Assembly (NCBI GenBank): GCA_010093605.1
Contig: MU004184.1
Coordinates: 1,994,801-2,058,800 of the forward strand
DNA from: Lophium mytilinum
Taxonomy: Eukaryota
Direction of reading: 5' to 3'
Length of the DNA stretch: 64,000 nt
Shown here: piece by piece, positions 1 to 64,000 of the stretch
Position numbering within the stretch: the first letter of the stretch is position 1
Layout: every line of letters starts with the position of its first letter
Notes under the pieces: model-generated
Database searches by the model: none
Told to the model about the DNA's origin: nothing
The model's input: the letters and a program-made list of their open reading frames with translations, nothing else
Program-made: the position numbers and the translations under genes

Positions 1-1173
1 CATGAATTCTAGTGTTATCTATTCTATTTCTACCCGTACCACCACGTCCTCAATCCCTGTTATCCATGCGCTCCCCCAGCGGCCAATCAGTACATTTTTG
101 CGGCCATTGAACTATCTTGCAGCACTTCCAAAGCTTTCCAATCGATGGTCACACCCTGTTCCTTGGTATTTGCTGGAGAATATCATGTCACCCCTCCGTG
201 TCAACCCTGCACCTCTCAAATTGTGGGACGGTTGCGAATAAGGTGAAGGCAGTTCTGATAACGATGCAACAGATTACGACAGAAGGACTATCCATCTCGG
301 GGAGCACAAAGATGACTGATGGTCATATGGTGAAACGGCGCCAGCATGTGCAATCCACTTGGAAGCTAGTAGTCTCGTCGGATTTCAGTACCGTCTGTAT
401 GTCGAAAGGGTGTGGTGTTGGGACCTCTGTCTAAGACATGGACAATTCACATTTTGGTTATCTAGCGTACTTTCCACTTTAGGATTCTGCTAATCATACG
501 TGAGCTGAGCTAGGGCGGCGGTAGACCCTGAGTCTTCGGTTGCAAATGCAGGGAGTCGTTACGGATTCATGAGTACTCTTTTAGCAATACTGATGGTGCT
601 TGATGACATCGCCGGAGATCTCTGAGCATTATTTCCAGGTAGCGCCGTTTGAGCCCAGCTAACAAGTTCACAAGCAGCCAAGATTGATGGACATTCGCAT
701 TCTTTGGAGCCTTGTAAATGTATTGAGGCGCTCAAAGCGATCGTAAAGTAATGCACTCACAATCTGCGGGACGCGTTGGGTATCTCTTCTCACCCCTCCT
801 CAGTGACAACCCATAACCCGGGCGAAAAGCGCCCGAAACACGTCGTGGAAGTTTCCATCAAGCCTTAATATTGCTCCGAAAATGCAAGGACTTCGGTCCC
901 CACAAGGAATGGGTGGAAATTCTGACCGTTGAGTTCTGTAGATGTGTGGTTCTTTTCCCTACGACGAGTGCCCTTGAGCCTGTCAAGAACGGACCTGCCT
1001 TAATCCCCGATAAATAAGCCCGGGAACAGCGTCTGATTGGCTATTTTTATCTGTTTCAGATTATTTGTGTAACAGCCCTGCCGCCTTGTCAACGGACCCC
1101 TCAAGCCTCGGAAACAGTGTCCTCATCTACGCGCTGGTGATTGTTCGTTCCATCATCACCCCCATCACCAAAC

Positions 1174-2704
1174 ATGATCCAGTCCTTTCTCCAGGTACTT
1201 ATGCACGTCATTGCGCACACTGGAAGACTACTAATTATGCATAGCGTCTAGCGCGCTGGCTGGACCGCCCATTCTTCCCATGGAAGAAGCTGGTCATCGG
1301 CTTCTCCCTCGCGGAATTTGCCCTGGAGAACTGGCTTCTCTTTCGCCAGTATCGCGTCCTATCCAAGACATCCCAGCCCAAAGCCCTCGAAAACGAGATT
1401 GACAAGCCCACCTTCAATAAGAGCCAGGTTCGTCTCCGCAGATTGATGCTGCTGCCTCACGCTGACCTCAGTCTTTCCAGGAATATGGCCGCGCCAAAGC
1501 CAAGTTCGGCTTTTTCTCATCTCTATTCAATCAAGTCAAGGGCCTCGCTGTGATCTGGTACGATGTCTATCCCAAAGTATGGGCTGTCGCTGGCCTCCTC
1601 CTTGCCCGCTACGCGCCGGAACGCTTCTCGGGAGAAATCACACAATCACTCGTCTTCGTCTTCCTATTCAGCCTCATAGATACCTTCGCCGGCATGCCCT
1701 TCTCATACTACCACAGCTTCGTTCTGGAGGAGAAGTTTGGCTTCAACAAGATGACGGTCAAGCTCTGGATAACGGACATGCTCAAGGGCCAGGCGCTTAC
1801 CATTGCGTTTGGTATCCCTATCGGCAGTGCTTTCTTGTCCATCATCAAGAAATCTGGCCAAGGCTTCTTCTACTATCTCTGGCTTTTCATGCTGGTTGTT
1901 CAGGTCTCCGCGATTACCATCTACCCGATCTTCATCGTCCCGATGTTCAACAAGCTTGAGCCGCTGAAGGCCGGTGCACTGAAAGACGGCGTAGAAGCAC
2001 TTGCCTCGAAACTCCAATTCCCATTGGGCGAACTACAAGTCATTGATGGGAGCAAACGGAGCTCCCACAGCAATGCCTACTTTACTGGACTTCCGTGGAA
2101 GAAGAAGATTGTCATCTACGACACGCTTTTAGAAAAGAGCTCTGATAAGGAAGTCGAGGCTGTCCTCGCGCACGAACTTGGTCACTGGAAAATGGGGCAC
2201 ACTACGAAGCTTCTCCTAATCAGCCAGGTTCATTTGTTCTACATTTTCTCCCTATTCTCCGTCTTCATCAACAACAACTCGCTTTACGAGTCCTTTGGCT
2301 TCCACAAGGAGCGTCCTGTCCTAATTGGTTTCCTGCTCTTCAACGAGATACTCTCGCCAACCGATTCAATGATCAAGTTGATAATGAACGTTTTGACTCG
2401 GAGCATGGAGTATGAAGCTGGTATGTTGGTTTTCTGGGATTGTCACTGAACCACACTAATTTTTTCTCTAGATGCGTTCGCCGTCAAGCTAGGATATACC
2501 GCGGAGCTTGGTTCTTCTTTGATCAAGCTTCAAATCCAGAACCTGTCGAGTATGGACGCGGATTGGCTGTATTCGAGTTTCCACTACTCTCATCCCATCT
2601 TGACTGAACGGTTGAAGGCGATGAGCTGGGTCGGCGACAAGAAGGTGGTGGATAAATCGGCGGATAATGAGAAGCCCTTGAAGGCGAATGATATAGAGTT
2701 GTAG
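1174..2704 (+). CDS. STE24: CAAX prenyl protease (M48 zinc metalloprotease), 4 exons
   Basis: Spliced model MIQSFLQ|RLARWLDRPFFPWKKLV... with introns 1195-1244, 1428-1480 and 2421-2471. Motifs DGSKRSSHSNAYFTG, HELGH (HExxH), EYEADAFA and HYSHPILTERL. Confidence 0.96.
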
Positions 2705-2882
2705 TCCTGGATGAGGGCTGGAATTTGGGCCAGAGGTCCAGCGTCCAGGGAGACTGGATAGAAAAACCCGATCAAGCATCGATTTGCAACAGAGCGTAAC
2801 CTCCGAAACCGTTTGCGTGATCTTGCCGTGCTATGCCACCGAATTGTGTCATGAAGGCGCTTTCAACACCAGCCGTGCAGCC

Positions 2883-3473
2883 TTAACCCTCCGTTTTAGC
2901 CTTCTTTTGCCTCAACAGCTCTTTCTCCCTCTTTTTCTTCTCCTCCCGTTCTTTCTTCGCTTTCTTCCTGGCCGCCTTATCCAGTTTGGGCTCCTCCACA
3001 TGCTCCACGACCACCGGCTCCTCAACCCCATCGGCCACAAAATTCGACCTATCTTCGATTTCCCCAATGATCGGCCCCTGCTCCCTCTGATACTCCTCAA
3101 TATCCTGCCACCCTTCCTCTGCCTGCTCCGCTTTCCTCTTCCCATTCAACACCTTCCCCGCCACTGCATCCTCCACGCCAGCCTCCGCTCCAGCTTTAGC
3201 ATCGTCTTCTTCTAGCACCTCCAGATCGGGTTCCATGTGCTCGCCCCGCAATCCAGCTTCCACGCGCCTCAGGTTGTGTAGCACAACACCGCCCATTGGG
3301 CCAGCGGAGGTCGCGAACTGCACACCTGCAGTGCTGAGCAAGCCATCGGGATGCAAATGGGGAGACGTTTCGGTTGCGACAAGGTAGGCGGCGAGGAGGG
3401 AGTGCGCTTCGGTGGTGGAGAGCGGCCGCGAGGCGTGCGTGCGGTGAGGCGGGTATGCGGTTTCGGGGAACAT
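2883..3473 (-). CDS. 196-aa protein, probably RNA polymerase I subunit A14/Ker1-like
   Basis: Clean ATG-to-stop ORF. HASRPLSTTEAHSLLAAYL and LHNLRRVEAGLRGE resemble the two Rpa14 helices as I recall them; acidic then Lys-rich tail. The product call is inference. Confidence 0.55.
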   Translation of the reverse strand: MFPETAYPPHRTHASRPLSTTEAHSLLAAYLVATETSPHLHPDGLLSTAGVQFATSAGPMGGVVLHNLRRVEAGLRGEHMEPDLEVLEEDDAKAGAEAGVEDAVAGKVLNGKRKAEQAEEGWQDIEEYQREQGPIIGEIEDRSNFVADGVEEPVVVEHVEEPKLDKAARKKAKKEREEKKKREKELLRQKKAKTEG

Positions 3474-3737
3474 TGTGTGAATTTATCCTAGCTCAAGTTG
3501 GTTTTGATATATAGCCAGGCTAGCTTGCGCGGTGTTGTATCAGCGAAATGCGTGCGGGTGATGTAGTCATGCAAATAAAAAAAGTTCGAAGACCAGGTTC
3601 CGTAGAAATTTTGGAGCTTGGCTTGGCCGTTTTCAGACCGCGAACTTCGGGAGAGCCGACAGCATTAAATCAACGACATCCATCCACAACACTCACTCGA
3701 CCACCCCAATACACAAGCGAGAGCTCAATCACACAGT

Positions 3738-4207
3738 ATGCAGTCGCTCCGCTGCGTCCGCCTTCTCGCGCGGCCTACCGCTGGCACACCCTCTGCCCTC
3801 GCGCGCCCAGCATATCGAATCTCAACGCCGCAAACGTACCGCTCCCCTCCCTGTCTCACCAGCCTCGAAACTAACAGCACACCAGCATCGCCACATCTCG
3901 AGCCTTCTCTCTCCTCTCCCCGCGCCGTCCCCAGCTCCTTCCCTCTTCCTGCCACGCGGTTTCGTCCTCTACCACCCCCTCCGCCATCACAGCCGCCGAC
4001 GGCACGCTGCTCGACCTCTTCCCGAAGATATCGTCGCACCCGTCCCTGGCGTCGTCGCAGGTGCGATGCGGGCCGCGCGATACGTTTAGCCCGAGCCACC
4101 GGGTGCGGAAGCGGAGACATGGGTTTTTGGCGCGGTTGAGGACGAGGGGCGGGAGGAAGATTCTGATGAGGAGGAAGTTGAAGGGGAGGCAGGCGTTGAC
4201 GCATTGA
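3738..4207 (+). CDS. Mitochondrial ribosomal protein bL34m, 2 exons
   Basis: Arg-rich presequence [13 protein letters not shown], intron ~3836-3895, then C-terminal L34 signature [43 protein letters not shown]. Confidence 0.9.
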
Positions 4208-4772
4208 GTGGGGTGTTTTGCTGTTGGCAGGGAGGGGATATGTGGTTTTGTGGGGGACAGGATTGAAGATGGCATTGTACTGTTTTCGCATTTACGTGCG
4301 CGAGTGTATATTGGGAAGCGGTGTATTATATGGGCATAATGGACCTCCTCTACGAGCACCGCTTTGAATGGAGAAAGAGGTGATATATGGTTGTTGCTTG
4401 GAGCTACGGAATAGTCTGAGGTGAGGGCGAATTGGATTCTCGCGGTCAGTCGGGGAAGATTATTGAACTACGAAGGGTCCTCGCCGTGTGCACACCGCGT
4501 CTATTAAAATCGAGTTTGTACGGTTAGATTCGTGACTCTTGGTAACATTACTCCAAGTTTCGGTCCCTGCATACCTCCGCGTAGAATCTACAGGCCCCTT
4601 TCGGACAACCTGGCTATTAGCCATCTTTTTTCGAACACACAAGGATTCTCCGAGAGGATGAAGGGAGGTTTGAACTGTGGTATCTTCTAAACTCTAACCA
4701 TCTAGTCAGTTTCTACCTCTTAAAAACAATTCGAACTTCCTCCTATAATCAATTAACAACACCCACCCCTCC

Positions 4773-5825
4773 TCAAGCAAACACAGGAATAGCAACCCCA
4801 TCATCAAGCGGATCATTAAACCTCAACCCCTTATCCAACCCACTAATCTTCTCAATCTCCTCCTCCTCCAGCGTCCACCCCGTCACATACAAATTCTGCA
4901 ATAACCTCGTCCTATTACTACTCTTCGGAATAACCGCCACCCCCCTCTGCGTACTCCACCTTAACAACACCTGCGCCGGCGTCTTCCCATGCTTCGCTGC
5001 CACCTCTTTCACCACCTCCAGCTCCGTCAACGGCACCGCATTCTTCGCGCGTGGGTTGTTCAACTCAATAAAACTCAACGACCCAAACGAGCTATACGCC
5101 GTCACCTGCACTCCATTGCTCCTTGCGTACTTCACCAGCGGCGCCTACGTCAGGTACGGATGATGCTCGATCTGCAGCACCGCCGGCCTAATCTTCGCGT
5201 AATTAAATAAGTCGGCCAGCGTCTGCCCGTTGTAGTTGCTAACCCCGATGCTGCGCGCAAGCCCCTGCTCCACGACGGCCTCCATCGCGTGCCACGTCGA
5301 CTCCAGCGTCGCCGTGCCGGGCGCGAACTCGTCGCTCCAGGCGCTCGGATACCGTTTCGCGGGATCGACGTAGGCGAGCGCGAAGGGGAAGTGGATGTAG
5401 TAGAGGTCGAGGTAGTCGAGCTGCAAGTCGGCGAAGTGCCGCTTGAGGATGGGCGTTACGTGGGCTGGGTCGTGGAAGGTGCACCAGAGTTTGGAGACGA
5501 TGAAGAGGTCGGCGCGGGTTACGAGGTTGTCTTTGAAGGCGCGGGCGAAGCCTTGGCCGACTTCTTTTTCGTTGCCGTAGACTTGCGGGAGGGTTAGAGG
5601 GGGGTGTGGGGAGGGATTGGGGGGAGGTACTGGCGGCGCCGTCGAAGCAGCGGTAGCCGAGTTTGATGGCTTCGTAGACGAGGTCCGGGGCGACTGCTCC
5701 GTCGACTTTCCAGAGGCCGAGGCCGACGAGGGGCCTGTGGGTGGGTTAGATGTTGGGCGATTGTGGAAGTATGGGGATTCTCACATTTCATGCCCGCTGT
5801 TGAGCTTGATTGTAGAAGGGGACAT
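4773..5825 (-). pseudogene. Aldo-keto reductase (xylose reductase-like) with one in-frame TAG
   Basis: [27 protein letters not shown]|x[45 protein letters not shown]. The stop at 5145-5147 sits where a Gln is expected. Confidence 0.85.
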
Positions 5826-6834
5826 GATTGACTTGAAGACTGAGCTTGTTTGACACTCGAAACTGTTCGAAAAGGAAGAGAATGAGAGGTTTGACGCAAG
5901 ATGTCTAACTTTTGACTAAACGCTATAACAACTTCTGAGCGTGGAGGTCCCACATTACCACATCGAGTAGTCCCCGACGCAGGGCTAGGAACCCCAATTT
6001 CCCACCCCTCAGAGCTCCATTGTGCCATCAGAAAGGACCAATAGCATTCAGCAATGTGGAGAATCGGCCTATCCGCGCTCTGCGACACTGAAATTGTACA
6101 TCGTCCTAACTAGGAAGGTCTAGCGTGGTTAAGCTGCTGGTGAGTTTGCGATTGATATTACACATAGGCATACAAACCTTGAAAGTTTAGGTCTCAAAGT
6201 ACGGACGAATGGTCAGGCTAATATGTATAAAGAAGTTATTAGGGGGAAATGCCTCGAATATCATCGCTATTCAGCCCCCCGCCATCGAGGTTTGGCACGT
6301 GGAGATAACATTATTGGTGATAAGACGAATGAAATATCTCTCTCCCTTAAATTTCCAGGTACATGTATTGAACACACTGAAAATCAGGATCTCTACTAGC
6401 AAATATCAGTGTGGAGAAAATGTAACTAGAACATCTTTCACCATCACAAATCGGACTTCTAAACTTCGAACCAGGATCATGTTGTAGCAAGTTCTCCGGT
6501 AGTACGCTAGGTATCTGATTGCTCGTTGACCATCCATCTTTGCTTCATTTTCAGGGCCAGAGGGCCCTACGGTACGGTACCTCAGCCAGATATTGGCAAT
6601 GCTGGTTAGAACAGTACATCTTCCTTGCACTCTGAAGAGAATTGTAGAAAGTTTAAGCACAAGCACGAACATCCAAAACAATTCAACTACCTCTATCCCA
6701 AACTTTTCAGTCTGCGCCACATTCCTGATTCCGTTCATTCATGACCCAAACATCGCTCTAACCATACTCCAATAAAGAACGCCCAAAATGCCGGCCCCAT
6801 ACCCCTTTCTTCCCCGCCCTATTCCCCTATTCTC

Positions 6835-8267
6835 TCAAGCCGTCCTCGAATTATCAATCTTCATAACCAAGATATCGCAAGCACCAATATCCGTCAGCTC
6901 ATCCATGGCCGTGGCGATCCGTTTCCGCTCCACCATGACTTGGACCGCGACCCAGCCCTCTTCCTCGAGCGAGTTGATGGTGGGCGCGCGCTTTCCGGGG
7001 GTGATAGCGCGGGCGGCTTCGATTTTGGGGCGCTCAATGTTATACGTGCAGAGGACGTATTTTTGAGCGGCTGGGTTGGGTGTCAGTCGGATCCGAAAAA
7101 TTTGATGAATTCGAAATATTAATGAACATGTTCTTTAGTAGCACAGATAGGAGTCCGACTAGTCAATATGGTTGACCGGCATACACAGGACACAAAGTTG
7201 CAAGAATGTGGCGAAGGCCTTTAGATCATAACGGACAAGAAGAAAGACAGCTTTGGTAAGGTAGAGGAAGAGATGATACTCACTTATCACACCGCGGATT
7301 CGCGAAGCGATCAAATCAACAAGCTTAGGGTCTGAGGGGTGTTTCGACTTGATGAGGACAGCAGTGGAATCAACAACAGTAGAGATTGCTTTGAGGCCCG
7401 CTGCTCGCATGGTCTCGCCAGATTCTTTTGATCATTAGCACTCAATGTCCCTGAAAGGGGTCTTTTGGATCGTCTTACCAACTAAATCCACAATGCCGTC
7501 TGCTACACCGAGCGCACATGCTGCCTCTACACTTCCTCCGATATATTTGATCTTCGTCAGGAGCTTCGCCTTGCCCATCCCATTAGTGACACCTCCCGAA
7601 CTATTCGCCTTCGCTTCCAATTCTCTGAAGTACTGCTCCGTGAGATTCGTAAAGCTGGTAACGACATTTTTCCCAATCAGGTCCTCCGGCTTCTGAAGTT
7701 CCCCTTTTTGCGGAACTTGGACTTGTAGGCTACACTTCCCGAAGTCTAGATCAAGCACTTCGGTTACACCTGTAGTGTCTGTCGGAGGAGAAACCACCTC
7801 ATGTTCTCCTACTTGATCCCGTCCTGTTATTCCAAGATCGACGCGGCCCTCGCCCACGAAAGTGGGGATATCTGCTGCGGGGAGGAAGACAAGGGCAATT
7901 GGGAGGTTCTTGACCAGCGCGATGTCCAGTCGTGAGTGTCGGTGAAACTGAATGTCGGAGCCTTTGAGGAGGTCGAGACACGCTTGGTGCAAACGTCCCT
8001 CTATTTCCACCGCAAAGTCAGCAATTGGCCCCGCACAGGTACGTTGTTGCAGCTTTCACAAGCACGCAAGGGGGCGGAGAGACTGACTCTTAGGTACAGC
8101 AAACAAAAGCCGGTCGTTGAGACTATCCACCAACAGGTCAGTCAAGTGCGGTAGAGAGCGCGATGGCCGTCTCGTAGCCGAAACAACCCCATTGCTCACA
8201 GTCATGATGGAATGAGGGGGGAAAGAGGGTAAGGAAGCACGGGAACCTACGAATTGACTAGATCCAT
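6835..8267 (-). CDS. HIS1: ATP phosphoribosyltransferase, multi-exon
   Basis: MDLVNS|LNDRLLFAVPK|KGRL, DIPTFVGEGRVDLGITGRDQ, GSVEAACALGVADGIVDLV|ESGETMRAAGL, final exon ITPGKRAPTI...SRTA*. Confidence 0.96.
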
Positions 8268-8975
8268 TGTGACCTTATTGAAGCTCCGTGATTTCCTGGG
8301 GTGCTGTCGCACGGCGCGGTTACCAACTTCTCTGGCTTCTCTGGTGGCTGCAGGTGATCCACGTAGTGAGGGCTAATTGGCCGCAAATGGGGGCTTTTTC
8401 GGGGTATGCGTCGGGCGTGCAGGCAATGGACTGATGGTGTCTTATGCAACGATATTGCTTGCGTCGCGCTTCTTGTAGCGGCGTAAGAAGTGGGCGGAAA
8501 GGCCTGAGTCAAGCTTCGAAACCAACACGTGCGGCGGCGAATGGATTTGTTTGAGCGGGGCGGGGCAGGCCTAGGACGGCAAACGGGAGACAAAAGCAAT
8601 TGAGTCCAATAAGAGTCAAAATCACGAGGGAGTGAAAGATGTGGTGGATCTCTCCGATATGCGGAATAAAGGCCCCTCTCGTCCAATGAGGTGGGGGCGT
8701 ACATAAGCCTTGCATGTCCAGGTGCAGTAAAATTGTGCAGTCGCTTGAATGGTCGGCCCGGCGGGCTTGGCTCCACATTCGTTTCGCACCTCACTCTATC
8801 GATCGCGAAATTAGAGCCCACGCCATCGACCTCTGCGCATCTACGACAACCCGCTGCAAAGCCCGCAAATCGACTCACTTGTCGAACACACTTAAAGCCG
8901 CAGCTTCAACAACCCAAAAGTCGGTTCATTCGCCCGACTTCGAATTCCAGCAACTAACAGGCCTAGTCTGCAAAG

Positions 8976-9383
8976 ATGGACGCAGCGAAAGTTCCCGTCA
9001 AGCTTGTGAAGGTCACTCGCGGTAAGCTGCTTAGGAATGAGATGATAGAATATTAGCGCTAATGCAATCATAGTTCTCGGACGCACTGGTATGTAACAAT
9101 CCTTCAACCTCGAATTTCGATCCAAACGAGCGGGGAAAGAAATGGGAATACAAATGGACATTGTTCTGATACACAACAGGCTCCCGTGGAGGTGTGACGC
9201 AAGTCCGCGTCGAGTTCATGGACGATACCACCCGAAGCATCATCAGGAACGTGAAGGGCCCAGGTACGGACATACCCCCAAGCAGGAATTGAAGGACGGC
9301 ATAAATCTGACTACATTCCAGTCCGCGAGAACGACATCCTCTGCTTGCTCGAGTCCGAACGTGAGGCCAGGAGGCTGAGATAG
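8976..9383 (+). CDS. RPS28: 40S ribosomal protein S28, 4 exons
   Basis: [68 protein letters not shown]. Confidence 0.97.
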
Positions 9384-10496
9384 ACGGAATGGTGGAAGGG
9401 AGAGGTGGAGCGGGAAGGGCTGCGGAGTGATTCGGACAACGGCATTGCGAACGGCATCTCTCATCGGACTATCCCTCAGGCCTGGTCTATGAGATAGGGA
9501 GCACGGGATTCAATCAAAAACATTTCCTCCAACCGCTTTTTGCTTGCTTGCAATATCTTGAATTGATACAGTTCAAAAACGCTCCTCTCTTCAAGCAAAA
9601 TCTCTAGACACTGGAAAGGCTCCATTATGCCTGATATCTTGTGAAGGTAGTAGGGCACCACGAGCAATGCCTTCCAAGTGTTAAAATCTTTCTGCTTTAC
9701 TTTTCTTTCCAAGAGCTCAGCACGTTCTTGTTTTCGCCCAAATTCGGTTCGTGCGGGAGAGTCTCACACCTCCATCAGTGTGCGCAAACTCATAGCGGCA
9801 TGAGTGCGATTCGCGAGTTCGAGCAAGCTCGTAGTGTCTACAGTATATCCTTGGAGTTGTGTAGATTTCAGACCTTACCTTCTGCACCGTTCAGCAGTCA
9901 TCCTCGCCTCCGGCGGGAGTGGCCCAATACAATATCAGAGCGCGCAAGCCTACGACGGAGTCAACGCAATTCGCAAGCTTAAGCATAAGAATATCGTTTA
10001 CAGGATGCTCTTAGAGGTGTCCTGTTTCAGAGGCTTGCCTCCTTTGCGGCTTGAACTCGCTTCATACAGGAGTACTATTTTGCAAATGTTAAGAGGGCGA
10101 GCAAAACGCACGATGGCGTCAATACGATTCACGTGTTTGGGTTTTATATCCCGGATTCACAATGTCTGAGAGGGGTACTATATCTTGTGCGATGTAGGTT
10201 TTCTGGCCTTCAAGATCTACCCAATTCTCATCCATGTCCGCTGAATTTGAGTATTCAATCGTTCATTCAATTATTCCTTCATCGCCCGTTTTCGAACATT
10301 TGAGTGGCCAGGTAAAGTTCTAGAGCTAGTCCAGAAAGTGTGACGTTGTCTCTGGCGAATAGTAGACAGCACCCCCAGGGGCGACATCGCAAGGAAGTAG
10401 GCTAGTCGCAAAAATTGACTCGAATACCAGCCAGATATCTGACATGCACTTCGACCAACCTCAACCAACTGTCCGAGCTCATGTTCTAGTGCCGTG

Positions 10497-11601
10497 CTAC
10501 CAAGATTCGCCAGAAAGAGCTTCCCACTGTCTTACCAGAGGAGTTTTACGAAGCGCTGAAAAGTGTTGCCGGTTTGCAAATGCAAACTTTCGTAGGTACA
10601 CCTCTAGAAACCAACGAGTGTCATTAGTTGGTATCTTGTCTAAAGCACACAGCAATCTCGCCCTCAAACCGGAAGGCCCTCCGGGGCGATTTGGGTCAAG
10701 GGTGACGCTTCCAATGTTCGTCACAAACGGCACCTGTCACCAGTCAGTACCTTGAAGGCTAATATAAAGTTGAAAGGCTGTCCACCTGTTTTCGTTGTTG
10801 ACACCGGATTTCATCAATGTTGGTCACGATTTTGGACCTATTGTCCCAGGTATAATCCGGCGACTGGTAGAGCAAATCAAGAACAGGAGTCGTTGTCTAG
10901 GGGAAGCAATCAGTCTAAAAAGTTCATCAGCTACCGAGCTCACTAACCTGCATCATGTTCTCGAAGACGAAAGCACACTTTCCCAATTCTGGGAAGGCTT
11001 GCGGGTTTAGGTATACAATGAACATTAGTCTCTTTTCTAGTCGTTCGACACCCTTCATTTTGGGGTTATCTATAGTGCCCAAATCATTCCGAAGAAGATT
11101 TTGGATTCCAGATAGTGTCAAATTCTTGGCATTAGACTTCTTGTCCCGCCCTTTCAGTATCAGAGCCTATAGAGTCTGTTAGCAACTGCACACTCATGGA
11201 ATGGGACTAGACCATTGACCTCTTCACACCTTCTTCCCGTAGCTGGAAATGGTCGAAGGTCAGGACTCGATCAAAACAATCACTTCTGTTTTAGATCTTG
11301 GAAACCAATCGAAGATCGTCCAGCCACGGGAAAAAGGGGTCAAAAAGGCAATATACTGATGTTATGAAAAGATAGTTACCTTGCCTCCGTTCCGCTGAAT
11401 CATCCCATCCAATATGCGTGGGAGGTTGCGCTTGGCTAATGACTTGTCTATTGGGCATTTACCAAACAAAATATTTATGCATGGCGTTGGCGATTGCGCG
11501 AGTCGGTTTTTGTCATCACCATGTAGTTGCACTGAGCGCCCATCTACAGCTACAGATTCGCGATCAGAGTTACTATCGGATCCGCTATCATGGCTGTCGT
11601 T
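10497..11601 (-). pseudogene. Paralog D of the unnamed tandem family: C-terminal half only, 5' part missing
   Basis: Spliced reading NDSHDSGSDS...PTPCINILFG...NGGK|...LNPQAFPELG...MMQ|TTTPVLDLLY...|...TPLVRQWEALSGESW*. Motifs and introns are colinear with paralog C. It abuts the broken LINE RT at ~11600. Confidence 0.75.
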
Positions 11602-12391
11602 ATGCGTATGCCTTTTGCTGGTCTAGGAGCGCTACATATAGTGGCTGTCTCTTCCTCTCTGCCCGTTCAATTAGGAGCTGCATTTGTTTCACGTTTGTCA
11701 TTATGTCACGTCGGGGTAAAAATCCAGTCTGGTGCTGCCCTAGAATCGCGTTGAAAGGTTCTAATAGCCTGTTGTTAATTAAGGTAGTGAACATTTTGTA
11801 TAGTGTGTTAGTTATTAAAAGGGGGCGGTAATTTTCTATTGCCGTTTTATCTCCTTTCTTATGTATGATCTTTATAACACCTATAGCCCACTCCTTAGGC
11901 ATTAGAAGCCCGTACTTATTAGGTTGCATTAGAATTGTTATTATTACTACTAGTGCATCTAAGAGGGTCTAAGATAGCCCTAACTTTTTATAGGCGTAGA
12001 TTTTATAGAAATTATAGGAAATTCCTATAGAACCGGAAACTCTATTCCGCTTCCAATAACTTATTATAGCGTCTGCTTCCTTGCGCGATACTAGGCTAGT
12101 TATTTTACTAAAGTTCCCTTCTAGAAGTAAATCTTTAATTTTCTTTTAATACTAGTTATTTATTTTACTAAATAAATATAGGTCTTTATAGAATTTAGTA
12201 GTAATACCTAATATTTATTTTAGCTTTTAATAAAGTTTACCTTTATTATCTAATAGTATAGAAATATACTATTCTTTATTATCTCCCTTATCTATATTCT
12301 AAAATTTAGCTAAAGTAGTACTTCTATATACTATTTTCTTTCTAAACACTACTAATTTTCTTTTCTTATCTACCTACTTTTAATAGTCGCT
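11602..12391 (-). mobile_element. L1/Tx1-type LINE ORF2, linker plus N-terminal half of reverse transcriptase (3'-truncated)
   Basis: IHKKGDKTAIENYRPL, YKMFT, QTGFLPRRDIMTN, LLDQQKAY, then RT homology stops. TpA enrichment increases toward 12391. Confidence 0.9.
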
Positions 12392-12613
12392 TATAGGGGG
12401 CCAATATAATATAAGTAATAAGGTATATTAACTATTATAAAAATCTAAGCTAAGGAGAAGAGAGAGAGCTAGAAGCTCTTAAGAGGTTGTAGTTTAACGC
12501 TAGCGCACGGGCCGCGGCCTAGCGCCTCGGGCTAGCGTCTCGCTTAGGTTACGTAAGGGGCGGCATGTAACCTTAGTATATAATTATTATAATTCTAGAT
12601 TTATACTATAATA
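12392..12613 (-). repeat. 3' LTR (222 bp)
   Basis: Direct repeat of 25930-26151; ends TA...TA are consistent with RIP-mutated TG...CA. Confidence 0.93.
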
Positions 12614-15600
12614 CTACCTCCCCCTTTAAAAGCTAAAGTCCTATAAGGCTTATAATATATTATAGCTTCTCTATTCTTTCTATTCTATTTCTATTAAGCT
12701 ACTTATATAGCCTTACTATTTATATACTTACTATTCTCTATAGCTCTACTATATCTATTATTTCTATTATTTCTATTATTTTTATTATTTTTATTCTTAT
12801 ATTTATTCTTATATTTATTCTTATATTTATTCTTAAGCGCTATAAGCGGGCTATATAAATTAACCTAAGGCCTATTATTAGCTTCTATCTATTAGAGTTC
12901 TACTTTAGGTTGCCTATATAGAATAGCCTTCTTATAAAATAACTTAGCTACCTAATAAGGTTACTATTTATACTTACTTAGGCTAGTGCTTAGAATATTC
13001 TATAGGCCTACTATTACTATAGTAGCGCTTACGCTCTTACCTATTATCTTTATAACCTTCTATTTAGATATACTAAATATTAAATAAGGTTCTACTTTAA
13101 GGCTATACTTATTATAATACTTTATAAGCAGCTTATTATAGCTGTCCGCGTTCTAGTAAGGTTTCTATTTAGACCGGGTATTATTATATCTAGTCTAGGC
13201 TATTTTATATACTAGGTATAGTTTCTTACCTATATATAGATCTAATTAGCGGCTATTAAATTAGGAATTAAGGACTTTATTAATATAGTACTACCCTATA
13301 AAGCTATTATCTTCTATCTTAAAGGCTAGTAGGGGTTCTAGATATTATTTTAGAAGAGGTAGGTTTTTATTAACTTAATAAAGTAACTATAGATAGAATA
13401 CTAGAAAGATTTCTTTTATAGACTAAGAAAGTTTAAGCTTATAGGCTATATTATTAATAACGCGCGTTATATAAAAGAGACTAAGATTCTTATAGTTAAG
13501 AGACTTACTTAGCCGCGTAGTATAAATATTCTTAGTATTAAGTATAACTATATTATTAACTTTAAACTTAGGGGCCGGTAGGCGGTTCTAGTTAGCTAGT
13601 TTCTTTATCTTAGATTAATTCTAATGTAGTTTACCTTTAAGAAACTCGCGCAAGTTATAGATTTATATAATAAGCTTCTTAGCGGTGTCTACGCCTTATT
13701 TCTTAGGGCCCGGCATAATAATTCCTTAGGAGGAGGGTTTAAGGCTACTTCTAGGCGTATATTCTTTAGTAGCTTTAAATAGTAACACGCCGGTAGACTA
13801 ATTAATATTAGCGTTAGCCTTAAATTTAGTAAAGGCAATTAGGTTTACCTAGTTATCCTGCAGGTAGTAAATATACGCGCGCAGGTATTACTTTAAACTA
13901 GTATTAATAATCTTAGTTTATCTATTAGTCTCTAGATAGGCTATTATAGATAGCTTTAGGTATATTTCTACGTATTTATATAGATATTTCTAGAAAAAGA
14001 AGGTAAACTATATACTATAATTAGATATAATATAGTCTAGATAGCCTTTCTTATACTATATCTAGTTAATAAAGGCTTATATAATGTCTTCTAGCTCTAT
14101 AGAGTCTAGTAGAATAAACTTATATTTCTTAGAAAGCCTATTAATAACTACTATAATATATTAGTATATTTAGCCCTTAATAGTATAAGGCAGTAGCTTA
14201 GTAATAAAATTAATAGAGATATCTATCTAGTAATAATTTAGAATTAGTAGTAGTTTAAGTAGACTATACTTACTATCTTTATAGACCTTTATATATCTAT
14301 ATATAAGGTAGGCGTTAATATAGATAGTAATAGAGTTTATAATTTCTAGCTAGTAGTACTAGAAGGAGAGGCAATAATAGAGGGAGTTTCTTCTAGCATA
14401 GCCTCTAGAAAGAGAGTTATAGGCTTTCTTAATTAATTGCGTGCGGAGCTTTATATTATATAGAATATATAGGCGGCCGTTAATAAATAGCCTATCTTTA
14501 TAAATCTTATAGTTACTAAGCTTAATTTTAATACCTTATTTTTAAATAAGTTTAAGTAGAATTTATTATTTACCCGTTTCCTTAGCGTGTATAATATGCT
14601 AGAGGATATTATTCTCTATATAGGCTTAATTAATCTACTAAATAGTAGTATTATTAGTATAGTTCTCTAGTAAGTTCTTATCTAACTTATTACTAGGTTT
14701 AGACACTTCCGGCGCTTCTTTCTTAGGTAGACTATTAGTAGCCGTAGGTATTATAACTTTAGGGGCAGCGTTCTATAGATCTTTATCTAACTTACTATAA
14801 TTAGCTATAGCCTTAGTTAAGCGCTTCTTTTCTCTTATTTTATTAGCTGCTAGAATAATATATAGAATATCTATAGGGTGCTACTCTATAATATTATATA
14901 TTAGCTAGGCGAGTTAGATAATAGTTACTTTCTATTTATTAAGAAGTATACTAGCAAGCTAGAGGGCTTAGTATATTTCTTCTAGTAGGTTTCTCTTTTT
15001 TAATATAGTCTATATTTAATATATAGTTCTAGAATTATTTAAATTATCTAGAATATTACTAGGCCTATAAGTAAGGCTATTAGGCTTAGTTAACTACTTA
15101 CCTAGTCGCTAGTTTAGGATAAAGTTAAATTAAGAAAGGTATTTAGCCTATTAGGCTTAACGGCGATTTAACTACTTAGAAGATATAAAGTATTCTAGGT
15201 TCTTATAGTCTATTTATATAAGTATTAGATTAATAACGCTAGTAAGCTTAGGTTACTATTCTTTAAAGGCTTAAATAATGGCGAGCAGTTCTTTATTATA
15301 GATTTTATAGTTATACTTAGTAGGGGTTATCTTCTTTAAGAGAAAGGTAATAGAACGTAGGATTCTATCTAGTCTATATTATAAAAGAATTACAGCTATA
15401 ATATAATCTAAAGTATTAGTTTTAAGAATATAGTCTAGGTCCGGGTTAAAATAAGCAAGTACTAAAGCTATTAGAAAGAAGGCTTTAAGTTTCTTAAAGG
15501 CTTAAGCTGCTAGGCTATTAGTAAGTAGAGGAAAGTTACTTTATTCTATAGTCTTCTTAGTAAGCTTAGTTAGTAGAGCGGCGATTTATAAATAGCTGGC

Positions 15601-16798
15601 GATAAATTACTAGTAGAAGTTATAGAAGCCTAGAAATAATTAAATATTCTTAATATTCTAGGGTAGCTTCTAGTTCTAGATAGTACTAACTTTAGTTAAG
15701 TCTATTTCTATACTGTTAGGCGTAATAATTAGTCTAAGATACTTAACACGTTTAACTAAGAAGTAACACTTATTAATATTAAGAAAGAGACCTATATTAT
15801 ATAAGGCAGTAAGAATATTTATATAGTCCTTCTTATAATCTTTCTTATTATTACTATATATAAGGATGTTATCTATATAGGCTATATAGTAGATATTAAG
15901 ATATAGTTATAGTATAGAGTTAATAAATAATTAGAATATACCGGGGGTATTATAGAGGCTAAAGGGTATAACATTAAATTTAAACACGCCGTATTAGGTA
16001 CGGAAAGCTATTTTAGGTTAGTCGCCGTCTTTAACGCGTATATTATTAAACACGGTAATTATATTAAAAATAAAGTATATCTTAGCCTTATAAAGCTGCA
16101 TAATTATATTATATAGAAGGGGAGGCGCGTTCTAGTTCTTAATTATAATTTTATTTAGTAAGTAATAATCTATATAAATGCGGAGTTCTCTACCTAGCTT
16201 ATAGATAATAATAATAGGCGCTATAAATAGCAACGTGCTGGAATAAATAAAGCTTTTCCTAAGCATCTTATTAATATAGGCCTTAACGGCGCGCAGCTTA
16301 TTATAAGAGAGGCTATATTAGCGCAGGACTAGAGGTTTTATATTTAGGTCTTTAAAGTTAATAGTATAGTCTATACTAGGCCTATATAGTAGTAGTTTAT
16401 TAGCTACTTATAGATTAAACGCGTCTAGAATCTAATAGAAGAAAGGAGAAATCTTCTATTAAAGCTAATTCTTTATATATAGCGATTTAGTTATTTTCTT
16501 CTTAAATTAATAGTAATTTTCTATAGTAATACCTGCAAGGTTTACTACCTAGCGCCTATAGGCGTGTTGCTTATCCATTTTATTAGGCTAGTCTAATTAC
16601 TTAAAGTCTTGTAAAGTAATAGTTATTACCGCGTTCTTATCTTATTTTACTATAGTAGAATAGGCGTATATAGAGATAAACTAAATATTATATTTAGGTA
16701 GTTTATCTAGTAGAACTAGTTTAGAAGGAAAAGGCTTCCTATTATAGTTAAGCTAAGGGGAGTCTTTAGTATTATTAGGCCCTTTAATAATAGGGCTA

Positions 16799-16860
16799 AA
16801 GTTAGAGTTAGAGTTAGAGTTAGAGTTAGAATTAGAGTTAGGGTTAGAGTTAGAGTTATA
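16799..16860 (+). repeat. (GTTAGA)n hexamer tandem repeat inside Gypsy pol
   Basis: About ten consecutive GTTAGA units with minor variants. Confidence 0.85.
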
Positions 16861-19765
16861 TTAAGAGCTATAGAAGTTGCCTAGGTTCTAGTATAGTTTA
16901 ATTTTAATATATTTTAAGTAGATAAGGCTCTTTATAATAACTAGCCGGCTATAGCAGAGGTAGTTAGATATGTAATAGTTAGATTAAAAGATAAGTTACA
17001 TCTTTCTAAAGCTAATAGTAGAGTTATAAAGTTAAAGCTAGAGTATACCTAGAATTATATTATATTATCTAGTATTAGTAATATAGTAGGTAATAGTATT
17101 ATAGTAGTTACCTATATAGAAAGTAATATCTACTATATAGTCTAATATAATAGAGGGCTTACTATTAGTAAGCTTAAGGATAATAGGTTATAAAAGAGGT
17201 TAGGTAGGTATCTTATAAAGGCGCGCGGTCTTTAAATAAAGGAACTAAGAGCCTAATCCTATATTAGAAAGAATCTTAGTAGTAAATAAATTAGAATTAG
17301 ATTAGAGAATACTACCTAAGAAGCTAAACTATTTACTATTAACTAGTTAAGGTATAAGCGCAGATATACGCATAATAACCGGCTTAATTTCTTATTCTAA
17401 AATAGTAATCCTATCTATAACCGCTCTTAATTTTCTATTATTAAAGGCTGTTAGAGGTTCTTAGTAGTAACTATTACTAAGAACTAAGTATTTCCTATTA
17501 TTTTATTATAGGCAGAGCTAGTATTTATAGCGCTAATATTAACGCTAGTAAGGTTAATCTTATCTATAAGGCTACTAACCTTATAGATTAAAACTAGCTA
17601 TTAACTAATATATAGGGCGTTGCTATTAGCTATATAAAAGAAAGATATAATATAATTAAATTTATAGCACCTTAGAAATACAACCTAAGAAGTACTTCTA
17701 GGGGCTACTTAAGGCCCTATAAACGTTTATATATAGTATTAAAGCTCTATAAGCCGTACTAGCAGCGTTATAGTAGAATTACGTATTACAACCCCTATTA
17801 TGCAGTATTATTAACAATAATAATAATAATAATAACACTACTAATAACACTAATAATAACCCTAAAACTAAACCTACTAACTAAAGACTAAGTAGAATAT
17901 CTATACTAATATCTAAGCGCTTATTAAAGAAGCCTATAGTATATAGAACTCTCTATAAAATAAGCCTATATCCTCTAACCCTAAGATAAATAACGCCCTT
18001 AAGCACCTCTAGAACTTCGCCGGGCGCGTACTAGCTAGCCTCTTAGGCACTATAAAGAACCTATAATAAACGCTATAAAGGAAGATAATAAAAATAATAG
18101 AGAAAATATAGAAGAGTATATAGGCGCTATCTATACAAGAAATAACCTACATAGTAGTAATAGCGGCAGAAAGAAATAGTAAGACTATAGAAAATAGGGA
18201 GTATATAATATAGACTATCTATAAAATTACTATATATATTAAGAATAAGAAGAAACGCGCTATAATAAATAAGAACTTAAACGCAACTATTACCTATAAG
18301 CTTTAAGTAGTAGAAGAGCCTAATATAATAAAGATCTATAGTATTAGAAAGCTCTAGAGCAGAGACGTAAAGGCCTATATACTAGACGCAACCGCTAAGA
18401 AAGCCCTATTAAAGAAGAAGGAATAGATAAAGGTTCTAGGTAAAATAGTATAAATCTAACTACCTAAGGTCCTTCTAGAGGTGCATAGAGTACCTAAAGA
18501 GATAGATCTAGAGGACCTAATACTATAAAGTAGTATTATATAAGATAATAAGGTACTATACCTAGGCCTAGCTATATATAAGATTATATAGAAGCACCTA
18601 AATTAAATCTAGGCTATTAGAAATAACTCTAAATAGCGCGCCTTATTAGCTATAGTTACTATAGATATAGAGGCAATAGTAAATAAGATTATAGATAGCA
18701 GGCTAGCATAAAATAGATATATACTAGAGGCTATAAAGTATAAGATAGGCTTTATAGCTACCTAATGCTTTTAATGCTAGGGCTATAGGCATATTACTAG
18801 ATACTATAAAAAGGAGGCAGTATACGCGGCGTGCGCAGGAGCTTATAATATAAGATAATGCACAGAGGAGAGTATTAGAAAGTACACTAACTATAAAAGA
18901 AGCTACCTATTATATAGTGCAGCGTGCACTATAAGAAAGAATGCTTAACTAAAAGCTAATATAAAGAGGTAGGTAGCACTAACCTACTATAGAGCTAATA
19001 ATAGCCCTAATAATAATACTAATAATACGCCGGGCATAGTAATATTCTAATCTATAATAGAATTACAAGCTCTTAATATAGTAAGTAGAAAGAGAAAGGC
19101 TACTAAGAATAGCAACGCACTAGACAGTAGCACCCTAAGGAGAGTAGAACGCCCCCCTATATCTACTATATTTACTACATATAAGGACCTAAAATAACTA
19201 AAGATAAATAGAGTACTATAGTCTATCTATGCTATATAGACTACCTAATTAATATATACTTCCTATTTAATATAGTAGCCTAACTATAATAACCTATAGC
19301 CTTACTATAATAGCCTATAGCCTTTCTATAGAACTCTATAGCCTATCTATAAAACACTATACTACTCTTAGATAATAATCTACAGTAATAACGCTGGACT
19401 ATTACAATTTAACGTAACTTAGGTACTATCTACCTAGAAAGAAGAGGTAGCGAGCTATTAGCTCTATACTAAGGCTAGCTAGGCCGCAATAAATAACCCT
19501 AAAAACTCTATAGATATCTAATATTAGGGTAATCTAATATACTTACTATTATATAGTATAATATTAATAAGAGCCAAGAGACCTAAAGGGAGTTCCTTAA
19601 AAAGATAGAGGCGGCCTAGCTCTAGCTATTAGTACTAGCTATATAAGAACTATAGAAAAATACCTAGAAATATACCTTACTATATATAAAATTATACTAC
19701 CTACTATATAGAGGAAGCCTAAAAGCTAGAATATATATATATATTAATAAGTACCTAAACCTAGG

Positions 19766-20390
19766 NNNNNNNNNNNNNNNNNNNNNNNNNNNNNNNNNNN
19801 NNNNNNNNNNNNNNNNNNNNNNNNNNNNNNNNNNNNNNNNNNNNNNNNNNNNNNNNNNNNNNNNNNNNNNNNNNNNNNNNNNNNNNNNNNNNNNNNNNNN
19901 NNNNNNNNNNNNNNNNNNNNNNNNNNNNNNNNNNNNNNNNNNNNNNNNNNNNNNNNNNNNNNNNNNNNNNNNNNNNNNNNNNNNNNNNNNNNNNNNNNNN
20001 NNNNNNNNNNNNNNNNNNNNNNNNNNNNNNNNNNNNNNNNNNNNNNNNNNNNNNNNNNNNNNNNNNNNNNNNNNNNNNNNNNNNNNNNNNNNNNNNNNNN
20101 NNNNNNNNNNNNNNNNNNNNNNNNNNNNNNNNNNNNNNNNNNNNNNNNNNNNNNNNNNNNNNNNNNNNNNNNNNNNNNNNNNNNNNNNNNNNNNNNNNNN
20201 NNNNNNNNNNNNNNNNNNNNNNNNNNNNNNNNNNNNNNNNNNNNNNNNNNNNNNNNNNNNNNNNNNNNNNNNNNNNNNNNNNNNNNNNNNNNNNNNNNNN
20301 NNNNNNNNNNNNNNNNNNNNNNNNNNNNNNNNNNNNNNNNNNNNNNNNNNNNNNNNNNNNNNNNNNNNNNNNNNNNNNNNNNNNNNNNNN
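19766..20390. other. Assembly gap
   Basis: Run of N. Confidence 1.
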
Positions 20391-22389
20391 TCTAGTATAA
20401 CCGCAAGAAAAGAGCTATATAGAAAGAGAGCACTAAGGTATAGCGCTATATAGTAGAGAAGGTAATAAATAACTCTAAAGGGGCATAGAAACTAGCTAAA
20501 TAGGGCTGCACAGTTAAAAAGAAATTAAGGCCCCCTTCTTAATTTCCCCCCCTCTTCTAGCTAGGTAACTCTACCCTATATATAGATAATAAAATAAAAG
20601 TATATATACTTACTAAATAGTTCTTTCTACTACTAGTAGAAGCTAACCTATCTAATCTAGAAGGGTTCTAATACCTAGAACTATATACTACCTTTATAGA
20701 AGTTACTATAGAAGATATACTCTTAGTACTAATAGAAATTACGCTAGATAAGGCCCCTAGAATTATAGGAATTATAAATAGATTTCTAAAGAAGTATAAG
20801 ATATAACTAGTACTAGTACTTACCCGCTTCTTTATAAAGTACCTATATAGAGAATACTACCCCCGCCTATTTAAAGAATTAATTATAGTAGTTCTATATA
20901 AACTCTAGAAAGCGTTCTATATAATAGTAAAAGCCTACAGGCCTATTACGCTGCTAGAAATAATAGGTAAGCTATTTAAACGCATTATAGCTAAGAGGCT
21001 CTCTAAGATAGTAGAGGAAAAGGGCATGCTACCGCCTAGCTAAATAGGGGTACAGCTAGAACGCTCTATATAGATAGTACTTAAACTTCTTATAGAATAA
21101 ATCTATACTATATAGAAAGAAAACCCATAGCTTATAGTATTACTTCTTAGCCTAGATATATTAGAAGCGTTTAATTAAGTCTTATATAAATAAATAATAT
21201 ACAACCTACAGGTCTAGAGTATACTAGAGTAGATAATAAGGTTTACTAGGTTCTTTCTATAAGACTATATAACTAGGCTCTCTATAGGAAGCTATATAGT
21301 AGAACTAATTATAGTTACTATAGGCATTCTATAGGGCTTCTCCCTATTACCTATTCTTTTTCTCTTCTTTACTAGTATACTACTACTAACTCTTTAGAAT
21401 AGTAATATAACGGCCTATAGGTTTATAGATAATATAAACATCCTTATATATAGTAGAACTATAGAGGTAAACTATAGGGCTATTAAGAGAGTTTATAATA
21501 GATGCATAGAATAGGTAAGAAAGCACGGCGTAGTATTTATACTAGATAAATATTACCTAATATACTTTATAAGAGCCTATAAAGAAGTTAACCTAAAAGC
21601 TATAGTTAATATATAAGGCTTTATAGAGGGCCCTATAATAGACCTAAGAGTACTAGGGGTATAGATAGACTTAAAGCTTAAATAGGGCCTATATATTAGC
21701 ATTATAAAGAATAAAGCTATAACCTAGATAGAAGTACTTACGCGGCTTATAGTATCTACCTAGGGCGCTAGCTTTAGAAAAGCACGCCTAATATACTTAG
21801 TAGTAGTCTAGCCTACTATTATATATAGATATACTACCTAGTATACTATACTAGGTATGCTAGAGTAGCTTAGTAAGATAAAGATTAAGTAGCTTAAAAT
21901 AATCTAGAACTAATACCTCTAAAGAATCTTAGGGGCCTATAAGACTATAAGCACTATAGTACTAGAATATAAAATATTATACCTACTACTCTAGCTAAAA
22001 CTAGAGGAACTTATAGTAGCTTACGCAGACTATACGCGTAAAGGGCTAGCATGCTAGTATATTAAAATAGCATATAGTAATATATAATAGAAAATCTATA
22101 CCTACTATAGGCTACTTATAAGGCTAAAGTACAGCTCTAGCCGCTATAATATACTCTATAATCTTATAGTAAAGGCTATAAGGTTATATACTAGATATAA
22201 AGATAAATTAGATAAAGCCTATAAGCGCTTAAGGCGATTTATAATTAAATGCAAATATAAAGAAAGATAGAAGAAGGTATAGAAGTTCTTTTATAAAATA
22301 GAATAGCGCGGGCTACTAACGCCGGCCCTTAATACTAAATAGAGTAAATAATAGAAGACTATATATAAAGGGCTTATAAAGGTTAAAAG

Positions 22390-22814
22390 NNNNNNNNNNN
22401 NNNNNNNNNNNNNNNNNNNNNNNNNNNNNNNNNNNNNNNNNNNNNNNNNNNNNNNNNNNNNNNNNNNNNNNNNNNNNNNNNNNNNNNNNNNNNNNNNNNN
22501 NNNNNNNNNNNNNNNNNNNNNNNNNNNNNNNNNNNNNNNNNNNNNNNNNNNNNNNNNNNNNNNNNNNNNNNNNNNNNNNNNNNNNNNNNNNNNNNNNNNN
22601 NNNNNNNNNNNNNNNNNNNNNNNNNNNNNNNNNNNNNNNNNNNNNNNNNNNNNNNNNNNNNNNNNNNNNNNNNNNNNNNNNNNNNNNNNNNNNNNNNNNN
22701 NNNNNNNNNNNNNNNNNNNNNNNNNNNNNNNNNNNNNNNNNNNNNNNNNNNNNNNNNNNNNNNNNNNNNNNNNNNNNNNNNNNNNNNNNNNNNNNNNNNN
22801 NNNNNNNNNNNNNN
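22390..22814. other. Assembly gap
   Basis: Run of N. Confidence 1.
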
Positions 22815-25800
22815 CCTTAGCGCCCCCTCTTAACTAGTACTTAGTATAGATAGTTAGCTTTAGGTCTCTACTATATACTCTATAATATATACTTTCTATA
22901 TACTTTCTATCCCTTATAGCCCTTCTATTCTTAAATAGCCTACCTACTTTATAATAGTATATACACGCGGCTTTCTCCCTCCCGCTATTAGTTAGTTATA
23001 CTATAAGGGCTTATACTTACTATAAGCGGCTATATACTTTCTAATTATAGACTATAAACTATATACTCTATACTCTTAGCCCTTCTATAGCTATTAACTA
23101 TACTATAGAGGCTTATATATACTACTATAGCTATAAACCCTATATAGCCGCTTATAGCCCTTCTACTCTTATAGCCTGCCTATAAACTATATACTTTCTA
23201 TATACCTCTACTATATACTACCTATATACTACGCAGCCTTTCTATCTCTAATAGCCTATACGGCTACTATTTATTTTACCTTATTACCTTAGATAAAGGC
23301 CCTGTAAGCGCACTACTTATACGCGGGCCCTTACGCTAATTCTATACTAGCCTTGCATCCGGATTCTACTTAGCCTAAACCTAGGAGGATAATAATAAAC
23401 CTTTTTAGATAGATATAGAAAGATATATCTTAATAGCTTATTCTATAGTAGTTTTTATAGACCTACTATATATCCCCTATAGTAAAATATAAAGAAGAAG
23501 GGCGCCTAACACTAGATATAATAGAGAATAAGGTTTTTACCTAAATACTACCCGGCAGCAAATAGTTTTCCCCTTATAAATTAGCCTAGATAGAATAGCT
23601 ATATAGACCCTAATAGGAGCTATACTAGTATAATAGAATTTAATAATAATATTAGCTATATATTTATATTTAAAATAGTTTTAGTAGTAGCCTAGCTATT
23701 TAAGGTAAGTAATAGTATAGTAATTGCAACTAAAGAGGCCTAGAGAGTTATTTATAGTAGTAGTAGTTAGAGTAGTATTACTATTTTTAGATATTTACTT
23801 AGCGTTAGTAAGCGGCGGGCGGCAAGGTATAGTTAAGCTAGCGCCCGTAGGTTTATAGATATCGCGCGTAGACTTAGAAGTTTTCTTATCCTTATAGATA
23901 TTCTTATTTAGTTTAATAATATCTAGCTATAATTCTAGGGTCTAAAGGAAAGTAATAAATATTATTATATTACTATTTTATCTATTAGCGGCTTTATACT
24001 TAAGGCTATTAGTAAGATTACACTATATATAGTAGATCTTCTTAGAGTTCTTAAGATAGAGGGAGGCTATGCTAGTATTAAAGCAGCCTACCTAGGTTAT
24101 AATATACTTATTCTTCTCTTATATAAACTTACTATTATATAAGTTAGTACGCGCATTAGCTACTTTATTAAAGGGTCTATAGACCTTATTTAGGTTATTA
24201 ATTAATTTCTCTATAAAGAGGTATAGCTTATTACTATTAGATTTAGCGCGGTAGAAGATTATATTAAATACTTTACTCTTAAGTCTATTATAAATATATA
24301 CTATATAATAATATATAGTAGCGTATAATAGTATATAGATATCTAGCTTACTAAGTACCTATATATACTACTACTAGTAGAATAGCTTATTCTTATTACT
24401 ACTACTAAACTTATCTAGATTAGGGTAGTAATATATTACTGCGTATATACCGGGGTTAGAAATAGGCGTAAATAGAGTAGTAGACTTGCTCTTAATAGGT
24501 TTAAACTATAGAGGCTAGCTAATAGAATATTAATAAAGTAGAACTATAAGTATAGAAGAATAAGTACTATTATTATCTAAATTATAGTTAGAGTCTAGAG
24601 GCGGTAGGCATATAGCCCCCTATTAATATAGCTATTATTTAAGCTTCTTAATATAGTTAGTAAGCTATTTATATATATTCTTAATTATATAATATTTACC
24701 GCGCTAGTAGTTATAGCGTAGGCGCATCTAGTTAAGCTTTTAGTTAGCCTAGTAGCTACTAGTAATATACTAAAGCTGCTTAGCGTAATAAGCCTCTAAT
24801 TCTTATTCTACTATAGCAGTATTATTAGAGGTATCTTATTTATACTTTTAGTATTTATTCTAGAGGTTATTATAGAGCTTATTTTTCTTATTAGCTTTCT
24901 TAAAGCCTACTTTATACTCTATATAGAGCTTCTAGAAGGATTTCTACTATACTAGGTTATTCTTATTTACTATAGTAGTAAACTCTATCTTATTAGTAAC
25001 TATAGTATTAATAGTTATAGTACTATTACTATAATAGTTAAGAAGCTAGACTAGTAGCTATATATAGCGCTATAGGTTAGTTTCTTATAGTCTCTCTAGA
25101 ATATCTATATACTTAGGCTTAGTATCTAGAATCTATTTAGTCTTATAGCGTGTAACTAGAATAGAGGCTTATTAGTCCGCTATAGATACTTAGTAATAAG
25201 TAGCGCGCAGCTAGCCGCCTCTAGCTTAAGGTTTATATATATTATCTTCTATAATAAATTAAATAGCGCGCTTATCTAGAATATTTATGCTAGGCGTTAT
25301 AAAGCCGCCTTTATTATTAGAGTTATAGTCTAGGTTAAGTTTATTAGTAATATTCTAGTTTAAGGTTCTAGTAGCATTAACTTATTTATCTACTAAGCGT
25401 TTAGAGCGCTAGGTGTTAGCGCGCTAGGTATTAGTGCGCTAGGTATTAGTATACTAGATATTAGCACGCTAGGTATTATCTATAGTCTATAAAAAGGCTT
25501 AGGTATTAGTATTTAGAATTAGTTCTCTAGTTTTATATTAGGAGCTAGAAATAATAGCTAGAGTAGAAGAGCCCTTAGCTGCGCCTTAAAAATAAGTAAG
25601 TTATATAGCGTAGTAAGCTTTCTTATTACTAGCAGTTAATAGAGTTATAGAAATATAGGTAATTAGTAGTTCTTCTAAAGTATTTAGGTTAGCGCTATTT
25701 ATAGTACCTAGAGTCTTTAGATTATCTTAAAGCCTAGCTATTTAATTAACTAGCTTATTTAAAGAAGGCGGTGCTAGATTATCTACTAGGTTAGATTTAG

Positions 25801-25929
25801 GTGCCGCGCGTAGCTATATAGCTAGGCCGGCTAGTATTTAAATTATTTTAGTAAAAATACCTAGATCTTATAATAGAGTTCTAGAAAAAATTAATAAGAT
25901 TCTAAGTATAGAAGAGTAAGCTTAGATTA

Positions 25930-26151
25930 TATAGGGGGCTAATATAATATAAGTAATAAGGTATATTAACTATTATAAAAATCTAAGCTAAGGAGGAGAG
26001 AGAGAGCTAGGAGCTCTTAAGAGGTTGTAGTTTAACGCCGGCGTATAGGCCGCGGCCTAGCGCCTCAGGCTAGCGTCTTGCTTAGATTATATAAGGGGCG
26101 GCATGTAACCTTAGTATATAATTATTATAATTCTAGATTTATACTATAATA
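25930..26151 (-). repeat. 5' LTR (222 bp)
   Basis: Direct repeat of 12392-12613; the differences I saw are C/T or G/A transitions. Confidence 0.93.
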
Positions 26152-27280
26152 TTACTTAATTAAGCTTTATACCTTAAAAAACGCTTTAGTATCTTAGATT
26201 TTCTAGGCACGGTTATTTTAAGTAAATTACTTTTTCTTTTAAGCTTTCTTTCTTTACTATTATACTTTTTAGTAAGGTTTTTTTAGACTTACTTTATAAT
26301 ATTAGTAATATTTTACTTAAGATTTATTATTACTTAAAGAGATCTAGAGGGGTCTCTAGTTATACTAAGCTTTTAAGTTTATATTTTTAGGTTATCTATT
26401 TTCTAACCTTCTATTATAGCTAGTATATTACGTGCTAGAGCCTCTATTAGTTTAGATACTACTAATTTATACTTTAAAAGAGTATTATTAATATACTATT
26501 AGCCTTTTCCCCTCTTTATCTTATTACCTAGATAGAATTTAACTATAGCTAGTTTATAGTTACTATAGCCTTTTAAATCTTTAATTACCTATCTATAGTA
26601 CTAATCTAGTATTTATAGCTTTATATATATTCTATCTATTTAGCTTAAACTTTTATCCCCGTACTAGATATACTATAGCTTATTAGGGTAAGCATTCCGC
26701 TATCTATTAACTAGATTACTTATATCTAGTACTAATTATAGAGTCTTTCTTATACTAAGAGTATATTATACTAGGGGTTTTAATTAAATTCTATTTTAAC
26801 TATATTAAAATCTCCGGCTAGAATATCTACCTACTTTATAAAAGGATAGTCTTTAACTTAATTAAAAAATTCTACTTACCCCGTTCTATTATTTAAACTT
26901 GGAGCGTATACCCCTAGAATGCTTACTTTCTAAGAAGATGCTTCTACCTTAATTTTAATGCCTAGGTATCTTCCCTTAGAATCTTTAAATTCCACGGAAA
27001 TAGAATTATAATTAGTCCGGCTGCTTAGTAGTAGAATAGCTACTCTAGTCCTATCTAGGTATAGGCAGTTCGTTATAAATGTTACCTTTTTGCGCCCTCA
27101 TTCCCTATAGTAGTAAGTGAGCCTTTCTTTAACTTCTTTCTTAAGCCTAATTTCTTAAAGAAGCAGTATATTAATTCTGCTGTCTCGTGCTAGGGTAATA
27201 TAGCCTCCCACGCTCTACTAATCGCTACTACTACCTTAGCAGTTCCAAGTTGCAATTCTTATAATGTTGTTATATTTAAT
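26152..27280 (-). mobile_element. L1/Tx1-type LINE ORF2, AP-endonuclease domain (RIP-damaged)
   Basis: IRIATWNC*G ~27260, INILLL*E, LAGDFN ~26810, IDRIY ~26630. Continuous with the RT fragment once the Gypsy element is removed. Confidence 0.88.
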
Positions 27281-27520
27281 GGCTGCGGGAGATTACTTAT
27301 TAGTCCTTTAGTTATTTTAGTTACAAGTTAGCTTTAGCAATAGTATTTCACGCAGATGTAGGTTACGCAAAATTCATTAATTAGTTTAGTAGAGATTTTG
27401 AAATTAGAGCTATCTTAAGGGTGCGTTAAGCGCAACCCGTGTTAGACAACCTTTAGTTAGGTCAAGAGCGCAATTTAGCGCACCTACGAAGCAAGAGAGA
27501 CACAGAGAGAAAGAGTCGAC

Positions 27521-29069
27521 CTACTTCTTCAACTTAGCCTTCCCCTTCTTTTTCTTGTCCTTCTTAGACTGCAGCTTGCTGTCCTCCTTTACTTTCTTAC
27601 CCTTCTCGTCCCCTTTCTTAATGTCCGCTGACGGTACGTACTTTTGAGCCACCTGCTTAATCCAAGGTTTCTTACTCTTACCTATACCTTGGGCACAGTA
27701 GGCTGCTGACGCCGTTGTACAATCCCAGATTGAATGCCCTGCCGCTCCACATCCACTGCACTCCTGAGTTCCCCCAGTGATCATTAGATGCTCCGAGTTC
27801 CCAAGCTGAATTTGCTTCCCATGCCAGCGAACAGGCTCTTCGAAACGTACGGTGACCGCTCCGTAAAATGCGCCTTGTCCTTGCTTTTGGCAGATCTTCT
27901 TAACTTTGAAGCCAGGGCAATTTGACTTGTGGGCGTGGAAGTAATTGATTATACCCTTGCGGATATCCTCCTTCCTATCTTCTGGGAAGACAACCGTTGC
28001 TAGGTTCCAGACTGTCGGTGGTTTTCCTGCTAAATCCTTGTTCCCAAACTCTTCGACTTTAACCGGGTGGTAACGTTCGCTGTCAGAGGCCTTATCGGAT
28101 CCGCTGCCATGGTGGTTGCCATTTTCGCTATCAGAGCTGGAGCTATCAGCGTCGCTTTGGTCGTCATCGCTGGAGTCCGAGATCTCGAGAGCAGCAGGGG
28201 CAGGCCTGGGGGTTAGTCCACCCGCGTCAGTCATCGCTTCTTCTTTCACCTGCGCAGCATTGTTTTTAGCCTGCCCGTTGATCGCAGTATGAATCGGAGA
28301 TGGTTCGAGAGTAGTGTCCCGCCTGATTCGACGCAAATCGCTACTCTCATCAAGTGCAGGAGCAAACAAACCGGACCCTGTGGCGATGTTGTTGCTCTGA
28401 TCAGCGACGCCATCTCGAAGGCTTGCAAAAGCCTTGGCTATGCGATCAAAAGCGTGGTAGTCGGACTCGTTCGGCTGCGTATAGAGCCGATGTGTTGCGG
28501 CTGTTACAGCCGCCAACCCAACCTCAGCCTTTTCAGGAGTGTCTAACTGTTTGGCCAGAAGCCAAGCGGACTTGTCGATCAACTCCCGCTCTATAACTTC
28601 CCGAGCGCGCTGCATTCTCTCTTCCGACGCTCCATGGGCTACCATCTGGGCTATAATAGTATCTAAACTGAGCTGGTTCAGTACGTCCGGAGGAAGTGTT
28701 ATGTTGATGAGACCCTGCACCGCTTCCTTGTAGAGCTCGTCATCTGGGAATCCACGACATAGGTATTTGACATAAAAGCTCATTTCCGCTGACGAGGTCG
28801 TTATGGAATTGATCGCATTGGGAGGGAAGTAGGGATCCGCATCGCCTCTGAAAACCGATCTGCTTCTTTGTGCAGTGCTGGTTCTTGTGGGTAGGTCGAC
28901 ATGGCGTCCGGGTGTTAGCTCATGGGAGCTCTGTTGTCTCGCTCGCACATTGCGGGATGGTCCGGCCTCCGTCGGAGAGAGCGATCGGGCCTGGCTCTAT
29001 CAGCATCCATGTGAGGCATTTGGGGGAGACAGCGCGACATACCCTTCTCTTTCCAGTCGCGGGTGTCAT
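27521..29069 (-). CDS. Paralog A: family N-terminal domain fused in frame to a LINE ORF1-like CCHC zinc-knuckle region
   Basis: Intact ORF. N-terminal SVFRGDADPYFP...YKEAVQGLINITLP...WLLAKQLDTPEKA is shared with paralogs B and C. C-terminal CSGCGAAGHSIWDC (Cx2Cx4Hx4C) and a Lys-rich tail lie directly upstream of LINE ORF2. The 5' exon MTPATGKRR is tentative. Confidence 0.8.
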
Positions 29070-29655
29070 AACTATCCGTGGAGGGGCACACCAACATGCG
29101 GCAGCCGTGTACTCAATCGGAGGAGGGGCGAGGGCCAATGCTCCAGGTGAGAGTTGTTTTTAGCCGATGTCTGGGTTTGAGCTATTCCAGATGATGGCTG
29201 GCGACGTGGTTTTGAGGTTGTTGCAGGCGCGTAAGTTTCTTGATGTCGGAGAAAAGATCGCTCCGGCGCATGAGCAGGTGCTTAACTGCAATCACACTCA
29301 GGGCCATCTTAACCGATACAAGAAGTGAGATTCCGCTTAGCTGGGCGCAAGGCGCTCCAGAGTCTCACTTTTTATGACGGTGAGCCTGACACTCTTCCGT
29401 ATGCATGTTTTTACATAGGACAAACATCACGCATTATAACCATGTTCAATATCAGAGCAGAAAGAAAGATTGATTTCTGGGTGTCGCTAAACTCCAAAAT
29501 TGACAACAGAATGCTATCAACCATGGTTATCCACGAATTATCCAGCCCCTGCAGAAGGCAAAGGATCCAGAAGAATTTGGGCGAGGCCACAAAAGTCCAT
29601 CCAGAAAGCCCAGAAGAAGGCAATCCTATGCACACTCTACTTCACTAGTGCCTGC

Positions 29656-31398
29656 TCAATGAGCCCAAAGAAGGCCTGAGACTTCCTCCCACTCGATCAC
29701 ACAGGGGAGTCCTCGCTGGTGGTGTCTGATCCAACGAATAGTGACTCGCCCTTGCGGGGAGCGTCTGCAACATGTGTCTGAGCATTTTGCACAACACCAC
29801 GTTCTCGTCTTGTGCGGTCTGGTACCGGAGTCGAACCTGCAATGCTTAACTTCTGGTCGAGTTTCATCTTCTCCGCGTCATTTCCGCGGTCCAGTACCTG
29901 TGTGGTTTTGATGCTTGTCTTTGGCTTTAGAAGGTGCGTAGTTGCCTTGAGTTGTCTCTTAACATCTGTGTGGGTGCTCAAAGAAGCCTTGTCATCTTGC
30001 AGCGTGTAATCCCGCATTGGAGTGTCGTGCCTAGTTTCTGTGTAATACTCTTGCTCCCTTTTAGACTGGTACTTCCTACGCTCTAGCTCGTTGGCGATAT
30101 TGTCATCTCTCAGGTGCCCTTGCTTTGTGTCGGAGCAGTGATTTTCATGCTGCATCGCGCGTATTTTCCCGTCACCTGTATGAGACTGCTGCTCTTTTTC
30201 AGGATGATGACTTCCACGTTGCACCGTCAGGGCCCTCTCGCTCTTCTGTTCCGTGGTACCGTCAAAGGGGGGGTTCTCCTCCTTAGCTAGAAGCAGCATT
30301 CTCAAATCTCCAGAGAGGAGATCTCTATACTGGGAATTCCAATCATCCACGTCTTCCTCTGACAGTTCCTTCCACAATATTCCGATTTTATTGATGAGCT
30401 CTTGATACGTAGCTCCTTTCTTCATGCTCCGTCTGACTAAGGGCAACGCATGGCGGGAAAATAGGTGACGAGGCTTCTGGATCCTCTCTAGAATCTTGGC
30501 CAATGTTAATTTAGCGGTATAGCCAACATCCCAAATAGCTTTCTGCTCGGTATCGGGTCTTTCGACAGGATTGTTCGGTTGGACGGTCTTACTACGACTA
30601 TGCTCTTCACGGTTAGAAAACTCGATATCCATAGGATCGATTTGGGGAGTTTGCTCTTGGGATTTAGAGCGCATCGAGGGTTTGATCATAGTACCTCCCT
30701 TGACTACAGCATGATTGTCCGGAGGATGGCCAAAGTCCGAGACCACAGCATCGAACATCGCTGGAGCGAGTTCTGTCCCGTGTACCTGATGACTCCGAGC
30801 GATAATTGTCTGGATCGCTATCTGCGCCTTTTGCGGAGTATCCAGCTGCTCAGCCAATAACCAAGTAAGCCTGTGGACCATTTCCTCCTTGGCTACCTCG
30901 CGCATTGCTTTGGTCTGGTCTGACGTAGCGCCGTTCGCCAACATCTGGCTCTCGATTACGTTAACTCCGATCTCATCCAGCACCCTTGCTGGAAAACATA
31001 TCTTCAACAGGCCTTGGATAGCCTCTTTGAACTTGTCATCCCTAGGATTTTCTTGGCAAACGAACTTGAGCCGATGTTGCCACTCATCGTCGGAGTCTGG
31101 TACTGTCTCGTCGGCTCCGAACGTTGACTGCTCATCGGAGCCTTCTTGAAGTCGCTTCGCGCCAACATTTCTCGCAGTTGAAGACTGAGAACGGTCCTAC
31201 AAGGGTCAGAAATGCTTGGATCGAGATGATGTGTCTGCGCTTACTTCTCGCTTTCGTTTTGCTGGGACCTGGGCCTATGTGTGGGGTTAGATTAGCCGGT
31301 AGCCTCCTGACTGGATTTCGGAACACGCGTACCTCCATCCTGCCGCGTCCAGGTTTTGATCCGCCGGAGCCACCTCTGCGGGCCGTCCAGGACGCCAT
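29656..31398 (-). CDS. Paralog B: N-terminal family domain plus HMG-box-like domain; last exon apparently frameshifted
   Basis: Exons MASWTARRGG...RME|AQVPAKRKRE|DRSQ...FKEAIQGLLKICFP...WLLAEQLDTPQKA...ELINKIGILWKELSEEDVDDW. Terminal VIEWEEVSGLLWAH* lies in a shifted frame. Confidence 0.75.
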
Positions 31399-32113
31399 CT
31401 TGACTAGAAAGGCACAGTATCCTGCGTCTGGCTGATGTTGTGAAGGTGTAGAGATTCAGGGTCCGAGGACGTGATTTAAGGTTATCGAGATCAACGTTCG
31501 CTTAGATCCCGCTCGTTAGCGCGACACGCGCTCACGTGCGTCACTTCACTATGACGGGCATGGAAAAGTTGGCACTCAATCTTATCCTTGGAAAGCCGCG
31601 ATGGATGTGTGCGTGTGTATGTTATTACTCAGGTTCTTCGAAGGGTTTTCAGGAATGTGAGCGGGATGGGAGCTCGTGACTTTGGGCTATTTGTAATGTT
31701 GTTGAAGCACTTGAGCAGTGTTAGACACGTGTATTCTAAACGAGACAGCATGCTTACTGAGTGTGCAACTTTTCTAAGCTCAGCGTGAGTGGGAAACCCT
31801 CGCGCGTGGGCTTATGCCACGGTAGACACAGTAATCGACTGTCTAAAGTTCTTCTCGGCCAAACTTCGAGTCTCTATTTTCATGCTTTTATACTTCCCCC
31901 ACGTGCATGGATGTTATGAGTCGTTGATGTGGCTGTTTAAATACTTTCCATCCAACGTATTCCCAAACACAACACAAGTCGCGCCAGCCAGTTGGCGTCA
32001 TACGATAAAGATCTTCGACAAGGAGGATCCGCACTCAGACTATCCTCGAGGTTTTGGAAGATGACTAAAGACAGGGATGCCGTATGCTGACGCCCGGCAC
32101 CTTTTGCTTAAAC

Positions 32114-34431
32114 TCACCACTTGAGACCAGAAATGGCCTCCCACTCTTGAACCAAGTCACATTGCTTGAGCTCAAGGAATCTGTCTCTGTACCTGAACAC
32201 AATAGGCCTGACTCTCATCTCAAGCCTGAAACCTAAAGAACTGCCAGCACAGTCGCGAAGCACAGAGAAGATGCTGTCCCTGATCTTGCTGCGAGCACCG
32301 AACTCGACTTCGTAATTCTAGGAAGAAAAGTGAGTTTCAAAAGGCGTGACAGACCGTTAAGAAACTTTTCGTACCATTGGGTGCATTCTATTCCGAAATG
32401 CGTTACAGACGAAGTCTCCTACTGCGATAGCAGTCGCTGGAGTGAGAGCTGGACCGTTGAGGAACAATAAGTCTGTTACTGGGGTCGTGTCCTAAGATAT
32501 CTTGGATCAATGCTTGCCACATCAATAAAGATGAACGCTATACTCACCATCCGAAGGACCGAAAACATGACGGGATGTTGCCATAGCTCAGGGAAAGCCT
32601 TCGGGTTGACCGCGATCCAGTATTGAAGGTCCCGCTCGATGTCACTCCGAGCTTTCTTAGAATCGACAAGGTATGTAGAAGTCAAAGCTTTCATAGTGCG
32701 GGGACGCACACTTGCTTTTGTCATCCGATAGCAGATTTTATCGGGAAAGCTGATAGATGCAGTCTACGAAGAGTGAGTCATCGAACGTCTCTTTGAGGAA
32801 TATTTGAGGGGTTACCTCTTCCGGAATGCGCTGGGACAGCCACGGCAGCAGTGCCCTCGTAACATCCTCTGGTTGATCCCTAGGAAGCTCTGATGTGCCC
32901 CAGAAAAGATCAACGACTGGGGGTTCGGTGTTCTGGAGACGCTCTGATGCCGGTCCCCTTGGTACATCTGCATGAGGATTTACTGTGACTGATTTTCTGG
33001 ATGCACTTAGAGGAACATTCACAACTACTGAACCTCTTGTCGCGTCTGTGGACGCATTCGAGTGGGATTTTGTTGTACCGTCCTGCTTAATTATCGATGC
33101 AGTACTACGCAGTGTAGATGAGTTGGCATCTATATTGGGCTCGCGCTTTATCTTAACATCTTTTCTTCCATTATGGGCATTGTTTCCACGTTCTGAGGGC
33201 ACTCCGGCTTCGCCATCACTAGGTGCTGGAGGGCTGCTTGAATCCTTGGAGAATACGAGCATGGATGAATCACCACTTAGAAGCCGTTTGTAGCTGAGAA
33301 TCCAGCTCTTGCGCTCTTTTTCGGTCAACCCTTTCCACCGACGACGGATCTCAGCTGTAAGATCTTCATAAGGTGTGTTGTCCTCCATATCCTCTCGAAC
33401 CACAGGGAGAGCATGATAAGCGTAGAGATGGCGATCTTTCTTGAATATCTTCGGTATGTCTTCCTTTGAGAGATCCAGAGGAGTTTCAATGTCCCAGCAG
33501 GCTTTCTTTCTGTTCTGAAGGCTGTGCGTTTGGGCAGAAGACGAGACTATCTCCTCTTGAATGGATGGACGCCTCTTGTATTGATTTTCTGGAATGATTA
33601 TGCTGGTTCGGGGTCTTGTTGGAGGTCGTTCTGGGGACCGAGAACGAATTGGGAGTTGTGTACTCCCTTCCGCATCGACGCGACCAGCTCGATCCCCTAG
33701 AGTCTGGCCCCGAAGCTTCCGGAGTTCTTTAGCTAGGCTCCCAAATCCGTTTTCCTCATTCTTCTGGCCGTGTCTGTGGTTGCTTGCGTCAACGATGGAG
33801 GTGATAGTCTCCCTCGCCTTATCAGGGGTGTCGAGATATTCAGCCAAAACCCAGATCAGCCGGTGTATAACCTCTTCTCCGGCTAATTTCCGCATAGAAT
33901 CAACCCTCTTTTCGTTTGCGCCCTTTTCTCGCATTTTCCTTTCAATGTCCGAAATCTCGTCGGACACAAAGCCTGATGGGAAGCTCATTTGTAAGATTCC
34001 TTGCAACGCTCTCTTGAATATAGTGTGATTTGGGTCCGTTGTACAGAGGACGTCGAAACGGAAAGACCATTCCTCAGACTCTGGTAGAGCTTTTGGGGCA
34101 GTAATGCTGGAAGGGCAGTAGGGGTCATCATCGCCTCGGAAAATGGACTTTGCTCGCTCGAATGAAGACCGGCCGGGATCGCTCGGGGCGTTAGGAGTTT
34201 CCAGGTTTCGTTTGGCTCGAATATTGGGGTGAGTTGTGGGTTCAGGTTGTTCCTTCATAAGTCAGTAACCTCCGATCTCAGATTTCGGGATATCGTACCG
34301 TTCGTTTTCGCTTGCCGTTCTGCGTCTGTTTGATTGTGTGTCAGTAAAGACAATGTGAGCCTAGAGAAGCTTCGTACCTGAGATCCGTTCTTGAGGGGCG
34401 TTTTCGAGCCCCCTCTCGCCGGGGTTGCCAT
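32114..34431 (-). CDS. Paralog C: apparently complete member (N-domain, HMG-box-like domain, duplicated C-terminal module), ~6 exons
   Basis: MATPARGGSK...SQ|TQNGKRKRT|EQPE...SIFRGDDDPYCP...WVLAEYLDTPDKA...EIRRRWKGLTEKERKSW...PPVVDLFWG...PEE|TASI...NPKAFPELW...LRM|DTTPVTDLLF...PM|NYEV...LVQEWEAISGLKW*. The introns are GT-AG and keep frame. Confidence 0.82.
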
Positions 34432-35411
34432 TGCTGAGGCAGGTCAGGCAGTGTCAAGTTAATTGGAGGGAGGACGTTGACATTGACTCCAGTCAAGTTG
34501 GTCCAAGCTGTCTCAAAATTCGCTTACATAGAAGTCTAGCGTACCAGGGGTGAAACGAGATCTCGGTGACACGTGGGGGGTGAAAAAGTGACACACTCAT
34601 TAAGCACTCTGTTAGGCTTCGTTGCACTTGAAGTAGTAGGCCGGCACCGTCTAAGGTGGTCTGGTGAGATATCAGCCTTTCCAAAAATGTCGTTTCACCG
34701 GTTTTTGTAATGTATTCTACCAGAGAACTTCAAACAGTACCAGGAAAGTGTAATGACAGTTTGAAGTAGGCATATGTATAACAGAACATAGGAAGCTTTG
34801 GAAATGAATCCCAGAATCGTAAAATGGCAATTAGTGTGCAAGATAGCCTGTTTGTCTTCTGCCACAGCTTCAAGTGCTTCAAGAAGTTTCACATAGAATA
34901 GCTCAAGCATCGAGGTGAACAGATTCTATCCTATTTAGATTTGCGAACAAGCATTGAAGCAGTGACATACACGCGTATACTCTCATCGCGGCGTGTTCAA
35001 CACAAGAGTGCCACTCTCCCTTATGCCCTTTGTGGATTCGACGCGTAAAATTCCCGGATTGCGGATTCGCGCCTCCACGTGCTGATGGAATTGATGAAGT
35101 GAGGGGTCTAGAGAGGAATGAAGTGGCTCTTACCTGTTGGCGATTTTTATGTGAATGAGCATTGGGGACACAAATGAAGTCTCTGTCGTAAATTTCATCC
35201 AGTCGAGCCAGAATATCTCTATATATTTTTCTTGCAGGGATGTGGTCGAAAATATCCGCTAGTGAGAGAGCTTCTCTTAAGCTTCGAGCTCCATCACTGA
35301 ACACCCCCGCTCGTGTCCTCTTCACCCACTGCGTCGCTATGCAACCCTGGCCTCATGTCCTCCTCCTGCGCAATATCCGACAATCTATGAAGCCCTGACG
35401 CCGTCTTCACC

Positions 35412-38400
35412 ATGCGCCTGATCGTGCAGGTCCTCCCGCTGGCCGCGGGCCCTTCGAAATCTCTCGTTGCGCGCGGCCGCGTCCCGAGTCTCCCTCAAAA
35501 GCCGGACAAATTCACGATACCAGTCAACCCGGACCACACTTTTGAGCAGATATGGGGTCTAGTAGAGACCCGATACAAGAGGAATTACTTGACGGACGCG
35601 CAGGCTGCGTATGTTGCTAAGCTCCGACGTTGTTTGCCAGGAACACGCGACTAACGATCTCTACAGGACGTTCACAATCAAGAAAATCCAAGATGCGTAC
35701 AATTGCGATCTAGACCTAGGAGACACGGTGGGCGCAATCTTTGAGGGCGAGAAAGATCAGGAAAAGATCATGATCCAGGTTATCCAAGCCGCCATTGACA
35801 GGGACATCTCCATCCTACCGACCTCCAATCTTCGACCGCAATCGGCGCACAAGAGGCTACTAGATTTCCAGAATTCAAGCTCGAACAAGCGACGGCGCAT
35901 TGAGGAGCAGCGTTATGGGACACCCCTTGAGAATTTGCATCCAGACACGCCAGTTCAGACTTCTGAAGGAGATACTCAGACCGAACGACTAGGGAAATCG
36001 AACAATCACAACCATCGCCATCGCCATCGCCCAGCTGGAGGAAGAAGGTCGCGCTCAGTTTCATCAAATTTCGTTGTCCAGGATTCCCAAGTTGACTTCG
36101 CAAGCCATGGAAACCATATAGCTGAGAAGCCCTCAAAGAGCCAGTCCCCGCAGCCGGACGCCCTATCTCAACAGTCTGTTCCAGGGTCTATTATGGAACA
36201 CCTCGCGAGTTCCTCTCCAAGGACTAATGGAATTGAGACTGGAACTCCGCAGAGTCGATTCCTGAAGCCGTCCCTTCCAGCATCGCTTCTGAGGGGCAAC
36301 CCGCCAAGGTCCGGACAGCAGGCTCCCCTGAAAAGGAAAGCTGGGGGTTCAACTCTGATGGATGACGAGATTGAGGATCTTGATGCCATGGATGGGGGTG
36401 AAGACGCGATGCAAGAAATGGAATTTGGAAGCCAAGAACACCACGATGATTCTCAGCATCAACATGCAGGTCAACTTCCATCCAACCCGTACGGGTCCCA
36501 CGCCTCCACCCCTGAAGTCGTTGAGCGAGCTCCATTGCTCGTCTCAAATCGTAGGCGTTTGGATAGTGTGGGTGTGTATGACCGGATCGTATCTCCGGAC
36601 GAAGAAAGACTGTTTGGGGGTATACATAAACGCGTAACCACATATGGTCATGCTTCCCGCACTCCAAGGGCTATTTCCAAGCAGACTCCAAAGCCCAAGC
36701 CACAGTCAACAGCGCTGAGAAGTAACAATTCTACAAAGCCTTTGACGGAGTTTTCTATGCAGAGAGAAGACCAGACAGCGGAAGCCCCAGAAGCCCAGTC
36801 TCCTCAGACGTCGCGTACTGGACCATCATTGTCGATGTCTAATTTAGTCAGCGCTGTGAAGGAAAAGCAACGACGGCGAAGCACGGATAGTAGTCAAAAC
36901 TCTCCTGAAATCCAGAGGCGGACGCCAATTGCGGAATATTCAGTAGAGAGTCCACTATCGGTCACAAGTGGGCAAACCACCCCGGGAAAAGTATCAACCC
37001 TAAAGAAACCATCGAAGACTTCTTACAACCTGATGACTCCGCACGGTAAAAAACCAGGAGCCGGCAAGACGTCAACAACTCGGAAGCGGAAGGATATGTC
37101 CGAGAAGAGTAAAGCTAAGCTAAAGGAGAAAGAGGAGGCGGGGAAGAAGATAAATGACGGCAAAAGGAAAAGAGAAGAGGACGCAGAGCGCAGTCTATCC
37201 AGAGATGATTCTGTTCGTGCATCGCAAGATGGTGATAACCGTAGTCGAGCTACCCCATCATCCGCAAGGTTTATCAACAACCGCGTCATGGAACCTAAAC
37301 GCAAGTCTTGCGACACGTGTCACGCACGGAAGGAAGAGTGCGACGGAAAGGAACCATGCAGTTACTGTGTAAAAAACGGGCTAGGGCCATGTCTTAATAG
37401 CAGTGCGTTGTCATTCACACTGTCACAGGCGCTTTCAAGATCAGTCACACCGATCACCCCTGTACCAAATCGGCAAACCACTATCCCCTTTCCACGCGAC
37501 AAGGGGAAGGGAAAGCTAGCTGATTCTTCCCCTAATTTAGCACGCGATGCCACCAACGAGCTCAGCAACGCTGTCAGAGCTTCCTCCTCCGCCGTGACTA
37601 AGAGCAAAAAGATGTCACAGCCGCAGGACAAGAGTTTTGTTGCAAAATCAAGCCCACTTGCTTCAAGGCGCGAGTCCGAACAGCTGGCTATTGAAACAAG
37701 CGAGTCACTCAACCGAGTCAACCGGCACAATAACAAGGCGGGGCCATCAAAGACAATGGGAAGCACGAAGGACCTGCGTGACTACCTGAACGAGCGCGAG
37801 GCGTCTCAGTCGGACAATCAATCTCCCAACCCGACTGCTTCAACTGCCACTCCAGCTTCAACTCAAGAAGTCATACCTCAATTTTTGGGAGAGCCCGAAG
37901 AAGGGTCTCCTGTAATAAATCCTGCGAAAGTAAATGAGAGTGCACCATCGGGCTCGGTCTCCTCTTTCCAAAGCTCTACTAGACGATCTGTGTCGTTCCA
38001 AACAGACATTGAAATCTCAGAAAAGCCGACCCTTCCAACTCCTAAGCCAGCGAGCGCCCTAGGAATATTGAAAAACGCTTCCGTCAAAGGCCGAACTTTG
38101 ACCACTCCAGCACGTCGACTTGTAAATGGCATGTCATCGCAAAAGCAGCCTCCAGGTACTACACCCTCGAGAGCTTCGAAAGCCGACAAGAACGTTGCTC
38201 CTAGTCTTTCTGGTCTGAGCAGGACTCCTTCACAAGAACCTAGTGCCATGCGACGAAAACTGTTACACGTCGCCATTCCTGCTGTCTCTATTCCCGATGT
38301 TAAAGCGCAGCAAGAAAGAATCCTTGCAAGGCAGCAGTCCGCCTCCTTAGATGCCGAAACAAGACCTGCTCAGGCGACTCTCAGTGACGAAGCAACTGTT

Positions 38401-40197
38401 GCACCGACGACCAACAAAGAAACGATGGAAGACATGCCAACACATACTGGCCCAACACCTGCGCCGAAATCTACGTTTGTGGAGACGAAGGCTGCTAGTC
38501 AAAACGAATCATCCCAAGGGATCGAGAGTGAAAAGTCAAAGTCACGTTCTCCGGAACTAGCCCGAGGTGGGATACTTCTTCCTTTTTCAGGCCAAGTCAT
38601 CAAGCCTATTACACGCCTCAGAATCACTCCCACTCCCTCTCCCAAACTATTGTATTTCGCCAGACTTCTCCAACCCTCACGAAACGCTCAAGATCTGGTG
38701 CAATCTCACGCTAATCCAAACACAGTGACTCCAAAACCGAGAGGAAGACCACCGAAAAAGAAACCATCTCCTCCGCCTCAAGTGGCAGCGCAACAACCTA
38801 ACAACTTTAGCCCTGTTCGAAAGCAATCCTCCGAAGACCGACAGATTGCCAATGAAATTGAAGCTGCGGAGACAAGAAAATCTTCTGAATTGGCCGAACC
38901 AAAAGTGCCTGAAACGACAAAACCAATCACGGTGCTCATGTCCGACGAGCCCTTTTCAGATGTGATGGATGTTGTGGAGCAAACAGAACCAGAAGAGCCT
39001 CAGGAGACCGCCAAGGCGGATGATATCAGCAACCGAGAGACGGCCGAGCCAGAACCATTCCAAGCAACGCCACCTACTGCAATTGAAATGAACTACGAGT
39101 CTGAAATAGATGCATTGGATGATGTAAAGACACCAGTACAGACACCGCCAGTAGTAACTGGGAAAGTCAATCCGACGACAGCTGGCGCACAAGAGTCGAA
39201 CAAATCTGATTCGGAGTCCGAGTCCGAGTCTAGTTCCGACCCCGAATCTGAGGAAGAAGAGGAAACCACCAGGCCTGTGGCCGCCAAGCCGATGACAGAC
39301 GGCGCAGAAGATTCTTCTGACGTAGAAGAAGAGAAAGGACCGACAAAGCCTGGGCAAGCGTCTTCGCAACCTGCCCGGAAACCAGCTCAATTCGTGTCCC
39401 AAACCTCCTCCGAGGTCTCTTCTAGCGATGCCGACGATGAGTCCGACGAAGAGAGCTCCGACGATGAGGAACTCGCAGTGATTAGCAATGCCGAAGTCCC
39501 CGCCGCCGCCGACGAGGACACAGAAATGAAAGACGCGGACTCGGTTCCTCCATCGTCTCCGCCAGAGATACCCACCCAGCCCAGGGAACCAAGCAAGAGC
39601 TCCAGTCCTTCATCCAGCGCATCATCCAGCGAGGACGAGAGTAGCGACGAGTCCACGCCCGTCCCTACACGACCGTGGAGTACCAAGAAGTCCAACCAAG
39701 CATCCTCATCCTCGCAGGAGCTCGGCTCGCCACCCCAGGACTTGAAACGCCCCGCCCTTCTCTCAACATCCAAGGTCCCCCTACCACCGCCCAAGACTCT
39801 CCCGCCAGAGCTCAAAAAGGGTTCCGCAACTACCCCCAAACCCCCACTCCCACCCCAACGCTCCACCCAACCATCCTCCAGAGCTCCCGTCCCTGCGCCA
39901 ACACCAATCCCCCGCCCGCCCAACCGCACCCGCGTCTCCGCGCAGAGCTTCCCTAGCATCACAGAGCAGCTATCCCGCGTCCGCTCGACCCCGAAACCAG
40001 AGCCGAAACCGTTCAACCTCGCGACATCAAGCCTGAAGCGGATCAAGAAGAGCGGTGGGAAGGCTGAGAGCGGGGACGAGAGCAGTTCGGAGGAGAGCAG
40101 TAGCTCGTCGAGTAGTGAGAGCAGTGGGAGTGAGGATGGGAAGTCGCCGCCGCCGAAGCCGGGGTTGTTTCGGATGTTGGGGCTGTTGAATCGGTGA
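35412..40197 (+). CDS. Large low-complexity protein with a Net1/Tof2/Dnt1-like N-terminal domain, Zn2Cys6-like motif and AT-hook
   Basis: Intron 35609-35666 joins MRLIVQVLP...KFTIPV...YKRNY to IKKIQDAYNCDLDLGDTVGAIF, which resembles the Cdc14-binding N-domain. Also CDTCHARKEECDGKEPCSYCVKNGLGPC, PRGRPPK and Ser/acidic tracts. Confidence 0.75.
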
Positions 40198-42354
40198 CTA
40201 GGTTGCTAGCACTGTGAATGATGGGTTGATTAGGGGTCTCGATAGGAGAGGCTGTGGTTGTTTTGTTGATGAGGCTGGTATGGAGTTGGTTGGCACTTGT
40301 TGTGGTGGATGGAAATGGGGTATGATGTTTCTTGCATGCATATTTTGCTGTTTTGTCGGGCGTCAGTTGCTCAGCTATTTGAGCTTCTCACTTCCGATTC
40401 GACGTCGGTACTTGGCCAAGACGGAGTTTATGCTGGAAGCAGCGGTCGCTGTAGATACCTCGCGGGGCCTTTTCGCAAAGATGACCTGGCGAAGAGCGCG
40501 GTTACAAGGAGGTTTTGTCATACAGTGTGGCTACAAGGGGACTTCTAACGACTTGTTGATAGTAGAGTTGAGGTGTATATTCAGATCGGATCGAATCAAA
40601 TACAGCAACAGGATAGCACCGCATCTATCTCGACTACTTGTGACATGCTACTCTTTTCCTAGGACCTGCATGTCAACTTGCAGTTGCACTTGCGGTGCTC
40701 CCGCTAGAGGCGGTGAGCGGCGTCGTCTAAGGTGATCAGGTTAGGTCTAACTAATTCTACGTAACGTAACCATTCTCAGCTTGTTCGGGTTCTAGTTAGT
40801 ATGTTCATAATAAGACGCTCGCGGGTGGGAAGGACATGTGCAATCGCGAGCCCGATAGGTGGAGGTAGAGTGGGGTCTGCTAGGTTTAAATCAAGTATGA
40901 GCGTTTGAGGATTTAAATAGGGGTATCGTCGTAGTCAGAAGCATTAGAATGCACCTCTTTGGACTGACGAGATCTTGGGTGGCGCGGGCGAGGATACGAG
41001 GTGGGAGTAATGGGAGTAATGGGAGTAAAAGTAGTCATGGGAGAACAAGCAGTATAACGAGTGAATGTAGTAATAGGAGTAATACAGTGCCTTGCTAGAA
41101 TTCTAGGCACACTCGCTCACGACCGCCTGAGGTGCCTCAGCGATTTATGCAAATCCTAATAAGGTGTAAAGGCCTCGGGAACTTGAGCCAGAAAAATTCC
41201 ATGCGCTTACAATTGCCTCAGTTGGCTGTTATTTGTGGTGCTTCGACACATCATCATCATACCAGAAAATATGGAAAGACGACGCGCACGATTTTGCGTC
41301 CTAATGCAGTAGGATGAAGAGGTGATGAGTGAGGAAGGTCGGGGGCAGCTCAAAATCACGACACAGACACACCCAAGCCCTCTATTGCAAAACTCCACTT
41401 TCAAAACTGTCCACTCGCTTCATTTCATCCCCAATTACTCTACAAACCGGCGCCGCTGCCTATCCACCCCCGTCCTCGTCTCCGGGTAGTAGAGTCCTTG
41501 AAAGGCCCAGAATCCGGTCGCCAGCCCAGCACAGCCCAAGCTTCATCATACACTGATACAAAAACACACCTCCCAGATCTCGCGCTTGCCACTATGGCGT
41601 TCCCCTCCCTTTACCAGCCTAGCCCATCGGCGTGCTCAACCGCCTCGCAAACTTAAGAAATCTCAGTCTCCAAAAAAAAGGAACCACCGCTTTAGTTTTC
41701 CGCCCACCCCTCACAATGGTTCCGACCCGACCGCAACATGGAGGAAGTGAGAAAAGAACACCGGTCCAATGCAGGTAAAGAAGAAAAGTAAGAAAGCTGA
41801 AAAGCCCGTACCAGGGAATTTCTCAAGAGAAAGGAGACCTCCAATTAGGCTTCCTCGTGTATTGCGCGGAGGAAAAATCTACCCGCGCTTCCCAATATGC
41901 CTGCCCGCGTGCCAGCCCTGAGTCCCACCCACTAGTCTGTCCACCGCGCTTAAGAGAAAGCAATCGTGCACCAAGAGCCAAAAGCCCGCTCCCAAATGAA
42001 TCAAGGAAATTTGTATTTGAATTAAAGATCACGCCTTTAACGTACCTTAGGATGAGACTTGTGGTCAAGGCCCAAACACCAATGCTGGATTGAGACCGGT
42101 GAAAAGCTCCCAACGCCAGTGACATGCAGTGGAATGCAGAGTAGATAGAAAGAGTTTGGGTTGAACCGGATGATACGTGGTGACCAACAAACAAATGAGC
42201 CAACGGCGAGGATTTGCGAACGCTGTATCCGCGCTTTTTCGGTGACAAGAATGATTTGATCCAATAGTGAGGTCCGGAAACCCAGACGAAAGCAGAAGCT
42301 GATTCGACGAATACCAGAATTATCGGGATTGAAGGCGAAGAGTGAGATGAGGAC

Positions 42355-45300
42355 TTAGTTGAGGAAGCCCTTGCAACCCACGGAGCCACAGAGACAGGGA
42401 ATCCGGTCCGTACTGTCAATCTCGCGCTCGAACTTATAGTCGTAGGTGAGCTCCTCGTCTGCGAAATGTGTTAGAAATGTTCAAGCACGATATCGGGCCC
42501 CGGAAATGAATGAAATGTAAGCCTTACTCTTAGCAATGTCCCTTAGAGCGTAGATCACAATCCGCTTAGTCCCGTCCACCCTGATAATCTTCGCCGTACA
42601 ATTCGGTGTACAGCTATGATTGATGAACCGCGCAATGCCACCCATCTTAGTGGCGTCAATGACAGTGTCTTCATCGATCCTGAAGAGATAACTGCTGCCG
42701 ACACCTTGCAAGTCGTACTTCTTCTCTCGCAAGTCTGCTACTCGCTGCCGTACTTTCTCGCCGACATACTCAATGATCATGTCGTTGATGGCAATGTTCT
42801 CTTCGGCGTACAGACCCCAATTGTGAATGGCAGACCGGTCAAATTTGACAAGCTTCTTCCGTTTCTTGAGCTGGTTGAAGCGCATGGCGTCACCCTCGGC
42901 ACTCATCTGCTTCTGGGTATTGATGTCATTAACCAAACGGCGGTTGTTAGCACGATTAGAGCGAGAAGAGGCAGTCGAAGCGATCTTAGCAACCGCAGCA
43001 AGTTTAGCAGCAGCAGCAGTTTCGACTGCCGCGGCCGGGTCATTGTTTGCGCGGGCTTCGCGTTCTTCTCGGGCCTTTTGGACGCGAATGCGATGAGGCA
43101 GGTATTTCGACTTCTCGGACTCGAGGATTTTCTTGACGCCTTCGGTCCTGGCGCTACCGGTGGAGTTCTGGACGAAGTAGCCTTCGATTTGTGTCTCGGT
43201 ATGGACCACGCCCTTCTGCCCTTGTCGGTTGAGTGTCTTGATTCCCTTCTGCTTCCATGCCCAAAGATCGACGTCTCCCAGATTGGAGATAGGCTCTGAT
43301 TCTAGTGCTTGCCGTAGGAACTTGAGATCTTCGTCATCTTTGAGCATGTGTTGCCATCCGTCAATGTCCAGCACGACGCTGAAATCATCCTCAACCGTTC
43401 TTCGTGGCTTGTCAGCTGAAACACCCCATTCGACCTCTGCCCGTTTACCGTCCGCGGGTGGTTCAAAGACCTCGATTTCAGGTTTGGGCTCTTCGGCAGC
43501 CGGTGTTTCCTCTTCCGCTTCAGCTGGCTGGGTGTCTTCGCTGGTAGCCTTCGCTTCTGCTTTGAGAGCTTCGCGTTCCTCAAAGATTTGTTTCTTAGTC
43601 TTCTTCTTTTTCGTCGGCTTTTTCTTTACATCCTTGGCAGAATCATCAAGCTCGATTGTGAGAGCAGGCTCGCGCGCGCCTTCATCCTCGACTCGAATAT
43701 CCACGATCGTCGGTATATCCTTCGAATCCGGTGCATCATGACTGATACCAAAGAAGAGAGCATCCGCCTCCTCAAATGTTCTCCGAAGTTTGCGTGCTCC
43801 TTTGAGTGCTCGATCGGCCTTCTTCCAGATTGGCGAGGATCTCGGAAGGATAGCTAAGACCTGCTCAAGTTCCTTCTCGGCCATATCCTCGGGATCCTTG
43901 TCGATGAGATGGGCGAGGAGACTTCGAGCATGAGAATCGTCCATCATCTCATCATCACTTTCTTCGCCCCATCCAGCATCCAGTCTCCGTCGTTTGGCAC
44001 GATGTGCTCTTGATGAGGGTTCTTCATCTTCAATATCTGAAGAAACAGCGCGGCTGAGCGGCCTACTTTCTTGCTCTTCAGTGTCCCGAGTGAAAGAACT
44101 TCGGCCTTCGTCGTCTGAGTCCTTCTCGTCGTCATAGAAGTCCAACATCTGGCGATGCAATCCCCTAACCACATTACGCTTCTGGGGCAACTTCTTGCGA
44201 CGTTCATCCTGGAAAACATTGGTAACCTTCGGCATCCTACGTCCACGGGCGATGTTATGATCGTGTGGACCAAGGGCCTTCCGGCCAAATCGGCCAAAGC
44301 CATGTGCTCGTGAATCTGGCGTTCCATTTGGCGTAAGGCTTCCTGTGCCAAAGGAGATTGTAGGCTGCATGGCCTCTTTGCTCTGGGGATCTGCAATTCC
44401 GAACTTCCTCCTTTTCGCAACGTGGCGCTCCGGGTCTAAAAAGTCGAAGAGTGCAGGCCCGGCTATCCTAGCTTTGATATCGCCCACCACTCGATCGCGA
44501 AGCTCTTGCCTTAGCAGATCAAGTGCGGCAATCACGGGGTCCAGGTCTTCTGCTCTGCGTTTCTTTTCGTACTCCAAATCCAATTCCTCTTCCTTGACGA
44601 GCCGTTCCTGTTCTTCCCGCTCGCTCTTCTCTGCGGCAGCCCGTTCTGGGCTAGGACTGCGTTCGTAGTTGGGATTCCCGTACGGTTGAGCTTCCATGAC
44701 CATGGTGTACGTGAACAGCTGTGATCCCGCACAGTCTTTTGCGCAACGCATCGTCTCTTCCTCTCCTCTTCTCGAATCGTCGAACACAACGAAGTAGCCA
44801 GTTTCGTCCACCCTCACATCTCGCCAATCGTAAGTCTTTAGCCGCTTTTTCAAGTGTGGTATTGTCGTCCCTAGTACCGGCACGTATCGATGTGCAATGA
44901 ATATGTAGGGTTTCCGCTTGATTGTTGGCAAAATCGGAGTTTTCTCTAGAAGAGCGTGCGCTGCGGGTTTGGGTAGTGCTGCAAGGCGAGGCCCTTCTGG
45001 GGGTCGCATACCACCACCCTTCCCAGATGGTCCCTTGGGGACATTTGGTGGCAGATCAAATACGGTGGCTGTGGGAGTGCTAGCTGCAGGAGCAGTCGAG
45101 GTTTTCTGTGTGGCGTACAGCTTCTCTTTCTCTTGCCGCTGACGCTCTAAAGTGGCTTTAATGAGACGCTGGCACTTACGCCCTTCGCGATCCAGCTGTA
45201 TCTTAACCTGTCGTAGACCAATGCGCTCATTGTTGCCCTCCCTCTCCGCTCGCTTAGCGGCGTCAGATGCTTTGACCGGGGCCACCCCCCGCATCGGTGT

Positions 45301-46396
45301 ACTGTCCTTGTACCGAACCAAACAGATTCCAAGGAAGCTTCCAGTGCCAGGATCGGTCTGGTTTTTCACCTCTGAGACCTCGCCGTAACCTCCTAAAAAT
45401 GCCTTCAATTGCGACTCGGGCAGAAGAGGGTCGAACCCGGCGACAAGCACCTGTGTCGCAGGACCGGGCCCGACGGATATGTGAGGGTCGAAAGCGTAGG
45501 GCTTCAGCAGGTACGGAGCCAAGCGGACTTTAGTTTTCATTTTCTTAGCATCATAGTTCCCAGAAGAGTAGCCAGGAATTGCCAAACGGGGGTCTGGAGG
45601 CGGTATCGGGTCGTCCTGCAGCGCGAGTCGAGTTAGCGTCACAGGACGACCAATGTTTGGGGAACAGTATCTGATTGTAGGAAGCCCCTCGACATACCTG
45701 GCTAACACCGAACTTTCTGTACCGAGGTTGCACATCGCCTCGTAGCTTCCGCTCGTGCCTTGGCAGGTTTTGTAGTTTGTGATCGAGCAGAGGGTCGTAG
45801 GCAATCTTTTCGCCCTTTTCCTCGCCAGGCCCGGGGCGCGCTTGTGCCCTCTCATCGGGAGGGGTGTGGACGGGTGTCATCGTCTCGGAGACATTTTGGG
45901 GAAGGTCAGCAGGGTGCGCGACGTAGGCGGTAGAGGACGCGTGAACAGCGCCATCGGCGGGCTTCATCGAGCGCGGGCTCAGCGGCTTGCCAGGTGGGGA
46001 GGAATCGGTATTGGTCAAAGGAGTGAGAGCGTGGAGAGCAGAATTCTGGCCAGGATAGGACATGGCGGATTGGCTGTTTGAGAAAACAGATGAGACAGTG
46101 CTGGCGAGAGAACTAGCTGAGCCAATACCGTTCAATAGGTCGCCGGAGCCGCTTTCATCTTCGTCTGGCGGGGTTGCGGTATGTTTGTCGTGTGTCGCCA
46201 GGGCGTCACTGGTCTGGCTATACCGCGAAAGGCGTCCACCTGCTGTTGATGGTGGCGAGTGAGATACGACGGACGAGTCCGCCCGGTGCGAACCAGCCCG
46301 TCTCGAATCGTGGTCTCGGTTCGTGCGCTGCTCAGCAAGTGTCGAAGGGGCATGTGGTGAAAAGTCGGCGAAAGAGCCCGTCGAGGCGCGCGACAT
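42355..46396 (-). CDS. SET1: Histone H3K4 methyltransferase, 3 exons
   Basis: [14 protein letters not shown] start, RRM-like region, n-[13 protein letters not shown] motifs [35 protein letters not shown], post-[16 protein letters not shown]. Confidence 0.97.
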
Positions 46397-47742
46397 GCTC
46401 TGAACCACGTCTACCTGGAGCGCGTCCAGTGTGCCACCATCTCGCTGGGGCGCCAGACAGAGAGAAGCAGGTATAAATGTGGCAGAGGGCGACAGGCGGA
46501 TGGGGACAGAAACAATGTGTCGAGAACGCGGTGGTGTGGGGATGGGAGCCGCAACGCGAAGAGTTCACGAAACGTGCCCGGGCCCAGAGGACGCGCAAGG
46601 GTCGCCGTAGGAAGGTGAAGGTGAGGAGGTGAATGAGCGGAAGATGGCGAAGCGAGCAGATAGGACTGCTTGGGTCGCGGACGGCTGGGCGGCGTCTTTG
46701 GTGGAATGCACGATGGAAAGGGAGGTCGAAAGCATGGGCGGCGTTCCGCCAAGGCTTTCGAGGACAAAAGACTTGCCCCGGCCTCCTAAACACCACGCTC
46801 CTCGCAACAACATGCACACAGCCTCGATCAGCTCTACACACCCTGTTCATCAGCGCGCAGCAGTCCGGAATCCCCGACACATTGTCCTTTGCGTCCGCCA
46901 ACTCCCGCGGTCGCTCTGTATACCAGCCCAACCGCACCGTTGCGGAGAAGAGCCCAACGACGTCCTATACGCATTTGAGAGATGCGCAATCACTACAAAT
47001 ATATACTGGAACCCATGTCATTTAGGACGTTCACATTTGCGAGATGCGATTTTGGGTCTCTCACGTGAGCTGACGCTTGCGCTGACTAGGCGGTGATGAC
47101 AATAGATGCAGTCGTACCACGTAGGGATACAGGACTCGCGGTATTTATTGGTTGAGCAACTAATATACAGGCGCTGGATTCGCTGCGGTATTGGATCCGA
47201 TGGGCTCGCGATGAGCAGATGGGAGATACTGATGCTAGGGACGGACCATGCCGCTACCGGCTCAGCGGGTATTTCAGGCCTTGCAAATGGGATTTCAAGA
47301 GAATAGATGAACATGGACTTGTCGGAGGACATAAGGTTGCCTACATTGTCTCTGTGGACTGCCTATAACGAAGCGACCGACCAAGAACCTCGCCGCTCTA
47401 AATATTGGTGAATCGGGATTTCGGTCATGGAGATACAACAAGAGACCTCGCCAGGCAAGCGTGGTCTCTTCGACGCGAGCAACAACGAAGCTGTGCTTTG
47501 TATACTTGGTGCTGAGGACGGCTGTCAGACTTCCAATGCACTCGCGCGCCGCAATACACGCAAGGCATGCTAGGAAAGCAGATGGCTGTTGATATTCAAA
47601 CCATGGGCATTGCTGCGTATAGCAAGAGTCAGATGCACTGCTCAGGCAGGGGATATAGACCGCCATCCCATCCCAACGCCGATTTTAGTCACCAAATGCG
47701 TCACTAATGGACGCTTCACCAACTCAGTCCATCCCGCAACCC

Positions 47743-48589
<847 letters not shown>

Positions 48590-49007
48590 ATTGAGTTACA
48601 GGGTGTAGCGATGGGTAGAACTGTGGCTCGGTTTTAGAGGCTGTTCGTGGGATGGCTAGTCAAGCTGTATAGAGAGATGAAGTTGTGGTGGGGGGAGAGG
48701 CTCTTGGGCTGCCCCACATCAGCCTTGCAAGGATGGTCACGTAGTCAACGGGCGAGATCCCAAGCGGAGATATCGAGGCAGATCGCTCAAAGTTATGCAG
48801 AGACAGATATGAATTCATTGAAGCATTGGAAATTCATATTCCGTGTGCCGAGCCGTGCTAGCTAGACCCTTCCATTTTTACCTCCACCAATCCAAAGCTA
48901 ACCGGAGAAATCAGCAAACACCTCGAATTATTCCGTGATACAAATGAACACCCTGCCCATAACCAGCCGAGCAAATTCTACAGACGCCGTATCCTCATGC
49001 CCGCCGC

Positions 49008-51401
<2,394 letters not shown>

Positions 51402-53810
51402 GGCGAGAGTGATGAGAGGGGGTTCGTGGGCGTTATTCGGTAGCGATCGTAAGGTTCGTGGGACAGGCTGGACAGCAGGAGAATGGGAATTGGAGACAGA
51501 AACAGTGGGCAATAATGGGGTTGGCGGGATGGGGTACCAGTTGTTGATGTTTTATAGCTGTCCTCAGCCAAGCCAGCTGCACTCCACAGAAAGCAATCGA
51601 TTCAGCTACTAGCTCGCCGCCCCTGCTGCGAGGGCATGGGGAGGCGGTCAAGTGGCGTCGTATTGAAACCACCGCGGGCCACAGACACGCCCTTCCACCG
51701 CTCTCTTTTCTGTCCTCCTAGGAAGCCCACGCACGCCTTGACGGCAATTCTGCTGCCACTCCGTCACCGCAGCGGGCGAGGAGCACAAGGTGGCACTCGT
51801 CTAGCGCCGCCCTGTCCGTTGGTTCCTGGCTGTAGAGACTTTCCCAGGGATCTGCGAGGCGCAGTCCTGCAAATATAGCATCACTAGGCACAAAGAGGAT
51901 TTCGTCCAGAGCCGCCTCCTCCGAACCGTCTTTCACGATGCGATAAACAGATTCAATAGATCCAGCCTCGTACCACCGGATCGCGGCAGATGCTGTTGTA
52001 GCTAGTGCTCCGCCGCAGCTGTGGTGGTCGTTGCTCTGGAAATGCTTGCGAGCCTGAGGAATTTGCTCCCCTGAGACATGCACCAAATGCTCCAAGACAG
52101 CGTCAGCAAAGGCGATCCCACCGGGATACTGCCCTCCTCGAGGGACGTCCTCCGCAAACCAATATATCGCTCCCGTCGCATGGCAGATCGCACGCATGCA
52201 CTCCTGCACATCCGCTGCCGTCGTCGCCATCGACACCGTTGAAACTGCCCGCCGCTTGGCACGCCCGCTCCGACACTGAAAAGCGGCTGACGAAGGCTGA
52301 GGAATGTCTCCTGCTTCTGTACTGTTCCCCTTCCTTCGTCGAGGATCGTGGCTTCGTGACGGTGAGCTTAGCGATAAGGTACTCTAACTATTACGCTTAT
52401 TTCTGACGGCGCTCGTGATTCACGGCGGTGGACGTCGAAGGTGGGTGGTGGCGTTCCCCGGTTCGGTGAGCACTTGGTCGTCAGAACCTAGGGACAGATA
52501 TCAGCGGCAGGCTAGTATCAGCCAGACCTCAGCTGAAGCCTTCGGTTACCTGCCCAACAGAAGAACTATATCTTACACGTGGCTAGGTAGAGTCTTAGAC
52601 CACCTTCTCTGCACCCTCACTAACCGAAAGCTTATCACGACCTGACAAAGGCTGTTCAGCTCTTGAACCAATTTAGTTCACGTTCGAGGCGATGATTACT
52701 CAGACACAGTGTATACATTCATTAGCAGCACCAGTACAGTATCTAGGTGCCTCACTCGGTTCTTTTCCAGAAGTTTCTCTCTTGCTCTCTATACCCCAGA
52801 ACGGAGACGTCGACTCAAACCTCTAGTGCGAATAAAGCCAGCGTAATGAGTATACCGATCTAGTCAAATTAAAAAATGGACTCCCTACGTAGGAATCCCG
52901 CATATCATATCGACACCGTCGTTTCATTTGATATTTAGCTCACTCCCTCTTTTCTCGATAGCTTGAGGTGTACAACACGTAATAATTAGGAGGGAGCGAC
53001 GGAACTCCAATGCTGGCTAGAGCTTCCATCTTGGGTAAGTCACGTGACTGTAGTCCCAATTGGGGATACCCTCTTGGCAACCATATCCACCTGCAGTTTT
53101 CAACCCTGCGTAGAGCTCTCCTGGTCTCCCCGGTGAGGAAAACTCTAAAAGTTTTGCGAAACCAGCCTCTCTAAGATGTGCGTATCGTAAGTTGTCTTCC
53201 CAAAAGAAATCATTCCTAGTCAACTGGAATGCCACCAAGCGGAAGCATCGAACTGTGCTACGGAGTGTTCAAATCATTGCAATGTGAATACGATTTTTCT
53301 GGAAAACGGTCTATGAGTAAAACAGAGTCGGAGCGTGTTGGTTGGCCTAATCCTGATGATGCATGCAGAGGCGGAGGATCCCTTGGTGCTCGGTGGTCCA
53401 ATTGGAACGACGGCCATTTCCGCGTCACTATATCCGACATCGTACAACTAATACACAAGAAGGCTCAGTATCTGTGACGAGGCGGAGCTGTTGATCATTG
53501 TGTCGCAAGACCCCGCACAGAAGTAGATTGATGTTGAGCTCTATGTCCTCCAATTCTCGTAAACCTTTGATCTTATCCATTATTCTGTTTCTGGTGTCTT
53601 GTTCATAGCTCTAACATACTAGGTTTTGGGCGTCTACGGACATATCTCAATACAACCTATCGAACTTTGACATCAGAAGGCAAATCGGACCCTCGGTTAG
53701 CGCGTCGCACTACGATTGCATCATCCCCGGTCGCTTCAGTCATTCACCCTGCCTTTGGTTTCCTCCAGGAGCTTTGATTTCCTCCGGGAGCTTTGTTTCA
53801 CTCCTATATC

Positions 53811-56800
53811 ATGGCTGACCCGATATCAATAATCGGGCTAGTCATTGGGATCGGTACCACTGGGTGTCAGATCTCGATCGCGTTGTTTGATATGGCTTCG
53901 ACGGTCAGACATGCCGCTCAGGATATGAAGGATCTCGCCACCGAACTAGTCAACTTGTCTTACATATTCATACAACTAGGCGACTTGCTGAAAGACCACA
54001 GGCACCTATGCACTCCGGAGTTCTTTCTGAGTGCTAGTTCCATTGTGGAGAGGTTCAAAGAAGTGGAGAAAGAGCTCAACAAGACAACGAGGAAAGGGAA
54101 GAAGATGAAGCGAGTCAAGTGGCTGCTGAGATCACCTAAGATTAAAGGTTTATTGCAGAAACTTGAAGCCATCAAAACCTCGACAACTTTAGTTTTGGCT
54201 ACGATCAATCTCACTAAAGAGCAAGCCTCCAGGAAGTATAATACCATCAAAAACCCAAACCCAGTCCCAAAAGCTGACATCAAATCCCTCAGACTGGACA
54301 GGGACCCGAAGAGCCCCCTTCCCAAGTATAGCGCTCCCATCAACCGATTCCGAAAGGTCGTCGAAGGTATCGTCCAAGCAAGCCGCTTTGCGATAGAGAA
54401 ATCCCAGATGCAAGTCGAGGGCAACCCAAATGAGACTAAAAAGTACTACGACAGCCGAATTCAACGATGGTGTGCTCCTCCCAACGACACCGCAACCTGG
54501 CTCTACCGTTTGGTGTTCTGTTCAGACCCAGCAATGAGCTATCAGACATTACCGAAACCCTATGCTGGAGGTTCAATTATCGACTATGGCGGTACCGGGA
54601 CAAGCACATCCGAATCTGATTATGAAAGTGCAGAAGATGAAGCCCATCTTGTTCGCTTTGAGAACCAAATCAATGCTCCTGGATGCATTCAGTGGGAGCC
54701 ACCGTCCGTAGTAGTTGATCGACTACTCAGAATGTGGACGACTCTAGACGACGTCCAGATCTTTGAAAGTAGAGTCGACAGCATAGACAATAAGGACAAC
54801 CACCAAACTCAATCGCGTCCCGGTATACTCAAAGGCCAACAAAAGCCGCCAAAGCCGCGAGATCTAAAACCTCACGCGTCGGATGCGTCAGACTATAGTG
54901 GTGGCGAGCTTTCCAGCGCTCCAGGTTCCGATAGCTGTGATGGGTCTGAGGGCCCTATCGACTCGAAAGTACCAAAGGCCACTGCGACTACGCCTTGGCC
55001 TGACCCATCGACTATGCTTTTTGACTCGTCGCCTCAGAACGCCAGCCAGAATGATCCACAAAGAACCGACTCAAACCCGTTCTTTCCAGGGTTTGATACA
55101 GGCGTGAACAGAAACCTGTACTATCCGGGTTACTCTCGCGGCCAATATACTGGAAACGGGGTGTTTGCCCAGAATCCGTACTCGGTCTCGCCAGTCCCCG
55201 GCGCTGCAACGGCTCCTCCTATACATACCTCCAGCAGAACGCCGCACCCTCAAGTGTTACCTTTGTCTCAGATGCTAGGGGAATACCAGTCCTCTGAGTT
55301 CAGCAAGTCGTCAAATGTTCCTGCCGAAACGCGGACCACCACAATGTCAGAGGCGTCTAGAGCAGCTCCTAAATCAGCGAACGAGGCTCGTATGTCTCGA
55401 GTAATTGATTTGCTTTTGGAACAGCTTGTCGGCGGGGATAAAGATGATAATGACCAGTCTGTAGCTCACGTACCACTCAACGAAACCTATCTACGAGAAT
55501 GTGTACGTGACTTATACCGAAATGAGAAAAATCAGGACCTGACGGCACAGAGCAGGGAGAGTGACCGGGACACCGCAGCTGCAGAGCAGAGAACGATCGA
55601 TAACGCTTGCCATGAAGCCCGCCGTGAAGTAGAAGAAAGGGCTATTGAAAGAGCCAAGGAGGCAAAAGCTGCTGCTGACAAGGAGCTAGCTCAAGTCACC
55701 GCAGCAGCAAAAGCAGCAAAGAGAGCCAAGAAGGCTCTGGAAGAAGAAATTGCGAAGCGTGAGCAACAAAAGTTCGAAGCTAAAGCTGCGGAAGAAAGAC
55801 AGAAGCTGAATGAACAATTCGCCCATCTAACCAAAGTCATCGAGAATCAATCAGTGACTCAACAAGGTGCTCATACGGATTTTCATAGTAGCACTAGCCG
55901 CCAAATGGCGCTCCAGCCGCTACGCAAAACGCGAATCGCCGACGGTACACGGCATGTCGAAGTTATTGAGTTTGCGAAGAACCATCTTAGTCCATCTAAC
56001 ACTACGCAAATCGCACCGATAAGCATTTTCCAAGACGATTTCCCGTCGTTAGACTACTTCTCTCATAGGAACGCTGACTTCGGAACATCCCGCAATTCGA
56101 GAAACGGCGCTTACACTCCCAAAAGCCCTTCGGATACGCGAGGAAACGAGGTGTCAAGAAGCTCCCCAAAACCTATCCTCTTTCCTTCTAGAATTGGATC
56201 CACCTCCCAGGCAGTCTCCGAATTGCAAACAAGCCTGACAACGTGTGGTCTCACAGCATCATTTGAGATAAACAGCGAGTGTGACAAAACACTAATAGCA
56301 TCCTCAAACCAAGGTGAAGATCCGCTCTGGGGCACCGTATTCTGGGAACCACCACAGTTTGGCCACAACAGCGAGCTTCTCCAAACACTAAAATCGTACG
56401 GCTGGAGACCGCACTATCGTAGAGTTTCAGGTCACTCTCCCAACCCTCTCTTAGAACTCTCTGGTTTCTAACGTCAAGGTTGTGTAGATGTTGGCCAAAC
56501 CTACTTCCTCGGCCATGAACCAGTCCACATGTTCTTCTTTACGCCGCGATACAGACCTCAACTCGAGCCAACTAAGAGCTCAGGTCCCGACTCTCAGTCT
56601 AGCACTGAATACCTCATCATCGGGCGCGAGCTTGTGGAGGAGTACGCTCTTCAGGAACTGGGATTCGATTTCAAGTCCACGGACTCCGGAGGCTATGCTT
56701 TAGACTGCAGACTAACTCCGGTCAGTCGATTCCTTCCTTATCTTCGCGACGCTAATCGACTCGCTAATGACTTAGAACGACATCGACGCACTCATCGAAC

Positions 56801-57132
56801 GATCCTTCACTATCCGAGAAACTAATTTCAGGCGGCACTATAGGCAGTTAGCATGGGCTTCAGAGGACCTTACGCAGTCGAGAGCGGAGCCTACACGATC
56901 GCTGAACACGGGAGAAATGTTCTGGGCAGAGAGAGACATACCGAGGGCCCAAGCTATAACTATACGTACGTCGGAGGAAGATTCTACGCCAAGCAAGTCC
57001 TCCTTTGACCTGCTGAGCTCGCCGTCACCTGCCCCCAGCGTCTATACTATTCCTTCCTCTGCCGGCTTGCCTTCTTCGCTGGCATCTGACGCTGGAACTC
57101 TCGAGGACCTCATAGACTTATCTGGATTTTGA
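53811..57132 (+). CDS. Hypothetical protein with HeLo-like/STAND-type N-terminal helical domain, central coiled coil and small C-terminal domain
   Basis: MADPISIIGLVIGI...VRHAAQDMKDLATELVNLS...RVKWLLRSPKIKGLLQKLEAIKTS is typical of fungal N-terminal domains. Introns ~56431-56488 and ~56721-56775 join later exons (IGRELVEEYALQELGFDF). No P-loop seen. Confidence 0.7.
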
Positions 57133-58071
57133 TTTCTGTAGCATCGAGCAGTGCGGAATATCCACGTTGCTGTTTCGCTAGATGCATCATAATATTCCTG
57201 TGAATTGGTACGACCCTCGTTTCTTTCGGTGAATAGCTGCAAGGACGGCGGGTGTCTCGCTGCTTGCGCGTCGATCCTGCTCGTTTGCTGCCACCGTCAG
57301 GAGGACCCCAGGTAGCACATCACCCCCCAGTCAAAACGATTTCTAATTCACAATGCACAAAATTTCGGACGACTCCACACATGCATTAAAGCCAGTTCTT
57401 TCCGATAAAAGCATTATCCAAGAAAGGGACCATCCGACCTCTGGAAAAGCCGCACCACCACCAGATACCAAAAATGCCCTGCCCTAAGTAACGAAATGCA
57501 AACAATGGCGGAGAATATGATACAACCGAAGCAAATCCCTCCCCCCAATCCAGGAAAAACCCAACCCAAACCACGACCCAAAAACATCAGAAACAGAAGA
57601 TCGAAAGAGAAAAGAAACCCTAGAGAACCCAAACAAACAGCTCCCCCTCCATATAAGCCATGCCAAGGGGTGGGTGGGTGCAAAGCAAAGACCAGCACCC
57701 ACAATGCAAAAAACCCCCCATCCGACCGACCGAGCAAAAAGACCCCTTTCAAAGATCCCTAATGCCCCAAAGTAATTCCTCCCATGCCAAGGGGGTATGC
57801 GCCATCGATCGCCATCGTAAGTTCGCACAGGGCTTTTTCTAGGAGGGGCAAAGGAAAGGAGATGTTTTGTACACACTTACACTCACCAGTAACGCCGCGC
57901 TTCTAAATCCATAGCGGGCAAAAAATGACAAAAGAAAATGTGTCTTTCTTCAGAGAAACTTCAGATGGGCGGAACAAGACGAGAGAAGCCGTCAGGTCGT
58001 TTCGGTTGGAAAGAAAAATTCGTGACTTTTTTATGGCGAGGCGAACGCGACGACGCTGTAATGTAGTGCTT

Positions 58072-61000
58072 CTATCCCTCATCAGGAAGAATGCGAGCAA
58101 AGTGCTTTTCCCAGATCCAGCCAATAGTGCGGTTGCTGTCGTCTTGGTTTCGAGCGAGCCATAGCTCGCCTTTGAGAGCGACAACGTCGAAGATCTGTGA
58201 TGTGAATTAGTGAGGTGGCGAGATCGCGGAGTGGCAAGACTTACCTCTCCAGGAACGTAGACGAGATAGGGAAATCCTGCTTCTTGACGGTCATGTGCAA
58301 TATTAAACTCAAATAGACTCGCCGCCAAAAACAAGACATGATGCTCTTCTTGTGGCTCAGGACTTTGATTACGCATTACGGTGGGGGAGTCGGACATTGG
58401 TAACGCAGACGAAAAAACACCAGAGGTACGTGACGAGTAGGACGGCGTAAGGAAACCGGATCCGGATCCCGAAGTATTACGCTGCTCCATCTCTAAGCTT
58501 AGTCGCGGGAAGTTCAGGGTTGAATCCGTCACCGATCTCCCAGCGCCCGTCGATGGCCGCTGCGGGAAGTTTGAAATAGCGGGTGTAGTGGCTTGGGCCG
58601 AGCGTGGGGTTGATGGGCCCCTACTCGAGATTGCGGATCCAGCTCGCATCCTCCCCATTGATAAGGGCTGATGTTGACCATCTAAGGGCGGTGTATGTTC
58701 ATATGGCTGCCAGCCGGTAAAGTTTCCGCTGTGACGTTGGGAAATGTCGGGCGTTGATGCATCGCTGCTAAGCGACTGAGTTCGCTTCCCGCCTGAGTAA
58801 TTCGAAGGCTTCCTAAAAGATGAAGCGTCATCCGTAACGAAAGTTTGGGCTGGAGAAAGGAAATTAGTGATCTCCGCCATTAAAGTCTTGTTGCAGGAGC
58901 TCAGAGCCTGAATTCGGGAATGGATGATGTCGTAGTCACTGACAAACCGTTGACTATATGTTTGCATATCGTCCGCGAAGACGTCGGTTCGCTCCGGCGG
59001 CTTCTCGAGCATCGGCTGAAGCTTTCGCTCAAACGTTGACTGCCAGGTGATCTGAATATTGATCAAGCTGAGCAGACAGCGCTCAATCAATTTCTTCGTC
59101 AAAGCGTACAGCCTCGGTAGGTCGTCCTTCAGTCCCTGATTGAGCTCCTCAAATGCTGTTCCATTTTCTTGGGTTTTCTTGTCCATTTTCTCTGTACGGT
59201 CCTTCATTTGCCTGTACTTAGCATATTCAGGAAGACGCTTCTTGCGCTTTTGCATAAGCTTTTGCGGCTGATCATGGAGTTTCCACAGAGTCATGATCGG
59301 GTCTATCACACTCTTGCGAATAGCAGCTTTCTGAATGGAAATTAGTTGAAGAGCGGTGAAGGATGTGACGAAGAATGCGAGTTGCAACCTACGTGTTCGG
59401 GGAGTGCAATTGTAGTCAGCTCAAGCATGGTTTGTCCATACTTCCGCCATTTGCTCTCAATCTCTGTATAGTCGTCTGCCAACACACGCATGTCTCGCGA
59501 TGGTCGCATCTGGCCAGTCTGATCTACATCGAGAAACTCGATGAGAGCCGCGACTTGAGAGTTGCACTGATCGACGAAGGTCTGGACGTCGTCCATATAC
59601 TTCTCGACGTCTCTCATTACAATCTGAAGCTGGAAGAAATGCCCGCCAAACTTCTGGGCAATGGCATCATACTCTGCATCTTCCACGTGCTCCGTGAGCC
59701 CTACTGACACCTTCAGCTTATCGGTTCTTCTCCCGAAAGCCTTGGACAATCCCGTAGGTATCCGGCCGTCGGATTCTTTTCGCTTTCGGTTGGCGAACTG
59801 ATCCAAGAGTTCCGCCCGCTTCTTATTCTCGTTGATGCGCACAGACGCAGCAAGGAGTTCCTTCTTCGCGGACACGAGATCAGCATGATCAGGATGATCC
59901 GCTGGTGTAGTTGCAATCAAACTGTCCAACAGAAGTGGATACCGGGTAATTCTCTGAAGAGGCTTCACTAGAAGCGAGTCTAGAGACCAAGCTTGCGTGA
60001 TGTCGCTGGCATAGTTGTGACACTCCTCAAGCCAGACCTTTACCTTGGGCTTGTCTTGTAAGGCAACGAGTCGCTGATTTGCAAAGTCAAGGTTTTTGAG
60101 GTAGTCTCCGAACACCTTCTCCAAGCTTGCCATGTTCCTTCCAAAGATGGCTCCAATAGTGGTCATCCTGTCCTGGTCATTTTTAGGTGGCTCGAGAGTG
60201 GTTGATTGTTCCGTATTAGTGCTGTTGGAAGTCGAGAAGCTGCCACGCTTAAAGTTCCAGCGGTTTGATTTCGGCAAGGTATACATGGGCGCTGCAGCTG
60301 GCTTCAGAGCTGCGAGGAAGGCCCGTGAGAAATTTACGATGTCGGCAGAGTTACCGAACAAGACCTTGCGGTCTTCGTTGCTGACGGAATCGATCGAAGT
60401 TGATGTCGCCTTATAGATGTCTTCGACGACCATCATGTCTTGAAGAAAGATTGACTCAGTATCAAGGATCTCTTTAATCCGATTCCTCCGTTCTTTTAGC
60501 CTCTTCGACAGCGCATCGTTCTCCTCAGCGGGAACAATCTTCGGTGACGATTCTGACGCTGGGACACTCGGTGGTGCATGTGGAGGTAGGGGTGTTTCTT
60601 CTATGTTCGCTTGGTATTGGTTGGCGGCTTGGTCTCTGGACGTGAAGTTGGGAAGTGGAGGAGGGGCGGAAGGGAAGATACTAGACGGAGGATTCCGACT
60701 ATACACACTCGGTGAAGGAGGCGACCGCATTGCCTGATCCATATCACGAGGCGGAGGACCCATCTCGGCAGGCGCGAACGCTTGTGGCGGTGGTGGTCTT
60801 AGAGACGGTTTATGAGGCGAAGGCGTAGACCGCTGGGGAACGTTGATTGCTAGCCCAAGGCCTTCACCTGCGCCTTGAATTTCAGGTAGCTGAGGTTGAT
60901 CGTACCGCGGCATTCGAGGGGTATTCTCCTCAGTTTGCTTGTGTGGATTCACTGTTGGTGTGTGAATGCCATCGGGTGCAGGCGAATATCTCCAGTCCTT

Positions 61001-63874
61001 TGGTGGCGGAGTTGGTCTATAATGATTGTCTTTTAGTTGCTCCAGCTCTGCCTCATCATGGGCAGAATCTCGAGAATACCGCTGAGGCTGTGTGTAAATT
61101 ATAGCCGTTCCTGTGTAATCACCTTCCGGAGAAGCCATCAGATCGTTGAAATCGAGGGCACGATTGTCGTCTATTTCCGGTGTATGTGGCATTGGCTTCG
61201 CCTGTTTCAGCGGCTGTATCACATTTGCATCGCTCAACATTCGTGCAAGATATGTCTCTGTTGCTTCCTTCTGGTCCCAGTCCTTGTGTTGCGCCAGAGC
61301 AGGAGAGACAGCCCGGACTTGTTGTTGAAAGTTGTGAGCCATTTCGGGCGTGAGGAGATTTGCGTTGTGGTAATGCTCTAGCACTCGATTGATGGTGCTG
61401 TAGGCTTCGCTGTCCAGAGTCAAGTGTCCATTCTCGGGCATAGATGGCATAGTAGGCGTCCATTCTGGGTTGCGGTCTTCGCGATTACCTCTGAAGACGA
61501 CGCTTACAGAGTCTTCTGGCCGGAGAGACGAGCGCGCATCGAATGGATCGATGGGAGATTCCTCCTCTTCGTCTAGATAGGATATAGCACCTGAAGGGTC
61601 AAGATGCTCTGCCCGCCAGACGTGTGAGCCCATGCTGACACGGTGCGACGCTGGCGAAGACGTTGGCCATTGATGTCGATTTTGAGTCAATGTCGGCGTG
61701 TCACGAAGCATGATTTGTATGGATTCGCTATCGTCGATCTCCGAAGGATTGTCGAAGTCCGTGGGCGCCGCGCTAACAGGGCTTTGCTCCCGCATCTTCA
61801 TAACTTCACTCAGGAGCATTCCCCGTCCTTCGTCCAACTGCTTGAATGTCTGCGGTGAGAGCATAGTATCGTCTTCTGCTGGCGACGTCTGAGAGGCCTC
61901 TATGACGTGATGTTCCTCGGGCTGTTGCAGAGGCTGGTATTGGGTCTGCTCTAGAGGCGGAGTCATTGCAAACCCACCAGGCATTCCCAGAACTGGCGAT
62001 TCATCCTGTTCAAACTCAGTGTCTCCAGTCATAGGCTCGCTGCCATTCGCAGATGGTAGACCCGAAGTGTCAAGTGTTAGAGTTTGTGGCTCTAACAGGT
62101 GGACATCGGGAGGTTGCGTGTCCGTGCCATGCTCAGCGGTGGGAGAATCCCCCGAGCTCTGGTCCTCGTCGTTCCGTGGTACGGGTTGTGTACGACCAAC
62201 TAGCTTCCCAACCCTTTTACCTGCCAGAACCTCTTTCGACCCCGCACTCTTCAAGTTTTCTTTCGATGCCTTCTCTATGAGAGCTCGCCTATCCGAGACC
62301 TTGAGACCTCCAACTGCGATGTTGTTCCTAGTTTTGGGTTTGTCGGACGGCTGATCGCGAGCTGCGGCAGCATGTCTACCAGTACTTCGCGCCCTCGACG
62401 CAGATGTGGTTGCCATAGAGACCGGCTGCCTGTCGCGGGAGTGCCGAAGTCGTGGTGAAGTTGGCTGAGGCGGCGCGTGGATGACTGCTTTAAGGAGGTT
62501 GGCCCCGTTCGCAGGTTTGTTTGCTGTCGGCCCGCCGTACCTCTTAGAGGTCAAGGTGAGCGGAGGCGGGGTCTTGGTGGTTTTCTGAGGTACGTTCTCT
62601 TTCCCGGGATGATATCTGCCCCGAGATCTTCCTTCCCTCCCTGGCGTGTGGTCTAACGATGATCCAGCGCGGGAGGTAGATTGGATGGACGAGCCAGAGT
62701 CCGACGTGATGCTAGTTCGCCGTGTCGTTGAAACGGGAATTCTGGAGGGTGGGGAGGCCCTCCTCGCGGCATTCAAGTCGGTCATGCGGGGTGAATGTGG
62801 TGAAGTCGGTGAAAAATTGGCCAGGTCTAGCGAATGGTTGTACCGTCCTACCGTTGGTGATAATTGGATATCGCTTCGAGAGCGGCGGTGTCCCCCAGCA
62901 GAAGCTGTCCTGTCAGGAGGCAGAACCCCGAGATTCGCTCCTTGCGGTGCTTGAAACGAGGCCTCCACGTTGGACTGGCTCCTCGAGTGGCCAGCAGTAG
63001 AGTTGGTCGGGAATACTCCGGAATCCGAACCTCGACGCCGACTGTCGAAATTCGCGATGCCATAGCCTGGACCTAGCAATCCATCCTGCCCTTCAACAAC
63101 CTCGCCGAAAAAGGGCTGCCGACTCGACTGGAGGTTTTGCGTACTTGCGGCCCCCGAGAGTGCTCCCCTCGCTCCCGAGGACTGTGAGCCCACACTCTGG
63201 CGGGCGCCGTTTGCTCTCCTTGACGCCGCAGGAGAAGCAGGGGCAGGCTGCGGCCGCTCTCTCGGCTTCAGATTGTTGAATTTATATGAGCCGTATGTGT
63301 GTTCCTTGCCGGGTCGGGCAGGAGAGGATGTGGAAGCGGACTGTGGTATCGAGGACGATGATTTCGTAGTCGTTGCTAGGCGAGGCGGTCGGGCCCGGGT
63401 GGTCGAGGAGGGAGAGGCGGTGGGACTTGAATTTGCGGAGGAGTCGAACTTTTGCACGAGGCTCCTTACGGGCGGGCGGGTCGAGGTTGGGAGCGCGGGA
63501 TTCGACTTTGCAGCGGACAGCGACGAGGACACTGGACTGGAAGCAGAGCGCGCTCCGGTGCGCTGAGCAGTGCGCAAGGCCGGCGAGGGCTTTGCGGAGG
63601 CCTGGGAGGCGCCGTTTATGGGGGGCTGGCGCTGGCGGGAGGTGGTGGTCATGTTGGGACCTCCCTCGACGACAATGTCCGGAGGGTGTGGCGATCGTTG
63701 CAGGCTGCCGGCTGGAGGATTATAGGATCGATAGAAGGCATCCGCGTCGTGCTCCGTGGGGTCGTCGGTCACGGAACCATTGACGTGTGCTTCGGGGGAG
63801 GTGGAGTTGAGCCAGTCAGCCACGCCGCCGGTGTAGGCATAGTTGTGATATGAGTGCTCTTCAGGCCCCTCCAT
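58072..63874 (-). CDS. RhoGEF (DH)-BAR-SH3 protein, Tuba/DNMBP/Gef3-like, 3 exons
   Basis: DH motifs IKEILDTESIF and LLVKPLQRITRYPLLL; BAR-like helical region; SH3 ASLFEF...EAGFPYLVYVPGE|IFDV...WLA...GWIWEKHF. Long disordered N-terminus. Confidence 0.9.
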
Positions 63875-64000
63875 TATGGTCACTTATCATGGGCATACTC
63901 GCATGGTAGGGTCCCGTCGTCGCGGTGGATCGGTCGAGCGCGAATCAAGACAACGAAGGAGTCTGGGACGGGATGCAGCACCAATCAACCGGCGCGGACA

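What the first reader, a model, noticed from the sequence alone, without database searches (positions are those of the whole stretch)
27521..29069. Intact in-frame chimera: host paralog N-terminus fused to a LINE ORF1 zinc-knuckle protein
Homology to the family continues to about ...LAGKPPTV (~28015), which aligns with PPVV in C and PTPC in D. The same open frame then runs into a predicted alpha/beta segment, a CCHC knuckle (27719-27760) and a Lys-rich tail, stopping ~240 bp before the LINE endonuclease, where ORF1 belongs. The ORF has normal GC content and no stops although the adjacent ORF2 is ruined. Inference: a 5'-truncated LINE insertion created a new gene, possibly retained as a domesticated RNA-binding or anti-TE protein. 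Alternatively, a LINE captured a host domain.
Basis: partly seen in the sequence, partly recalled or inferred. Interest (0 to 1): 0.78.

Follow-up and report, generated by a model that had tools for sequence, protein, structure and literature searches.

The report
Fungal gene split by retrotransposon, read-through chimera
A fungal gene was cut in two by a piece of a LINE retrotransposon, and its front half now reads in frame into the leftover tail of the LINE's RNA-binding protein; this gives a real but probably accidental hybrid gene, not a proven new function.

Summary
Window 27521-29069 (minus strand) is an intact two-exon ORF of 498 aa, identical to the annotated hypothetical protein BU16DRAFT_579238 of Lophium mytilinum. 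Its first ~335 aa belong to a local tandem family. Its last 163 aa carry an RRM-like domain, one CX2CX4HX4C knuckle and a Lys-rich tail. That tail region is related to 7 unnamed proteins (E 3e-6 to 7e-4) and sits 258 bp upstream of a LINE ORF2.

- **Missing half.** The rest of the host gene lies 16 kb away, at 11604-10497, with intact exons.
- **LINE piece.** The insert is cut at both ends, running from mid-ORF1 to RT motif A. It is itself split by a 13.8-kb Ty3/Gypsy element.
- **RIP gradient.** RIP damage decays smoothly with distance from that Gypsy on both sides. The undamaged ORF1 remnant therefore needs no selection to explain it.

The one relative found with the same subfamily layout (Mytilinidion resinicola) keeps the normal C-terminus. 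My reading is a lineage-specific gene disruption giving an in-frame read-through chimera. Expression and function are untested. Domestication is possible (~15%) but unsupported. Interest is modest.

The parts
28013..29069 (-). Host-derived part of the chimeric gene: exon 1 at 29069-29043, intron at 29042-28991, and exon 2 down to ~28013. About 335 codons: the family N-terminal domain plus an acidic, Ser-rich linker.
   Evidence: 100% identical to annotated P0002. tblastn to in-window paralogs gives E 8e-25 and 9e-16. 65% identity to P0003 down to 28220. Intron read from the sequence; the spliced product matches P0002 and the N-terminus of P0004.
27524..28012 (-). LINE ORF1 remnant: 163 codons in frame with the host part. 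RRM-like alpha/beta domain, one CCHC knuckle and a Lys-rich tail. Stop codon at 27521-27523.
   Evidence: phmmer against 1.84 billion representatives gave 9 non-self hits at E<=1e-3. Seven share the domain and knuckle. AF2 model pLDDT 56. VIA-align Z 5.2-6.8 to RRM domains. Not RIP-affected: index 1.04-1.56.
27719..27760 (-). CX2CX4HX4C zinc knuckle (CSGCGAAGHSIWDC).
   Evidence: C85, C88, H93, W96 and C98 are invariant in all 8 rows of alignment A1. Pfam zf-CCHC was not reported at E<=1.
27263..27520 (-). Spacer between the ORF1 stop and the start of the ORF2 reading. Partly RIP-affected.
   Evidence: Sequence. RIP index 0.68-0.81.
26156..27262 (-). LINE ORF2 5' part with an APE-type endonuclease-like reading, 369 codons, ruined by RIP.
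   Evidence: Read-through translation with X. Stops per 50 codons are 4,1,4,7,10,11,6,3, rising toward the Gypsy LTR. An ordered motif pattern hits once in the six frames of the window and in 0 of 300 shuffles, but the pattern was post hoc and the motifs recalled. Pfam and PDB sequence searches found nothing.
12392..26155 (-). Nested Ty3/Gypsy LTR retrotransposon. LTRs at 25930-26155 and 12392-12617. Heavily RIP-mutated, with two assembly gaps (19766-20390 and 22390-22814).
   Evidence: 226-bp direct repeat at 93.8% identity. All 14 differences are transitions. RVT_1 E 2.9e-15, RT_RNaseH_2 6.5e-14, RT_RNaseH 8.9e-13 and SH3_Tf2-1 4.8e-4, all in one minus-strand frame. No target-site duplication recognised.
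11600..12391 (-). Continuation of LINE ORF2: linker plus the N-terminal third of the reverse transcriptase. It ends in motif A (..LDQQKAY) at about 11606-11594, directly against host sequence.
   Evidence: Pfam RVT_1 E 2.8e-6, profile positions 1-74 of 205. Best PDB matches are human LINE-1 ORF2p residues 492-592 (E 1.2e-4 to 3.6e-4), then R2 proteins. 369+257 = 626 codons to motif A fits a single ORF2 split by the Gypsy.
10497..11604 (-). Orphan 3' half of the host gene: linker plus the C-terminal 'FPEL' domain. At least four exon segments, all open, with a conserved C-terminal end and stop.
   Evidence: tblastn of P0003: residues 182-250 to 11586..11380 (36%, E 1e-5); 254-323 to 11157..10948 (43%, E 3e-12); 350-389 to 10619..10500 (57.5%, E 1e-8). 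Frame translations.

Best explanation
What it is. A member of a lineage-specific tandem gene family had the layout N-terminal helical domain, then an acidic linker, then a C-terminal 'FPEL' domain, as in the Mytilinidion relative P0003. It was interrupted in its linker by about 2.6 kb of a LINE (non-LTR retrotransposon) in the same orientation. That piece runs from the middle of ORF1 to RT motif A.

How the chimera arose. The break fell in frame, a 1-in-3 event. The host 5' half (335 codons) therefore reads on through the last 163 codons of LINE ORF1 to the ORF1 stop. Those codons hold the RRM-like domain next to the CCHC knuckle, plus the basic tail. The result is the annotated 498-aa protein.

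What happened afterwards. A Ty3/Gypsy element later inserted into the LINE's ORF2. RIP then destroyed the Gypsy and leaked about 0.6-1.4 kb into both flanks. It stopped short of the ORF1 remnant on one side and short of the RT fragment and host 3' exons on the other.

Shown: the anatomy, the homologies and the RIP gradient. Inferred: the order of events; that the 3' truncation of the LINE reflects a later deletion or a repair-type (endonuclease-independent) capture; and that the chimera is a by-product of gene disruption, not a selected new gene. If translated, it would carry a nucleic-acid-binding RRM/CCHC/basic module on the family's N-terminal domain.
For: - Gene model is identical to the annotated protein P0002.
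- Host N-terminal homology.
- The missing 3' half of the gene lies across the insert, with P0003 residues 182-389 matching 11586-10500 and open exons.
- Both halves match P0003 better than they match the in-window paralogs: 65% against 30-32% for the N-terminal part, and 36-57% for the orphan half against 27-39% for paralog D's C-terminal exons.
- The C-terminal 163 aa belong to a family of RRM-like domain plus CCHC proteins. Its longer members have an extra upstream domain that is missing here.
- The fold search is dominated by RRMs at Z 5.2-6.8.
- The RT is of LINE type.
- The two ORF2 pieces add up to 626 codons to motif A and are in the same frame register across the Gypsy (coordinates).
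- The Gypsy has 226-bp LTRs and RT, RNase H and integrase-SH3 domains.
- The LTR differences are 14 transitions and 0 transversions.
- The RIP index rises from 0.06 at the LTR edges to >=1.0 by 1.4 kb (proximal) and 0.6 kb (distal).
- RIP overrun into adjacent single-copy DNA is described for Dothideomycetes and Neurospora (passages read in PMC3105345, and PMC9453070).
Against: - A target-primed LINE insertion should keep the LINE 3' end next to the host 3' flank. Here the RT is cut at motif A, and I found no poly(A) or target-site duplication, so at least one extra event must be assumed.
- The endonuclease has no statistical support from Pfam or PDB.
- None of the 7 relatives of the tail could be shown to sit next to an ORF2.
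- Pfam sees neither zf-CCHC nor RRM in the tail or its relatives, and the structural model is of low confidence (pLDDT 56).
- RIP ends close to the ORF1 stop and reaches further on this side (1.4 kb against 0.6 kb). Selection protecting the ORF is therefore not excluded.
- A gene model exists in the public annotation, which may rest on transcript evidence that I could not see.
Confidence: 0.68

Rival explanations
1. Domesticated fusion gene. The chimera is expressed and retained by selection. It uses the LINE ORF1 RRM/CCHC/basic module as an RNA-binding or anti-retrotransposon part on the family's N-terminal domain.
For: - The ORF is intact at 498 aa, with all knuckle ligands and family-invariant residues kept.
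- It is annotated as a gene.
- RIP stops near the ORF1 stop codon and reaches further on this side than on the distal side.
- There is precedent for LINE ORF1-derived genes in fungi: the EKA/AVRk1 family of Blumeria (PMC4641428, passages read).
Against: - The RIP decline is gradual and mirrored on the other flank. There a functionless RT fragment and orphan exons are equally stop-free.
- The one relative found with the same subfamily layout has the normal C-terminus.
- No second genome carrying the fusion is known to me.
- In-frame joining has a 1-in-3 chance.
Confidence: 0.15
2. The two host halves come from two neighbouring tandem paralogs, not from one gene. A 5'-truncated LINE inserted into paralog 1 by ordinary target-primed reverse transcription. 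A later deletion then removed the LINE 3' part, the 3' half of paralog 1 and the 5' half of paralog 2. This variant concerns only how the structure arose. It does not exclude the main reading of the chimera.
For: - It explains the 3'-truncated LINE with one ordinary deletion.
- The family is in tandem array here, with at least three copies on the same strand.
- A Ser/Asp-rich 12-codon stretch occurs on both sides of the insert: 8 of 12 residues identical (E 0.021), with high DNA similarity over this stretch (DNA alignment). The halves may therefore overlap and not simply abut.
Against: - The overlap is short, low-complexity and barely significant.
- Both halves are closest to the same Mytilinidion protein, and together they reproduce its architecture without gap or large overlap.
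- The two breakpoints would have to fall at nearly the same position in two paralogs by chance.
Confidence: 0.2
3. Assembly artefact. The host/LINE junction, or the join between the LINE pieces and the Gypsy, is a scaffolding error.
For: Two N gaps lie inside the AT-rich tract, at 19766-20390 and 22390-22814. RIP tracts are hard to assemble.
Against: - Both gaps are inside the Gypsy, far from either host/LINE junction.
- 26156-29069 and 10497-12617 are gap-free.
- The two LINE pieces and two host halves fit each other in order, orientation and length, which a random misjoin would not produce.
Confidence: 0.03
4. A mobile LINE variant that captured a host N-terminal domain as part of its ORF1.
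For: The reading frame is continuous from the host part into ORF1.
Against: - The host part keeps a spliceosomal intron and its position at the end of the tandem paralog array.
- The other half of the host gene lies beyond the insert.
- No second copy of the fusion or of the ORF1 tail occurs in the window.
- The LINE lacks both ends.
Confidence: 0.02

Closest known systems
Type I LINE ORF1p (classification of Khazina and Weichenrieder 2009, as summarised in PMC4120745; reported for the I, Jockey, R1, Tad1, plant L1 and L2 clades)
   Same: An alpha/beta, RRM-like domain immediately upstream of a CX2CX4HX4C knuckle, followed by a basic tail. It is encoded just upstream of an endonuclease/RT ORF2 on the same strand (passage).
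   Different: Only the last 163 codons are present; the upstream domain seen in longer relatives is replaced by host sequence. No Pfam RRM or zf-CCHC hit. The clade (Tad1-like or other) was not determined.
EKA (AVRk1/AVRa10) family of Blumeria graminis, derived from LINE ORF1 (PMC4641428)
   Same: A fungal protein-coding sequence derived from a truncated LINE ORF1 (passages read).
   Different: EKA members keep the N-terminal half of ORF1 and lose the nucleic-acid-binding half. They number in the hundreds, are expressed, and show positive selection. Here a single copy keeps the C-terminal binding half, is fused to a host domain, and has no evidence of expression or selection.
Gene disruption by retrotransposon insertion with read-through into the element (host-TE chimeric ORFs in general; recalled, no paper read for this)
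   Same: A host exon continues in frame into TE coding sequence and ends at the TE's stop. The displaced 3' half is left as orphan exons.
   Different: The inserted LINE piece is truncated at both ends, carries a nested Gypsy, and is embedded in a RIP gradient that spared the fused part.
RIP leakage (overrun) into single-copy DNA next to repeats (Leptosphaeria maculans, PMC3105345; Cladosporium fulvum, PMC9453070)
   Same: CpA/TpG depletion decays over some hundred to about 1400 bp from a repeated element into its flanks (passages).
   Different: Whether the LINE flanks were single-copy when RIP acted is unknown, because no genome was available to count copies.

Membership tests
Type I LINE ORF1p | CCHC (CX2CX4HX4C) zinc knuckle | tested here: met
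   CSGCGAAGHSIWDC at 27760-27719. C85, C88, H93 and C98 are invariant in 8 of 8 rows of A1. Pfam zf-CCHC was not reported at E<=1.
Type I LINE ORF1p | RRM domain immediately upstream of the knuckle | tested here: inconclusive
   AF2 model has mean pLDDT 56. Foldseek found nothing at E<=0.001. In VIA-align, 25 of 50 listed rows name an RRM, UHM or RNA-binding domain, at Z 5.2-6.8. This is below the tool's caution line of Z 8. No Pfam RRM hit.
Type I LINE ORF1p | Encoded directly upstream of a LINE ORF2 (endonuclease + RT) on the same strand | tested here: met
   The stop at 27521 is followed 258 bp later by the endonuclease-like reading. The same frame resumes beyond the Gypsy with a LINE-type RT.
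Type I LINE ORF1p | Sequence relatives are themselves ORF1s of LINEs | not testable with these tools
Two metagenome locus scans found nothing. No whole genome is held.
Non-LTR (LINE) retrotransposon | Reverse transcriptase of the non-LTR type | tested here: met
   RVT_1 E 2.8e-6, 27.6 bits, just under Pfam's 29.6-bit cut-off because only positions 1-74 of 205 are present. The best PDB matches are human LINE-1 ORF2p (E 1.2e-4) and R2 (E 2.4e-3).
Non-LTR (LINE) retrotransposon | APE-type endonuclease at the ORF2 N-terminus | tested here: inconclusive
   No Pfam or PDB sequence match. The ordered motifs WNxxG / LLxE / VYAP / GDFN occur once in the window's six frames and in 0 of 300 shuffles. The pattern was written after seeing the sequence, from recalled motifs.
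Non-LTR (LINE) retrotransposon | Intact 3' end (3' UTR or poly(A)) and target-site duplication, as left by target-primed reverse transcription | tested here: not met
   The RT ends in motif A at about 11600, directly against host sequence. The only repeat across the junctions is a weak 12-codon low-complexity similarity.
Ty3/Gypsy LTR retrotransposon (the nested element) | Direct LTRs flanking RT, RNase H and integrase in that order | tested here: met
   226-bp LTRs at 93.8% identity. RVT_1, RT_RNaseH_2, RT_RNaseH and SH3_Tf2-1 lie in one frame in that order. No target-site duplication recognised.
RIP-mutated DNA | TpA/ApT high, (CpA+TpG)/(ApC+GpT) low, and transition-only divergence of repeats | tested here: met
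   The tract 11900-27450 has TpA/ApT of 1.4-2.3 and a composite index mostly below 0.3. The LTR pair differs by 14 transitions and 0 transversions.
Domesticated TE-derived gene | Fusion conserved in related species | tested here: not met
   The only relative found with the same subfamily layout (P0003, Mytilinidion resinicola) has the family C-terminus and no ORF1 part. Only this one such relative was available.
Domesticated TE-derived gene | Expression and purifying selection | not testable with these tools
No second allele or orthologous fusion is available for dN/dS.

The most novel reading that the evidence does not exclude
A very young, lineage-specific new gene. The nucleic-acid-binding half of a LINE ORF1 (RRM-like domain, CCHC knuckle, basic tail) has been recruited onto the N-terminal domain of a fungal tandem gene family. 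It is expressed and kept free of RIP by selection, perhaps acting on LINE RNA, in the manner of a dominant-negative or guide for retrotransposon control.
Probability: 0.13. Interest if true: 0.6.

Novelty: new member of a known kind. Interest (0 to 1): 0.3.

Why it matters
As it stands, this is a fully resolved example of how a retrotransposon fragment can truncate a gene and add a ready-made RNA-binding module in frame. It also shows that distance-dependent RIP leakage decides which parts of such a locus stay readable.

It is a caution for annotation too. The public 'hypothetical protein' is half transposon, and the orphan 3' exons 16 kb away belong to the same ancestral gene.

It would matter more if the fusion proved to be expressed and conserved. 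The only LINE ORF1-derived fungal gene family I looked at here (EKA in powdery mildew) keeps the other half of ORF1.

Tried and rejected
- **Whole genome of the window:** not held. Other copies of this LINE, their ORF1 N-termini and copy number could not be examined.
- **RNA evidence:** Nothing can be said on expression.
- **The search for homologous proteins:**
  - On residues 255-385 it found only the protein itself.
  - With alignment A1 and 'longer' lengths it found nothing.
- **Two rows dropped from the 9 non-self hits:**
  - P0006 is a 572-aa repeat protein matched only over residues 68-99.
  - P0011 is a 3927-aa protein with ANF_receptor and 7tm_3 domains.
- **Pfam:**
  - On the whole protein and the paralogs it gave no meaningful family.
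  - On the 8 members of A1 it gave no RRM or zf-CCHC hit.
  - On the read-through ORF2 5' part it gave nothing.
  - On P0003 and P0004 it gave nothing meaningful.
- **PDB sequence search** with the endonuclease reading gave only chance rows.
- **Foldseek** against PDB gave no match at E<=0.001.
- **ESM Atlas:** the best score was 0.86, below the 0.9 guide. Some rows carried zf-CCHC or RRM_1 on about 20% of members. This is a lead only.
- **The search for related loci:**
  - With A1, the alignment had no stretch conserved enough.
  - With P0009 and P0005 on metagenome contigs, there were no confirmed loci.
- **Target-site duplications:** I looked for one around the Gypsy LTRs and saw none. I also tested for a long duplication of host sequence across the LINE insert; only a weak 12-codon match came up.
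- **Considered and rejected:** that the 16-kb insert is spliced out as an intron. This rests on general knowledge that fungal introns are short, and was not tested.
Full report
**What is at the coordinates**

On the minus strand, 27521-28783 is a 420-aa ORF. Add exon 1 (29069-29043) and a 52-bp GT..AG intron (29042-28991, read). The product is then 498 aa, 100% identical over its whole length to the annotated hypothetical protein BU16DRAFT_579238 of Lophium mytilinum (P0002). So the organism is a dothideomycete fungus and the gene model is already in the public annotation. No whole genome is held for the window.

**Host part**

Residues 1-257 of the ORF find two paralogs in the window by tblastn:
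- 31070..30660, 32% identity, E 8e-25.
- 34069..33710, 30% identity, E 9e-16.

A database search gave two outside relatives. P0003, from Mytilinidion resinicola, is 389 aa and 65% identical over the N-terminal domain. P0004 is 705 aa and unnamed. Pfam assigns none of these proteins to a family.

P0003 has the layout N-domain, low-complexity linker, then a C-terminal domain with two 'FPEL' motifs. P0004 and the 506-aa paralog have an additional middle region. That region drew only a faint HMG-box hit in the paralog (E 0.17).

**The C-terminal 163 residues (28012-27524)**

The word-indexed search found only the protein itself. An exhaustive phmmer search of 1.84 billion representatives gave 10 proteins at E<=1e-3: the protein itself and 9 others, at E 3e-6 to 7e-4.

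I dropped two of the nine. P0006 is a repeat protein matched over only 32 residues. P0011 is a 3927-aa receptor-type protein by Pfam.

The remaining seven (P0005, P0007-P0010, P0012, P0013; 24-29% identity) align over one domain ending in ..VRFE.P.RWLGKQ.., followed by C..C....H..W.C. K66, L76, C85, C88, H93, W96 and C98 are invariant in all 8 rows.

The four longest or N-terminally complete relatives (P0005, P0008, P0009, P0012) carry a further ~80-residue domain upstream. Here that position is taken by host sequence. The alignment begins at the W of 'PPTVW', and the HMMER matches start 7-10 residues into the tail.

Other evidence on the tail is weak:
- Pfam sees neither RRM nor zf-CCHC in any of the 8 sequences.
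- The AlphaFold model built on this shallow alignment is weak, with mean pLDDT 56 and 55-79 over residues 1-100.
- Foldseek found nothing at E<=0.001.
- The exhaustive structural aligner returned a list in which 25 of the 50 shown rows name an RRM, UHM or RNA-binding domain, at Z 5.2-6.8. This is below the tool's own caution line of Z 8. I treat the RRM fold as likely, not shown.

An RRM immediately upstream of a CCHC knuckle is the definition of type I LINE ORF1p, reported for Tad1 and other clades (passage in PMC4120745). I did not read the original 2009 paper.

**The LINE downstream**

The ORF1 stop (27523-27521) is followed by a 258-bp spacer. After it comes a frame that reads, with stops as X, IATWNCxG...ILLLxE...VAILL...GVYAP...GDFN. 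These are the hallmarks of an APE-type endonuclease as I recall them.

Pfam and PDB sequence searches do not detect it. An ordered motif pattern occurs once in the six frames of the window and in 0 of 300 shuffles. It was written after seeing the sequence.

Firm evidence for a LINE comes from the other end of the AT-rich tract. 12100-11621 (minus) matches Pfam RVT_1 positions 1-74 of 205 (E 2.8e-6). Its best PDB matches are human LINE-1 ORF2p residues 492-592 (E 1.2e-4 to 3.6e-4), followed by R2 proteins.

**What lies between the two LINE pieces**

A 226-bp direct repeat (25930-26155 and 12392-12617, 93.8% identity) is the only repeat within the tract. One minus-strand frame between the copies carries these domains in order:
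- RVT_1, E 2.9e-15.
- RT_RNaseH_2, E 6.5e-14.
- RT_RNaseH, E 8.9e-13.
- SH3_Tf2-1, E 4.8e-4.

This is a Ty3/Gypsy LTR retrotransposon nested in the LINE. It holds two assembly gaps (19766-20390 and 22390-22814). I recognised no target-site duplication.

The LINE ORF2 has 369 codons before the Gypsy and 257 after it, in the same codon register. That makes 626 codons to RT motif A, against about 600 in human ORF2p. The two pieces are therefore one ORF2 split by the Gypsy, not two LINE copies.

**The other half of the host gene**

tblastn with P0003 places its residues as follows, all on the minus strand directly after the RT fragment:
- 182-250 on 11586..11380 (36%, E 1e-5).
- 254-323 on 11157..10948 (43%, E 3e-12).
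- 350-389 on 10619..10500 (57.5%, E 1e-8).

The exon segments are open and end at the same C-terminal position as P0003. Together, the 5' half (P0003 residues 1-142, then linker) and this orphan 3' half (from residue 182) rebuild the P0003 architecture. So a family gene was split in its linker by about 16 kb of transposon DNA.

The LINE piece is cut at both ends. It starts in mid-ORF1 and ends at ..LDQQKAY, about 11606-11594. A later deletion of the LINE 3' part, or a repair-type capture of a LINE cDNA, has to be assumed.

A Ser/Asp-rich 12-codon stretch occurs on both sides (8 of 12 residues identical, E 0.021; DNA alignment). It is too weak to decide among three options:
- a linker repeat;
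- an old long duplication;
- two halves that stem from two adjacent paralogs.

I keep the last as a rival for the origin.

**Why ORF1 is intact while ORF2 is ruined**

The tract 11900-27450 has the RIP signature: TpA/ApT of 1.4-2.3 and (CpA+TpG)/(ApC+GpT) mostly below 0.3. The two LTRs differ by 14 transitions and no transversion.

Measured from the LTR edges in 200-bp steps, the composite index runs as follows:

| Side | Index at successive 200-bp steps from the LTR edge |
|---|---|
| Proximal | 0.06, 0.06, 0.06, 0.19, 0.50, 0.81, 0.68, 1.04 |
| Distal | 0.06, 0.21, 0.75, 1.08 |

Stops per 50 codons rise toward the Gypsy on both sides (4,1,4,7,10,11,6,3 and 4,4,1,0,0,0).

The damage is thus a gradient centred on the Gypsy, as expected for RIP overrunning from a repeat into its flanks. 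This is described for Dothideomycetes and Neurospora in passages of PMC3105345 and PMC9453070.

The ORF1 remnant lies 1.37-1.86 kb from the LTR, beyond the gradient. On the far side, the truncated RT fragment and the orphan exons are stop-free for the same reason. An intact ORF1 is therefore no evidence of selection.

The gradient does reach further on the ORF1 side and fades near the ORF1 stop. A contribution of selection cannot be excluded.

**Function**

The in-frame join has a prior chance of one in three. The one relative found with the same subfamily layout lacks the fusion. Expression could not be tested.

I commit to a by-product of gene disruption as the most likely status. If the protein is made, it carries a nucleic-acid-binding RRM-like/CCHC/basic module on the family's N-terminal domain. 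Domestication gets about 15%.

The closest fungal precedent I looked at for a gene born from LINE ORF1 is the EKA family of Blumeria. It keeps the opposite, N-terminal half of ORF1 and is numerous and expressed (PMC4641428, passages).

I did not search the literature specifically for this gene. A search for the species name returned 22 papers, and none of the 10 listed titles concerns transposon chimeras (listing only).

**Verdict**

This is a new example of a known kind (a host/transposon read-through chimera), with unusually complete local evidence for how it arose. Interest is modest unless expression and conservation are shown.

Noticed in passing
window 29697-34258 (-), with further exons at 32117-32724: At least two more tandem paralogs of the same uncharacterised family lie upstream on the same strand. 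The 506-aa copy continues into C-terminal 'FPEL' exons (32724-32117). The 415-aa copy shows no such C-terminal domain. Pfam gives only a faint HMG-box-like hit (E 0.17).
   Followed up: partly
window 10497-11604 (-): Orphan 3' half of the split gene. All homologous exon segments are still open and the C-terminal end is conserved with the Mytilinidion protein. There is no in-frame ATG before the 'DGMIQ' methionine. Whether it is annotated or expressed as a separate gene is unknown.
   Followed up: partly
window 12392-26155 (-): A 13.8-kb Ty3/Gypsy element with 226-bp LTRs that differ only by 14 transitions, so there is no non-RIP divergence. It is long for a Gypsy. The 5' two-fifths (20391-25929) gave no Pfam domain and may hold further nested material or the gag region degraded by RIP. 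There are two N gaps inside.
   Followed up: partly
window 11594-11606 (-): At the RT/host junction, the reading 'SHD' after ..KAY could belong either to the LINE RT motif or to the host linker ('DSHDSGSD'). The proximal host copy reads 'NHHGSGSD'. The shared CCATG may be junctional microhomology.
   Followed up: no
window 42481-45855 (-), 49433-50602 (-), 59342-63874 (-): The flanking GC-normal DNA holds ordinary large fungal ORFs. By eye these look like a SET-domain protein, a glutamine-fructose-6-phosphate aminotransferase fragment and a long Ser/Pro-rich protein. None was examined.
   Followed up: no
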